From: Phycisphaeraceae bacterium
GTDB lineage: Bacteria; Planctomycetota; Phycisphaerae; Phycisphaerales; UBA1924
DNA: 46,111 nt
NCBI GenBank assembly: GCA_009827215.1
Contig: WUAJ01000001.1
Location: forward strand, 1 to 46,111
Direction of reading: 5' to 3'
The position numbers and the translations under genes are program-made. The notes under the pieces were generated by a model that saw only the letters and a list, made by a program, of their open reading frames with translations, had not been told where the DNA came from and ran no database searches. Positions 1 through 46,111 of this stretch are shown here, piece by piece (the stretch's first letter is position 1; each line of letters starts with the position of its first letter).

Positions 1-34
1 CTTCCGATCTGCTCCGCGAGCGGTCAAAGCGATC

Positions 35-337
35 TCAACGGACGGCTTTGAGCTTCTCGCGATGGTCATGGAGTTGTCGATCCGCTTTGGTGACCACCTC
101 GTCGATGATGTCATAGACATCGCTGCCCTCGGCTTTGGCGATGAAGTCCTCATGACGCTCCACATCAACAGTCAGTTCCACAGCGTACTGCTCCTTGGTG
201 GGGCTCTCTTTCCAGATGCGGAAATCGATCTGCTGGACGAAACTGCTGTATGTATCGAGTTTTTCGGCCTTCTTCTCGGCGTGGAGCCGGATTGGGTCGG
301 TGATTTCAAACTGACGCCCTACGACATTGATTCGCAT
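35..337 (-). CDS. hpf: Ribosome hibernation promoting factor / RaiA family (short form)
   Basis: ORF 35..391 contains MRINVVGRQFEITDPIRLHAEKKAEKL..., a typical HPF/YfiA N-terminus. Start trimmed to the ATG at 337 because AAGGAG (revcomp of 343-348) lies 5 nt upstream. Confidence 0.85.
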   Translation of the reverse strand: MRINVVGRQFEITDPIRLHAEKKAEKLDTYSSFVQQIDFRIWKESPTKEQYAVELTVDVERHEDFIAKAEGSDVYDIIDEVVTKADRQLHDHREKLKAVR

Positions 338-484
338 GTGCACTCCTTGTGGGCTGGGGGCACGCCTCTTGCACGCCCGGTCATACTCCATTCTAGGGGA
401 TCAACCCTGCTGATCCAAGCCCCAAATTGAGACACAATCCGCGAACACAAACTCGATGCACAAGCCGATGAGCCCCCCCTAGAC

Positions 485-2221
485 TTGGTCCCTATGTCCG
501 CAAAGTCTCTCAGAAATCTGATCCAGTACAGCATCCTTCTGATGCTCCTGACCCTGCTAGGACTCTTCCTGCTCTACCCCATCGCGCTGACTGTGCGAGG
601 TGGATTCGCGGAGGACCCGGCGACTGGAACTGGATGGACGCTCGACCATCTGCGTTTGGTCTTCGAAGATCCCCTGCAGATCACTGGACTCATCAACTCG
701 CTCAAGATCGCGATCGCGGTCACGACCACTTGCATCATCATCTCGCTCCCGCTCGCGACACTGAGCGCGCGATTTACTTTCCCTGGAAAGAAGATCCTCA
801 ACGCCGCGATCTTGGTGCCGTTGATCCTCCCTCCGTTTGTCGGCGCGATCGGGATCAGCAAGCTCATGGGACGCGAGGGCGCGCTCAACGCGATGCTCGG
901 CACCGACTGGGATCTGCTCGGCAATGGGAAGTTTTGGGGAGTGGTCATCGTCGAAGCGCTCCACCTCTATCCGATTATCTATCTGAACACAGTCGCTTCG
1001 CTCGCGAACCTTGATCCGGCGCTCGATGAGTCTGCCGAGAACCTCGGGGCGGGAGGGTGGAAGCGGTTCTTCAAGATCACGCTGCCGTTGATCCGTCCGG
1101 GATTGTTTGCGGGATCGACGATCGTGTTTATCTGGAGCTTCACAGAGCTCGGCACACCGTTGATGTTCGATTACTCGACCGTGACTCCGGTGCAGATTTT
1201 CTACGGCTTGAAAGAAGTGCAGAACAACGCCGAGCCATATGCACTCACGCTTGTGCTGCTCTTTTCAGCGATCATGATCTACATCCTCGGCAAGCTCGTG
1301 TTTGGACGCAAGGGGTACGCGATGTATTCCAAAGCATCGCGTGCCGGAGGGGAGACCCCACTCAAGCCGTTCTGGGGATTCATGGCGACCATCGCTTTTG
1401 GAGCCGTCACTGTACTCGCGTTGATGCCGCATATCGGCGTGGTGCTGACCTCGCTCGCTGAGCCGGGTTCGTGGTACTCATCAGCGCTTCCTGAATCGCT
1501 CACCTTCTCCCACTTCGAGCAGGCGTTGACTGCCGGAGAATCCTTCAACTCGATCAAGAACTCGCTGATCCTGTCGCTCCTCGCGATGATCCTCAACATG
1601 GGATTCGGTGTCCTGATCGGATACATCCTCGTCCGCACCAAGGTCATCGGACGCGGACTGCTCGATTCGCTCTGCATGCTCCCGCTCGCGGTGCCTGGAC
1701 TGGTGATGGCGTTCGGATATGTCGCGATGACGCTCCGCTTCCCGTTCGGCGCAGGCGATCCACTCGAGGGCACGCTCGCGGTCTTTGGGACCGATCCCAA
1801 TCCCTTCCCGCTATTGATCATCGCGTACGCGGTGCGTCGCTTGCCGTATATCGAGCGTTCGGCGGTCGCGGGACTGGGGCAGACATCGGGCGAGCTTGAG
1901 GAAGCCGCGGTGGATCTGAGCCCAACGCGCGTCGCAGCGGTCCGCAAGATCATCGTCCCGCTCATCATGGCGAATCTGATCGCGGGCGGATTGCTCGTGT
2001 TCAGCTTCTCGATGCTCGAAGTTTCCGACTCGCTGATCCTCGCGCAGCGGAGCGATCACTTCCCGATCACCAAAATGATTTACGAGTTCACGAACCGACT
2101 GGGCGATGGACAGTACATTGCATCAGCGATGGGTGTCTGGGGCATGACGCTCCTTACGGTCACGCTCGTGGGCTCATCGGTGATGATGGGCAAGAAGCTC
2201 GGGTCGATCTTTAGGGTGTGA
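485..2221 (+). CDS. ABC transporter permease with two fused transmembrane domains, FbpB/iron(III)-type
   Basis: 578-aa polytopic protein with two binding-protein-dependent permease halves, resembling FbpB/HitB/ThiP-type fused permeases. No ATPase or binding-protein gene is adjacent. Confidence 0.8.
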   Translation: MVPMSAKSLRNLIQYSILLMLLTLLGLFLLYPIALTVRGGFAEDPATGTGWTLDHLRLVFEDPLQITGLINSLKIAIAVTTTCIIISLPLATLSARFTFPGKKILNAAILVPLILPPFVGAIGISKLMGREGALNAMLGTDWDLLGNGKFWGVVIVEALHLYPIIYLNTVASLANLDPALDESAENLGAGGWKRFFKITLPLIRPGLFAGSTIVFIWSFTELGTPLMFDYSTVTPVQIFYGLKEVQNNAEPYALTLVLLFSAIMIYILGKLVFGRKGYAMYSKASRAGGETPLKPFWGFMATIAFGAVTVLALMPHIGVVLTSLAEPGSWYSSALPESLTFSHFEQALTAGESFNSIKNSLILSLLAMILNMGFGVLIGYILVRTKVIGRGLLDSLCMLPLAVPGLVMAFGYVAMTLRFPFGAGDPLEGTLAVFGTDPNPFPLLIIAYAVRRLPYIERSAVAGLGQTSGELEEAAVDLSPTRVAAVRKIIVPLIMANLIAGGLLVFSFSMLEVSDSLILAQRSDHFPITKMIYEFTNRLGDGQYIASAMGVWGMTLLTVTLVGSSVMMGKKLGSIFRV

Positions 2222-2224
2222 GCT

Positions 2225-2776
2225 ATGAATATCCGATTGACACAGTCCGATGACGTCCCCTCGATCACGGCTCTGCTCAATCACGAGATCGAGCACAACA
2301 CCGCACACTTCGGAACACACCCCGAACTCGAATCGACCATCCAAACGCAGCTCAATAGCGCGGGCGATCGGTTCCCCTGGTACACCGCGCTCGATGACGA
2401 CGGCTCATTCCTCGGATTCGCCAAGTCCGGGCCTTGGTCCCCGCGCGGCGGGTACAACTGGACCGCGGAGATCACCATCTACCTCACTCCAAGCGCCAGA
2501 GGACGCGGGATCGGCAGGGTGCTTTACGATCGTCTGCTCGATACACTCCGCGCCCAGCGCTTCCAGATCATCGTCGCGGGAGTCGCGGAACCCAATCCCG
2601 CGAGCGTCAAGCTCCATCAATCCATCGGGATGGAGCGGACAGGGTACAACAAGTCCATGGGGTACAAGCACGGCGAGTGGATCGATGTGGGGTACTACCA
2701 GATGATCCTCGGCGATCTTTCTAATCCCCCACCCCCTGTCCTGAGCGTCAGCGAGGCACTGAGCACGCTGGAGTGA
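2225..2776 (+). CDS. GNAT N-acetyltransferase, phosphinothricin acetyltransferase-like
   Basis: 183 aa. Acetyl-CoA motif RGRGIGRVLYDRLL, and C-terminal NPASVKLHQSIGMERTG...GEWIDVGYYQM typical of the PAT/YwnH subgroup. Starts 3 nt after the permease stop. Confidence 0.8.
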   Translation: MNIRLTQSDDVPSITALLNHEIEHNTAHFGTHPELESTIQTQLNSAGDRFPWYTALDDDGSFLGFAKSGPWSPRGGYNWTAEITIYLTPSARGRGIGRVLYDRLLDTLRAQRFQIIVAGVAEPNPASVKLHQSIGMERTGYNKSMGYKHGEWIDVGYYQMILGDLSNPPPPVLSVSEALSTLE

Positions 2777-2788
2777 TACACTCGTCCC

Positions 2789-3412
2789 ATGCTCGATCCC
2801 AACGACAGCACGCTCCTCCGCGCCACGCACATCCTACGCAGCGCGTGGACCGCGACGCTGCTGTATGACGAATCCCCGTTTGACACCAAGTGCATGATCG
2901 ATCCCAAGACCGGATCATTCATCGTCGCGATTATGGATGAGGCGCTGGATGCGAGAGACATCACCCTCGCGTGTCCGCGTGATTCGTTCGACTCGCGCGT
3001 GCGGATCGCTGTGGATCTGAGCAACGATGTCAGCGAGGAGCAGAGCGACCGATTCACAGCGTACCACCTCCCCGCGACCACCCCGCTGCTCGCTGTCGCG
3101 ACCTACGAGTACGCGAAGCTCGATTCGGGAGAGGTCGTCACTCCGGAGAACTGCCCGCTCGTCAATCCGCTGGTCTCGGTCATGGGATCGCTGTGCAAAG
3201 CACTCAACTCGGACCGCGATCGACTGTCGCGTCTGTGCGAAAAGCTTTCGGGAGTCGAGCACGAATCGCCGCTGGCCGTCGGGGTGGACGATACGGGCAT
3301 CGACATCCGCGCCAGCTTCGGTCTTGTTCGTCTCAAGCTTCCGTCCATGATTTCCGATCCCGAATCCGCGCTCGACTCGGTCAACGCGCTCCTGGAGTCG
3401 TGCGATGCGTGA
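2789..3412 (+). CDS. Hypothetical protein, possible split-barrel plus DUF2470-like (heme-utilisation-type) C-terminal domain
   Basis: 207-aa ORF, co-directional. The C-terminal part (LAVGVDDTGIDIRASFGLVRLKLP) recalls DUF2470. The function call is weak. Confidence 0.55.
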   Translation: MLDPNDSTLLRATHILRSAWTATLLYDESPFDTKCMIDPKTGSFIVAIMDEALDARDITLACPRDSFDSRVRIAVDLSNDVSEEQSDRFTAYHLPATTPLLAVATYEYAKLDSGEVVTPENCPLVNPLVSVMGSLCKALNSDRDRLSRLCEKLSGVEHESPLAVGVDDTGIDIRASFGLVRLKLPSMISDPESALDSVNALLESCDA

Positions 3413-4634
3413 GGCGCACGCGCACATCTTTCAGCTTGGTCGATCGTTGACGATGCTCGACTGCTCGCAGTGCACATCGCGCGAGGCGATGATCGAAGCG
3501 ATCGCTGAGCACAGCCAAACCCTCAAACCCGATCAATGGGTCCTCGCACACAGCGCTCGTCCAGAGGCATGGAGTGATACTCGCTGGCCATCGCGTCAGG
3601 AGCTTGACCACGCGGCGGATGGCCGTCCTGTGTGCGCGTGGTGCTTCGATTACCACGCGCTTGTCGCTTCGAGCAGCGCTCTTGAGCACGCGAAGATTGA
3701 TCAGCAAACGACAATCGATCGCGGGATCATCGAGCTTTCGCACGACGGTACCCCGACCGGTGTCCTCTACGAACTCGCGGCACTGCGCCTCTGGGACTCT
3801 GTCCCCGAGCCCGATGCCGATGCTCGCAAGTCACTCGTGCTCAGCGCGTGCATGCACCTCGAAGCACTGGGATTCAACGAAGTCCACGATCTCAAGTCCC
3901 AGACTTGGCTCGGACCGCTGCTCGCAGAGCTCCGCAACGAAAGGCAGACCACTCTCTCGTTCGAACTCTTCCCGCTGATCCCCGATCTGGAAGCGACACT
4001 CGCGACGCGCGATCAGTGGGAATCGGATCAGCTCAAGCTCGCGGGAACGAAGATCTTCACCGACGGCACACTCAACTCGCGCACAGCGTGGATGCTTGAG
4101 CCGTACACCGATACGAGGACCACTGGCACCCCGATGATGACCCCATCGGAGATCGACGACGCGATGATGCTGAGCAAATCCCAAGGCCTGCCCGTCGCGG
4201 CGCACGCGATCGGGGACGGCGCAGTCCGCGCGGTCCTCGATTCGATCGAGCGCACGCAGTGCACGAACATGGGCGCGCGGATCGAGCATCTGGAGCTGGT
4301 CCACGATGAGGACATCACGAGGTTCGCTCAGCTCGGGGTGATCGCGTCAGTGCAGCCTTGCCATCTGCTTCCCGATATTGAGAGCTTGCGTGCGTGCTTG
4401 AGTGATCGTTTGGATCGTGTGCTCCCGCTGCGTTCGCTGCTTGAATCGGGATTGATCGCGGGAGAGTCGTTGCTGTTTGGTTCTGATGTCCCCATTGTCC
4501 GCGCCAACCACGAGGACTCATTGCAAGCCGCGATGCACCGCCGGCGCGTCGACATGGATGAATCGGAAGCGATCGGATTCGACCAGCGGCTCACGGAACG
4601 CGAATCGCTCGCGTGCTTTGGCAACTCTAGTTGA
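3405..4634 (+). CDS. Metal-dependent amidohydrolase (Amidohydro_3 / YtcJ-like), N-terminally short
   Basis: HxH motif AHAHIF at residues 5-10, then KIFTDGTLNSRTAW, AAHAIGDGAV, RIEHLELV and LFGSDVPIV, which match YtcJ-type amidohydrolases. The ATG overlaps the upstream stop by 8 nt. Confidence 0.8.
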   Translation: MREAHAHIFQLGRSLTMLDCSQCTSREAMIEAIAEHSQTLKPDQWVLAHSARPEAWSDTRWPSRQELDHAADGRPVCAWCFDYHALVASSSALEHAKIDQQTTIDRGIIELSHDGTPTGVLYELAALRLWDSVPEPDADARKSLVLSACMHLEALGFNEVHDLKSQTWLGPLLAELRNERQTTLSFELFPLIPDLEATLATRDQWESDQLKLAGTKIFTDGTLNSRTAWMLEPYTDTRTTGTPMMTPSEIDDAMMLSKSQGLPVAAHAIGDGAVRAVLDSIERTQCTNMGARIEHLELVHDEDITRFAQLGVIASVQPCHLLPDIESLRACLSDRLDRVLPLRSLLESGLIAGESLLFGSDVPIVRANHEDSLQAAMHRRRVDMDESEAIGFDQRLTERESLACFGNSS

Positions 4635-6528
4635 GCGGGATACGGAGCTCGAACTCCGCGCCGTGCCCTCGCTTGCGGACGAGCGACAGGTCACCCCCCA
4701 TCTCGATCGCAAGACCACGCGAGAGCGCCAATCCCAATCCAAGTCCGGAACGATCACGCATGGTTCCTGATGAACCACGCACGAACTCGCCGAAGATTTT
4801 GCGTCGATCGCGCGCCGGGACGCCCGGGCCGTGATCCGCGACGACGAGCAGCAATGAGTCGAATGCGACGGATGCATCGAGGTGCACGCGCAGATCGCGT
4901 TCTTCTTCGCTATCCCCGTCGCTGTTCCCGTCCCCCCCGGCGTATTTACACGCGTTGTCCATCAGGTTCATCACGATGCGTTCCACAGCGTGCGGATCCA
5001 GCGTCATCGTGCGCTCCGCGTCATCAGATGTGGAATCTGAGACGATGAGGTCCATCCCGAACTGCTCACCAAGGCGCGACATCGGCGGGACAATCCGCGC
5101 CATCATCTCTCCGACGCTGAGCGTCTGCTCGCCTTTGGGTTTGTCCTTGATGCCTTTCTGTCGCGAGATGCGCGCGTACTCGAGGACGTTCTCCACGATG
5201 CCTGTCAATCGATCGGACTCGCGTTTGAGAGTGTTCAGGTAGTCCTTGCGGACCGCTTCGTCAGTGACCATCCCGTCCGCGAGCATCTGAGAATACAAAC
5301 GGAACGTCGTCAGCGGCGTTCGGAGTTCGTGTGTCACCGCGCCCACAAAACGACCTCGTCGCGCCGAGAGCGTGAGCACTGTTCGCAGCACGATCCCCAC
5401 CGCGATCATCGCGCCGATGACCGCGATCCAGGTCACCATCATCGCAAAGATCGCGGGCGTGATCGAGTCCCCCTCGACCGCGATCGCTCCGCCGGGATGA
5501 AACGAGACGGGGATGGTTGCGAGGCGATAGCTGCTCGTCGCGGACTTGCTCTGAGGCTGCTCGACACGGATCGGTTGGAGCGTTGATGTCGGGAGCAGGT
5601 CCTCGATCGCGAGAATCAAATCACGCGAGAGCGTGGGCCAATCCAGCAGCACCCCCTGGACGATGTTCCGCCCGTCTTGATTGATCGTTCGTGTGAGGAC
5701 AAGCTCGGTCACGCCGTCGTCTCCGACGACCCAGCGTGGTTCGATCGCTCCGATCGAGACGGATGGAGCCCCTCCCACAATCACTTGATCCATGTCATTC
5801 GCGATGAACGCTTGCGGATCTGCTCGCGCGGCGCTCATTGATTCAATAAGCTCGCTAGATTGCTCGACTTCAGCACGCTCTGGTACGTTGCTCAACTCGT
5901 CGCTCTTGCGCGAGGCGCGTTTGTACTGCGCCAGATCCGCGATCTGCTGACGCGCCAGGTAATCCGCTTCCGATGCTGATTCGCTCTGAAGAACAACTCC
6001 GCTCCCGGCGGGATTTGATACAGCCGGTGTTTCCTCTTTGTTCTCGCGGGATTCGACATCTGCATCTGAATCATTCAAGGCGATGTCGTCGCTGTACCCC
6101 CTGGAGTTCTCCGCGACCTCCACAGCTCGGTCCAGCGTGCCCTTCGCTTGACCGCTCTCGTCGATCTCGAAGTATCCGACGTTGTACGAACCGCTATCGA
6201 TCCCGTTCCGTACGATATCTTGCATTCCCGGATCGTCGTGGCGCGCGTCGCTCGCAAATCCGTCGTCGAGCTTTGGCTGACTCTCTCCGATGAGGACTTT
6301 GTAATCCTGAACGGGACGAGCCGCTTCGAGCGCGATCATCGGTGCTAATCGAGAGTCCATGCGCCACAGCGCGAGTCGGATGACTTCTTGTCGCTGGTTC
6401 TCGGCGCGTGCCGTCGCGTTGCGTTCCTCGAGGATGTAGACTCGTGCACTCGCCCACCCAAGCACGGCGACGATGAGCAGCACCCCCGACCAGAACGCGA
6501 TCCAGAGCTTGTGACGAGCGGGATTCAC
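4627..6528 (-). CDS. Sensor histidine kinase with a large periplasmic domain
   Basis: 633 aa. N-terminal TM, about 340-aa acidic extracytoplasmic region, second TM, H-box VTHELRTPLTT and a HATPase_c region (DNACKYA...GLGLALSRGLA). The GTG start overlaps the response-regulator stop (GTGA). Confidence 0.9.
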   Translation of the reverse strand: MNPARHKLWIAFWSGVLLIVAVLGWASARVYILEERNATARAENQRQEVIRLALWRMDSRLAPMIALEAARPVQDYKVLIGESQPKLDDGFASDARHDDPGMQDIVRNGIDSGSYNVGYFEIDESGQAKGTLDRAVEVAENSRGYSDDIALNDSDADVESRENKEETPAVSNPAGSGVVLQSESASEADYLARQQIADLAQYKRASRKSDELSNVPERAEVEQSSELIESMSAARADPQAFIANDMDQVIVGGAPSVSIGAIEPRWVVGDDGVTELVLTRTINQDGRNIVQGVLLDWPTLSRDLILAIEDLLPTSTLQPIRVEQPQSKSATSSYRLATIPVSFHPGGAIAVEGDSITPAIFAMMVTWIAVIGAMIAVGIVLRTVLTLSARRGRFVGAVTHELRTPLTTFRLYSQMLADGMVTDEAVRKDYLNTLKRESDRLTGIVENVLEYARISRQKGIKDKPKGEQTLSVGEMMARIVPPMSRLGEQFGMDLIVSDSTSDDAERTMTLDPHAVERIVMNLMDNACKYAGGDGNSDGDSEEERDLRVHLDASVAFDSLLLVVADHGPGVPARDRRKIFGEFVRGSSGTMRDRSGLGLGLALSRGLAIEMGGDLSLVRKRGHGAEFELRIPLN

Positions 6529-7235
6529 GAGTCATCCCCATCCGGATCCGCGAGCATGTAGCCCTTGCCTCGCACGGTTTTGATGACCTCGGGATTCGAT
6601 GGATCGTCTCCGAGCGATTCGCGGATGCGCGCGATCGCCATGTCCACCGTTCGAGTGTGCGTCCCGCGCGGATCGACTCCCCAGACTTTCTGCAATAGCT
6701 CGTCGCGCGAGACCGCTCGTCCGGGATTGGACGCAAGGAAACCGATGACCTCCGCCTCGCGTTCGGTGAGCGTCAATCGCGTCCCATCGCTGAGCACGGC
6801 TTCTCGGCGGTCAAAGTCCAGCTGTCGCCCCGCGATGGTGATCTTCTTCCGCTGCGATGGACGAGCGGGAACGCGCCGGAAGACCGCTTCGATCCGCGCG
6901 ATCAGCTCGTCAAGCGAGAACGGCTTGACAATGTAATCGTCCGCGCCGAGCTTGAGTCCTCCGATGCGATCCGTCTCCTCGCCTCGTGCAGTGAGGAATA
7001 TCACAGGGACACCGGGTTTGGGTTTGCGGAGTTCCTTGAGCACCGCGAGCCCGTCCATTTTGGGCATCATGATGTCGAGCAGCACGAGGTCCGCGTCGAC
7101 GCTCAGGCAGAGCTCTAAGCCCTGCTGACCATCGCTTGCTTCGTGGACGGTGTATCCCGAGAACGACAACGCATCGACCAAGCCGCGCCTGATCGAGTCG
7201 TCGTCCTCCACAACCACCAATACACCTTGTGACAT
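6525..7235 (-). CDS. OmpR/PhoB-family DNA-binding response regulator
   Basis: 236 aa. Receiver domain (VVVEDDDSI...LLDIMMPKMDG...TARGE...GADDYIVKPF) plus winged-helix C-terminus (VRGKGYML). AAGGAG lies 6 nt upstream of the ATG. Confidence 0.95.
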   Translation of the reverse strand: MSQGVLVVVEDDDSIRRGLVDALSFSGYTVHEASDGQQGLELCLSVDADLVLLDIMMPKMDGLAVLKELRKPKPGVPVIFLTARGEETDRIGGLKLGADDYIVKPFSLDELIARIEAVFRRVPARPSQRKKITIAGRQLDFDRREAVLSDGTRLTLTEREAEVIGFLASNPGRAVSRDELLQKVWGVDPRGTHTRTVDMAIARIRESLGDDPSNPEVIKTVRGKGYMLADPDGDDS

Positions 7236-7263
7236 GCAATCTCCTTATCGCACTGACGAGAGT

Positions 7264-8778
7264 TTACCATGAATAGCGGACGGTGTAGGTCACGGTCTCT
7301 TCTTCATCGACATCCAGCGACACCGGGATGTGCATCGTGCGCGCATCGAGCATGTCGTAGTTGTGCGAGTGCTTCTGGATGTCTGCGTTGGTCCAGCGGT
7401 AGAGGCGTTCTTGCACCACCACATCGACCGGCTCGTCCTTGCGATTGCGGAGCTTGACCTCGATGGTCTCGACGATCCAGCGTTTCCCACGCTCGAACGA
7501 GACCTGTCGGCGTTCTCCCACGACATCAAAAGCGTTGCCGAGCTTGATCATGATCTCCTCTTCGCGCGGAGTATGGTCGATGACGTGCTCTCCGATGAAC
7601 TCGAATGCGCCGTCCGCTTGGTCTTTCTGATTGACGCGCATGCGCCCCGATGGCATCGGGATCCCGAGCCCGTTGTCCTCGGAGTTCTCGAACTTGAGGT
7701 AGACCTCGACCTTCGAGTTGGATTGGACACCCCAGTTCTGGTCCATCATCGCGGAGTTCCCAAACCACTGTGCTTGCGCCGTCCCGTCGTAGAGCAACAC
7801 CTTCTCAGCCGGGACATCGTTGACGGCTTCGAACAGCTCGATCTGCTTGGTTGAACGATCCGGAATCGTGGTGGGTCGTCCGAGCGTGTAGAGGTGGTAC
7901 TCGAAGAATGATTTCTCCTCGAATCCCGCGGCTCCTGAGTCCTCCATTGCGTTCGCTCGCATGTAGGTCTCGACCTGTCTGAACTGATTCTTCGGCTGAG
8001 CTCGATTCACATCGCCCGCGACCAGTTTCAGTTTCGCGTTCTCGTAGGTCCCTCCCGATTGATTCAGGATCGAGACCCACGCGCCGACATCGACAGTTCC
8101 TGAGTTCGCATCGTCGCCGGGCGTGAAGATGAGGTTGTAATCCGCCCACCAGGTGATCCCGGTGGTCTGGTACGACACGCGTGTGTCATGCTCACCACCA
8201 GTCGCGGCGTTCACCTGCCACATCAGGGTTGGTTTGGTGACCAGCGATTCATCGAGCGATGGGAAGACCACTCCCGCGTACCCCTGCTGGAACTGCACGC
8301 GTCCGTCGTCTCCCTGGAGCAGCATGCCTCCGCCTGCTGTGGACATGAGGGTCATCTCTTGTCCGCCATAGATGATTTTCTGATCGATGTAGCGTTCGAG
8401 CATGCGATCCATCGAGAGCAGATCGAAGCGGTAGTCCTGCTCAAGCACGCTCGTCCCATCTGGATCAGTCAGCGAAGAGAACTGGACCGTCGTCGGATCG
8501 AGCAGCGCCGCGACATCGGTAAAGCTCAGCACGCTGAGTCCTTGATCGATGTCGAGCGTCCGATCCTGACGGATGACCGCGTATCCAGGGATCTGGTTGT
8601 ATCGGTTGTAGCCGTAGCCGTAGGACTGTCCCGGGACTGGTCGGTACCACTCCGCCGGGACCGCGCCAGGGGTCGCGGTGGAGTAGATCGTCAGTGCGGT
8701 GTCATCGGCGAGCGTGGTCTGGAGGATCGCGGTCGATGCGAGCAGTCCGGCGATGTGTGCGATTCGTGTGTTCATCAT
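7264..8778 (-). CDS. DUF4139 domain-containing secreted protein (MuiA-like family)
   Basis: 504 aa with a signal peptide. The core VSYQTTGITWWADYNLIF...VGAWVSILNQSGGTYENAKLKLVAGDVNR matches the DUF4139 signature as I remember it. Confidence 0.75.
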   Translation of the reverse strand: MMNTRIAHIAGLLASTAILQTTLADDTALTIYSTATPGAVPAEWYRPVPGQSYGYGYNRYNQIPGYAVIRQDRTLDIDQGLSVLSFTDVAALLDPTTVQFSSLTDPDGTSVLEQDYRFDLLSMDRMLERYIDQKIIYGGQEMTLMSTAGGGMLLQGDDGRVQFQQGYAGVVFPSLDESLVTKPTLMWQVNAATGGEHDTRVSYQTTGITWWADYNLIFTPGDDANSGTVDVGAWVSILNQSGGTYENAKLKLVAGDVNRAQPKNQFRQVETYMRANAMEDSGAAGFEEKSFFEYHLYTLGRPTTIPDRSTKQIELFEAVNDVPAEKVLLYDGTAQAQWFGNSAMMDQNWGVQSNSKVEVYLKFENSEDNGLGIPMPSGRMRVNQKDQADGAFEFIGEHVIDHTPREEEIMIKLGNAFDVVGERRQVSFERGKRWIVETIEVKLRNRKDEPVDVVVQERLYRWTNADIQKHSHNYDMLDARTMHIPVSLDVDEEETVTYTVRYSW

Positions 8779-8826
8779 GGGCCTTTCGTGGATAATGGCT
8801 TCTCTGTGATCATATACGTATTGGAA

Positions 8827-10050
8827 TCAATCCTCGGACAAGCCGACTTTGTCTTCTTTCGAATCTTCTGTGCCGCTCGTGATCGTGAGCCCGATCGATT
8901 CGCCTTGTTTCTGGAGGGTGATGAGCACCTGCATGTCGAAACTGTCGCCCTTCATCGAGGCGCGGGCCTTGTCCTGATGGTCTCGGCGCAGCTTCGCGAG
9001 TTCCGCGAGTCTGGATTCAATCTTCACACGCTGCTCGTTGTTCTCCGCGATCAGCTTCTTGAGCTCGTCTGTGGTTTTAGACTGGTACTCCTCAGGGAGC
9101 TCGTCCTTCTCCACATCCTCGAGCGCGACGCGTCCATCGACGACATCATCGACGAGTTCTTTGACGCCGTAGAGATTCGATCGTCCCGCCGCGGTCTGGT
9201 TGTAGATCGCGCGATCCGCGGACGCTTCAGGGGCGGCGCTCGATGAAATCTTGATGGCGCGATCACGCTTGGATTCTTGATACAGAACCTCGTCGCGCGA
9301 GCCGTAGTCGATCATGAGCGATGTGAGCTGCTGGTCCAGCTCTGTGATCTCCTGATCGTATGGAGTCGTGATCCGCTGCACACCTGAGTCCTGATCGATC
9401 GCGGCGTATTGCCCGTTGGTCAGTCCCGCGATCTTCGTCCAGTGGTCTTTGGTGCCGTGGAGATTCCCGCACTGGATTGTGTTGACGATGATCCCCTTCT
9501 CTGCCGCAAGCTTGCACGACGCTTGGTACTTCACATCGTCGTCGTACCCCATCTGAGGCGGCGCATCACCCACAAGGAACACGATCTTCAGTGTGCTCGG
9601 ATCATCCGACCAATCGAACCGTTCCACGGCTTCAAACAGCGCCTCGTTCACGCTCTCGGGAGTGTCTCCGCCGCCCCCCGCTTCGAATCCCATCAGTGTT
9701 TCGTACACCGTGTCCAGATCATCCGTCATCGTGGTCTTGGTAGTCACATACTGATCCCCGCGATCGCGATACCCGACGAGTCCCATCCGGATCTCCGGAG
9801 CGGGCTGTGCTTGCGAGATCGTTGATGCGATGGACCAGATCTTTTGTTTCGCGCCTTCGATCAAGCCGCTCATCGAGCCGGTGGTGTCTAGGACGAAAAC
9901 GACCTCGACTTTCTTCTGTTGCTGTTGCGAAACACCCTTGCAACGGACAACAGTGCTTCCTGATGGTCTCGGTGTTCGATCCATCGCGGCGTGTGAGAGT
10001 CCCGCGGCTAGTGCGAGCGTGAGTGCGAGTGCTGTATGAGTGCGTTTCAT
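8827..10050 (-). CDS. Secreted von Willebrand factor A (VWA) domain protein with coiled-coil C-terminus
   Basis: MIDAS motif VFVLDTTGSMS. Signal peptide MKRTHTALALTLALAAGLSHA. Start trimmed from 10101 to the ATG at 10050, which has AAGGAG upstream. Confidence 0.85.
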   Translation of the reverse strand: MKRTHTALALTLALAAGLSHAAMDRTPRPSGSTVVRCKGVSQQQQKKVEVVFVLDTTGSMSGLIEGAKQKIWSIASTISQAQPAPEIRMGLVGYRDRGDQYVTTKTTMTDDLDTVYETLMGFEAGGGGDTPESVNEALFEAVERFDWSDDPSTLKIVFLVGDAPPQMGYDDDVKYQASCKLAAEKGIIVNTIQCGNLHGTKDHWTKIAGLTNGQYAAIDQDSGVQRITTPYDQEITELDQQLTSLMIDYGSRDEVLYQESKRDRAIKISSSAAPEASADRAIYNQTAAGRSNLYGVKELVDDVVDGRVALEDVEKDELPEEYQSKTTDELKKLIAENNEQRVKIESRLAELAKLRRDHQDKARASMKGDSFDMQVLITLQKQGESIGLTITSGTEDSKEDKVGLSED

Positions 10051-10132
10051 CGAATGGTCTCCTTGCGTTGGGGGTGACGGCGTTGTTGCCAACCGTCCCA
10101 CGTCAATAGATACCGTTCGATTGCGTCTTGTA

Positions 10133-10203
10133 TCGTCACAACTGTGTCACACAATCACAGTGTCACACGCGCGTCACAAAGATGTCACAACAGTGTCACG
10201 GCG
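10133..10203 (-). repeat. Array of six GTCAC(A/G) direct repeats (TGTGAC on the operon strand), mostly in 11-bp register
   Basis: GTCACA begins at 10135, 10146, 10162, 10173 and 10184, and GTCACG at 10195. A degenerate ATCACA sits at 10154. The array lies 85-150 bp upstream of the VWA start codon. Confidence 0.8.
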
Positions 10204-10231
10204 ATGTGCGTTCAACAATCAGAATCAGTGA

Positions 10232-11620
10232 TTACTCTGAGCTGCGAACGATTAAACCATGCGGCAAGAAAATTGCAACAATCCCTGAGATCGACAGCAA
10301 GACCGCTGTGACTGTGAACGCGGCGTCGAGACCGAACCCATCCATCACGCGCTGTGCGGATGAATCTGGGAGCAGGTTCACCAGATCAATCACAAAGCTC
10401 GGCACATTGGGTTTCGCGTTGAGTCCGTTCTGCACGACCTCCGCACCCATCGGTCCGAGGAACGAGAGCATCCACGCGCCGCCGAGCATTAATCCAGACA
10501 CCAAACTGGTTCGGTGCGGGAGCAATCGCTGCGAGAGCGACAGACTCACCGGGATCGCGGCTCCGAATCCGATCCCGGACAACACCGCTGCACCCATCAC
10601 CATCCATCGACTGATGCTTGGATCTATTGCAGATAGTTGAGGGATCATCGCGATGCTGATCGCCCCGAGCATCGGGAGGATGATGAAGACCGCTTTCTCG
10701 AATCGCGCCGCGAGGATGAATCCGAGCGTGATGCCTCCGCCTCCCATCCCGACCTGCATGGATGCTTGGAGCGTGCCGTTGATCTGCGATGCTTCGATCC
10801 CGAGTTGTTCGGTGAGCTCAACAGCGTTGTGCTTGCTGAGCACGAAGCGTGATGCCCACTCGGTGAACAGATACACCAGCGCCATGTTGGTTGTAAACCT
10901 GAGCACGTTGCTCGCGTAGAGCACCCACACCCCGATCCATCGTTGTCGACGCTCGTGCGCATCCCATCCGACCTGATGCTCGTGCGCGCCGTGATGACGG
11001 TGTCCGGCTTTATGGATCGCAATCGATAGAAACAATGCCGCGAGCAGACCAATCGGGATGAACCAGCGGATCGCGAGCAAGCCCTGCTTTGAGGCCTCTG
11101 TGTTGAGTTTCTCCGGAGTCATCCAGTCCACATACATCGGAGTGAACACATTGCCCACGATCCCCCCCACCATTCCCGCGAGGAAGAAGAGCGCGACATA
11201 CTTCGATCGCTTCGCGCCCCCGAGCTGTCCGACCGTCGCGGCGGCGGGAGGATGGAACGCGCCGACCCCCATCGCGCCGATGCTGTAAAGGATCGCGAGC
11301 TCGGTAAAATCCCGTGCCATCCCGAGATTCCCGATGCACAGCACCGCGATCACAAACCCCGCCGTCCCGAACGCTCGCGAGTCGTAGCGATCGCTCGCCC
11401 ACGCGACGACTGGTTGGATGACTCCGGAGCACACCGATCCCAGCGCCAGCAGGAGCGCCTTCTGCTCCGGACGGATCTCCAGCAGCACCGCGAGCATCGG
11501 GAGCAGCGCGATCCCGATAAACGAGAAGACATCAACGATAAAGTGCGCGCCGATGGTTACCGCGGCGCGGAGAGGCGCTCTGGTCGCGCCCTCTTTGATC
11601 TGCTGCTCGTCTGTACTCAT
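10232..11620 (-). CDS. MFS transporter
   Basis: 462-aa polytopic protein with about 12 predicted TM segments and MFS-like loops. Starts 5 bp after the ggt stop. Confidence 0.85.
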   Translation of the reverse strand: MSTDEQQIKEGATRAPLRAAVTIGAHFIVDVFSFIGIALLPMLAVLLEIRPEQKALLLALGSVCSGVIQPVVAWASDRYDSRAFGTAGFVIAVLCIGNLGMARDFTELAILYSIGAMGVGAFHPPAAATVGQLGGAKRSKYVALFFLAGMVGGIVGNVFTPMYVDWMTPEKLNTEASKQGLLAIRWFIPIGLLAALFLSIAIHKAGHRHHGAHEHQVGWDAHERRQRWIGVWVLYASNVLRFTTNMALVYLFTEWASRFVLSKHNAVELTEQLGIEASQINGTLQASMQVGMGGGGITLGFILAARFEKAVFIILPMLGAISIAMIPQLSAIDPSISRWMVMGAAVLSGIGFGAAIPVSLSLSQRLLPHRTSLVSGLMLGGAWMLSFLGPMGAEVVQNGLNAKPNVPSFVIDLVNLLPDSSAQRVMDGFGLDAAFTVTAVLLSISGIVAIFLPHGLIVRSSE

Positions 11621-11625
11621 GGCGA

Positions 11626-13401
11626 TCAGTCTATCCCGCTCGGACGACCACCCTTGCGTGGATCGCTCGCGGCTTGCCAGCCCTCACCATCACGCACGAT
11701 AATCTGGACATTGCCCACGACCGCGTCCTCACTACCGATGATCTGACCATACCCCCGCAACGGCGTTTTGAACACATTGAGTACAATAGTGTTGAACCCC
11801 GTCTCGAACTGTGTTTGATCAGGGAGCCATTGGTTGTGCAAGCGTGGACGGGATACCGCTTCACCGGCATTCATCCCGCCCATCACATTCAACAAGACTT
11901 GCATTGTCCCTGTGATGATCCGAGGTCCGCCGGACGCTCCGGCTATCGCGAAGACTTTGCCCTCTTCATCGAGCACAATCGTTGGTGACATGCTTGAAAG
12001 CGGGCGTTTGCCCTTCTCAGGGATATTCTGTTCGGACTGGACCAAGCCGAACGCGTTGCCTTTGCCGACTTTGCGTGGGTTGGTAAAGTCGTCCATCTCA
12101 TTGTTGAGACAGAACCCGAACTCCTTAACTCCGACTAGCGATCCAAACTCGAGATTGATTGTTTCGGTCATCGCAACCGCGCCACCGAACTGGTCGATCA
12201 CACTGACATGGCTCGTCCCGCCATCATCTTCGATCGGCGCAGATAGATCATCGTTGAGCTTTGTACCGTAGAAGTCTGGGCTTTGCCCGTGCAGATTCAG
12301 CTTCGACGCGAGATCTTGGATGTTGTCTTCATCAAGAAGCTGTTCAATCGGTACCTCAGTGAACATCGGATCCGCGAGGTAACGCGATCGATCTGCGAAC
12401 GCGTGCTTGAGTGATTCAATCAGCATCGCAACGCTGTCGGCATCCCGCTTAGCGCTTTGGAAGTTGTACCCCATTGCTTCCATAATCTCCAACGCTTCGA
12501 ACATCGTGACTCCCCCGCTGGATGGGGGAGGCATCCCGATTAGTCGCTTGCCGTTGATTACTGTCTCGATCGGTTTCATCTCGATCGGTTCGTATCCCGC
12601 GAGATCCTCGAGCGTAATTGGGATCGGAGTGCGTTTGGTGATCGGCTCAACCGTCAGCGTGTCCACGATTGCTTGACCGATCGCGCCCGTAGTAAATGCT
12701 TCCAAGCCGTGTTGTGCGATTAGTTCCAATGCTCGCGCGTGCTCTGGATTTCGGATCCGATCGCCGAGCTTCACCTGTCCCCAAAGCGTGAACTTCTTCC
12801 AAGGCATTCCCATCTCTGAGTCACGCAGCGCCGGGTTCTTGTGATAACGCTCGATGATTCCCTCAGCAGCATTCATGTAATGCTCATCAACGACGAACCC
12901 CTCCATCGCCGCGTCGATTGCGGGTTGCAAAACCGTCGCACGATCAAGCGTCCCGTACTCCTCTAATGCGTGGAGCAATCCAGCGACCGTCCCTGGGACC
13001 GCGACCGCGTAGCGTCCGTTCTTCATCGAATATCCGGATCGGTACCGACCCGCGTCCGCTGGAGAAGTCTCGCGATAGTTAATGGTCGTCAGCACACGCC
13101 CGTGCGTGGGATCGTTGGGGAGGTAGATGACCATGAACCCCCCACCTCCGATCCCGCACGAATAGGGACGCACCACAGAGAGTGCAAACGAAGCGGCGAC
13201 CGCGGCGTCCACCGCATTCCCGCCTTGTGCGAGCATCTGAGCGCCAGCCGCAGAAGCATCCGGATGATCCGCGGCAACCGCGGCTTTCGCGAATGTATCA
13301 AAGAACAGGTCCGCATCACGAACCGGAGCACTGGCGCACGCACTGCTGCAGAGCACACAGACTAGGACAAGAGCGCCTCGAAGCAAGATGATTGTATTCA
13401 T
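11626..13401 (-). CDS. ggt: Gamma-glutamyltransferase (secreted)
   Basis: 591 aa with a signal peptide. Autoprocessing/nucleophile region DDGGTSHVSVID, and C-terminal GASGGPRIITG, typical of GGT. Confidence 0.92.
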   Translation of the reverse strand: MNTIILLRGALVLVCVLCSSACASAPVRDADLFFDTFAKAAVAADHPDASAAGAQMLAQGGNAVDAAVAASFALSVVRPYSCGIGGGGFMVIYLPNDPTHGRVLTTINYRETSPADAGRYRSGYSMKNGRYAVAVPGTVAGLLHALEEYGTLDRATVLQPAIDAAMEGFVVDEHYMNAAEGIIERYHKNPALRDSEMGMPWKKFTLWGQVKLGDRIRNPEHARALELIAQHGLEAFTTGAIGQAIVDTLTVEPITKRTPIPITLEDLAGYEPIEMKPIETVINGKRLIGMPPPSSGGVTMFEALEIMEAMGYNFQSAKRDADSVAMLIESLKHAFADRSRYLADPMFTEVPIEQLLDEDNIQDLASKLNLHGQSPDFYGTKLNDDLSAPIEDDGGTSHVSVIDQFGGAVAMTETINLEFGSLVGVKEFGFCLNNEMDDFTNPRKVGKGNAFGLVQSEQNIPEKGKRPLSSMSPTIVLDEEGKVFAIAGASGGPRIITGTMQVLLNVMGGMNAGEAVSRPRLHNQWLPDQTQFETGFNTIVLNVFKTPLRGYGQIIGSEDAVVGNVQIIVRDGEGWQAASDPRKGGRPSGID

Positions 13402-13429
13402 GTGTCAACTATACGCGGCACAGATCCAA

Positions 13430-14773
13430 TTACCGATCGAGCTTGCGCCTTCGGACGATCCAGAAGCGATGATCCTCCGGATCAGGTCCCTTGCCGTCCT
13501 TGCCTCGTATGGGACCTCGGAACAGTGCTTTAAAAAATGCCTTCGTGCCGTTGACGACACGCATGATCCCTGTGCCACCCTCTCGTCCATCATGACGCTC
13601 GAGTCGATACCCAAACAGATGGAACACCTGCCTACGGAGCACGCACGCGAGATCCGCATCCACAAGCAGCGAAGAATCTTCACTGTGATACACCCCCGGC
13701 ATGATCCCAATCAGCTTGTGGACCCACCCCACACTACGGAGCCATGCTGAGAGATTCACCCAACCGCTGCTGACCCTGCGAACGATGAAGAACCCGTCAT
13801 CATTGATCCGCTTGTGTGTTTGCATGTTTGGAAGAAAGATCCGCCCGTGAATCGGGGAGTACACAGGTTTCCCAGCTTGCATCGCGATCTTCGTCTTTCG
13901 AGCGTGTACAGGAGTCCCCGCCTCGACGCCGGCACAGATCCTGAAGTCTTCGCTAGTGATCGGTTCACGATGGCGCACATCGTACACCACATGACCACGA
14001 TCCTGGGACTTCGATCGCATGTACGCGAAGTGGTCCTTTGGATGTCTTGAGAGTTCCACAACACCCGCCGTATCCAGCGCGATCCAGATCGCGGCTTCGT
14101 GCACATCGATCGACGCGGGATCATCGTGCTGCCCTCCCTCGACAAGATACGAGATGCATCCGAGCCGAGCGGTGACTGCATCGATCACCAAGCCGTTGGT
14201 TTCTTCTTCGATCCCCAGATACTTCGGACAAGGCATACGCATCGCGTGCACACGCGCCGGCAGCGAATCCTCGAACGCGACTACTGGCTTTGAAGGCGCA
14301 CTCGTTGTATGCAGATCGAGCACGATCATCTGCTGACCCGCCTGCTTGCACGATGCATGGATCGATTCGAGTGATCCAAACAACTCAAACATCTGCTCAT
14401 GCTCAGCGCTTGTTGAAGCGGGTTCACTAAAATGCTCGCGCTTGCACAAACGATTGAGATCATGATCGATGTAGCGTGTCTCGGGATCCTCGTGATTCAA
14501 TGCCGCGAGGTTCCCGGCGAGCACAATGAGTCGTCCACTGATATGCGCGTAGCGATCGGAGTGGAGTTGATCGAGCACGCGTTGTCCCGCGATGAGTCCC
14601 GCGCGCTCGTTCCCATGAACCCCGCCGAGCACGACAAGGGTCGTCCCCATGCTCGCATCACCCGCTCGACCGATCTCCCGCTCTGGGTATCGCTGAACGG
14701 CTGGGCTTGATTGCTCTGTTTGGACTTCGGTCATCGGCACGCACACACTCCGCGGGACTGAGCCAGTACTCAA
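13430..14773 (-). CDS. Succinylglutamate desuccinylase/aspartoacylase (AstE/AspA) family Zn hydrolase with C-terminal extension
   Basis: 447 aa. Zn-binding motif VVLGGVHGNERAG, then LIVLAGNLAAL and DLNR. About 120 extra C-terminal residues have no call. Start uncertain: TTG at 14773 or ATG at 14734. Confidence 0.75.
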   Translation of the reverse strand: MSTGSVPRSVCVPMTEVQTEQSSPAVQRYPEREIGRAGDASMGTTLVVLGGVHGNERAGLIAGQRVLDQLHSDRYAHISGRLIVLAGNLAALNHEDPETRYIDHDLNRLCKREHFSEPASTSAEHEQMFELFGSLESIHASCKQAGQQMIVLDLHTTSAPSKPVVAFEDSLPARVHAMRMPCPKYLGIEEETNGLVIDAVTARLGCISYLVEGGQHDDPASIDVHEAAIWIALDTAGVVELSRHPKDHFAYMRSKSQDRGHVVYDVRHREPITSEDFRICAGVEAGTPVHARKTKIAMQAGKPVYSPIHGRIFLPNMQTHKRINDDGFFIVRRVSSGWVNLSAWLRSVGWVHKLIGIMPGVYHSEDSSLLVDADLACVLRRQVFHLFGYRLERHDGREGGTGIMRVVNGTKAFFKALFRGPIRGKDGKGPDPEDHRFWIVRRRKLDR

Positions 14774-14783
14774 AATTCAAGGC

Positions 14784-16715
14784 TCACTCTGTATCATTGC
14801 CGCCGCGAAGCTGATCTTCGAGCAACTTCCCTGCAATCCGCATGTAATCGTGCTCAGTGACGATCCCCACGAGCTTGCCGTTCTCCAAGACCACTGGGAG
14901 ACACGAGGCGCGATGCTGCTTCATCAACGCAATTGCGTCGAGCGTCGGAGTCTCCGGCTGGACAGAGACCGGCTTGCGCTCCATGATGTCCTCGACCGCG
15001 ATCGAGTCGCTCTTGCGCTTCACAGGATCAGCGACCAAACGCAGTAATGCTCGATAGCTGACCAATCCGACCAGTTTGTGTTCGTCGTCTTCGACTGGGA
15101 TGTGGCGGATCTGCTCCCAATCCATGATCGAGGCCGCGAGATCAATCAGCTCGTCTTGCCGAACCGTAAAGAGGTCAGTCTGCATGTACTGACCCACAGT
15201 GGTGTAGTGGTGTCTCCATTCGCCGCATTCACGGATCTCCGCGACGCTCCATTCATGCACCGGCGTCCCGATCTGCTGCCTGGATATTGTGCCGGCAGTC
15301 AGCGTGCTCAATCGCTCAGCGCGTGTCCCTTTCTCATGGATGTGCGCGACCGAATCAATCATCCAGCGAGCGCCGTTGCGTCCCGTTTCCGTCCGCTCGG
15401 AGATGATGTCCATGTACTTGTTGATGTCCTGGTGATCGACCTGTGCCTCGCGGAGCCCTTCAATCGCAATCGGAACCAGCTCTCCCAGGATTAGATCACG
15501 AGTCGGGATGACTCTTCCATCGATCCAGCGAGATTTGTAGTCCAATCCTGATCGTGCTGCTGAGACGAAGTTCGCTTGCGCGTCGGCGAATGCCAGCCGT
15601 TCTGTTAGATCAGGATACAGCTTCGGCATGCGAGTCATCAAACCAAACCAGAACGCAGCGTTGGCAATCTCGTCAACAATTGTTGGTCCAGCAGGAAGCA
15701 CACGATTCTCGATACGCAGGTGAGGCTTGCCATCGGTAATCCCATAGCACTGACGGTTCCAGCGATAGAGCGTGCTGTTGTATGTTTGCAATGCCGAGAG
15801 TTTGGGGATCTCACCTCGCTGGACCATCGCAAGCGAGTCCTGCGTTGCATCCGCACGGAACATATTTCGGAATCGTGCGATATCTGCTTTGAACAACTCA
15901 ACAACGGATTCTTTGACCCACGATTCACCGAATCGCACACGCTTGAGCATGTCCCGCTGCGTAGGGATGTCCTGTCCGGATGTATCTACGGTCTGCTCGA
16001 AAACCGCGATGCGAGTCTCGTGCCAGAGTCGTTTGCCAAAGAGGACCGCGGAGTTTGCGGCGGCTGCCATCACCGGCGCGGTCACCGCTTGCGCGACATT
16101 GTACGAGATCGCAAAGTCCTCAGGAGTCACCTGAAAATGGAGTTGAAACGAAGTATTGAGCGCCTCGAGCATCACTGAATCGTGCGAGAAGTTGATCTCG
16201 TCGATCCCTTTGATTCGGATGTCGTAGCGTCCACCTCGCGCTTTGGTGATCCGCTCATCGAGCGCGTAGTACCTCGGCTTGGGAGTGATGTAGTCCTTGG
16301 ACAGATGCTGCTGCTGGAGCGTCGGGACGATCCCGATAAGGATCGGTTTCGCACCGAGCTTCTGCGAGACATCCTGCGCCTTGGTCATCAGCTCTTCGAG
16401 TTCTTTGTGCAGATCACGCAAGACCGATCCAGTGAAGACCTTCGGATCGCAGTTGAACTCCATGTTGAAGCGACCGATCTCTGTGGTCGCGCGGCGCTCA
16501 TGGAGCAGGTCGATGACCTCTGGACCCAATGGCGCTGGACGCATCGCATCATCGACGAACGCGAGCTCTTGCTCAGCGCCGATTCTGGTAATGCCTGTTT
16601 CGAACATGCCGTGTTCGATCATGTACTCAAACGCACGCAGGTCGTTGAGGACATCGTGCATAGCTGCGCGATGCTCATGTCCCCCACTCGCTTGGTCCAT
16701 TTCTTGAATGCCCAT
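14784..16715 (-). CDS. GCS2-family carboxylate-amine (glutamate-cysteine-type) ligase fused to a C-terminal CBS pair
   Basis: 643 aa. N-terminal about 470 aa resemble the YbdK/GCS2 family (RIGAEQELAFVD...). The C-terminus has two CBS motifs (VGQYMQTDLFTV...LVGLVSYRALL and VEDIMERKPVSV...LVGIVTEHDYM). Confidence 0.8.
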   Translation of the reverse strand: MGIQEMDQASGGHEHRAAMHDVLNDLRAFEYMIEHGMFETGITRIGAEQELAFVDDAMRPAPLGPEVIDLLHERRATTEIGRFNMEFNCDPKVFTGSVLRDLHKELEELMTKAQDVSQKLGAKPILIGIVPTLQQQHLSKDYITPKPRYYALDERITKARGGRYDIRIKGIDEINFSHDSVMLEALNTSFQLHFQVTPEDFAISYNVAQAVTAPVMAAAANSAVLFGKRLWHETRIAVFEQTVDTSGQDIPTQRDMLKRVRFGESWVKESVVELFKADIARFRNMFRADATQDSLAMVQRGEIPKLSALQTYNSTLYRWNRQCYGITDGKPHLRIENRVLPAGPTIVDEIANAAFWFGLMTRMPKLYPDLTERLAFADAQANFVSAARSGLDYKSRWIDGRVIPTRDLILGELVPIAIEGLREAQVDHQDINKYMDIISERTETGRNGARWMIDSVAHIHEKGTRAERLSTLTAGTISRQQIGTPVHEWSVAEIRECGEWRHHYTTVGQYMQTDLFTVRQDELIDLAASIMDWEQIRHIPVEDDEHKLVGLVSYRALLRLVADPVKRKSDSIAVEDIMERKPVSVQPETPTLDAIALMKQHRASCLPVVLENGKLVGIVTEHDYMRIAGKLLEDQLRGGNDTE

Positions 16716-16730
16716 TCCGGCTCCACGGCT

Positions 16731-16751
16731 CGATCTGGATCATCCAGATCG
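16731..16751. promoter_or_regulatory. Perfect 21-bp palindrome CGATCTGGAT-C-ATCCAGATCG, candidate operator
   Basis: Read directly from the sequence. It lies 16 bp upstream of the ligase start codon (16715), next to its GGAG ribosome-binding site, inside the 356-bp divergent intergenic region. Confidence 0.5.
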
Positions 16752-17071
16752 CGTTTACGACGCCAGAACCGCGTCGATGATCTCCGATTGTGACAAGTTT
16801 GGGCTCAAAACGCAACCATTGACTCCCTTGAACATCCGCTTTGGCAACCAAACTCCTCTCGATTGCGTACCTTTAAAGACACGAGCACGCCTTTGCTGGA
16901 TCACGATCCAACCAGTTCTCGGACTTTCTGTCCACTCGCTCGTGTTGCTGTTGACCACTCTTGGTACTCTTGCTCGGCATCCACGAACTCACCTCGATTG
17001 ATCGCCGACAAGGACCACACCACTCTCTGTGCTCGATTCTGGAGTCCAGAGCAACCCAATCTGGAGAAGAG

Positions 17072-19480
17072 ATGCCCATGCCGCACCTCCCAACTATCTG
17101 CCGTGTATCCACAGCTCTGCTCGTCGCGTCGCTCGCGATGATCCCCTCCCACACGCTCGCTCAGAACCAGCAGGTTGAACGCATCGATCTGCTCACACAT
17201 CCGATCCCGATGGCGTATGAGGGGCAGATGGTCGTCTCGGTACGGATCACCTCAGAAAGCCAACTCGCAGCAGCACTCGATCTCGCGGTCTCATCGTGGT
17301 CAGAGCGTCCTGGACTCGGGAAGGTCGATCTGCAGATCAACGCGGATCAGTTCGACGAGCTTGTCAAACTCGGAGTCAATCCGATCGTCGAGATCGCGGA
17401 CCTCCAGACACACAACCAGAACCGATGGGAAACGCTCGTCCAGCAAGAGCAGCTCGATATCATCAATCAGAGCGGTGCGTTCAAACCTCAGGGACAGATC
17501 CAACGCGGCGCCTCGACACATGACGAGAGCTGGTTCACAAACTACAAACAGCTCGCGGACATCTACGCGTACATGGACACCCAACTCGCTGCTCATCCTG
17601 ACATGATCTCCAAGATGGACTTCGGAGACACCTACGAATCCCGCGACATGTTCGCGTACACGATCACGGCACCGGACGAGCCTGGGAACTTGGGAGTCGA
17701 TCGTCCCATCATCATCTGGAACGGTGGACAGCACGCACGCGAGTGGGTCAGTCCGATGACCGTCACATACATCGCATCCAAACTCATCGATGACGCATCC
17801 AGCGACCCTGTGGTTGCACAACTGCTCAGTGATGTCCGCTTTGTCATCATCCCTGTCCTGAATCCAGACGGCTATCTGTACTCATGGTCGTCTGAACGAT
17901 TCTGGAGAAAGAACCGACGCGATAACGCCGGAAGCTCGTTCGACGGCGTAGACCTCAATCGAAACTGGGATGTCGCGTTTGGAGGAGACGGCACATCAAC
18001 AGATCCATCATCAGATATCTACCACGGCACCGCGGCGTTCTCTGAACCTGAAACCGCCGCGCTCAGAGATCTCGCGCTGAGCTTTGGTGATGATCTCGTC
18101 GCGCACATCGACTATCACACCTACTCCCAGCTCATCCTCTGGCCATTGGGATACGAGCTCGGTCTGGTCACTCCAGAACCCGATCGCTCATTCTTCCAGT
18201 CCCTCTCTGGAGACATGTCGGACCTGATCCAGTCGTACTCCGGAGCGTTCTACGATCCGATCCAGTCTTGGCAGTTGTACGCCGCGGCGGGAACCTGCTC
18301 GGACTGGTTCTACGACGGCGCGGGTGTGCCGAGCTTTACCGTTGAGCTTCGTCCCGAAGCCGGCGCCGGATTCGGCGGTTTCGATCCATCCCCTGATGTG
18401 ATTCTTCCCACTGCTCAGGAAAACTGGGAAGCCGCCAAACTCTTTGCACAGCGCACGACTCAAGAAATCTTGCTCTCGCATGAGACTATAGAAATCGTCA
18501 ATGCCAATACACCAACTCCGGTCACATTGACATCTGCGCCGAGCCTCAGTGATGTCGATCCGAGCATGGTCTCGTTGTATGCACGCGTAGGGAACACAGG
18601 ACCCTTCACGCAATCACCAATGACGGGCATCGGTTCTTCACAGTTCAGCGGCTTACTCCCAGGCGCAGCGTGCGGACAGATGATCGAGTACTACTTCAGC
18701 GCGGTCTCACTCTCAGGGATCACAGTCGAGTACCCTGCTGGAGGCGCGTCCTCAGCATTGTCTGTGCTCTCGCAAGAGATCACCATCGCGTTCGAGGACG
18801 ACATGGAATCGAGCACTGGATGGATCGTCGGACAAGCATCCGACTCCGCAACCACCGGCATTTGGGAACGCGCTGATCCGCAGTCCACTGCTGCTCAGCC
18901 TGAGGACGATCACACGCCTGGATCGGGAACGCTCTGCTGGATCACCGATGGTGCTTCTGGAGGATCACTCGGCGCCAATGACATCGACGGCGGCGCAACC
19001 ACGCTGACCTCCCCACTGCTTGATGCGAGCGGACTCCCTGATGGCGCTGAGCTCATTTACTGGCGCTGGTACTCCAACGACACTGGCGCATCCCCAAACG
19101 AGGACTCCATGCTTGTCCAGATCTCAACCAACGATGGTGGATCATGGAGCACACTCGAGACAGTCACTGAGAACGCGGGCATCTGGGTCGAAAAACGATT
19201 CCCGGCTCCGGATTCGGATCAGATCCGCGTCCGATTCATCGCGTCGGATCTTGGAAGTGGATCGATCGTCGAAGCCGGCGTGGATGATCTGCGGATCGAA
19301 GCTTTGGGATGCAGCGAAACCTCCGCGGATATCAACGGCGACGGCAGTCTGAACTTCCTCGATGTTTCCCAGTTCCTGAGCTTGTTTGGAGTCCAAGATC
19401 CGATCGCGGACTTCAACAACGACGGGCAATGGAATTTCCTGGATGTCTCCGCTTTTCTTGCCGCGTTCGCGGCGGGTTGA
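17072..19480 (+). CDS. Secreted M14 zinc carboxypeptidase with C-terminal GC-type dockerin-like tail
   Basis: HxxE zinc motif GGQHAREWVS, then NRNWD and HTYSQLILWP. Tail LGCSETSADINGDGSLNFLDVSQF...DFNNDGQWNFLDVSAFLAAFAAG. Start trimmed to the ATG at 17072 (GGAG upstream, signal peptide follows). Confidence 0.88.
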   Translation: MPMPHLPTICRVSTALLVASLAMIPSHTLAQNQQVERIDLLTHPIPMAYEGQMVVSVRITSESQLAAALDLAVSSWSERPGLGKVDLQINADQFDELVKLGVNPIVEIADLQTHNQNRWETLVQQEQLDIINQSGAFKPQGQIQRGASTHDESWFTNYKQLADIYAYMDTQLAAHPDMISKMDFGDTYESRDMFAYTITAPDEPGNLGVDRPIIIWNGGQHAREWVSPMTVTYIASKLIDDASSDPVVAQLLSDVRFVIIPVLNPDGYLYSWSSERFWRKNRRDNAGSSFDGVDLNRNWDVAFGGDGTSTDPSSDIYHGTAAFSEPETAALRDLALSFGDDLVAHIDYHTYSQLILWPLGYELGLVTPEPDRSFFQSLSGDMSDLIQSYSGAFYDPIQSWQLYAAAGTCSDWFYDGAGVPSFTVELRPEAGAGFGGFDPSPDVILPTAQENWEAAKLFAQRTTQEILLSHETIEIVNANTPTPVTLTSAPSLSDVDPSMVSLYARVGNTGPFTQSPMTGIGSSQFSGLLPGAACGQMIEYYFSAVSLSGITVEYPAGGASSALSVLSQEITIAFEDDMESSTGWIVGQASDSATTGIWERADPQSTAAQPEDDHTPGSGTLCWITDGASGGSLGANDIDGGATTLTSPLLDASGLPDGAELIYWRWYSNDTGASPNEDSMLVQISTNDGGSWSTLETVTENAGIWVEKRFPAPDSDQIRVRFIASDLGSGSIVEAGVDDLRIEALGCSETSADINGDGSLNFLDVSQFLSLFGVQDPIADFNNDGQWNFLDVSAFLAAFAAG

Positions 19481-19603
19481 GCGGAACCTGCTATACTCCA
19501 GACCAGATCACTTTCTGTGATCTGGACTCCCATTTCTCGGGCATCTAGAATCTGCCCTGACAACCAGCCCCCCCAAAGTCCCCCCGATATGGTCCACCCC
19601 CCA

Positions 19604-19633
19604 CCCCGGATCGATCGGGGGGCACCTTTTTTT
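19604..19633 (+). terminator. Probable rho-independent terminator after the M14 gene
   Basis: Short GC stem CCCCG (19604-08) / CGGGG (19616-20), followed by T7 at 19627-19633. Confidence 0.5.
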
Positions 19634-19724
19634 GCACACATTACATTCATAACTGATGCAACTGGTGTTGCAGTTCGAGTCCACGGCTATGATTGAGACC
19701 CATTCTCATTTACGGAGATTTGCC

Positions 19725-20438
19725 ATGACTGTTTCCACTGAAATCACCAGCCGACTCAAGAGCGACAACTGGGATCTGCATCAGATCGCCGAGCGTGGAG
19801 GCACGCCGGAGTCGATGATCAAAGGCACAATCTCGAGAGGAGAGTTTGTGGACTACCTGAGCCAGTCCATACATATCCACCGAGCTTTGGACGCGGCTCT
19901 GGATCGTGCGATCAGCACGATGCCTGAGCTTGCACCGATAGTTGATGATCTACACAAGTTTGAGCCGTTCTTTGCCGCGGATCTTACATACTACCAATGC
20001 GAAGAAGCATCGGAGCTCACTCCTGGAGTTGCACGCTTTATCGAACATATCGAATCGCATGCTGATCAGCCACTCCATATCTTCGGACTCCACTATGTGC
20101 GTTTGGGCGCCTGCAACGGGAATCGGTTTGTCGCTCGTCAGCTCCGCAAGGTCTTCGAGATCGATCACCCCAGCGATGGCATGATGAGCCATGACCCGTT
20201 CGGAGAGTCACAACGCAACATGTGGAACGCGTTCAAAGAAGCGCTCGATCAACTCCCGCTCGATCAGAATCAGCAGGACGCGTTGTTTGACGGAACACGA
20301 GCCGCGTATTTGCTGACTATTAATCTGGATCTCGATGAATACCAGAGCGCCGAAGATCTGCTCGCAGCACACGGCAAGTCACTCGATCGCGAAGCATTCG
20401 AGCAAGGACACTCCGTCCATGTCTCGTCCTCGAACTAA
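19725..20438 (+). CDS. Heme oxygenase-like protein (biliverdin-producing HO family)
   Basis: N-terminus ITSRLKSDNWDLHQIAER resembles the HO proximal-His helix. Overall length and helical character fit. Start trimmed to the ATG at 19725 with GGAG 9 nt upstream. Confidence 0.65.
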   Translation: MTVSTEITSRLKSDNWDLHQIAERGGTPESMIKGTISRGEFVDYLSQSIHIHRALDAALDRAISTMPELAPIVDDLHKFEPFFAADLTYYQCEEASELTPGVARFIEHIESHADQPLHIFGLHYVRLGACNGNRFVARQLRKVFEIDHPSDGMMSHDPFGESQRNMWNAFKEALDQLPLDQNQQDALFDGTRAAYLLTINLDLDEYQSAEDLLAAHGKSLDREAFEQGHSVHVSSSN

Positions 20439-20444
20439 CAGCGT

Positions 20445-21392
20445 TTAGTCATTCCAAGATTTGAACTGCTCACGGATCTGATCCGCGACTTCTCCGAGCG
20501 ATCCTGAAGGCAGCAATCCGAGCGGATGCTCGATAATCGCGAGCCGATTCGTCTGCATCGCAGAGATCGGGAGATCCATCAGAGGCCCGAATCGTTCTTC
20601 GATCTGTTCTTGAGAGAGTTCAATCGGCGCCGCGAAGCGATCCGCTTCGCTTGGTTGTCTTGGTGCGATGAGGATGATCGCATCGGGATTGAGCGTGATC
20701 AGATCTTCGTAGTCCATCTCGATCCACATCGAACCTGATTCGATCGCCGGATTCGCTCCGATCCGCTCGATCAACTCGTAGTGGTACGATCCCGGCCCCA
20801 TCGCGCCGATGGGATCGAGCGACCCGAGCACAAGCACACGACCAATCTTGTCCGCGATCGGTCCCAGATCCGTCCACGACTCGGCAAGCACCACGCTCGG
20901 CAGTGCGCTTGCAAACACCTCGTTCATGTCGTACTGACGCTTCTCTCGCTGTGGAACGCCGTTGAGTAGGAAGTGCAGATCATCCATCGTCGATGCGATG
21001 TGATCAAGCGTGTTCAGAGGACGCTCAAAGATGATCCACCCATAATCCTCTGCTGCTCGAAGAAACTCTGCTGAGCGTGTGGTCGATGTTGTCTGGAAAA
21101 ACACATGTGTTGGATTCGTCTGGATCAGAGTTTCCAGATCAAATCCGAGTTCTGATCCGGCACTTGGTACTTGATCCGAGAGAACCAAGTCGTAGTCGTG
21201 CTTTGCGACGATGAGGTCTTCGTATCCCAGATCGCGGATTATCACCGCCATCCCAGGCGAGAGCACCGCGAAACGCCATTCTTCGAGCGTCTGAGACGCC
21301 CCGCTTTGCTCAGGAGTGTTCGATTGCCCACATCCCGACATGAACAGAATCGCTACAGCACAAACGAACCAGACTCGGACCACATTCATCAT
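20445..21392 (-). CDS. Periplasmic binding lipoprotein, cluster-8 type (iron-siderophore/heme/cobalamin-like ABC substrate-binding protein)
   Basis: 315 aa. Lipobox FMSGC. FAVLSPGMAVIIRDLGYEDLIV and NPDAIILIAP are typical of the Peripla_BP_2 family. Confidence 0.7.
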   Translation of the reverse strand: MMNVVRVWFVCAVAILFMSGCGQSNTPEQSGASQTLEEWRFAVLSPGMAVIIRDLGYEDLIVAKHDYDLVLSDQVPSAGSELGFDLETLIQTNPTHVFFQTTSTTRSAEFLRAAEDYGWIIFERPLNTLDHIASTMDDLHFLLNGVPQREKRQYDMNEVFASALPSVVLAESWTDLGPIADKIGRVLVLGSLDPIGAMGPGSYHYELIERIGANPAIESGSMWIEMDYEDLITLNPDAIILIAPRQPSEADRFAAPIELSQEQIEERFGPLMDLPISAMQTNRLAIIEHPLGLLPSGSLGEVADQIREQFKSWND

Positions 21393-21403
21393 GAACTAGG
21401 ATA

Positions 21404-22759
21404 TCAGTGCGATTCAACCAATGCCTGGACTATCTGATCTTTGAGCGACTTGAGCTGCTCTGTAGAGTAGAACGGGAATCCCCATGTTCGATCCTTAGCG
21501 AGTTCCTTGGACCTTGACGCTCTTCGCGCGTTCTGAGCATCTGACCTGAACTGCTCCAGAGTCGGCGCGTTGGAAGATCGTGTGTCTTGAAGCAGCGATT
21601 GCATCTGCGCGAACAACTCCGCGGCTTTGATTCGATTTCCATCCGCTTTGGCGGTCTTGATCGACTGGACAAGCTCTTCTTTCTGAGCCGCGGCTTGTTG
21701 GTCACCGAGCATCGATGGATCGTGCTTCGCGTGATGCGCAATCCATGCCGCTTGAGCAGGTTCGGGGATGTCGTGATCCGATGTATGCTCGATCATCATC
21801 GTCGCGCTGACGCCCACGGCCGGAGCGAGTTCTTCGCCCCTCCAGCTTCGGATCCAATGCTCAGTGATCTGGTCGTATTCGTATCCGCCCATGCCGTGGA
21901 TGAAGAGCTCGCAGAGCTGCGATCGCATGATCGCGGTCATAAGCAATCCCGTCGGCATGAGATTCGATCGATCGATGGAATCGCCGTCTCTGACGATGAC
22001 TTGAGTGCGTGCATGTCCTTCGACGCGCCAAAGCGGAAGCTCGACTGAATCTTCAGTCATCATCAATGGACGAACACCCGCATCGGGATGTTGCTCAACA
22101 CTCTGGTTGTACTTCGTTGCGGCGGTTCTTGGATCTTCGAACATCGCATCAATCAGTTCAGTGCCTGCTCCGCTCGCGATCAACTCAGAAGCATAAATCA
22201 GAATCGGCAGCTCCAGATCAAGCAGCTCGCACAGGTATCCAATCGTCGCGCTCGCGAACTGCTCTGCGATGGATCCTTCATGCTCGTACCCCATCAACCA
22301 AGAAGCGATCTCTGAGAGTGACTCATGCAGGTCTTGATCGATCTCGATCGCGGGCAAGACAGCAGACGGCGCGTTCAGGTTCGACTCACCACCCAAACGA
22401 ATCATCTGCTCTGTGAGAAACCTGCCCTCAGTAGTCGGTGTGCGCACCAGAGCGGGATCAACAACATCCTGATCAGGAACGATCCAGACGCTGGCGCTGC
22501 CTGAGTGTTTCGCGACATGATCGAGCGCGATAAGTTTCGCGATGATCCCAGGATGGAACACGATGGACTGATGTCCAGACGCAACGATGGGACGATCCGA
22601 TGGAAGATCGAGCTTTGCCCGCAGCGAAAGCAAAGCATTTTTTGTTGGTGTTTGGAAGCTACTGGGCCAGCGATTGACCTCTGGAAGCAACTGGACTGTT
22701 GGTTTGAGCGAGTCTTGGTGTGATGCGGACATGCGCTCGATTTCCTGTGCCGTAGACAT
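21404..22759 (-). CDS. Hypothetical protein with weak BshC-like N-terminal motif and coiled-coil C-terminus
   Basis: 451 aa. SGHQSIVFHPGIIAKLIALDHVAK...VWIVPDQDVVDP loosely parallels GGQQAGLLTGPLYTIHKI...FWVAGEDHDLDE of BshC. The CDS is confident; the function is not. Confidence 0.6.
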   Translation of the reverse strand: MSTAQEIERMSASHQDSLKPTVQLLPEVNRWPSSFQTPTKNALLSLRAKLDLPSDRPIVASGHQSIVFHPGIIAKLIALDHVAKHSGSASVWIVPDQDVVDPALVRTPTTEGRFLTEQMIRLGGESNLNAPSAVLPAIEIDQDLHESLSEIASWLMGYEHEGSIAEQFASATIGYLCELLDLELPILIYASELIASGAGTELIDAMFEDPRTAATKYNQSVEQHPDAGVRPLMMTEDSVELPLWRVEGHARTQVIVRDGDSIDRSNLMPTGLLMTAIMRSQLCELFIHGMGGYEYDQITEHWIRSWRGEELAPAVGVSATMMIEHTSDHDIPEPAQAAWIAHHAKHDPSMLGDQQAAAQKEELVQSIKTAKADGNRIKAAELFAQMQSLLQDTRSSNAPTLEQFRSDAQNARRASRSKELAKDRTWGFPFYSTEQLKSLKDQIVQALVESH

Positions 22760-22773
22760 GCGCTCTCATCCGA

Positions 22774-23541
22774 TCAACAACAGCGACAACCAGACTCCGA
22801 ATCACTCGACGCGGTAGCAATTGCTTGTACCTGCGCGAACGCGGCGGCGATCTCTTCGTCGAGCACCTCGCGATAATGCGCGAGTCGATGCTCCGAATCA
22901 TCCAGTCCACCCCCAAAGGTTCGGTTGGGGTCGTTGTAGATGAGGTCAACTTCAACTTCACCAACGCGGAGATTATGAGCCGCGGCTTGCGCCCAGAGCT
23001 GCATCGGGAATGCGTATCCATCTTCTGTCAGTGTGATGCTGTCCATCGCGGAGACACGATGCGCTTTGAATCCGCAGAACGAGTCGGTGAGCGTGAATCC
23101 CAAGCGATCGTTGATCTCATTGGAGAGCGTCATGTTGATCGCTCGACGATCCGCCGGAGCGATGTCACTCTGCGCATCTAGATTGAGATAGCGAGATCCT
23201 GAGATGATGTCCAGATCTTCCCGCTCGATCGCGGCCATGAAATCTGGGATATGCGCCGGCTCGTGCTGCTCGTCGCAGTCCATCGTGATGACCCAGTCGT
23301 ACCCTTCACGAGAAGCGAACTCGAAGCTCTCTCGGAGCGCTCTGCCGTAGCCGTAGTTGGTTGGGTGTCGGATGATGTCGAGTCCCATCGGCTCGCGAAG
23401 TTCCTCAAGGATCTCTGGAGTGCCATCGGTCGATCCGTCATCGACGAGGAGGATGTTGTCGGCGTATTCACGCACGCGATCGAGGACGCCTCGCACATAA
23501 CCGGCTTCGTTGTAAACAGGGATCGCGATCAATACGGACAT
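22774..23541 (-). CDS. Family 2 glycosyltransferase (DPM1/polyprenol-phosphate GT-like)
   Basis: MSVLIAIPVYNEAGYV...LLVDDGSTDGT...ITMDCDEQH (DxD-type) motifs. Start trimmed to the ATG at 23541 with GGAG upstream. Confidence 0.88.
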   Translation of the reverse strand: MSVLIAIPVYNEAGYVRGVLDRVREYADNILLVDDGSTDGTPEILEELREPMGLDIIRHPTNYGYGRALRESFEFASREGYDWVITMDCDEQHEPAHIPDFMAAIEREDLDIISGSRYLNLDAQSDIAPADRRAINMTLSNEINDRLGFTLTDSFCGFKAHRVSAMDSITLTEDGYAFPMQLWAQAAAHNLRVGEVEVDLIYNDPNRTFGGGLDDSEHRLAHYREVLDEEIAAAFAQVQAIATASSDSESGCRCC

Positions 23542-23649
23542 ACATAAACTCCAGAGGTGAGTATAGGGAGAGATCGGGTTCAAATCAGAACGCTCGTTCG
23601 GATACCCTTATTCCCAGTCGACCACAAGAAATCAGAGATCAGATCCGCT

Positions 23650-24276
23650 TCAATCTTGCGTTTCTGGACTCTGAGCGGCGTTTCGTTCCGCTTCGGAGCG
23701 TGCCAGCGAGGTGTATGCCGCAAAACCGAAGGGAAGCCGTTCTCCGGAATCGGATTCGTGCTCTTGGAGGTCCTCGGATGCAGATTCGAGCTGCTGCAAC
23801 AGTTCTTCAGTAATCGAGTGGATCCCGATGATCTGCGAGATCGGGAGCGTATACGACTCTCCGGTCGGCGTCGTTACTCTGAAGATTGTGCACTGGACAT
23901 CCGCGGAGCGCTCTCGATCCGCTTGGGACCCTGTCGATGAGCACGCGAAGAGAGGGAAGATATCCGCGATCGGGATCCGTTGTCCGAGTGAGGTGATGAT
24001 GCCCATGCGTCCATCAAAGAGGTCATCGACTGGTGAAGTCGAGTGCTGAGCGGCTGAGGGGGTTGGGCTTAAGCGAGCGCTGGAGCTTGCCGCGGCGCTG
24101 GACATCGCCATGAGGGAATCCCGAACGACATTGGACCAGAATAAGTCCCGGCGAGCTTGGACACGCATCGACTGAGGGATCATCGACATCGCAGAATCTG
24201 AGGGGTGCGTCCATCCGTACGCCGGATGATGAGCAGGATGAGCGGCTTGAGTTTCGGGATTGGTTGGTTGATCCAT
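23650..24276 (-). CDS. Hypothetical protein
   Basis: 208-aa ORF with a low-complexity Ser/Ala/His-rich N-terminal half and a more structured C-terminal half. No family recognised. Confidence 0.5.
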   Translation of the reverse strand: MDQPTNPETQAAHPAHHPAYGWTHPSDSAMSMIPQSMRVQARRDLFWSNVVRDSLMAMSSAAASSSARLSPTPSAAQHSTSPVDDLFDGRMGIITSLGQRIPIADIFPLFACSSTGSQADRERSADVQCTIFRVTTPTGESYTLPISQIIGIHSITEELLQQLESASEDLQEHESDSGERLPFGFAAYTSLARSEAERNAAQSPETQD

Positions 24277-24494
24277 AGTCCGAAACTTTATACAGCGCTT
24301 CAGGAGGAATCAGAAATCACCCCAAATCCAGCTCAGCGGAGAAGAAACGGGCCCCATGGAAGGTCTGCTTTCGATATCCCACCACCCCACCGTCATAATC
24401 GGCACAGCATCCGCTGGAAATCGTTCGACGCGGATTCCCGGGCCAAGTCCGTCGATTGTGCCGCCGATGCATGGAGCAACGGAGGTTTGTTCTT

Positions 24495-24791
24495 ATGGAA
24501 AGCAATGGAAAAGCATTCAATGAAGTCCGAGCACTGCTCAACAAGATGGACCGATCCATCGACGACGCTCGCAGCAAGAGACTCGGACCACCGGTTGGTT
24601 CGTCAGACCAATCAAAGAACAAGCCGGAAACCAAAGGCACTGTAGATCTTGATCAAGAGGTCGGCGGCTCCACTCCGACACTTCCGATGACTGAACTCCA
24701 ACGCAAGCGAGCATCATTCGGTCGCGCCAAGCCACTGAGTCGCAACGACAATCAGTGGAAAGCGACTGGAACCGACGGCACGATCGGCTGA
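24495..24791 (+). CDS. Hypothetical small basic, probably disordered protein
   Basis: 98 aa, from the ATG at 24495 preceded by GGAGG (24481-85). Lys/Arg/Ser-rich. No family recognised. Confidence 0.5.
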   Translation: MESNGKAFNEVRALLNKMDRSIDDARSKRLGPPVGSSDQSKNKPETKGTVDLDQEVGGSTPTLPMTELQRKRASFGRAKPLSRNDNQWKATGTDGTIG

Positions 24792-24817
24792 TTGGTCGCT
24801 CACACCACTTCGCACAC

Positions 24818-26671
24818 TCAAGGCATCACATCAGCCCGCTGGGACATTACCCAGCGGGTGATTTGTTTTTCAAGCAATGGCAATGGGATCGAGCCGTCCT
24901 TGAGAATCTCATCATGGAATGCACGCAGATCAAACGCATCTCCGAGTTCACGCTCCGCGTATTGGCGCAGTCCCTTGATCGTCAGTAGTCCGATCATGTA
25001 GCCCGTCGCTTGTCCGGGCCAACCGATGTATCGATCAACCTCCGATTCGATGTTGTGGGGCGCTAAGGCACTGTTCTCGATCATGTAGTCGATTGCTTGC
25101 TGACGAGTCCAACCCTTCGCGTGCAGTCCGGTGTCCACAACCAATCGCAACGCTCTCCACATCTCCATGTTGAGCCGACCGAAGTTATCGTATGGATCGC
25201 TGTAGAGTCCATTGGTGGACTTGTCACCCATCTCGAGTCCCAGCGCCTCAGCATAGAGTGCCCAACCCTCTCCGAACGCCGTGAATCCCATCGTTTGCCG
25301 GATCGGGTGCTGGTTCTCGATCTCATCGACAAGTGCGTACTGATGATGGTGTCCCGGCACCGCTTCGTGCATTGTCAGCGCGATCATCTCATAGCGAGGC
25401 CGCTGGTCAAGCTTCGAGCAGTTAGCCATGAAGTAACCTGGAACTCCCGATTGGAGATTCCCAGGGTAGTAATACGCCGTGGGCGCGTTTGCCTCTTGGT
25501 ACTCAGGAAGTCGCTTGACACCGTAGGACAAACGCGGGAGTCGATAGAACAACTCGGACATTCCAGGATCCACGCGTTTGGCAATCGCTTGATACTCCTC
25601 AAGCAGTTCATCCGGATCGTTGTGGTAGAAGCGCGGATCTGTCCGGAGGTAGTTGGTAAACACTGAGAAGAGATGCTCCGGAGTGGTATCGAGGAAACCG
25701 CCGTGGTTTGGATCGGCGATCCAATCGGTCTGGCTGATGACTTGCATCATCTCGCGTTTGATCCGTTCGACCTCACCCAAACCGATGTTGTGGATCGACT
25801 CTGCAGTGATCGTCGGGATGGTCGTGTGCATCGCGAGCGCGGAGTTGTACCCCTCGATGCCGTCGATCCCATCACTGGCACCGAAGGACTCTCGGCATGC
25901 CGGGATGTATTCGTTCTGAAGAAACAACGCGAGTTCCATGAAGACCGGCACGATCCGATCCGCGATGACTGATTGTGCCTCCCTCGCGAGTTCGCTCCTT
26001 TGATCGATACTCGCAAAGGGTGCGTAGAAGGGTGATTGGGACGGATCGTTTCGGATCTCGGCGCTGCACTGTGCGAGTGCTTGTTGCACGGCTGGCTCAA
26101 CCACCACTCTCGGCGGGACGCGTCCTGATTGAATCCCGGCTCGCATGTTGTCGATGTGATCCCCGATCTGGATATCGACGCGCTTGAGCCGGGTGAGGTA
26201 CATCTCCTTGTGCGCCTGCGTGCTCATCGGGAGCCGTGATCCCATTTGAGGGAGCCAGATCTGAGGACCTCCGATCGAGGTGATCGGTGTCTGGAAGCTC
26301 TTGTACCTCGCTCGCTGCTGATTCACGCTCAGTTCGTATTGGAGCAGATCGAAGTCCGTCCGATCCGCTTCGTTGAATCCGGATTGGTCGAGCGAGCGGA
26401 GCTCGTTGAGGAGCTCTCGTTCTGTATCAATCCAGACCTGCTGAGCCGCGGCGGAAACATCGGCGAGCTCATCCAGACGCGACTCATCTTCCAGGATGAA
26501 GTAATAGCTGCTCGGATCACTGTCATAAAGCGCGAGCAAATAGCGATCCATAAATGACCACAACCCTTGATCCCGATCCTCTGGACATGCAGGGAGCTGG
26601 GGCTGTGCGAAGAGCGACATCGGGAACATCAGGATCGTGAAAGCAACGATAATCTGGAGCGTTCTGGGCAT
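24818..26671 (-). CDS. DUF885 family protein (putative secreted metallopeptidase-like)
   Basis: Signature MHEAVPGHHHQ plus EGWALYAE, typical of DUF885. Signal peptide MPRTLQIIVAFTILMFPMSLFA. An alternative GTG start exists at 26704. Confidence 0.85.
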   Translation of the reverse strand: MPRTLQIIVAFTILMFPMSLFAQPQLPACPEDRDQGLWSFMDRYLLALYDSDPSSYYFILEDESRLDELADVSAAAQQVWIDTERELLNELRSLDQSGFNEADRTDFDLLQYELSVNQQRARYKSFQTPITSIGGPQIWLPQMGSRLPMSTQAHKEMYLTRLKRVDIQIGDHIDNMRAGIQSGRVPPRVVVEPAVQQALAQCSAEIRNDPSQSPFYAPFASIDQRSELAREAQSVIADRIVPVFMELALFLQNEYIPACRESFGASDGIDGIEGYNSALAMHTTIPTITAESIHNIGLGEVERIKREMMQVISQTDWIADPNHGGFLDTTPEHLFSVFTNYLRTDPRFYHNDPDELLEEYQAIAKRVDPGMSELFYRLPRLSYGVKRLPEYQEANAPTAYYYPGNLQSGVPGYFMANCSKLDQRPRYEMIALTMHEAVPGHHHQYALVDEIENQHPIRQTMGFTAFGEGWALYAEALGLEMGDKSTNGLYSDPYDNFGRLNMEMWRALRLVVDTGLHAKGWTRQQAIDYMIENSALAPHNIESEVDRYIGWPGQATGYMIGLLTIKGLRQYAERELGDAFDLRAFHDEILKDGSIPLPLLEKQITRWVMSQRADVMP

Positions 26672-26713
26672 GACTGAGCATAGGCGATTGCGAGACCTGA
26701 CCACTGATTAGAG

Positions 26714-26741
26714 TTGCCCCGACAGATCGTGGGTCTAGGAT
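26714..26741 (+). promoter_or_regulatory. Candidate sigma-70-type promoter for tRNA-Gln
   Basis: TTGCCC (26714-19), 16-nt spacer, TAGGAT (26736-41), about 25 nt upstream of the tRNA 5' end. Confidence 0.3.
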
Positions 26742-26766
26742 ACTGTGTCCAGAACGGACAGCATTC

Positions 26767-26837
26767 AGGGGATTGGTGTAACGGTAGCACGAAGGTTTCT
26801 GATACCTTTAGTCAGAGTTCGAATCTCTGATCCCCTA
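26767..26837 (+). tRNA. tRNA-Gln (anticodon CTG)
   Basis: Hand-folded cloverleaf. Acceptor AGGGGAT/ATCCCCT. D stem GTGT/GCAC. Anticodon stem AAGGT/ACCTT with loop TTCTGAT. T arm CAGAG-TTCGAAT-CTCTG. Discriminator A. CCA is not encoded. Confidence 0.9.
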
Positions 26838-26875
26838 TTTCCCATCCATAACTCAATCGATCAAGAATCGCTTCT

Positions 26876-28882
26876 TCACAAGTGGCGTTGTGCCAGTTCG
26901 TCCGAATCATCCGTGAGCTGCATTTTCAGGAGCTGTGCGTATCGACCGTCGGCTTCGAGGAGTTGCTCGTGTGTGCCGACCTCTTGAATAGTGCCGTCTT
27001 CGAGGACCACGATACGGCTCGCGTGACGGATTGTGCTTAATCGATGCGCGATTACGAAACTCGTCCGTGACTCCATGAGTGTCCCAAGTGCTTGCTGAAT
27101 CAATCGCTCAGATTCGGTATCGAGCGAGCTCGTCGCTTCGTCGAGGATCAGGATCTTCGGATCTGCGAGGATGGCGCGAGCGATCGCGATGCGCTGCTTC
27201 TGACCTCCGGAGAGTCGGATGCCTCGCTCTCCGATGACTGTGTCGTAGCCGTGCTCCAGCTCTGAGATGAATGTGTGCGCATTGGCGGCTTCTGCAGCGG
27301 CGATGATATCTTCTTGCGAAGCTCGCCGGCGTGCGTAACCGATGTTCTCTCCCACCGATCCATCGAACAGGAACACATCCTGCTCGACGATCCCGAGCAA
27401 TGATCGGTATTGCTCGATCGGGATATCTCGCAGGTCGATGCCGTCGATCGAGATCCTACCAACAGTGGGATCATCGAAGCGTGCGATCAGGTTGCAGAAA
27501 GTGGTCTTTCCCGCTCCTGAAGCCCCGACGAGCGCGATCGTTTCGCCTGGCGCGATCGAGAGCGAGATGTCGTGCAGGACCTGCTCTCCGCGTTCGATCT
27601 TGCCGCTTTGTGGGTCTTTAGTCTTGGTTCGGATCGGATACGCGTACGCGAGCTCATTGATCTCAAGCTGTCCACGCACGAGCGCCGGTTCGATGCTCCT
27701 GGTTGGTGCTGTGCTCGCGAACTCCTGATCTTCGTCGAGTAGATCGAGCACCCGATCGAGCGCCGCGAGGTTGTTCTGCACATTGGTAGCGCTTGCGACG
27801 AGTGCTTCCAGTGGTCCAAGCAGCGCGAGGAGGTACGCGCTGAACGCCATGAGATCGCCGATCGTGAGGGAGCCGTCGATGACTGCTGTCCCGCCGTAGA
27901 GCAGTACGGCGATCGACGCGACTGGGATCAGGACTTGCCAAACGATCTCGATACTGCGCGCCCACCACCAGGTATAGAGCTCTTGACGCACGAGCAGATG
28001 ACCCTCGCTCGTAAATCGAGCCGCTTCGGCTTGTCGTCGATTGAATGCTCGTACGACGCGCATTCCCGCGAAGGCTTCGGCGCTCATCGCATCGATGCCT
28101 TCTCTTCGAGAACGAATATCTCGGTACATCGGCCGGATGCGCTGGATCCATGTTCTGTGCGAAACCCATATCAATGGGAGCAGCACGATCGCTCCGATGA
28201 CCAAACGCCAATCGATCCAAACAAGCACAACGAGTGTGCCGAGAAACTGGATGATCGCACGCCATGGGTTGTAGATCATCGAGAAGATCAGATCCCCCAC
28301 TCCTCCTGCGTCTTCACGCAGGATCGAGGACACACCTCCTGATTTGAGATGATGGATCCGATGCAGCGGAAGACGCGACGCATGATCGAACACTCGCTTT
28401 CGGAGCGCGACCTGCACGCGTTTGGTGATGCGTGTGCACTGCCAGCGTCCCCACATGCCGAAGATGATCGATCCCGCGGTAATCACGAGCATGACCCCGC
28501 CGAGTTGCCAAATCAGAGCGACCCGATTGGATCGCGAGCCATCATGATCGCCGAGGAACTCAGGGAGCCCTGTGGGGCCTGGCGCATCGGTGATGATGTA
28601 ATCGATCGCAACCTTCGTGCTCATCGGCATCGCGAGTCCCAAGCCGACACTGATCGAGAGTGTCAAGAGCGACGCGACGACGGTCCATTGGAATCCGGAG
28701 AGCAGCTTCCAGAACTGCTTGAGCAATCCCAATGCGCTGCGGCGAGTTCGGGATTCGCGAGCTTTCTGGAGCGAATCATCGACCGATTCGTGGACCTGCT
28801 GAGTGTGCTTGCGGTCTTTGCGACGCTGGAGATACGCACGGAATCGGGATCGGCTGGATTGACTGGAACGCATGCGCGGCAT
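26876..28882 (-). CDS. ABC exporter, fused permease/ATPase (MsbA/type I exporter-like)
   Basis: Six-TM N-terminal domain. Walker A GASGAGKTT, signature LSGGQKQRIAIARA, Walker B ILILDEATS. Start uncertain: ATG at 28882 or 28873 preferred over 28987. Confidence 0.9.
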   Translation of the reverse strand: MPRMRSSQSSRSRFRAYLQRRKDRKHTQQVHESVDDSLQKARESRTRRSALGLLKQFWKLLSGFQWTVVASLLTLSISVGLGLAMPMSTKVAIDYIITDAPGPTGLPEFLGDHDGSRSNRVALIWQLGGVMLVITAGSIIFGMWGRWQCTRITKRVQVALRKRVFDHASRLPLHRIHHLKSGGVSSILREDAGGVGDLIFSMIYNPWRAIIQFLGTLVVLVWIDWRLVIGAIVLLPLIWVSHRTWIQRIRPMYRDIRSRREGIDAMSAEAFAGMRVVRAFNRRQAEAARFTSEGHLLVRQELYTWWWARSIEIVWQVLIPVASIAVLLYGGTAVIDGSLTIGDLMAFSAYLLALLGPLEALVASATNVQNNLAALDRVLDLLDEDQEFASTAPTRSIEPALVRGQLEINELAYAYPIRTKTKDPQSGKIERGEQVLHDISLSIAPGETIALVGASGAGKTTFCNLIARFDDPTVGRISIDGIDLRDIPIEQYRSLLGIVEQDVFLFDGSVGENIGYARRRASQEDIIAAAEAANAHTFISELEHGYDTVIGERGIRLSGGQKQRIAIARAILADPKILILDEATSSLDTESERLIQQALGTLMESRTSFVIAHRLSTIRHASRIVVLEDGTIQEVGTHEQLLEADGRYAQLLKMQLTDDSDELAQRHL

Positions 28883-28962
28883 CGGGAAGTGTAGGAGAGC
28901 ATCTTGCAACTGGCCGAACGAAGCAGTATGCGGTATCGTGGAAGCAAACACGGAGAGTACTC

Positions 28963-30405
28963 TTGAGCACACGACCCAAAATCGCACTGCACTGGCAAAT
29001 CCTCATCGGCTTGATCCTCGGCATCGTCGTGGGGCTCGCGATCAACACGCTGTGGGACGCCTCCACATGGAACTCGATGGGGATCGATGATCCCTCTGCG
29101 TGGGTCAACGGATCAGACATCGAAGCGGTCAATCAAGATCCGAGCATCGCCGCGCGTGCAGCGCTCTTTGTGCGGAATCTCAACGGATTTGTGGGGGATC
29201 TGTTCCTGCGTGGGTTGCGTTTCATCGCCGTCCCGATCGTGGTGTTCAGTCTGATCGTGGGCGCTTCGAGTCTCAATGACCTCTCCAAACTCAGCCGTAT
29301 CGGTGGAAAGACCATCGGGATTTACCTTGTGACCACGGCGGTCGCGATCAGCATTGGACTGCTCTTTGCGAATATCGCGAAGCCTGGATCGTTCGTGAGC
29401 GAAGAAACACGCGACGGATTCGTGGCGCAGTTCGGAGAGCAAGCACAAGAGAAGGTCCTCGCGGCACAGAAACCCGATGTCTGGGACACGGTGCTCAACA
29501 TCGTCCCAAAGAATCCATTCGAAGCGATCGCGGCTGGGAACATGCTGCAGGTAGTCTTCGCGTCGCTCCTTGTCGGGATCGCGCTGACACTGATCAAGCG
29601 CGAGAAAGCGGTTGTCGTCATCAAGTTCTTTGACGCGATGACGGATGTAATCATCAAGATTGTTGAGATCGTGCTGATGATCGCGCCGTATGCCGTGTTC
29701 GCGCTCATTGTTGAGCAGATCGCGGAACTGGGACTGGACATCCTCGGCTCGCTCGCGGCGTACTCACTCGTTGTCGTCGCGGGACTCGCAACGATGATGT
29801 TCATCATCTATCCGCTCGTGCTTCGCGTGCTGACTGGTTCCAGCGGCATCGGTTACGGACGCTTTTTCAGAGCAATCAGTCCAGCGCAGTTGCTCGCATT
29901 CTCCTCAGCTTCATCGTCCGCGACACTCCCAGTCACAATGGAGTGCTGCGAACAGCGGATGGGGATCAAGGAAGAGGTCAGCGCGTTCGTGCTCCCGATC
30001 GGAGCGACCATCAACATGGACGGCACGGCGCTCTACCAAGGGGTCGCGGCGGTCTTCATCGCACAGTTGTATGGCATGGATCTGAGCATCTCGCAGCAAC
30101 TGACCATCGTGCTCACAGCAACGCTCGCATCGATCGGGACGGCTGGGGTTCCAGGGGTCGGGATGATCATGCTCGTGATTGTGCTCCAGAGCGTCGGGAT
30201 CCCGCTCGAGGGGATCGCGGTCATCCTCGGCGTCGATCGGATACTCGACATGTGCAGAACGAGTTGCAATGTGACAGGCGACTGTATGGTCTGCGCCGTG
30301 GTTGCATCGAGCGAGGACGCGATCGAGTCTCCAGAGCAGATTCAAGCTCGGATGAACGCTCCGCTGGATGAAGATCCGGTCGATGAGGGTCGATTGGACG
30401 GCTAG
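28963..30405 (+). CDS. Dicarboxylate/amino acid:cation symporter (DAACS/GltP family)
   Basis: Motifs SSSATLPV, GATINMDGTALY and GVPGVG are characteristic of glutamate/aspartate/C4-dicarboxylate symporters. TTG start at 28963 with GGAG 7 nt upstream; the longer ORF from 28732 was rejected. Confidence 0.88.
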   Translation: MSTRPKIALHWQILIGLILGIVVGLAINTLWDASTWNSMGIDDPSAWVNGSDIEAVNQDPSIAARAALFVRNLNGFVGDLFLRGLRFIAVPIVVFSLIVGASSLNDLSKLSRIGGKTIGIYLVTTAVAISIGLLFANIAKPGSFVSEETRDGFVAQFGEQAQEKVLAAQKPDVWDTVLNIVPKNPFEAIAAGNMLQVVFASLLVGIALTLIKREKAVVVIKFFDAMTDVIIKIVEIVLMIAPYAVFALIVEQIAELGLDILGSLAAYSLVVVAGLATMMFIIYPLVLRVLTGSSGIGYGRFFRAISPAQLLAFSSASSSATLPVTMECCEQRMGIKEEVSAFVLPIGATINMDGTALYQGVAAVFIAQLYGMDLSISQQLTIVLTATLASIGTAGVPGVGMIMLVIVLQSVGIPLEGIAVILGVDRILDMCRTSCNVTGDCMVCAVVASSEDAIESPEQIQARMNAPLDEDPVDEGRLDG

Positions 30406-30433
30406 ATTCCGGTGTGATACCTACACTTGCTCG

Positions 30434-32320
30434 ATGAGCACCGAAACACAGAATCAAGCGACCAATCCGCCGACACTGGATCCCGCGGCACTCCTCGATC
30501 AACGCTTCTGCGATGCGATCCGAGCCGTGATTCCCGATATTCCTGACGATCAGGTGATGGCGCACATCGGTCCATCGCGTCAACCCAAGCTCGGAGATTT
30601 CCAGTCCAACTGTGCGATGCCGATCGCGAAGCGACACGGCATGAAGCCGCGTGATCTTGCGTCCAAGATCGTCGAAGCGATCGATGTCACAGGGATCGCT
30701 CAACCACTGACAGAGGAGTCAATCGCGGGACCCGGATTCATCAATGTCTCACTGCTCCCTGAAGCACTGAACACAGCGCTCCAAGCACTCGATACCGATC
30801 AACTCGGGATCGAAGCACCTCCACAACCCAAAACCATCGTGGTCGATGTCTGCGGCGTCAATCTCGCAAAGCAAATGCATGTGGGACACCTCCGCTCAAC
30901 AGTCATCGGCGACGCGATCGCGAAGCTTCAGGAACGATTGGGTCATGTCGTCAAGCGTCAGAGCCATGTCGGGGATTGGGGACTCCCGATCGCGATGGTC
31001 GTCGAGCGGCTCATCGAGCTTGAAGATTCTGGAACGGATCTGAGCACGATCACACTCGATCAGTTGAACAAGGAATACAAAGCCGCGCAAGCGAAATGCA
31101 AAGCGGAACGCAAGGCGCTGGAGATCATTACGAAAGTCGGCGGACACGCGAAAGCAGAGATAGAACTCGAAGCACGCATCGCGGACGCGGACGAAGCGAT
31201 GGAACGCGCCAAGTCGCGTTTGGTGACGCTGCAAGCTGGCGATGAGCGATCGGTCGCTGTGTGGCAGCGGATCTACGACATCACGATGGGCGCGTGTCTC
31301 GCGACCTGTGAGCGTTTGCACGCGAACATCACGGATGAGCACAGTGCAGGAGAGTCCACCTATCGCGATGAACTTGGACCGCTGGTTGATGACCTGATCT
31401 CGCGTGGGATCGCGGAGGAAGACGACGGGGCGCTGGTTGTGCGTGTCGATGGGATCAAAGAGCCGATGATTATCCGCAAACGCGATGGCGGATTCCTCTA
31501 CGCGACCACAGACCTCGCGGCGATCAAGCGTCGTGCTGGAACGCTTGGGGGTGATGAACTGGTCTACTGCGTCGATGCGCGTCAGTCGCTGCACTTCAAG
31601 CAGGTTTTCGGCGCCGCGCACAAAGCAGGGTACGACATGAATCCACAAGGGAACGCCGCGACGATGGTCCACGCCGCGTTTGGGAATGTGCTTGGTGAGG
31701 ACAACAAACCACTCAAGACGCGTTCAGGCGAGAATGTCCGCTTGACGGATCTGCTCGACGAAGCGGAGCAACGAGCGAAGACAGAGGTCGATGCACGCTC
31801 GAAGGATCTGAGCGAGAAGGAACGCGTCAAAACCGCATCCGCGATCGCGATGGCGGCGGTGAAATACGCAGACCTCTCCACTGAACGCATCCGCGACTAT
31901 GTCTTCTCCTTCGATCGGATGATGGCGTTTGAAGGCGATACAGGTCCATATGTCTTGTACTCAATAGCACGCATCCGCTCCATGTTCCGCAAAGCGGAGG
32001 AGAAAGGCGTGGATATCAACGCCGCTTCGAGCGCCGAGTTCTCACTCAGTGAGCCCGCAGAACGCTCGATGGCGCTGATGGTGCTTCGCTACCCAACAGT
32101 CGTCAATGCTGCTGCAACCAACTACGAGCCCCACCGACTGTGCGGATACCTCTTTGAGCTTGCATCGCTGTTCTCCAAGTTCTATGAGCAGTGTCCCGTG
32201 CTCAAGGACGGCGTGGATGACTCCACAAGAGATGGTCGCTTGCGCCTAAGCATGCTCGCGCTGCGCGTCCTCGAAGATGGCTGCGCCACGCTCGGAATCC
32301 CCACTGTTGAGCGCATGTAA
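30434..32320 (+). CDS. argS: Arginine--tRNA ligase
   Basis: N-terminal Arg_tRNA_synt_N-like region, class I HIGH variant (NLAKQMHVGHLRS), DALR anticodon-binding end and the typical C-terminal ...ERM. Start trimmed to the ATG at 30434. Confidence 0.95.
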   Translation: MSTETQNQATNPPTLDPAALLDQRFCDAIRAVIPDIPDDQVMAHIGPSRQPKLGDFQSNCAMPIAKRHGMKPRDLASKIVEAIDVTGIAQPLTEESIAGPGFINVSLLPEALNTALQALDTDQLGIEAPPQPKTIVVDVCGVNLAKQMHVGHLRSTVIGDAIAKLQERLGHVVKRQSHVGDWGLPIAMVVERLIELEDSGTDLSTITLDQLNKEYKAAQAKCKAERKALEIITKVGGHAKAEIELEARIADADEAMERAKSRLVTLQAGDERSVAVWQRIYDITMGACLATCERLHANITDEHSAGESTYRDELGPLVDDLISRGIAEEDDGALVVRVDGIKEPMIIRKRDGGFLYATTDLAAIKRRAGTLGGDELVYCVDARQSLHFKQVFGAAHKAGYDMNPQGNAATMVHAAFGNVLGEDNKPLKTRSGENVRLTDLLDEAEQRAKTEVDARSKDLSEKERVKTASAIAMAAVKYADLSTERIRDYVFSFDRMMAFEGDTGPYVLYSIARIRSMFRKAEEKGVDINAASSAEFSLSEPAERSMALMVLRYPTVVNAAATNYEPHRLCGYLFELASLFSKFYEQCPVLKDGVDDSTRDGRLRLSMLALRVLEDGCATLGIPTVERM

Positions 32321-32338
32321 AACCCGCACGAATGCGGG
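32319..32338 (-). terminator. Hairpin terminator shared by the convergent argS and porin genes
   Basis: CCCGCA-CGAA-TGCGGG (32323-32338). On the minus strand it is followed by TTTT (32319-22). Confidence 0.5.
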
Positions 32339-32394
32339 CATTGATGAACTCTCTCTCCTGAGTTCAAGAATGTATAAGAATGAATATCAAGTGC

Positions 32395-33606
32395 TCAGAA
32401 GAGCAACTGGATCTGTGCGGTCGCGGCGAACTGACTCGACATCGAGTCAGGGAGCAGGTTGCCGCGGATCGACACGATCGATTCGGTGGTTGGATCCGCG
32501 TAGTGCTGGATTTCCAGTGTAAACTTCGCGGCGTGTGATTCTGGGATGATGTAGTGGTTCCATCCGAAGGTGAAGACATTGAAGTCTGAGTTGCCGCTTG
32601 TTCCAACGACGATTGGGTTGTTGTTGGATGGATCGATCAGATCCCATCGTGCAAAGAACTCGTCTTGATCTGAAACGAACACACCACCTTGCAGGATGTA
32701 TCCACCATCGGTGAGGGTCATGAGTCCCGTGTCCATCGAACGCCAGACCCCGGCGCCGTAGAGATTCCAGCCGTCTCCGAGGTACGACGCGTCCACTGTC
32801 GCGGTCGTCATGTCTGTGGTCGGAGTGGTCGAGGGGTTTGTGCTTCCCATGGCTTGGTGATGCACCGCGGCACCGAGCATGAGTCCAGTGTTAGCTCCCC
32901 TGAACGAGGTGAACTGCTTGTATTGACCCCAGGATGCTTCTCCGAACTTGAGCTCACCACGCAATGTCACTGCATAGTCGGCTTCAGCTCCTGAAGTGTA
33001 AAATGTGTTCTCAGCACCGAATCCGTCATTGAAATGCAGGAAGAGTCTCCAATCTTCCTCAGTGATGATGAGTTCGATCCCTTGCGTAAAGTCTTGGTTG
33101 TAGGTCTCGTTGACTGAAGAACGATCGGTTGCAAGCTGCTTGGTTGACGAGATATTCTCTTCACGAAGGAGCGGTGCCTTATATTGACCGGCTTTGATCG
33201 AGATGGTATCGGTGAGCTTCCAAGTAAGATTCGCATCTTCGAGTATCGCTCGACCACTGGATTGACTGAACGCGAACTTGACCTTGCCTTTGATCTTCTC
33301 GGTCACTTTCGCTTCGAGTCCAAACTTCGTTCGGCGGTTGGTGAACCCGACAGTCAGATCCTCTTCAGGACCCGCGAGCGTTGTGCTATCGTTGTCACGC
33401 TTGTTGACATTGTATCTGAACTGAAGCTGCACACTCGACTTGAATCGCTCTGGGAGTGGTGATCCGATCGCTGATGCATAGACATACTCTTCAGAATTCA
33501 TTGCCCTTGAAAGATCAAGCAGTTCTTCTCTTTCGGCCGCAATCGCTGTTGTTGAAAGTGATGAAGCTGTAGCGAGAAGGACAGCTGCCGTGGTGATGGA
33601 TTTCAC
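32395..33606 (-). CDS. Outer-membrane porin, phosphate-selective porin O/P (OprO/OprP)-like, paralog 1
   Basis: Signal peptide. GFTNRRTKFGLEAKV...LEDANLTWKL...IKAGQYKAPLLREENISSTK matches the Porin_O_P pattern. C-terminal ...QLLF. GTG start. Confidence 0.8.
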   Translation of the reverse strand: MKSITTAAVLLATASSLSTTAIAAEREELLDLSRAMNSEEYVYASAIGSPLPERFKSSVQLQFRYNVNKRDNDSTTLAGPEEDLTVGFTNRRTKFGLEAKVTEKIKGKVKFAFSQSSGRAILEDANLTWKLTDTISIKAGQYKAPLLREENISSTKQLATDRSSVNETYNQDFTQGIELIITEEDWRLFLHFNDGFGAENTFYTSGAEADYAVTLRGELKFGEASWGQYKQFTSFRGANTGLMLGAAVHHQAMGSTNPSTTPTTDMTTATVDASYLGDGWNLYGAGVWRSMDTGLMTLTDGGYILQGGVFVSDQDEFFARWDLIDPSNNNPIVVGTSGNSDFNVFTFGWNHYIIPESHAAKFTLEIQHYADPTTESIVSIRGNLLPDSMSSQFAATAQIQLLF

Positions 33607-33668
33607 ATCAGTCTCCAGTTTGTGGTGTGTTGGTCTTTACAGAGATCACATATGATCTTGACGAACGC

Positions 33669-33722
33669 TTTATAGTCTGTTGACAATCTGAATTGTTAAG
33701 AACTTGCGTTAATTGGTCTTAA
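33669..33722 (-). promoter_or_regulatory. Candidate Pho-type promoter for porin paralog 1: three TTAAxx hexamers plus TATAAA
   Basis: On the minus strand: TTAAGA (33722-17), 4 nt, TTAACG (33712-07), 7 nt, TTAACA (33699-94), 19 nt, TATAAA (33674-69). The hexamers resemble the TT(A/T/C)ACA direct repeats bound by Bacillus PhoP. Confidence 0.3.
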
Positions 33723-33774
33723 CACACTTTCAACTGACTTTGCTGCGACCACTTACGCGATTTTGAGATCACAC

Positions 33775-33809
33775 AAAAAAGAACGCGAGGGATCCGAAGA
33801 TCCCTCGCG
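33775..33809 (-). terminator. Strong rho-independent terminator after porin paralog 2
   Basis: 11-bp GC-rich stem CGCGAGGGATC/GATCCCTCGCG (33784-33809) with a 4-nt loop, followed on the minus strand by TTCTTTTTT. Confidence 0.85.
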
Positions 33810-33847
33810 TGTCACATCAGATGATGTTTGTGATCAGGTTCGCGAAC

Positions 33848-35185
33848 TCAGAAGAGGAGCGAGAACTGGCCACGGATTGTGAGTTCGCTCTCGATACCTG
33901 TAGCCGAACCCATACCGCCGATGTAACCGGTGGTAGCGGTGTCGTAGAAGCTACGGGTGTCAAGACCGGTGGAGTCGTCGAGACCGAAGCCGACATCCAT
34001 CGAGAAGCGTGCAGCGTAGGACTCTGGGACGAGGTAGTAGTTGAAACCAACGGTGATGGTCGAGTAGTGATCGTCGTCGGTTGCTGCGAGTGGAGTGATC
34101 GCTGCTGGGTCATCTTCGAGGATGATGATGTCGTAGCGACCGAAGAGCTCGAACTGCTCAGTCATGAACACATTACCCTGAAGGACGAAGCCTTCGTCGG
34201 TCTGGTCGACGCTACCACCAGCGAGGAGGTCGTTGTCAACATTGGTGCTCATGTAAGCAGCGAAGAGGCCCCATCCGTCGGACTCGTACTGAGCGTCGAC
34301 AGTCCATGCAGTGACAGTTTGGGTGTCGATTGCACCGAGGAGTGGGTTGGTGTCACCAGCTTGTGACCAGTGGAGACCAGCACCGACGCGGAAGCCGTCG
34401 TTCGAGCCCTGCCAGGAAGCAAAGTCAGCGAACTGATCCCAGTTACCCGAGACGAGCCAATCAATACGACCAGTCAGGGAGAAGTCTGACTCAAAGTTGA
34501 CAGCGGTACCGAGTGGAGCTGCGGTGTAGAAAGTGTTCTGTGCCACAGGTCCGTCGGAGAGCACGAAGGTGAACTTCCACTCGTCATCGGTGTAGTTGAA
34601 ACCGATACCTTGGGTGTACTGAACATCGAAGAACGAGTTGGTCAGTGAACGCTCAACGCCTTGTGAGTGCTCAGGAGCAACATTTGACTCGAAGTGCAGT
34701 GGGTTCTTCATTTGACCGAAGAGGAAGGTCCAGTTGTCATCGAGACCCCAGGTTGCGTATGCGTCACGGAGGGTTGCATCGCCATCACCAAATGTCGGAG
34801 TACCTGGACCAATACCAGCGCGGTTGCCGGTGCGGCCGTGGTCCCAAGCACCACCGAAGTCAAACGAAATGTGACCGGTGATGTCGGTACCTTCAACGCC
34901 ACCGCTCAAGCGGACTTGAGTGCGTGGAGCGGAGAAGCCAACAGTGGTGTCGGAATCGCCGAGGGCAGTACCTGGAGCGATTTCGTCGCGGCTGTTGTAG
35001 GTGTAACGGAACTGGGTGAACACTTCAACATCGAGGCTACCAGCGTTCGAACCGAGGAGGCTCGAGCGGGTGTTCGCATCTGCACGCAGTTCTGCTGCGT
35101 AAGCGCGATCGATGTCAAGTCCGGACTGAGCAAGCGCCGAGCCGCTCATGGTGACCAATGCGAGGGTCGTAATAGTCTTCTTCAT
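33848..35185 (-). CDS. Outer-membrane porin, OprO/OprP-like, paralog 2 (probable major porin)
   Basis: Signal peptide MKKTITTLALVTMSGSALA. LRDAYATWGL...FGQMKNPLHFE motif. C-terminal ...SLLF. AAGGAG 7 nt upstream. Strongly biased GGT/ACC/GCT/CGT codon use. Confidence 0.85.
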   Translation of the reverse strand: MKKTITTLALVTMSGSALAQSGLDIDRAYAAELRADANTRSSLLGSNAGSLDVEVFTQFRYTYNSRDEIAPGTALGDSDTTVGFSAPRTQVRLSGGVEGTDITGHISFDFGGAWDHGRTGNRAGIGPGTPTFGDGDATLRDAYATWGLDDNWTFLFGQMKNPLHFESNVAPEHSQGVERSLTNSFFDVQYTQGIGFNYTDDEWKFTFVLSDGPVAQNTFYTAAPLGTAVNFESDFSLTGRIDWLVSGNWDQFADFASWQGSNDGFRVGAGLHWSQAGDTNPLLGAIDTQTVTAWTVDAQYESDGWGLFAAYMSTNVDNDLLAGGSVDQTDEGFVLQGNVFMTEQFELFGRYDIIILEDDPAAITPLAATDDDHYSTITVGFNYYLVPESYAARFSMDVGFGLDDSTGLDTRSFYDTATTGYIGGMGSATGIESELTIRGQFSLLF

Positions 35186-35578
35186 TTCAGTGCTCCTTCT
35201 CGTTGGGCAGTGATTTGGAAATGTCTATTTGTCGGGCGAGCTGTATTCCGCACAACTCGTCTCTGGCCGATGATAGGCAGTGCTAACCATCGTGAGTCAC
35301 ATTATTCGACCTTTTGTTGGCACTAACTATCAAATTTGATCCCCTCAGGGTGAAAAATATCGGCTACACCTGCTCATGGCTCAAAAAACGCCAATTCGGC
35401 GCAAATCATGCATCGAAGATTTTGCGACTACCCACACGACACTCCGAATATAATGCGAACAAATATGCCGTAACCCACACTGGCGCAGAATGTTTGGATT
35501 CCGTGAACTCTGGTTTTGAGCTTCTCGGCTCCAAAACGCGACCTCTACGATTGGAACAACATTGATCCGGAGCGAAAA

Positions 35579-36307
35579 ATGAGTTCACACAAAGCGGGCG
35601 CTGTATCCATGATCGAATCACTTCATGTACTGGTGGTTGACGATGAGCAAGATCTCCGTGATCTGATCGAGTACAACCTCAAACAGACCGGGCACTCAGT
35701 GATCACTGCAGAAGACGGTGTCAAAGCGGTTGAGCTCGCAGAATCCAAAGTCCCTGACATCATTGTTCTGGACATCATGATGCCGAGACTCAACGGCATC
35801 GAAGTCGCGAAACGACTGCGCTCCAATCCACAGACAAGCAAAATCCCGATCCTGATGCTCACGGCGAAAGCCGATGAAGCGCACGAGCTTGAAGGATTGG
35901 ATGCAGGCGCGGATGACTATGTTTCCAAGCCGTTCTCGATGCAGATTCTGCTGGCGCGCATTCAAACGCTCGCTCGGCGCACAGCAACGAGTTCCGATCC
36001 CGACTCAGAACTCACGCTCGGACCTTTGCACATCAACCTCGGCGAGCATCATGTCACAGTCGACGGCAACCCGATCCAGCTCACGATCACTGAGTTCCGT
36101 CTGCTCTCAACACTCGTGCGATCGAAAGGCAAAGTCCTCTCGCGTGCGGAACTGATCAGTCAAGCGATTGGGCCGGCGGTGACTGTCACCCCTCGCACCG
36201 TTGATGTTCACATCACCTCGCTTCGTAAGAAGCTTGGGGATCACTCGAACCTGATCTCCACAGTGCGAGCGGTCGGATATCGCGCCGATGAGCCTGCAGA
36301 CGGCTGA
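35579..36307 (+). CDS. OmpR/PhoB-family response regulator (PhoB-like by context)
   Basis: Receiver domain (VLVVDDEQD...VLDIMMPRLNG...TAKADE...GADDYVSKPF) plus winged helix (VRAVGYRA). Start set at the ATG at 35579 with GGAG 7 nt upstream. Confidence 0.9.
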   Translation: MSSHKAGAVSMIESLHVLVVDDEQDLRDLIEYNLKQTGHSVITAEDGVKAVELAESKVPDIIVLDIMMPRLNGIEVAKRLRSNPQTSKIPILMLTAKADEAHELEGLDAGADDYVSKPFSMQILLARIQTLARRTATSSDPDSELTLGPLHINLGEHHVTVDGNPIQLTITEFRLLSTLVRSKGKVLSRAELISQAIGPAVTVTPRTVDVHITSLRKKLGDHSNLISTVRAVGYRADEPADG

Positions 36308-36386
36308 AAGTACGAAACATCCGAGCAACATGCTTGTATGGATCGATATCGTCCATAGAAGACTACCTATATAGTGTTCCACTGTT

Positions 36387-37739
36387 ATGGGCACCCTCCC
36401 CACAAATCCTGAATCCAGCCAACACTCGATGTCCGAGTTTGATATCCCATACAGCAGGATTCGATTGTGGACGCTCCCCGCTTCGATTCTTGCTGGCGCG
36501 ATCATTGTCAGTATCTTTGAGCCGATGATGTTGTTGATCGCGATGGTCGCACTGATCTGGCTCACGATGATCCATCGGACCTACGCGCGTTCGCTCGATG
36601 AGCATCGACGACGCAACACACAAGCTCGAGCGTCAGTTGATCTTGCGAAGCAATCCATGAGCCGTCTCCGCTCGATTCTCGATTCTGCGGATGTCCCAGT
36701 AATCGCAACGGACAACAACGGCACGATTGTCCAGGTCAACAAAGCAGCAAGATCGATCCTCGGATCAGGACGACAACTGCAAGGGGAACTCTTCGACACA
36801 CTGATCACTCAGCACGCAGTGTGCGAACTCGAACTGCTTGCGCGACAAGGCGAAGCGGGTCATGCTCGGCTTGAACTCCCTGTAGGGATGGATATACGGA
36901 TCTTCGATGTTGCCGCTGATCCGATCCAGAGCACTGGGGGCGCCGTGTGTACCTTCACTGATATCACTGAGCTCACACGCTCGGTCACACTCAAAGCAGA
37001 TTTCGCGGCGAATGCCAGTCATGAACTGCGCACACCGATCGCATCGATTCTCGGAGCCGTCGATACGCTCGATGGTCCTGCACAGAATGATCCGGAGATG
37101 ACACGCAAGCTCGTCGGGATGATCTCAGAGAACGCGACACGGCTTGACTTGATGGTCAAGGACCTGCTCGATCTGTCCAAACTGGAAACCCCCTCTGTAG
37201 CACTCGTGGTATCAGAGGTTCATCTGCGCGACTTGATCACCACAATCTCCTCGCCGTTCCAACCAATCTGTGAACGCCGGGATCTTGAAATTGTGACCAA
37301 GATCGATGAAGAAGCGCTATCTATCTATACAGACGAATCGCTGATCGGATTGATCCTGCGGAATCTCATCGAGAACGCGACCAAGTTTGCGAACGAAGGG
37401 ACCAAGATCACGATCCGAGCGGAAGCCGTGAAAATATCGGTGGATCCAACGAATCCGGCTCCAAGCGATCTCAAACACGAGTTGGGTGTGCGTATCAGTG
37501 TCAAAGATCAGGGAATCGGGATCCCGCTGGCGCATCAGAATCGCATCTTCGAGCGGTTTTACCAGGTTGATGAAGCACGCACAGGGTCCTCGGCTCGCAG
37601 AGGAACAGGCCTGGGACTCGCGATCGTCAAGCACTCGGCGCGGATCCTCGGCGGCACGATCCGAGTCAGCAGCATCCCTCAGCAAGGGACCACAATGATC
37701 GTGGAACTGCCTCGATGTGTTGATATTGACTCAGAATAA
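36387..37739 (+). CDS. PAS-domain sensor histidine kinase (PhoR-like by context and H-box)
   Basis: Two N-terminal TMs, a PAS-like region, H-box FAANASHELRTPIASILG, and N/G boxes (NLIENATKFA, GTGLGLAIVKH). Confidence 0.88.
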   Translation: MGTLPTNPESSQHSMSEFDIPYSRIRLWTLPASILAGAIIVSIFEPMMLLIAMVALIWLTMIHRTYARSLDEHRRRNTQARASVDLAKQSMSRLRSILDSADVPVIATDNNGTIVQVNKAARSILGSGRQLQGELFDTLITQHAVCELELLARQGEAGHARLELPVGMDIRIFDVAADPIQSTGGAVCTFTDITELTRSVTLKADFAANASHELRTPIASILGAVDTLDGPAQNDPEMTRKLVGMISENATRLDLMVKDLLDLSKLETPSVALVVSEVHLRDLITTISSPFQPICERRDLEIVTKIDEEALSIYTDESLIGLILRNLIENATKFANEGTKITIRAEAVKISVDPTNPAPSDLKHELGVRISVKDQGIGIPLAHQNRIFERFYQVDEARTGSSARRGTGLGLAIVKHSARILGGTIRVSSIPQQGTTMIVELPRCVDIDSE

Positions 37740-37893
37740 CCGTTTTTGGACGCTGAATATATCATCCGCTCAACCATCGACCACGCGAGCTTCCCATACA
37801 GACCAATGGCGACGCTTATGATTGAGGAGCCGAGCAGGTATAAATGCGACTCTCAGAACTCAGTCGCTCGGCGAAAGGCCCGATACCAAGGGC

Positions 37894-40380
37894 ATGGGTT
37901 CGGTAGCAGACCCAACGACCAATATGGCCAAAGACTCTACAAAATCTCAATCCAAGTCCTCGAGCCGATCCCAAGCTCGCACAGGGTCGATCCAGCGAAG
38001 ATCCACTGTGCGCGTTGGGAACAAGCCGATCCGCCAACGGCTCGCGGACCTGGTCTCCTCTCCCAACTTGTTCTGGGGGACGATCGCGATCATTGTGTTC
38101 ACGCTTGTCGTGGGTTCGATCACCAACTGGACACGAGGACAACTCCTCGTCTCCGTCGGCCAGGTCATGCAGCATACACGGACCTCGCGTGTTGAGTTCA
38201 ATACGGAGGATGTCCAGCAGACACAGATGCAGAAGCAGGCCGCTCGGCTCAATGTGCCTCGCATACACAACGCGGACTTGCCCGTACTCGAAGAGATCCG
38301 CGCTTCGCTCGCGAATCTTCCTCGCACACTCGGAGGCGTTGCAAGCCTTGACGAGGTTGACCGCGACATCCGCGTCCGCTTTGGACTGACTGAAGAATCC
38401 TTCAACACGCTCCGTGAGACCGCTTCACAGGAGGCGAGTCTGCAGCTGTGGATCGATCATGTGAACTCGCTCGATGAAATCCTCCGCCGGCGCCCGCTTC
38501 TGGATCGTCAGACTTGGCAGCGTGCCACACAAGAGGGACTCAACACACAAATCGAGCTGCGCTTTGGTCCTGCAGAAGAAGGTATCCAACCCCCAGCGCG
38601 GATCAGCCGTGTGGATGTAATCAACATCGACAACACCGAACAGTTCAAGACCGAGATCGATCGGATGGTCCGCATCGCGGGGTTCGTCGATCCGGTACAC
38701 ACTGTGGTTGTCAATCGACTCGGACACGAGACACGACCAACCTTTGCGTTCGATCAGTCCGCGACCTCAGCGACGCAGGAAGCCGCGGCGGGTCGTGTAC
38801 AGCCCGTCCGTCGTTCGATCACTGTCGGACAACGCATTTTCGCACGAGGCGATGTACTCGAACAAGCCGCGTATGAACTCGCCAAGACAGAAATCGAGCA
38901 GTTTGCCAAACAAGGATCCACACCTCGACGCGTGCTCAAGTTCCTCTCGATCTATGGGATGGTCGGGATGCTTGGGATTATCCTTGCGGGATACATCTCG
39001 ATGTACTGCCCGCGCATCGCGACAAGGCCTGCACGGACTGGATGGCTCACAAGCATCGTCTGCGCCTGTGTGTTCTTTGCGTGCGTGCTCAGTGTCTTTG
39101 ACCCCAGACTTATGTGGCTCGCGTCCATCACCCCTGTGGTGCTCGTCGCGATCCTGATCTGCATCGCGTACGACCAACGCACAGCCCTCGCGGTCTGCGG
39201 CATCTGCGCCATTCTTGTCGGACTCGCGCTCAAAATGCATACCGGAATGTTTGTGCTCATGCTGATCGGATCCGCAGGCGCAATCGCGCAACTCAGCGAG
39301 ATCCGTGATCGACGCACGATCATCCGCATGTCGATTGTCATCGCGGCGATCCTCGCTGTGGTCGCTTTGTTCGATCAGTTCATTGTGCTCCCGACTGTTG
39401 GTGTTGGTGGTTCGCAAATACTCCAGCCCCTCGCTGGAGCCGCGGCTCAAGCGGGGATCTCAGGACTGCTCGCAGGCGGGATCGCTCTATTCATTCTGCC
39501 ATTCATCGAGCGTGCGTTTGATATCTCTACTGGGATGACGCTCATCGAGCTGCGTGATCCGAAACAGCCGTTGCTCAGAGAGCTTCAGCAGCGTGCGCCA
39601 GGGACATACAACCACTCGCTTAATGTCGCTTCGATCGCGGAGAGCGCCGCGGAGTCCATCGGCGCCGATGCGCTGCTGACCTATGTGGGATGTTTGTACC
39701 ACGACATCGGGAAGATGAATAAGCCGGGGTACTTCATCGAGAATCAATCTGGTGGTCCCAACAAGCACGACAAGCTCAATCCCGCGATGTCGCTGCTCGT
39801 CATCGTCGGACATGTCAAAGACGGCGTCGAGATGGCACGCGAGAACGGTCTCCCCAAATCTCTCCACCACTTTATCGATGCGCACCACGGCACGACGCTC
39901 GTCGAGTACTTCTACCGGCGTGCGAAGGAACAAGCGGCGCAGTCCGACGAAGACCGCACTGTTGAACAGATCATGAGCGATAACGCGGAGGATCAACTCC
40001 CTGAGGAAGTGGATTACCGCTATCCGGGACCGAGACCCCAAACGAAAGAAGTCGCGATCGTGATGCTCGCTGACGCCGTCGAGAGCGCGACTCGCACACT
40101 CACTGAGCCGACTTCATCGCGCATCGATGCGCTTGTGCGGAACCTTGCGAACAAACGATTGATGGATGGGCAGTTCGATGAGTGCAATCTGACATTCAGC
40201 GAGCTCAAAACAATCTGCGATTCGATTTCCAAGACCGTCGCGAGCATCTATCACGGGCGTATCCGCTACTCGTCTGACGCGGAGGAGAGCAAGGCGTCGA
40301 GCAAGAAGAAAGATGCTGAGAACTCATCCAATCAACAGGACGACGAGCAGAGTGATAAGCAATCGGACAAGTCCGCGTGA
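37894..40380 (+). CDS. 7TM receptor with intracellular HD/HDIG hydrolase domain (PgpH/YqfF-like)
   Basis: Large extracytoplasmic N-domain, 7 TMs, then HSLNVA...YHDIGKM...GHVKDG...DAHHGTTL, typical of PgpH-type HD phosphohydrolases. Start uncertain: TTG 37822, ATG 37894 or ATG 37924. Confidence 0.85.
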   Translation: MGSVADPTTNMAKDSTKSQSKSSSRSQARTGSIQRRSTVRVGNKPIRQRLADLVSSPNLFWGTIAIIVFTLVVGSITNWTRGQLLVSVGQVMQHTRTSRVEFNTEDVQQTQMQKQAARLNVPRIHNADLPVLEEIRASLANLPRTLGGVASLDEVDRDIRVRFGLTEESFNTLRETASQEASLQLWIDHVNSLDEILRRRPLLDRQTWQRATQEGLNTQIELRFGPAEEGIQPPARISRVDVINIDNTEQFKTEIDRMVRIAGFVDPVHTVVVNRLGHETRPTFAFDQSATSATQEAAAGRVQPVRRSITVGQRIFARGDVLEQAAYELAKTEIEQFAKQGSTPRRVLKFLSIYGMVGMLGIILAGYISMYCPRIATRPARTGWLTSIVCACVFFACVLSVFDPRLMWLASITPVVLVAILICIAYDQRTALAVCGICAILVGLALKMHTGMFVLMLIGSAGAIAQLSEIRDRRTIIRMSIVIAAILAVVALFDQFIVLPTVGVGGSQILQPLAGAAAQAGISGLLAGGIALFILPFIERAFDISTGMTLIELRDPKQPLLRELQQRAPGTYNHSLNVASIAESAAESIGADALLTYVGCLYHDIGKMNKPGYFIENQSGGPNKHDKLNPAMSLLVIVGHVKDGVEMARENGLPKSLHHFIDAHHGTTLVEYFYRRAKEQAAQSDEDRTVEQIMSDNAEDQLPEEVDYRYPGPRPQTKEVAIVMLADAVESATRTLTEPTSSRIDALVRNLANKRLMDGQFDECNLTFSELKTICDSISKTVASIYHGRIRYSSDAEESKASSKKKDAENSSNQQDDEQSDKQSDKSA

Positions 40381-40383
40381 GTC

Positions 40384-40545
40384 TTAGCGTTTCTTGGAAC
40401 GCGCCTTTGCTTGATTCTTCGGATTCCCCTTCATCTTTCCTGTTTTCTTCTTGGTGTTCATCTCGAGGAACATCGCGATCGCGCTGATGATCACAAAGAG
40501 CACCACCAGCACAAGCACAATCAGAAGAATCAGATTCAGAGACAT
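40384..40545 (-). CDS. Unannotated 53-aa single-pass membrane protein with Lys-rich tail
   Basis: Hand translation: MSLNLILLIVLVLVVLFVIISAIAMFLEMNTKKKTGKMKGNPKNQAKARSKKR*. AAAGGA lies upstream. It is below the 60-aa cutoff of the ORF track and lies 57 bp downstream of the DinB gene on the same strand. Confidence 0.45.
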   Translation of the reverse strand: MSLNLILLIVLVLVVLFVIISAIAMFLEMNTKKKTGKMKGNPKNQAKARSKKR

Positions 40546-40602
40546 TCGTAGATTCCTTTCGACGACCAGTATACCAGAATCTGGATGCGTCGCGAAAGGG
40601 GA

Positions 40603-41181
40603 TTAATGAGCAGAATCGCCGCCCATCAGCTTCTCGTTGAACGCCTTGGTCCCTCCCGGCGGGAGCGTGAACCACTCCCAGCGATCCGTCCCGACGAGCT
40701 GACGCGCGATGATGTTGATCTGTCCGATATGGAAGCTGTAATGATCCAGCTGACGAGCGACCGCCGCGTGAACTGGGTGAGGCACGCTGCGAATGTTCAC
40801 AGTCTTTGACAGATCATCAGTCGTCAGTGATCCGAGCGTCTCAAAGAGCACGCCCCACCCCTGCTCCCAGCGCTGCATGATCAGCGCTCGCTGCTCCGAA
40901 GTGTGCTCGCTCGGCGCCTCAAACTCGCGGTCGCGATCGCGCGATGCTTTCTCGCCGTCAGAAGTCAGAAAGTCCGTCCATCGGCTGAGCATATTCCCGG
41001 CGAGGTGATTCGCGATGATCGCACACGAGTTGAGTCCCGGCGCGAGGATCGCAAAGAACTGGTCGTCAGCGAGTTGATTGAACGCGTGCTCCCCAAAAGC
41101 TTTCTGACGCTCGAAGACCTGAATCCAGACCTGGATCATGTCGTCGGGGAGTGGGTTGGCAAACCGTGTATCCATTTGCAA
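40603..41181 (-). CDS. DinB superfamily protein (DUF1572-like)
   Basis: 192 aa. The pattern NSCAIIANHLAGNMLSRWTDFLTSDGEK..RDRDREF...H...H resembles DUF1572/DinB four-helix-bundle proteins. Confidence 0.7.
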   Translation of the reverse strand: MQMDTRFANPLPDDMIQVWIQVFERQKAFGEHAFNQLADDQFFAILAPGLNSCAIIANHLAGNMLSRWTDFLTSDGEKASRDRDREFEAPSEHTSEQRALIMQRWEQGWGVLFETLGSLTTDDLSKTVNIRSVPHPVHAAVARQLDHYSFHIGQINIIARQLVGTDRWEWFTLPPGGTKAFNEKLMGGDSAH

Positions 41182-41200
41182 TTATCCATTTGCTCTAAAT

Positions 41201-41707
41201 TTAGAGGACTCCCATTACAAGAGTGATCGCGATGTAGAGATTCCCAATAATGCTAAGGAAAGTGATTGCAAATATACCAATAGCTGGCTTCAGAACTTGG
41301 CCAGCATTGAAGCGCTCACCCTTCCGAGAACGAGACCATAGCCGTACTGTCCAGTACAGCATTACAAACCAACACAGATGTCCGCCAAAGAACAGTACTC
41401 CAGACCACAATGTCTCTGGATATGTACCAATGAGTATTCTAAGAACGAGTGAAATGATGTTTGATATCACATACATCACGCAGTACAGCATGAGAAACAG
41501 GAGCGCCGTTCGGATAACTCGTTGTGAGTCTACCGATTTGGATTTGTCGTAGATATCAAATGCAAGCTCGCATCCACACTCTGGACATATGTTTCCAGTC
41601 CCATCACGCAGGTTGTAACCACATGAAGGACAATTAGTATCGCGAGCACGAAAATAAAGACTCGCAAATTCATAGTCTAAAGCAATAGATTTATCGTCGT
41701 TGCTCAT
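41201..41707 (-). CDS. Zinc-ribbon membrane protein (CxxC-x13-CxxC plus about 4 TM), hypothetical
   Basis: NCPSCGYNLRDGTGNICPECG followed by hydrophobic helices. Visibly AT-richer than its neighbours. The ATG at 41707 overlaps the dus stop (ATGA). Confidence 0.65.
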   Translation of the reverse strand: MSNDDKSIALDYEFASLYFRARDTNCPSCGYNLRDGTGNICPECGCELAFDIYDKSKSVDSQRVIRTALLFLMLYCVMYVISNIISLVLRILIGTYPETLWSGVLFFGGHLCWFVMLYWTVRLWSRSRKGERFNAGQVLKPAIGIFAITFLSIIGNLYIAITLVMGVL

Positions 41708-42966
41708 GTGTACCACCGCTCCAGCGCCTGTCTCCAATCATCCAAGCACTTCGCGTGGATGAACGACTGCTTCACTTCCGCGGCGTTTGGATGATGAGCC
41801 GCGAAGCGGATGCCGAACTTGCGCATGTTGCGTGCAGTCAGATACTCAGGATCGCGTGTGTTCGCGTTCACAGCAAGCAAGAGCTCAAAGTGCTCCTGCA
41901 GCACGTCGCGTTGTTCCTGGATCGTTGGGGCTTTGGGTTCTTTGCCGTCGAGGATCGATCGTGCTTGACGGAAGATCCATGGATTCCCGATGCATCCTCG
42001 TGCGACGGAGACGCCTGTGAGTCCGGTGTATCCGATCATGCGGAAGATCTGGTTGACATCCCAGACATCTCCGGAGCCGAAGATGATGCGATCGGGATTG
42101 CGATCGACGAGTGCTTTGAGTGGGTCCCATCGTGAAGGCCCGACATACTTTTGCTCGACGGTCCGCCCGTGGACAGTCACCCACGCGCACCCAAGGTCGT
42201 ACGCGGCGTCGAAGAGGTACAAAAAATTCTGCTTCATCTCTTCCGTGTCGTCGTAGCTTCTGCGGAGCTTGACCGTCAGCGGGATCGATTCAGGCAGCAC
42301 CTCGCGCACGGCTTTGAGGATCGCGATCGCGCCCTCTGGTTCGCGGAGCCAGTGTCCCCCTCTGGATTTCTTCGCGATCTTCTTCACTGGACATGCGAGG
42401 TTCACATCGATCCCGGCGAACGAATCCGTGCCGTCGGTGCGGAGCTCGGTTGCCTCGTCACCGACTTCTTTACCCACCAGTGATCGGTATTCCTTGTTGG
42501 AGCGTTGTCCCTGCTCGATCATCTTGATCGCGGCCGCCGCCATCTCGGAGGGTTCAGATCCCATGATCTGTCCGACCAGCGGCGCGTCCTCTTCACCCCC
42601 CGGCACATTGTCGTGGATGTCTCCCAGATCTGCTTTGGCAAATCCCTTGCCTCCCGCGAGGAGTGTGCGATCGAGCAGCGCTTCGGTCACGCAGAGCGGA
42701 CAGCCGTGACGACGCGCGATGATCCGCATCGCGGCGTCGGAGTATCCCGCGAGTCCCGCTTGGTAGAACGGCGCGTCGAATCCCGGGATCAGCGCTCGCA
42801 CGCGTGGATCCATGCCTCCAGGGCCGTGCCGAGCGACGAGATCGCGAGCGACATCGCTTGGATCGATCTCCTGCGCCCCCTCAGCGATCGCAAACGAGGG
42901 CGCCGTCGCGTTTTTACTCGCTTGCTCGCAAGAGTTCTGGTCGGATTGGTTGCTTTGCACGCTCAT
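41704..42966 (-). CDS. tRNA-dihydrouridine synthase (Dus family)
   Basis: GYSDAAMRIIARRHGCPLCVTE, DVNLACPVKKI, HGRT and FGSGDV motifs of the Dus TIM-barrel flavoenzymes. Start taken at the ATG at 42966 (alternative 42999). Confidence 0.88.
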   Translation of the reverse strand: MSVQSNQSDQNSCEQASKNATAPSFAIAEGAQEIDPSDVARDLVARHGPGGMDPRVRALIPGFDAPFYQAGLAGYSDAAMRIIARRHGCPLCVTEALLDRTLLAGGKGFAKADLGDIHDNVPGGEEDAPLVGQIMGSEPSEMAAAAIKMIEQGQRSNKEYRSLVGKEVGDEATELRTDGTDSFAGIDVNLACPVKKIAKKSRGGHWLREPEGAIAILKAVREVLPESIPLTVKLRRSYDDTEEMKQNFLYLFDAAYDLGCAWVTVHGRTVEQKYVGPSRWDPLKALVDRNPDRIIFGSGDVWDVNQIFRMIGYTGLTGVSVARGCIGNPWIFRQARSILDGKEPKAPTIQEQRDVLQEHFELLLAVNANTRDPEYLTARNMRKFGIRFAAHHPNAAEVKQSFIHAKCLDDWRQALERWYT

Positions 42967-42984
42967 CAGGGGGAGGATAGGAGC

Positions 42985-43443
42985 GTGAAACGCAATCAAC
43001 GAATCGGAATGCTCTGCTCGTCCACACTCGCGGCTCTGACGCTCGCGATCTCTATGAGCGGCTGCAAGCTGTTCTCAGAGAAAACCCAAGCGGATCCGGG
43101 ACCTCGCTACCCCGATTCGATGACCAAAGGCGAGGTCGTCGATATCCAGGTCTTCCGCGATTCGACCACCCTCCGATTCACCAACTCCACGACCGACGAC
43201 TTTGGGCCTTCCATCGTCTGGCTCAATCAACGCTACTCGCAACCACTCGCAGGACTCGCGTCGGGAGAGACGATCGAGATGGATCTCAAGCTCTTCGTCG
43301 ACGAGTTTGGAGAGACCTTCCGAGCCGGCGGGTTCTACGCGCAGCGAGTCCCCGCTCCGGTTGTGCTGTGTCAGCTCGAAACAGAGCTCGATGGACAGCA
43401 GCAGCTCATCGGATTCGTGGTCGTCGAGAACAACATGGATTAA
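42985..43443 (+). CDS. Hypothetical lipoprotein
   Basis: GTG at 42985 preceded by GGAGGATAGGAG. Signal peptide and lipobox LAISMSGC. The upstream part of ORF 42505..43443 is antisense to dus and was rejected. Confidence 0.6.
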   Translation: MKRNQRIGMLCSSTLAALTLAISMSGCKLFSEKTQADPGPRYPDSMTKGEVVDIQVFRDSTTLRFTNSTTDDFGPSIVWLNQRYSQPLAGLASGETIEMDLKLFVDEFGETFRAGGFYAQRVPAPVVLCQLETELDGQQQLIGFVVVENNMD

Positions 43444-43494
43444 TCTGCTCGATTGTGGTGTTTGCCCAATCCCACGCTGTATCGGAGATCACAC

Positions 43495-44238
43495 ATGGCA
43501 CGCATCCTCGTTGTTGGACCCCACCCTGATGATCAAGAACTGGGGATGGGTGGCACCGTCATCAAGCTCATGAATCAGGGACACGATGTCCTGATCCTCG
43601 ACGTGACCAACGGCGAGCCCACGCCGCTTGGATCACCTGAGATCCGCAAGCAAGAAGCCGCGGACGCATTCAAGGTGTTGTCACGGAACGCAACCGGCGA
43701 GGTCGATCGTTGGCTGCTCGATCTCCCCAACCGATTTGTCGAGCACACGATCGAGAATCGACACGCGCTCGCTGGAGTCATCCGAGCTTGGCAAGCGGAG
43801 ATGATCTTTACGACGTTTGACATCGATGCGCATCCCGATCACCGAGCCGTAACTCGTTGTGTTGAGGATGCACGCTTTGACGCGAAGCTCAGCAAGATCG
43901 AGATGCCCAAACCCACTGATGCGTGGACGGGACGGACCTTCGAGCTTGGTGATCCCTTGTATCCCAAGTGGTTGTTCTACTACTACGCGACGCACCTGCG
44001 CTGGGTCGCGGATCCGAGCTTTGTGTTCGATATCTCCGGAGTCGTCGAGCAGAAGCTCGAATCCATCCGCGCGTACCACACGCAGTTCGTGCTCCCCCCC
44101 AAGAACGCACGCATCGCGGAATGGATCGAGCACGCGGCGAGCTACTTCGGATCACGCATCGGAACCGAAGCGGGTGAGCCGTTCTTCACGAAGGAACCGG
44201 TTGGATTGGGTGATCTTGCTTCGCTAGTGAATGTCTGA
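43495..44238 (+). CDS. PIG-L/LmbE family deacetylase (BshB/MshB-like)
   Basis: MARILVVGPHPDDQELGMGGT...DVTNGE...HPDH motifs of LmbE-type N-acetylglucosaminyl deacetylases. GGAG lies upstream of the ATG at 43495. Confidence 0.85.
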   Translation: MARILVVGPHPDDQELGMGGTVIKLMNQGHDVLILDVTNGEPTPLGSPEIRKQEAADAFKVLSRNATGEVDRWLLDLPNRFVEHTIENRHALAGVIRAWQAEMIFTTFDIDAHPDHRAVTRCVEDARFDAKLSKIEMPKPTDAWTGRTFELGDPLYPKWLFYYYATHLRWVADPSFVFDISGVVEQKLESIRAYHTQFVLPPKNARIAEWIEHAASYFGSRIGTEAGEPFFTKEPVGLGDLASLVNV

Positions 44239-45339
44239 TCAATCACCAAGCTGGATCGCTTGTCCTGTCCGCGCCGACTCTCGTGCGGCATCGAGAATGA
44301 TGCACACGATGATGTTGTTCTCCAGACTCGACAGCGGATCGATCTCGCACTCGTCTCGGATGACCTTGCGGAAGTAGGTCCACTCGTTGCGGAGTTCTTC
44401 GGGACGATCGTCGATGGGGTGCGTCTTGCGATCCGAATCCGGATCGCGCTTGGTCAACGAATCCCACTTCGACGCGTGGTACGAAGCACCAGGCGTGAAG
44501 AGATCCATGTCCTTATTGTCGTGGGTCCATGCCCACGATGCTTGGATCACACCGACGAAATCCTTGTATCCCAGCACGATCGTCGCGTCGTCATCGACAT
44601 CCGGATACACATCAGGTTTGAGCTGACGTGTGATCGCGGTCACTGTTTCGGGCATCTGGTTATCCATGAGCCAGGTCATGAGGTTCGCGCCGTAGCATCC
44701 GAAGTCCACGATCGCGCCGCCGCCGTTTTCTTGGGGATCGGTCAACCATTCGAGGAACTCCTCGGAGCATCCGATCTCGCGTGGTCCCTTGTGCCCGTGA
44801 CGGAACACGGCTCTATTGATCGGCCCCGACTCCTTCGCAAGACGAGCAGCGGTGCGGACCGAAGCGTACCAGGAGGTCTCGTAGTTGGTCAGCACGAGCA
44901 CATCGTGCTTGACAGAGAGCATCTTCATTTCCAGCGCGTCGACCGTGCTGATCGCGAGGGGTTTTTCGATAAGCGTGTGAATCCCACGCGGCGCGCACGC
45001 GCGGACCGCGTCGATGTGGTCCTTGATCGAGCTCATCACACTCGCCGCTTCGGGTTTGGTCGCGTCGAGCATCTCTTCGAGGTCGTCGAAGTACCAGGAC
45101 TCGTCGAGCGCGTACTTGTCTTTGTATTTTTCAAAGAGCTCGGGATTGGGGTCGTAGATCCCAACGATCTGCAGATCGTCCCGATCCTTTGCTTGCCAGA
45201 GCACACCCTCGACATGACCATGCACCAGACCGATCACGGCGATCCGCAATGGTTCGACCTGCTCGTCAGCCAACACAGACATCGGTATGAGCAAGACTGC
45301 TAGGGATACGAGCAGACCAAGCACACTGTTCTTAATCAT
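44239..45339 (-). CDS. Gfo/Idh/MocA family oxidoreductase with signal peptide
   Basis: LRIAVIGLVHGH Rossmann start after signal peptide MIKNSVLGLLVSLAVLLIPMSVLA. Start trimmed to the ATG at 45339. Confidence 0.85.
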   Translation of the reverse strand: MIKNSVLGLLVSLAVLLIPMSVLADEQVEPLRIAVIGLVHGHVEGVLWQAKDRDDLQIVGIYDPNPELFEKYKDKYALDESWYFDDLEEMLDATKPEAASVMSSIKDHIDAVRACAPRGIHTLIEKPLAISTVDALEMKMLSVKHDVLVLTNYETSWYASVRTAARLAKESGPINRAVFRHGHKGPREIGCSEEFLEWLTDPQENGGGAIVDFGCYGANLMTWLMDNQMPETVTAITRQLKPDVYPDVDDDATIVLGYKDFVGVIQASWAWTHDNKDMDLFTPGASYHASKWDSLTKRDPDSDRKTHPIDDRPEELRNEWTYFRKVIRDECEIDPLSSLENNIIVCIILDAARESARTGQAIQLGD

Positions 45340-45643
45340 CACAAGCTCCAACATCGAAAATATCACGGACTCCATTGCCTGTATAGAGCTTCGCGGCTGC
45401 TGCAATATGATTTGGCGCATGTATCAAAAACTGAGTAAGCATGTCTTCTAGATCTTTATCCGCGAGAGATCCCGGGTTCTGCATAAACGAAACCAGTTCA
45501 GTAAGATCTTTATGCCAATCAAGCATGTGGAATGCGACATCCATCGCTTCTTGCTCGCTGAGCCCCCGGTCTAACGCGGTTTGCTCGATGCGACTCCAAA
45601 CTTCTTGGTGATTGGCAAAGAATGGATGATCCGGAGCAGGCAT
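45332..45643 (-). CDS. Hypothetical protein
   Basis: 103-aa ORF sitting tightly between tdh (3-bp gap) and the oxidoreductase (8-bp overlap). Lower GC. No family recognised. Confidence 0.55.
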   Translation of the reverse strand: MPAPDHPFFANHQEVWSRIEQTALDRGLSEQEAMDVAFHMLDWHKDLTELVSFMQNPGSLADKDLEDMLTQFLIHAPNHIAAAAKLYTGNGVRDIFDVGACDD

Positions 45644-45646
45644 AGC

Positions 45647-46111
45647 TTACTCCGCGACATTCATGAGGACCTTGATGCCCTCGCCGGAGATCATGGTGCG
45701 GAACGCTTCTTGGTAGTCGCTCATAGGGAACTCGTGGGTGATGATGTCATCGAGCTCGAGCCTCCCTGAGAGTAGCAGTTTTTCCATCTGGTACCAGGTC
45801 TCCCACATGCGCCGCCCGTTGATCCCCAGCACCGTGCATCCCTTGAAGATGATGTGCGCGTTGAAGTCGAAGTCCACCGTGCGTGCTGGGAGTCCGAGCA
45901 GCGCGGCTCGTCCGCCGTTGCGCAGCGCCCTGAATCCCTGATCCATCGCGGCTGGAGCGCCGGACATCTCGAGGAGTACATCGACGCCATCGTGGGTTTC
46001 GCTGCGGACCTGCTTGACCCACGAATCGTCGCGCGCGTCGAACGCTTCGTACGCGCCGAGCTTCTTCGCGAGCTCGAGTCTCGGAGGATTGACATCGGTG
46101 CAGTAGATCCT
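45647..46111 (-). CDS. tdh: L-threonine 3-dehydrogenase, C-terminal part (gene continues beyond the window)
   Basis: The open frame runs to the window edge. EMSGAPAAM...IFKGCTVLGINGRRMWETWYQMEKLLLSGRLELDDIITHEF closely parallels E. coli Tdh (EMSGAPPAF...[22 protein letters not shown]...). Confidence 0.9.
   Translation of the reverse strand, partial: RIYCTDVNPPRLELAKKLGAYEAFDARDDSWVKQVRSETHDGVDVLLEMSGAPAAMDQGFRALRNGGRAALLGLPARTVDFDFNAHIIFKGCTVLGINGRRMWETWYQMEKLLLSGRLELDDIITHEFPMSDYQEAFRTMISGEGIKVLMNVAE

Follow-up and report, generated by a model that had tools for sequence, protein, structure and literature searches.

The OmpR sites F1-F3 and C1-C3 of Escherichia coli are made up of three contiguous dimer sites (six half-sites) that lie upstream of and reach into the −35 region, and both these sites and the HLR1 elements of the cyanobacterial regulator RpaB are built from a (T/G)TTACA-type half-site on the coding strand, repeated with a 10-bp period. 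PhoP of Streptomyces coelicolor, another OmpR-family protein, reads a core of the GTTCACC type. Here, we compare these and other described operators with an array of six direct repeats, R1 (most distal) to R6 (promoter proximal), in front of an operon for a VWA-domain protein, a DUF4139-like protein, a response regulator, and a histidine kinase in a 46,111-nt stretch of Phycisphaeraceae DNA, the whole of which we call the window. Its 11-bp unit, nn(T)GTGAC(A/G)nn, is best explained as this lineage's own version of the (T/G)TTACA-type half-site of OmpR/PhoB-family regulators. In distant members of the operon family the half-site is GTTACA or TTTACA to the letter, although the array itself differs from OmpR and HLR1 sites in its period (11 versus 10 bp) and in the third base of its core (G versus T); the HLR1 combination of (G/T)TTACA, a 10-bp period, and an RpaB orthologue is not found here, where GTGACA recurs every 11 bp.

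Operators of S. coelicolor PhoP consist of 11-nt direct repeat units, with up to six of them in class III; at least two adjacent units are needed, and occupancy spreads cooperatively from well-conserved core units (PMC2275107). The array resembles them in its 11-nt period, its six units, and its association with an OmpR-family regulator, PhoP being one that controls its own operon, but its core is GTGAC, its distal block is shifted by 5 additional bp (the gaps being 16 or 27 bp) and does not stay in register with the proximal pair, the regulator in the operon is not a PhoP/PhoB orthologue, and phosphate genes are missing from the operon. For PhoP of Mycobacterium tuberculosis, complexes of two, four, and six PhoP protomers with RNA polymerase have been solved (PDB 9KET, 9KEU, and 9KEV); one to three PHO boxes hold two to six protomers as tandem dimers, and the box nearest the promoter overlaps the −35 element and takes over the contact of σ region 4 (PMC11825685). 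By analogy, R5-R6 would be the proximal box and R1-R4 the upstream boxes, although phylum and motif differ and the array is known from sequence alone, whereas M. tuberculosis PhoP is known from structure and biochemistry.

Two further actinobacterial systems come close to the array in motif. GlnR boxes read gTnAc-n6-GaAAc, or GTnAC-n6-GTnAC in Streptomyces venezuelae, and an amtB promoter with three boxes, that is, six sites, is activated faster and more strongly than a four-site version (PMC5826061). The GTGAC-N6-GTGAC pairs of the array are a literal match to GTnAC-N6-GTnAC, but GlnR regulates nitrogen genes and is an atypical orphan, whereas the regulator associated with the array is encoded with a kinase in the operon that it would control, and the target genes encode VWA and DUF4139-like proteins. 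[quoted passage not shown] It shares with the array the GTCACA/TGTGAC hexamer, the direct repeats, and the centre-to-centre distance of 11 bp, and MtrA is among the solved structures closest to the operon's regulator. The array, however, lies at a promoter and not at oriC, and its operon has neither the MtrB/LpqB context nor an LpqB-like gene; an MtrA orthologue in an MtrAB-LpqB context is not found, and the match is confined to the GTCACA core. These precedents bear on the impression of the first-pass annotation that six to seven copies exceed what a usual promoter carries: six-site operators are documented for this regulator family (PMC2275107, PMC5826061, PMC11825685), and the array is most likely a further case of the known OmpR-family multi-site operator, of an ordinary kind, whose copy number calls for no new mechanism.

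The repeat array and its conservation

The array occupies the gap between the stop codon of an MFS gene (10232) and the start of the VWA gene (10050, minus strand). The MFS gene, a GGT gene, and the VWA gene lie on one strand with short gaps between them. Read directly on the plus strand, GTCAC begins at 10135, 10146, 10162, 10173, 10184, and 10195, so that the start-to-start spacings by rising coordinate are 11, 16, 11, 11, and 11 bp; the six GTCAC(A/G) starts, the 11-bp spacing, and the 16-bp offset between blocks are as first annotated. Seen from the operon (minus) strand, the unit is (T)GTGAC(A/G), and the six GTGAC cores follow each other head to tail in a single orientation. R1 (10195–10199), which is invariant in the alignment of close relatives, is placed at about −99 to −95 relative to the inferred transcription start; R2 (10184–10188) and R3 (10173–10177) follow, each 11 bp downstream of the one before, and R4 (10162–10166) ends the distal block, 16 bp upstream of R5. 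The proximal pair consists of R5 (10146–10150; about −50 to −46), its upstream half, and R6 (10135–10139; about −39 to −35), the promoter-proximal half-site, which stands where a −35 hexamer would be expected. Relative to the ATG of the VWA gene, the cores start at −149 to −89, which agrees with the 85 to 150 bp given earlier. Between the two blocks, the plus strand reads ATCACA at 10154, which had been taken for a degenerate seventh copy; it is present in the window but is not conserved as a repeat, since the relatives read AGTGAT, AGGGAT, or TCGGAT and only GATTGT is kept at this position.

What sets the array apart is its phasing. By itself, the hexamer GTCACA shows no enrichment in the window (24 occurrences against 28.9 expected), whereas all four phased GTCAC-N6-GTCAC pairs in the window fall within the array (chance expectation, 0.12), and none of 100 shuffles reached four. 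Across the window and 87 related loci (1.17 Mb), runs of at least four identical 5-mers spaced by 10 or 11 bp occur solely in these arrays. The single GTCACA sites that had been pointed out at 16786 and 35297, and which we locate at 16789 and 35296, were rejected as further array-like sites because neither has a partner 11 bp away, and their frequency is that expected by chance. A generic scan for any 5-mer present at least four times in 120 bp was too noisy to be of use. Two plus-strand open reading frames that overlap the array (10040–10231 and 10128–10640) were rejected as genes because the 11-bp indels and the pattern of core and spacer conservation are incompatible with coding.

Alignment of the VWA protein against a genome collection returned relatives of at most 62% identity, and close relatives were retrieved singly. 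The array-bearing relatives amount to 15 syntenic Phycisphaerales loci (L001–L005, L081–L087, and L208–L210), and aligning their intergenic regions, a check that the first-pass annotation had suggested, confirmed that the repeats are conserved: GTGAC cores are kept in all 15, with a GTGAA in L001 as the sole exception, while the spacers drift. In the five closest genomes, whose VWA proteins are 80 to 100% identical, 30 of 30 core columns are invariant, compared to 20 of 35 spacer columns. Over 72 units from 13 genomes, the G, T, G, and A of the core never vary (2 bits each) and the C is kept in 69 (1.75 bits), with 0.1 to 0.8 bits at the remaining positions. The layout is constant in the 15 loci, with a distal block of four repeats (L001, L081–L087, and L208–L210) or two, a gap, and then the proximal pair. 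Blocks of exact cores are even-numbered in all lineages (4+2, 2+2, or a single pair); in L003 and L004, a further, degenerate copy (GTGAA) precedes the distal pair by 12 bp. The distance from R4 to R5 is 16, 26, 27, or 37 bp among the window and its relatives, and the fact that these values differ by about 10 to 11 bp, which keeps the helical phase, argues for a constraint between protein and DNA and against one on coding or RNA.

The array is also strictly associated with the operon and its regulator. Wherever the regulator of a syntenic operon shares at least 76% identity with that of the window, the array is present, and it is absent upstream of VWA homologues that lack this regulator. It is retained in L085, which is missing the upstream MFS gene, and in L208–L210, where a 790-aa VIT-VWA gene replaces the first gene, indicating that the array follows the operon and not the neighboring genes. 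The pattern GTnAC-N6-GTn(A/G)C-N22-TA has 19 matches on both strands of the window and the 87 loci (2.34 Mb), one at each operon 5′ end of this operon family and none elsewhere. In clades with regulators 63 to 66% identical to that of the window, the operon begins with an additional gene, and a pair of the same geometry lies before it, some 2.5 kb upstream of the VWA gene; more distant operons of the family have GTTACA or TTTACA pairs at the same distance. GTGAC goes with a recognition helix that starts GTH-TRTVDMA, GTTAC with G(V/M)(Q/N/T)-TRTVDMA, and TTTACA with more distant regulators, so that motif and regulator appear to change together, over few independent evolutionary events. This succession, in which TTTACA gives way to GTTACA and then to GTGACA while one pair becomes three, provides material for studying how operator specificity and gain evolve in the OmpR family.

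The candidate promoter, the regulator, and the proposed operator

Downstream of the array, TATCTA (10107–10112, minus strand) with a G before it (the GTATCT box) lies at a fixed distance from the proximal repeat. From the start of R6 to TATCTA there are exactly 27 bp in the window and in 15 of 15 array-bearing relatives, and a conserved G-TA(T/C)nnn box at 27 bp from the proximal repeat is constant across 22 loci. The GTATCT box is likely to be the −10 element of the operon promoter, which would place the transcription start near 10100. TATCTA is a weak match to TATAAT, and Planctomycetota have no established promoter rules; a literature search for promoter motifs in Planctomycetes brought up nothing relevant. 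A σ70 scan of the array region returned no consensus promoter and no −35 hexamer, as would fit an activator-dependent promoter. Two other readings of this region were rejected: a σ54 reading of TGGGACGGTTGGCAAC, by eye, as its GG-GC spacing is wrong, and an ECF-type promoter, whose downstream half is not conserved among the relatives. Around the inferred transcription start and early leader, the block CGTGGGACGGTTGGCAAC (10085–10102, minus strand) is conserved in the window, L081–L087, and L001 and is absent where the first gene is of the VIT-VWA type. The ribosome-binding site of the first gene, AAGGAG, is read directly at 10059–10064 (minus strand). To our knowledge, hardly any regulator-DNA pairs or promoter elements have been described from Planctomycetota. 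The comparison supplies an operator defined by conservation and a likely promoter for an uncharacterized two-component system of uncultured marine Phycisphaerales in this phylum, and the consensus nn(T)GTGAC(A/G)nn together with the 27 bp to the GTATCT box can be used for a regulon search in complete genomes.

All four operon genes are on the minus strand. The product of the first (8827–10050) is 407 aa long and has a VWA domain (Pfam VWA_4) as well as a MIDAS-like motif, DTTGSM, that is intact; the second (7264–8778) encodes a 504-aa protein with a weak DUF4139 match that is co-conserved in the relatives. The proposed array binder, an OmpR/PhoB-family response regulator (6525–7235), has a receiver domain (Response_reg, 8.5e-32) and a winged helix (Trans_reg_C, 2.3e-24), and the cognate sensor histidine kinase (4627–6528) has HisKA and HATPase_c domains behind an uncharacterized N-terminal region of about 380 aa. 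The solved structures closest to the regulator are RegX3, RpaA, and MtrA. Its best NCBIfam match is RpaB, at 218 bits; because this is under the cut-off of 330, it is not an RpaB orthologue, and neither is it an orthologue of PhoB (183 bits, cut-off 296). The scores on the MtrA model (181 bits, cut-off 300) and of the kinase on the MtrB model (96, cut-off 450) are also under their cut-offs. Of the 14 array-bearing loci in which the regulator gene is included, 11 have the identical recognition helix, THTRTVDMAIARIRE, and L002, L003, and L005 have the close variant THTRTVDMTIARLRE. A second OmpR-family regulator, which is PhoB-like, is encoded in the window at 35516–36307.

Taken together, these data make it probable that the six repeats are an OmpR/PhoB-type operator of the VWA/DUF4139-like/response-regulator/histidine-kinase operon and are bound by the operon's own regulator, which would make the operon autoregulatory. 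This had been the reading of the first-pass annotation, and the comparative evidence speaks strongly for it, through the conservation of the cores, the co-occurrence with the regulator, and the 27-bp geometry. As in OmpR/PhoB operators, the repeats are direct and about one turn apart, the units come in pairs, the cores are conserved with free spacers, and the regulator is encoded in the operon. Which protein binds, and with what sign it regulates, we infer from sequence comparison. We propose that the kinase phosphorylates the regulator, which would then dimerize, and that dimers would bind adjacent unit pairs head to tail, three of them in total, on R1-R2, R3-R4, and R5-R6. R5-R6 would span roughly −50 to −29 relative to the inferred start, a stretch in which the promoter has no −35 hexamer, and this position and the missing hexamer suggest that the bound regulator would recruit RNA polymerase as a class II activator, giving positive autoregulation of the operon. 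The distal repeats R1-R4, which are offset by about half a helical turn from the proximal pair, may contribute cooperative occupancy. Operators of 11-nt units, the need for at least two of these, six-unit operators, and dimers that replace the −35 contact all have precedents that support the operator reading (PMC2275107, PMC5826061, PMC11825685).

The spacing between the blocks leaves some room for a variant, on the unlikely side in our judgment, in which the distal block and the proximal pair, kept about n + 1/2 turns apart in at least 15 lineages, are two functionally distinct modules. The two modules would in that case carry their dimers on opposite sides of the helix, which could impose a bend or a wrap, or, alternatively, a second regulator could read the distal block, and with either option the result would be a two-threshold switch. 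Were this the case, gain would be tuned by growth of the operator, from one pair in distant clades to two and then to three in the clade of the window.

Rival readings of the array

OmpR-family regulators can also repress. The operon's own regulator might bind the array as a repressor, through negative autoregulation or as a roadblock, with the true promoter elsewhere, for instance, by read-through from the MFS and GGT genes. A terminator scan between the MFS gene and the array found none, so that read-through transcription into the array is possible, and the co-orientation and short gaps of the MFS, GGT, and VWA genes would favor it. However, the constant 27 bp to the −10-like box, as seen in 22 loci, is the arrangement expected for an activator that takes the place of the −35 element, the −35 hexamer is absent, and array and box persist without the MFS gene and in clades with quite different upstream genes. 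We therefore hold repression to be improbable.

We give much the same low probability to the reading that a different OmpR-family regulator binds the array, most plausibly the PhoB-like protein encoded at 35516–36307, in which case the repeats would be Pho boxes and the VWA operon would belong to a phosphate-starvation regulon. The gene of this protein is accompanied in the window by that of a PhoR/PnpS-like PAS kinase (36387–37739) and adjoins two phosphate-porin-like genes, and the single GTCACA at 35296 is within the porin/regulator intergenic region. The E. coli Pho-box half-site is CTGTCA(T/C) with an 11-bp period, and TGTCAC, the complement of the unit on the plus strand, resembles this proteobacterial half-site. 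The phased-pair scan covered the window and the related loci and is compatible with a wider regulon under a different global regulator. Nevertheless, the window has no phased pairs outside the array, not even at the promoters of the porin genes and the PhoB-like regulator, the first places in which to expect Pho boxes. The Pho box consensus has a CTGTCAT-type core on the coding strand and A+T-rich 4-bp spacers, whereas TGTCAC here falls on the template strand, the reverse of the classical Pho promoter, and the spacers are G+C-rich (e.g., GCGCG). Neither these sequence features nor linkage to phosphate genes was found, the operon consisting of VWA, DUF4139-like, regulator, and kinase genes. In addition, distant members of the operon family have GTTACA/TTTACA at the same position, the complements of which are not Pho-box-like, and the array strictly co-occurs with the operon's own regulator. 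At the position of Arg201 of E. coli PhoB (HIRRLR), the PhoB-like protein has Ser (HITSLR) and the operon regulator has Arg, a difference that serves as a lead only.

That the array acts at the RNA level, as protein-binding motifs or structure in a leader or intercistronic region, or that it is a neutral 11-bp minisatellite, seems very improbable. Read-through from the MFS gene could carry the repeats into a transcript, given that no terminator was found, but a search of Rfam gave no match at an E value of 1 or less, the predicted folding is no better than that of shuffled sequence (z = −0.08), all repeats are direct, and the indel steps of 10 to 11 bp keep the phase of B-DNA; if TATCTA is the −10 element, the array moreover lies upstream of the inferred transcription start. 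True 11-bp minisatellites with GTGAC are common in metagenomes, and the matches listed in a metagenome scan for four GTGAC at 11 bp were mostly of this kind, with identical spacers; in the array, in contrast, the spacers differ and drift while the cores are fixed.

An iteron-like or origin-associated nature of the repeats, or a role in nucleating a filament, which the first-pass annotation had also considered on the strength of the repeat number, has next to no probability: like plasmid iterons, the array places several direct repeats in a non-coding stretch, but iterons are 17 to 22 bp long, whereas the units here are 11 bp with only 5 to 7 specified bases, sit at a conserved chromosomal promoter, in a fixed syntenic position that at least 16 genomes share, with a metabolic gene on one side and the operon on the other, and derive from an ancestral state of one or two pairs that is typical of operators. 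Replication context is likewise missing from the site, with no Rep or DnaA gene found nearby and a GC skew that is negative throughout without a change of sign. The point of contact that remains is that Mycobacterium MtrA boxes, which also have the GTCACA core, occur in oriC (PMC4285127).

The metagenome matches listed told nothing about a regulon; one of them, L195, led to the VIT-VWA variant of the array locus. L195 had been a candidate for a second member of the regulon and was rejected as such, being the same syntenic operon with a different first gene.

Phased repeats upstream of the VWA operon

In this part of the study, we compared the repeats in the gap that separates the MFS stop (10232) from the VWA start (10050, minus strand) with their counterparts in related loci (L-numbers). 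The plus-strand sequence inside this gap, tcGTCACaactgtGTCACacaatcacagtGTCACacgcgcGTCACaaagatGTCACaacagtGTCACggcg, holds a real, strongly conserved, and functional-looking array. All six GTCAC copies reported in the first-pass annotation are seen in it (starts at 10135, 10146, 10162, 10173, 10184, and 10195), and a degenerate seventh copy that had been counted with them falls away, as the intergenic alignment shows that relatives retain GATTGT alone there and not the repeat. Read on the operon (minus) strand, the copies are six GTGAC cores, R1 (10195) to R6 (10135), arranged as a distal block (R1 to R4) and a promoter-proximal pair (R5 and R6). The GTCACA hexamer as such is not enriched in the window (24 observed versus 28.9 expected). 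Four copies of the phased pair GTCAC-N6-GTCAC are present versus 0.12 expected, all within the array, and none of 100 shuffled sequences contained four such pairs. Runs of at least four identical 5-mers at 10- or 11-bp spacing were confined to the array and its orthologues in 1.17 Mb (window plus 87 related loci).

Alignment of the orthologous intergenic regions, which had been proposed as a check, gave a clear pattern of fixed cores and varying spacers: across the window and the close syntenic loci L081 to L084 (VWA proteins 94, 89, 83, and 80% identical to that of the window), all 30 columns of the six GTGAC cores are invariant, compared to 20 of the 35 spacer columns. A more distant syntenic set (L085 to L087, L001 to L005, and L208 to L210) carries an operon regulator 76 to 91% identical to that of the window, L004 excepted, whose contig stops short of the gene. 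Every locus of this set has the same layout of distal block, gap, and proximal pair, with 11-bp spacing in each block; the distal block has four repeats, or two in L002 to L005. Counted from repeat start to repeat start, the R4-R5 gap is 16 bp in the window, L081 to L084, L208, and L209; 27 bp in L001, L003, L005, L085 to L087, and L210; 26 bp in L004; and 37 bp in L002. These sizes differ in steps of ∼10 to 11 bp, about one helical turn, and the two blocks always lie ∼n+1/2 turns apart. Such phase-keeping indels argue for a constraint from proteins bound to B-DNA and are incompatible with a coding sequence or an RNA motif. Gaps of 16 and 27 bp are each found both in lineages with VWA and in lineages with VIT-VWA as the first gene. 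The 72 units compared yield the consensus nn(T)GTGAC(A/G)nn, with 2 bits each at G, T, G, and A, 1.75 at C, and almost none elsewhere.

Promoter geometry and the candidate regulator

In every array-bearing syntenic locus, a conserved G-TATCT(A/C) box (TATCTA at 10112-10107, minus strand, in the window) follows the start of the proximal GTGAC at a distance of exactly 27 bp. The loose pattern GT.AC-N6-GT.[AG]C-N22-TA has 19 matches in 2.34 Mb (both strands, window plus 87 loci), namely, one in the window, one in each of 12 array loci, and one in each of six further Planctomycetota loci (L018, L022, L028, L034, L041, and L046), with no background matches in this set. Taking TATCTA as the −10 element would set the transcription start near 10100 and place R6 at −39 to −35, R5 at −50 to −46, R4 at −66 to −62, and R1 at −99 to −95. 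A promoter scan of the array region found neither a −35 hexamer nor a consensus σ70 promoter, as would be expected of an activator-dependent promoter. Just 3′ of the −10-like box, the block CGTGGGACGGTTGGCAAC (10085-10102, minus strand) is kept in VWA-first lineages, often with partial TTGGC-N6-GCCAA symmetry, and is absent where VIT-VWA comes first; its possible roles are those of a second operator or a leader element.

Between 4.6 and 16.7 kb, every gene lies on the minus strand, and homologue names indicate Phycisphaerales (phylum Planctomycetota) for the host. The operon 3′ of the array encodes, in order, a 407-amino-acid VWA-domain protein (8827-10050), a 504-amino-acid protein with a weak DUF4139 match (7264-8778), an OmpR/PhoB-type response regulator (6525-7235), and a HisKA/HATPase histidine kinase (4627-6528). 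On the upstream side lies a same-strand cluster (11626-16715) of GCS2+CBS (glutamate-cysteine-ligase-like), AstE/AspA-like deacylase, gamma-glutamyltranspeptidase, and MFS transporter genes, which most relatives conserve immediately adjacent to the operon (syntenic parts of L081 to L087, L208, and L210); a scan detected no terminator between the MFS gene and the array. The array is present without the MFS gene in L085 and where a VIT-VWA gene (766 to 790 amino acids) has taken first place (L208 to L210 and the short contig L195), and VWA homologues without the operon's regulator (mostly in Gammaproteobacteria and Desulfobacterota) have no such array upstream. Thus, the array tracks the operon and not its neighbors.

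We therefore consider it likely, from these sequence comparisons, that the OmpR-type regulator of this operon uses the array as its autoregulatory operator; binding, transcription start, and sign of regulation are what we infer. In the proposed mechanism, R5-R6 would form a proximal dimer site at the −35 position, and two further dimer sites upstream would be offset from it by about half a turn. The regulator has a receiver and a Trans_reg_C domain. Its gene is included in 14 array-bearing loci, of which 11 encode the identical recognition helix, THTRTVDMAIARIRE, and L002, L003, and L005 encode a close variant, THTRTVDMTIARLRE. The best NCBIfam scores of the regulator are all below cutoff (RpaB, 218/330; PhoB, 183/296; MtrA, 181/300), so none of the named regulators is its orthologue, which places the array outside the Pho, MtrA, and RpaB regulons; the nearest solved structures are RegX3, RpaA, and MtrA. 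Such a regulator-operator pair with a probable promoter would be of value in a poorly studied phylum, and the drift of the motif and the rise in site number form a tidy evolutionary series.

Comparison with known operators and competing explanations

Streptomyces PhoP binds 11-nucleotide direct repeat units, at minimum two and, in class III operators, as many as six that fill cooperatively (PMC2275107). At the Streptomyces amtB promoter, three GlnR boxes provide six sites, and the Streptomyces venezuelae GlnR motif is GTnAC-n6-GTnAC (PMC5826061). In Mycobacterium, an MtrA box consists of two GTCACAgcg copies in direct orientation (PMC4285127); Streptomyces MtrA sites read GtnAcC-n5-GTnAcn (PMC13189361). 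In cryo-EM structures, one to three PHO boxes are occupied by two, four, or six Mycobacterium tuberculosis PhoP protomers; the proximal box overlaps the −35 element and displaces the σ region 4 contact (PMC11825685). By analogy, the element is best read as working like these PhoP-, GlnR-, and MtrA-type operators. The first-pass annotation had held six to seven copies to exceed a usual promoter; with six-site operators documented in the OmpR/PhoB family, a filament or iteron explanation is not needed.

The main rival, to which we give a low probability, is that the array is bound by the PhoB-like regulator of the window (35516-36307; 239 bits against the PhoB model, below cutoff). This second OmpR-family system, with a PnpS/PhoR-like PAS kinase (36387-37739) and two adjoining phosphate-porin-like genes (Porin_O_P-like; 32395-33606 and 33848-35185), is probably a phosphate system (32395-37739), and the complement of the unit, TGTCAC, resembles a Pho-box half-site. 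However, the intergenic regions of that system contain no phased GTGAC repeats, and phased pairs occur nowhere else in the window, porin and PhoB-like promoter regions included; moreover, the array spacers are G+C rich, its orientation is opposite to that of classical Pho promoters, and in related operons its place is taken by GTTACA or TTTACA. Adjoining the PhoR-like kinase gene on its downstream side lies that of a large 7TM receptor (37822-40380) with an extracellular 7TMR-HDED and an intracellular HD hydrolase domain. Negative autoregulation, with the array serving repression, is given a similarly low probability; the constant spacing from the −10-like box agrees better with activation. 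Real 11-bp GTGAC minisatellites among the metagenome matches listed have identical spacers and many copies, unlike the array; an RNA element gained no Rfam match and folded no better than shuffled sequence (z = −0.08); and an iteron or origin is rejected, given the syntenic chromosomal position, the lack of a Rep or DnaA gene, and a GC skew that is monotonic across the site.

The wider operon family and repeats at other loci

(T/G)TTACA-type half-sites are used by OmpR, RpaB, and Bacillus PhoP, and the operon-strand half-site described here is a variant of this type. In the six further Planctomycetota loci, the regulator is 63 to 66% identical (where the contig includes the gene), and the pattern match lies ∼2.5 kb upstream of the VWA gene, preceding an additional VIT-VWA gene (∼800 amino acids) that starts the operon. 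Their motif is GTTAC, with CGTTACAAAGGCGTTACAGG...GTACAAC in L034. Looser variants of equal geometry, in three more loci, are GTTAC-N6-TTTAC-N22-TAGATT (L063), TTTACA-N5-TTTACA (L017), and GTTGC-N6-GTGAC, one base farther from TAGAAC (L006). The element is therefore a 5′ control region that this old operon family has kept. Immediately ahead of the recognition helix, TH is replaced by V/M and then Q/N/T in the GTTAC clade; this hints at covariation with core position 3, although few independent events underlie it.

In sister lineages, the first operon gene encodes a VIT+VWA protein of 766 to 790 amino acids (L208:8001-10301, L209:629-2995, and L210:8001-10373), the counterpart of the 407-amino-acid VWA_4 protein of the window (8827-10050); chromosomal position, array, DUF4139-like gene, regulator, and kinase are the same. 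More distant clades have both genes in tandem, which suggests gene loss or replacement at the operon head.

VWA homologues of other phyla are also near OmpR-type phased repeats (L019:6823-6850 and L036:5756-5782): a Desulfobacterales locus has three TTTTACA copies at 11 bp, ∼90 bp upstream of its VWA gene, and a proteobacterial locus has three GTAAA copies at 11 bp (CpxR-like) next to a divergently transcribed regulator. Most gammaproteobacterial loci have an OmpR-type regulator (40 to 45% identical) and kinase, divergent, ∼1.3 kb upstream of VWA. Further metagenome contigs among the matches listed carry four to nine GTGAC copies at 11 bp (L106:7667-7704, L137 minus strand at ∼2906-2990, L191 at ∼10555, and L167 at ∼8107), whose variable spacers make them look like operators and not minisatellites. 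In L106, a different OmpR-type regulator (36% identical) and its kinase are encoded ∼300 bp downstream of the array, and operators of the GTGAC-N6 type may also serve other regulators.

Follow-up and report, generated by a model that had tools for sequence, protein, structure and literature searches.

Opposed synthetic and hydrolytic activities are combined in one bifunctional enzyme, trypanothione synthetase-amidase (PMC2427367), and in the GspSA/TryS type this conflict between synthesis and hydrolysis regulates a small thiol conjugate (PMC2427367, PMC2784880). A GhExE signature defines the carboxylate-amine ligases, which usually act on the gamma-carboxylate of glutamate, and GCS2-like ligases gave rise to PafA, the Pup ligase with a GS fold (PMC2588565). 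Uncharacterised carboxylate-amine ligases encoded beside peptidase or gamma-glutamyl cyclotransferase genes are described by Iyer et al. 2008. Among hydrolases, the AstE-family enzyme CphZ hydrolyses an isopeptide dipeptide, and its gene clusters with that of the synthetase for the same bond (PMC9974463).

The window analysed here, a stretch of 46,111 nucleotides from a Phycisphaeraceae bacterium (GCA_009827215.1 WUAJ01000001.1:1-46111), encodes a ligase (LIG) and a zinc amidohydrolase (AST) that invite comparison with each of these systems. With the GspSA/TryS type the pair shares an ATP-dependent amide-forming ligase joined to an amidase in one polypeptide or unit, and ligase-amidase fusions like that single-polypeptide arrangement occur among LIG-AST relatives. 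The domains are unrelated, ATP-grasp and CHAP in GspSA/TryS versus a GS/GCL fold and an M14-like zinc hydrolase here, and the likeness is therefore a functional analogy, not membership. As in the families of Iyer et al. 2008, a GCS2-sized ligase stands beside an enzyme that may cleave gamma-glutamyl-type bonds; in that source, however, the partner is either a GAT-like thiol peptidase or a cyclotransferase of the AIG2 type rather than AstE, and the available portion contains no mention of a CBS domain or an AstE partner. A GCL-like ligase and a secreted gamma-glutamyltransferase (GGT) encoded together, with a transporter beside them, also recall the Meister cycle and GGT-based glutathione salvage. 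Unlike that cycle, the window ORFs scanned include no gamma-glutamyl cyclotransferase, 5-oxoprolinase or glutathione synthetase, leaving GGT and the GCL-like ligase as its only components, and GGT and the transporter are dispensable in relatives. Our literature search found neither a characterised member nor a published description of LIG-AST and, as the initial annotation had supposed, no described pathway combining all four genes.

Layout and transcription of the locus

The features considered below are these:

10232-11620, minus strand: MFS transporter, 462 aa (MFS_1, E 2e-18)
11626-13401, minus strand: GGT, 591 aa, predicted to be secreted and possibly a lipoprotein; a lineage-specific accessory
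13430-14734, minus strand: AST, 434 aa, predicted cytoplasmic AstE/AspA-type enzyme; first called as 13430-14773 (447 aa) from an alternative TTG start at 14773
14784-16715, minus strand: LIG, 643 aa; ligase domain aa 1-494 (nt 15234-16715) and CBS pair at about aa 500-636 (nt 14808-15218)
16787-16815, minus strand: candidate promoter of the block; TTGCGT at 16815-16810, a 17-nt spacer, then TGT-CACAAT with the -10 at 16792-16787
17069-19480, plus strand: M14 carboxypeptidase, predicted to be secreted, divergent from the block, with a C-terminal GC-type dockerin; context only

The four minus-strand ORFs at 10232-16715 were confirmed, and profile searches upheld every domain call of the initial annotation. 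Its intergenic gaps of 10, 28 and 5 bp were reproduced by the ORF calls, except that the first is probably too short. AST homologues are about 434 aa long and their alignment begins at an internal Met of AST; the start is probably ATG 14734 rather than TTG 14773, and with this shift the LIG-AST gap becomes 49 bp instead of 10. The M14 protein probably begins with MPMPHL, near 17069, and a signal peptide comes next.

Co-transcription of the four genes, proposed from their spacing, is plausible given the tiny gaps, overlapping genes in a relative, a conserved promoter-like element and the lack of above-chance internal terminators. In that relative (L111) stop and start codons overlap, AST and GGT by 4 bp. 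The promoter-like element precedes the LIG start codon by about 70 nt and is invariant in an alignment of LIG upstream regions with five relatives, in which the flanking DNA has diverged; it is a candidate only, because its score in a consensus promoter scan fell below thresholds. Terminator-like sites within the four-gene block showed no excess over chance.

Predicted activities of the encoded proteins

[quoted passage not shown] The latter was readily detected (Pfam CBS x2, E 3e-27), while the GCS2 match reached 18.4 bits, under the Pfam gathering threshold of 21. This score varies among homologues (37.8 in P0365 and 19.3 in P0403, with several above the cut-off), and we therefore regard LIG as a divergent branch, filed at the superfamily level only. 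The weak GCS2 call is rescued by those higher-scoring homologues, by the fold and by the signature residues. Although the N-terminal domain has no PDB match at the sequence level, the AF2 model (pLDDT 84.6) matched yeast GCL (3ig5), plant GCL (2gwc) and YbdK (1r8g) with Foldseek E-values of 7e-12 to 4e-10, and for these three together with 1tt4 the probability was 1.00 (E 7e-12 to 4e-9). The GhExE signature reads G46-A-E48-Q-E50 and is invariant in all 57 family sequences; N84-x-E86, Q191-x-H193-x-Q195 and R334-I-E336-N-R338 are further invariant motifs. LIG thus carries the fold and the GhExE signature of carboxylate-amine ligases, with a GCS2 score short of the Pfam threshold.

Like the GCLs of the GCS2 superfamily, LIG retains intact GhExE, NxE, QxHxQ and RxExR-type metal/phosphate motifs, shares their fold, and is close to them in the size of its ligase domain (about 490 aa). 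Identity to characterised GCLs is 12-14%, a similarity at the level of fold only, which does not establish glutamate and cysteine as the substrates. Two features set it apart from the known plant-type GCL, YbdK and yeast GCL: the CBS pair at its C-terminus, and an AstE-type partner that is dedicated to it and in some cases fused. The CBS pair is a Bateman module with two tandem motifs, and its model matches AcuB, CBSX2 and MJ0100 in Foldseek. CBS1 lacks the ribose-binding Asp, whereas CBS2 has the pattern G-h-h-T-x-x-D and keeps this canonical residue (D623; 54 of 57 sequences), suggesting that the ligand is a nucleotide.

AST is a predicted AstE/AspA-type zinc amidohydrolase and the dedicated partner of LIG. 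It scores 62 bits against a cut-off of 25 for Pfam AstE_AspA_cat (E 7e-17), and its AF2 model (pLDDT 92.6) matched AstE (1yw6/1yw4), DoeB (6twm), aspartoacylase (2o4h) and CphZ (8eip) over about 315 aa. The zinc ligands H40, E43 and H142, the catalytic Glu E199, and R87, N94 and R95 are invariant, so that score, active-site residues and fold all place AST in the AstE/AspA family. AstE, aspartoacylase, DoeB (EutE) and CphZ, with which it shares the fold and the zinc and catalytic residues, deacylate amino acids at the alpha-amine. Within this family AST forms a distinct subfamily, with 14-18% identity to the solved members, an LPLYQxxGxDGFF motif and a conserved C-terminal extension of about 110 aa. 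Unlike its AstE-family relatives, it adjoins or is fused to a GCL-fold ligase in every case sampled. Orthology to AstE or ASPA was ruled out by scores far under the NCBIfam equivalog cut-offs (NF002601, 47.8 versus 180; TIGR03242, 35.8 versus 306).

GGT is a gamma-glutamyltransferase (T03) by Pfam G_glu_transpept (E 5e-135) and by TIGR00066, at 390 bits against an equivalog cut-off of 358. Solved small subunits align from residue 396, the Thr in GGTSHVS, and an N-terminal hydrophobic signal with a Cys, MNTIILLRGALVLVCVLCSSAC, was recognised by inspection. Among solved structures it is nearest to E. coli GGT (2e0w, E 1e-89). The MFS transporter had no PDB match in a sequence search. The M14 protein scored E 1e-70 for Peptidase_M14 and 35 bits against a cut-off of 29 for NCBIfam dockerin_GC, and its nearest solved structures (CPA4, CPA2 and CPT, E 4e-55) point to an M14A digestive-type carboxypeptidase.

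Salvage of poly-gamma-glutamate, one of the roles suggested for the cluster, is unlikely given the E. coli-like GGT and the lack of pgs/cap genes among the window ORFs scanned. The same scan returned no pgsBCA/capBCA, CapD-type GGT or PghP-type hydrolase, which speaks against a poly-gamma-glutamate synthesis/hydrolysis system. A PIG-L/LmbE gene also lies in the window and could mean that the organism has a different thiol system.

Conservation of the ligase-amidohydrolase pair and its neighbours

The four-gene arrangement exceeds chance on comparative grounds: the same order is found again in about 25 related loci of Phycisphaerae, at protein identities as low as about 50%. An MFS-anchored scan of close relatives nevertheless recovered M14 and MFS without LIG, AST or GGT (L089, L093, L095), M14 with GGT-MFS only (L092, L094), LIG-AST-MFS with just 32 aa left of GGT (L091), and MFS accompanied by VWA/DUF4139 alone (L097-L099, L107). 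LIG-AST stands without GGT or MFS in L001 and L110, and L004 has LIG-GGT-MFS with AST absent. GGT, MFS and M14 are linked to LIG-AST only within Phycisphaerae, where they are gained and lost independently, and so a four-part dedicated cycle is not obligate. The notion of four genes serving one dedicated cycle consequently does not stand, since all sub-combinations occur among relatives and LIG-AST alone is conserved outside Phycisphaerae. By this gene-content comparison GGT and MFS are optional local additions to a LIG-AST core, and the MFS gene belongs with the local synteny backbone rather than with the pair. Judged from their tight spacing in a single genome, the four genes had seemed a more unified functional set than they are.

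The M14 gene adjoins LIG only in Phycisphaerae and is retained where LIG is absent. Its suggested role as a peptide-trimming front end therefore has no support beyond local synteny.

Conservation of neighbourhood, confined to Phycisphaerae for GGT, MFS and M14, extends across phyla for LIG-AST. AST lies directly 3' of LIG in 33 of 68 informative genome loci from several phyla, including 16 of 19 in Planctomycetota and 11 of 12 in Gemmatimonadota, with further cases in Acidobacteriota, Myxococcota and Eisenbacteria; conversely, LIG was directly 5' of AST in all seven AST-anchored look-ups. Stop and start codons of the two genes overlap in four loci (L111, L115, L118, L121). The pair is strongly conserved, with about 50% identity across phyla, and comprises 665 clusters at 50% identity (E<=1e-30).

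At least six independent proteins carry both enzymes on a single polypeptide. P0390 and P0403 combine GCS2, CBS and AstE, and P0466, P0468, P0485 and P0492 join a GCS2-like domain to AstE without CBS; the P0390 ORF was checked on its contig and ends at a genuine stop codon. Four fusions whose AstE part could be aligned to AST end at about AST residue 320-324, without the extension. A sister clade of LIG that lacks CBS retains the AST pairing. Comparative sequence evidence thus identifies LIG and AST as a genuine functional unit, retained in many bacterial phyla and in some cases fused into one protein. About half of the LIG genes lack an AST beside them, and on the tree ligases with and without AST are intermixed, which indicates that LIG also has a function independent of an adjacent AST.

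Neighbouring genes give some hints to the product. GGT is directly 3' of LIG in an independent lineage as well (L052), and an OPT oligopeptide transporter takes this place in two Acidobacteriota loci (L038, L055); both would fit a small gamma-glutamyl peptide, and the gamma-glutamyl theme first proposed for the cluster remains reasonable. A divergent MarR gene and a convergent ArsC-family gene flank LIG-AST in L113, L114 and L116, with GST_C_2 also in L114, and PntB is upstream in four loci, those identified being Thermoanaerobaculia-type. Each of these redox-type neighbours is limited to one clade. In L118 LIG-AST follows same-strand genes for a P-type cation ATPase and a Na+/H+ exchanger. 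No glutathione synthetase was found in any LIG or AST neighbourhood examined. The leading candidate for the product is a gamma-Glu-Cys-type thiol dipeptide.

A make-and-break model and its alternatives

With the domain identities, folds, intact catalytic motifs, cross-phylum pairing, fusions and modular gain and loss of GGT and MFS in hand, we tentatively prefer a model, to which we give a little less than an even chance, in which LIG makes and AST hydrolyses one omega-amide bond and thereby sets the level of a small gamma-glutamyl compound, GGT and MFS being optional. LIG, dependent on ATP and Mg, would activate a carboxylate, most likely the gamma-carboxylate of glutamate as acyl donor, and link it to an amine, that of an amino acid or of a comparable small molecule, while the CBS pair would tune this activity in response to a putative adenosine-containing ligand. 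AST, coupled to LIG physically through its C-terminal extension as a presumed docking element or by covalent fusion elsewhere, would most likely hydrolyse the bond that LIG forms, and the two together may control the amount of the presumptive gamma-glutamyl compound. In the marine Phycisphaerales lineage, where the pair would share a transcript with a periplasmic GGT and an MFS transporter, turnover could extend to the periplasm.

The model has to contend with the ligases that have no adjacent AST, with neighbourhoods in which no glutathione synthetase was found, with redox-flavoured neighbours that are each restricted to one clade alongside the ion-transport neighbours of L118, and with the fact that fusion fits two sequential steps equally well. 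Fusion and translational coupling are typical of consecutive steps or substrate channelling, and a polypeptide that constitutively made and broke the same bond would run a futile cycle in the absence of regulation, a difficulty that is sharpest for the CBS-less fusions, which have no obvious regulatory domain. AST might accordingly take an N-acyl group off a precursor, or trim the LIG product at another bond, unmasking the amine or carboxylate that LIG uses to form a novel metabolite, much as the deacetylase MshB acts before the ligase MshC in mycothiol synthesis. Yet the ligase always comes first in gene order, LIG genes without AST would need their substrate from elsewhere, and no recurrent candidate for an N-acylating enzyme appeared in the neighbourhoods examined; we judge this sequence of steps fairly unlikely. 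A single dedicated gamma-glutamyl cycle, with cytoplasmic synthesis, export by MFS, periplasmic GGT and M14 supplying acceptor amino acids, is unlikely too. It would account for the gene order M14/LIG-AST-GGT-MFS kept across Phycisphaerae to about 50% LIG identity (L006, L105, L111), the AST-GGT overlap, the separate LIG-GGT adjacency and the OPT transporter downstream of LIG, but about 10 of 21 informative MFS-anchored loci lack at least one member (M14 and MFS alone, GGT-MFS, or a decayed GGT), neither GGT nor MFS accompanies LIG-AST in L001, in L110 or in any other phylum, M14 is an M14A enzyme of generic type, and the cyclotransferase, oxoprolinase and glutathione synthetase are missing among the window ORFs scanned.

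Two further readings give the pair other tasks. Marine or halophilic organisms are frequent among the carriers (Tara Oceans MAGs, Wenzhouxiangella, Salinivenus, a salar soil MAG), DoeB/EutE, which acts in ectoine breakdown, is a close structural match of AST, and CBS pairs of OpuA-type transporters sense ionic strength. Together with the cation ATPase and exchanger of L118, this would suit a gamma-glutamyl compatible solute made when CBS senses high ionic strength and degraded by AST, DoeB-like, on osmotic down-shift. We consider this improbable: the LIG family is also common in Acidobacteriota and Gemmatimonadota of soil, freshwater and groundwater, the halophilic gammaproteobacterial and Rhodothermales carriers have no AST, and the Asp of CBS2 suggests a nucleotide ligand. 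Least probable is the ligation of a protein or peptide carboxylate to an amine by LIG, as by PafA, with AST as an eraser resembling Dop or the M14 tubulin deglutamylases. The derivation of PafA from GCS2-like ligases (PMC2588565) and the M14D deglutamylase CCP5 among the weaker structural matches of AST speak for it; against it, none of the neighbourhoods has a conserved small ORF or target gene beside the pair, and the nearest matches of AST are small-molecule amidohydrolases rather than M14 enzymes that act on proteins.

Returning to the make-and-break model, the fusion and synteny evidence narrows a four-gene cluster to a testable unit of one ligase, one amidase and one regulatory CBS module, belonging to a large, strongly conserved and entirely uncharacterised family in poorly studied but environmentally abundant phyla. 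We think it possible, if somewhat doubtful, that LIG-AST is an unrecognised system in which a third, CBS-gated class of gamma-glutamyl ligase and a coupled zinc amidase make a thiol or a new gamma-glutamyl metabolite. If so, it would be a structural reinvention of the trypanothione synthetase-amidase principle, making and regulating a low-molecular-weight thiol or new metabolite of Planctomycetota, Gemmatimonadota and Acidobacteriota. Identification of the product could uncover what serves these phyla as a redox buffer, or a new gamma-glutamyl metabolite, and LIG-AST could exemplify a second, independently evolved synthetase-amidase control circuit.

Gene layout, domains and candidate signals

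As the initial annotation had proposed, ORF calling placed four tightly packed, co-directional genes on the minus strand, encoding a ligase with a C-terminal CBS pair (LIG), a zinc amidohydrolase (AST), a gamma-glutamyltransferase (GGT) and a transporter (MFS), with a carboxypeptidase gene (M14) diverging from LIG.

14784-16715, minus strand, LIG, 643 aa
13430-14773, minus strand, AST as called; start probably at ATG 14734
11626-13401, minus strand, GGT
10232-11620, minus strand, MFS
16961-19480, divergent from LIG, M14; start probably near 17069

The reported gaps of 10, 28 and 5 bp hold for the ORFs as called, but the first is probably 49 bp, because AST homologues are about 434 aa long and their alignment begins at the internal Met encoded by ATG 14734.

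Profile searches recovered the CBS, AstE_AspA, GGT, MFS and M14 domains that had been named from the sequence: two CBS motifs at the C-terminus of LIG (E 3e-27), AstE_AspA_cat in AST (E 7e-17), G_glu_transpept in GGT (E 5e-135, with a TIGR00066 score exceeding its cut-off), MFS_1 in the fourth ORF, and Peptidase_M14 in the product of the divergent gene, a digestive-type M14A enzyme that also has a GC-type dockerin. GGT carries an N-terminal signal sequence by inspection, and the small subunits of solved structures align from Thr396. AST was considered as an AstE or ASPA equivalog and rejected as such; its orthologues across phyla share zinc ligands, the catalytic Glu and a C-terminal extension, and those from different phyla keep a subfamily-specific motif, LPLYQxxGxDGFF.

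The GCS2 assignment of LIG fell short by sequence score (18.4 bits, where the cut-off is 21) but held at the level of fold. Single-sequence and profile searches of the ligase domain against the PDB gave CBS matches or noise and no solved-structure match. In an AlphaFold model built with 57 homologues (pLDDT 84.6), the N-terminal 490 residues resembled yeast and plant glutamate-cysteine ligases (GCLs) and YbdK (E 7e-12 to 4e-10), and the C-terminus resembled nucleotide-binding CBS pairs. The GhExE signature, given in PMC2588565 as defining carboxylate-amine ligases, is invariant in the 57 family members aligned, as are NxE, QxHxQ and RIENR motifs. The model settles the weak GCS2 assignment, with a predicted GCL-type fold for the ligase domain. 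Residues 224-256 (window about 15948-16046) form the most conserved ligase stretch, with N221, L225, F226, R229, L230, W231, E233, R235, I236, F239 and Q241 invariant in and around it. The same residues are the one long segment modelled with low confidence (pLDDT 42-51), and are probably a mobile substrate-binding lid comparable to the switch loops of known GCLs.

Co-transcription of the four genes is predicted and plausible. Consensus promoter and terminator scanning was uninformative, and terminator-like sites within the gene block were not above chance; aligning five relatives revealed a conserved block upstream of LIG, a candidate promoter (TTGCGT, 17 nt, TGTCACAAT; 16815-16787, minus strand). 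Rfam searching found no riboswitch in the window, its single match being a tRNA gene at 26767-26837 (plus strand). Between LIG and M14, the block GTGGACAGAA(A/G)GTCCGAGAAC at 16915-16935, with the inverted repeat GGAC-N5-GTCC, is near-invariant in five relatives while the DNA around it diverges, and may be an operator common to the two divergent promoters. A further element lies in the intergenic interval from the MFS stop at 10232 to the start of a VWA gene at 10101: six or seven copies of GTGAC(A/G) at 10133-10199 (minus strand), mostly 11 bp apart, or about one helical turn. Exact GTGACA occurs four times in 55 bp there (10145-10199), versus 20 times in the whole 46-kb window. The repeats resemble a set of binding sites for a regulator, placed upstream of the VWA/DUF4139 genes; that regulator may be the OmpR-type response regulator encoded at 6525-7235.

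The ligase-amidase pair across phyla

Scanning a LIG alignment against one genome per GTDB species confirmed at least 558 relatives among the 600 pattern matches listed, and we analysed the loci of the best 80 (LIG identity 46-66%). These came from Phycisphaerae and other Planctomycetota, Gemmatimonadota, Acidobacteriota, Myxococcota, Wenzhouxiangellaceae, Lysobacterales, Rhodothermales, KSB1, Calditrichia, Eisenbacteria and Krumholzibacteriia. Neighbours were called mainly by tblastn with the window proteins; ORF neighbour clustering was filtered by a codon-position GC score. Of the 68 loci with enough downstream sequence, 33 had AST immediately after LIG, including 16/19 in Planctomycetota, 11/12 in Gemmatimonadota, and some in Acidobacteriota, Myxococcota and Eisenbacteria; no gammaproteobacterial, Thermoanaerobaculia-labelled or Rhodothermales locus among the 68 had it there. 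The cultured carriers Wenzhouxiangella limi C33 and Salinivenus iranica CB7 have LIG with no AST beside it. AST-carrying and AST-free ligases interleave in a similarity tree (UPGMA on identities). Conversely, all seven look-ups anchored on AST, in Phycisphaerae, other Planctomycetota and metagenome contigs, had a GCS2+CBS gene directly upstream on the same strand, and the LIG stop and AST start codons overlap in four loci (L111, L115, L118 and L121). When 172 neighbours other than AST (87 downstream, 85 upstream; L001-L007, the closest seven in Phycisphaerae, left out) were classified by Pfam, no family recurred in more than four loci, and neither a further recurrent partner nor a glutathione synthetase appeared.

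Searched exhaustively with phmmer, a set of 1.84 billion cluster representatives yielded 665 clusters of LIG relatives at E<=1e-30. The bulk are about 620-650 aa with CBS; CBS is absent from a sister clade whose members have about 470-506 aa. Two representatives (P0390 and P0403) combine GCS2, CBS and AstE_AspA on one polypeptide, and four (P0466, P0468, P0485 and P0492) combine a GCS2-like domain with AstE_AspA without CBS, the fused AstE part being homologous to AST residues 19-324. On its contig, the P0390 ORF runs unbroken to a genuine TGA stop. In P0472, a ligase without CBS, an AstE gene overlaps the stop codon. We therefore conclude that LIG-AST is an old functional unit, to which one clade later added the CBS pair for regulation. 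The four fusions whose AstE part could be aligned to AST end at about its residue 320, without the 110-aa extension of the free-standing protein, which suggests a role for the extension in docking AST onto LIG.

Two relatives have other additions: P0365 (786 aa) has a third CBS motif, and in P0369 (800 aa) the CBS pair is followed by a domain of the HIT (histidine-triad nucleotide hydrolase) family, a fusion that hints at a link to adenylylated or dinucleoside-polyphosphate ligands.

A mosaic locus in Phycisphaerae

Among the best 80 loci, GGT and MFS after LIG-AST, and M14 divergent from LIG, were found by tblastn in Phycisphaerae only. A metagenome scan anchored on MFS yielded 27 Phycisphaerae loci, about 21 of them informative, and 11 of these carried the full LIG-AST-GGT-MFS set, at only 46-51% identity in L105. 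Other loci had part of the set or none of it. Two found in the other scans, L001 and L110, pair LIG with AST but lack both GGT and MFS, and L004, likewise from those scans, keeps LIG-GGT-MFS and lacks AST. M14 adjoins GGT-MFS in L092 and L094, adjoins MFS with nothing between in L089, L093 and L095, and lies about 2 kb from MFS in L106, which is without LIG, AST and GGT. MFS is followed by a DUF4139 gene, without M14, LIG, AST or GGT, in L098, L099 and L107 (the last with VWA too), and L097 has MFS-VWA-DUF4139 with none of the other genes seen in its 1.9 kb of upstream sequence. In L091, a 32-aa GGT remnant (6857-6952) lies between intact AST and MFS, direct evidence that some Phycisphaerae lineages are losing GGT from the cluster. 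The locus is thus a mosaic of cassettes independently gained and lost on a conserved M14...MFS-VWA-DUF4139 backbone. Synteny of the proposed four genes stands for LIG-AST across phyla and for the full set in part of Phycisphaerae, but GGT and MFS are often missing; since LIG-AST, GGT-MFS and M14 with MFS occur separately, the four are not the one dedicated unit first envisaged, nor an obligate four-part machine. M14 as a dedicated front end was considered and rejected.

Genes for VWA (or VIT-VWA), DUF4139, response regulator and histidine kinase proteins lie downstream of MFS (window 6525-10101; also L081, L102 and L111), in steadier linkage to it than LIG, AST and GGT have. The window's VWA_4 protein has 424 aa, and its counterpart in L081, a Tara relative, is a 766-aa VIT-VWA protein.

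Possible reactions and products

We tentatively favour a reading in which LIG, regulated through CBS2 by an adenosyl ligand, would form a gamma-glutamyl amide, and AST, docked on or fused to LIG, would cleave that same amide. CBS2 keeps the ribose-binding Asp. AstE acts on an omega-carboxy-acyl group attached to an amino-acid alpha-amine, the same topology as gamma-Glu-X. According to PMC2588565, characterised carboxylate-amine ligases usually activate the gamma-carboxylate of glutamate. CphZ, an AstE-family isopeptide dipeptidase clustered with its matching synthetase, indicates that this family can act in that way beside a cognate synthetase (PMC9974463). The closest functional analogue would be trypanothione/glutathionylspermidine synthetase-amidase (PMC2427367).

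The main rival to this make-and-cleave reading, and a less probable one, is that LIG and AST catalyse consecutive steps. The cycle of all four genes proposed in the initial annotation could operate within Phycisphaerae, where the full set does occur, but relatives lose and gain GGT, MFS and LIG-AST independently and we consider it unlikely; literature searches agreed with the annotation in finding no account of this gene combination. Less likely than either are an osmolyte reading, which we regard as distinctly improbable, and a protein-tagging reading, to which we give very little credence.

Neighbourhoods offer several gamma-glutamyl or thiol hints, each confined to particular clades. GGT and LIG became linked on two separate occasions, once in Phycisphaerae and once in L052; in the similarity tree, the L052 ligase falls with those of Thermoanaerobaculia-labelled loci. 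In two Acidobacteriota loci the gene after LIG encodes an OPT oligopeptide transporter. In one Planctomycetota clade LIG-AST is flanked by a MarR gene that diverges and an ArsC-family gene that converges, its member L114 having a GST_C_2 gene in addition. PntB lies upstream of LIG in four loci, of which L017, L027 and L041, with Thermoanaerobaculia-type ligases, were identified in gene calls. One locus has ion-transport neighbours instead. Because the hints are clade-limited and this locus departs from them, a gamma-Glu-Cys-type thiol is kept as the leading guess for the product. Poly-gamma-glutamate salvage was considered and rejected. About 27 kb from the cluster, a gene at 43453-44238 (plus strand) encodes a de-N-acetylase of the PIG-L/LmbE type (Pfam E 1e-22). 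BshB and MshB, the deacetylases for bacillithiol and mycothiol, are members of the same family, and the gene could belong to a different thiol pathway in this Phycisphaeraceae bacterium.

The observation in the initial annotation is confirmed and its interpretation supported in part. What stands is firmer than the original proposal, and narrower: in many phyla a ligase and an amidase, both uncharacterised, form one unit, which is a single fused protein in some cases and has a putative CBS gate in the window's branch.
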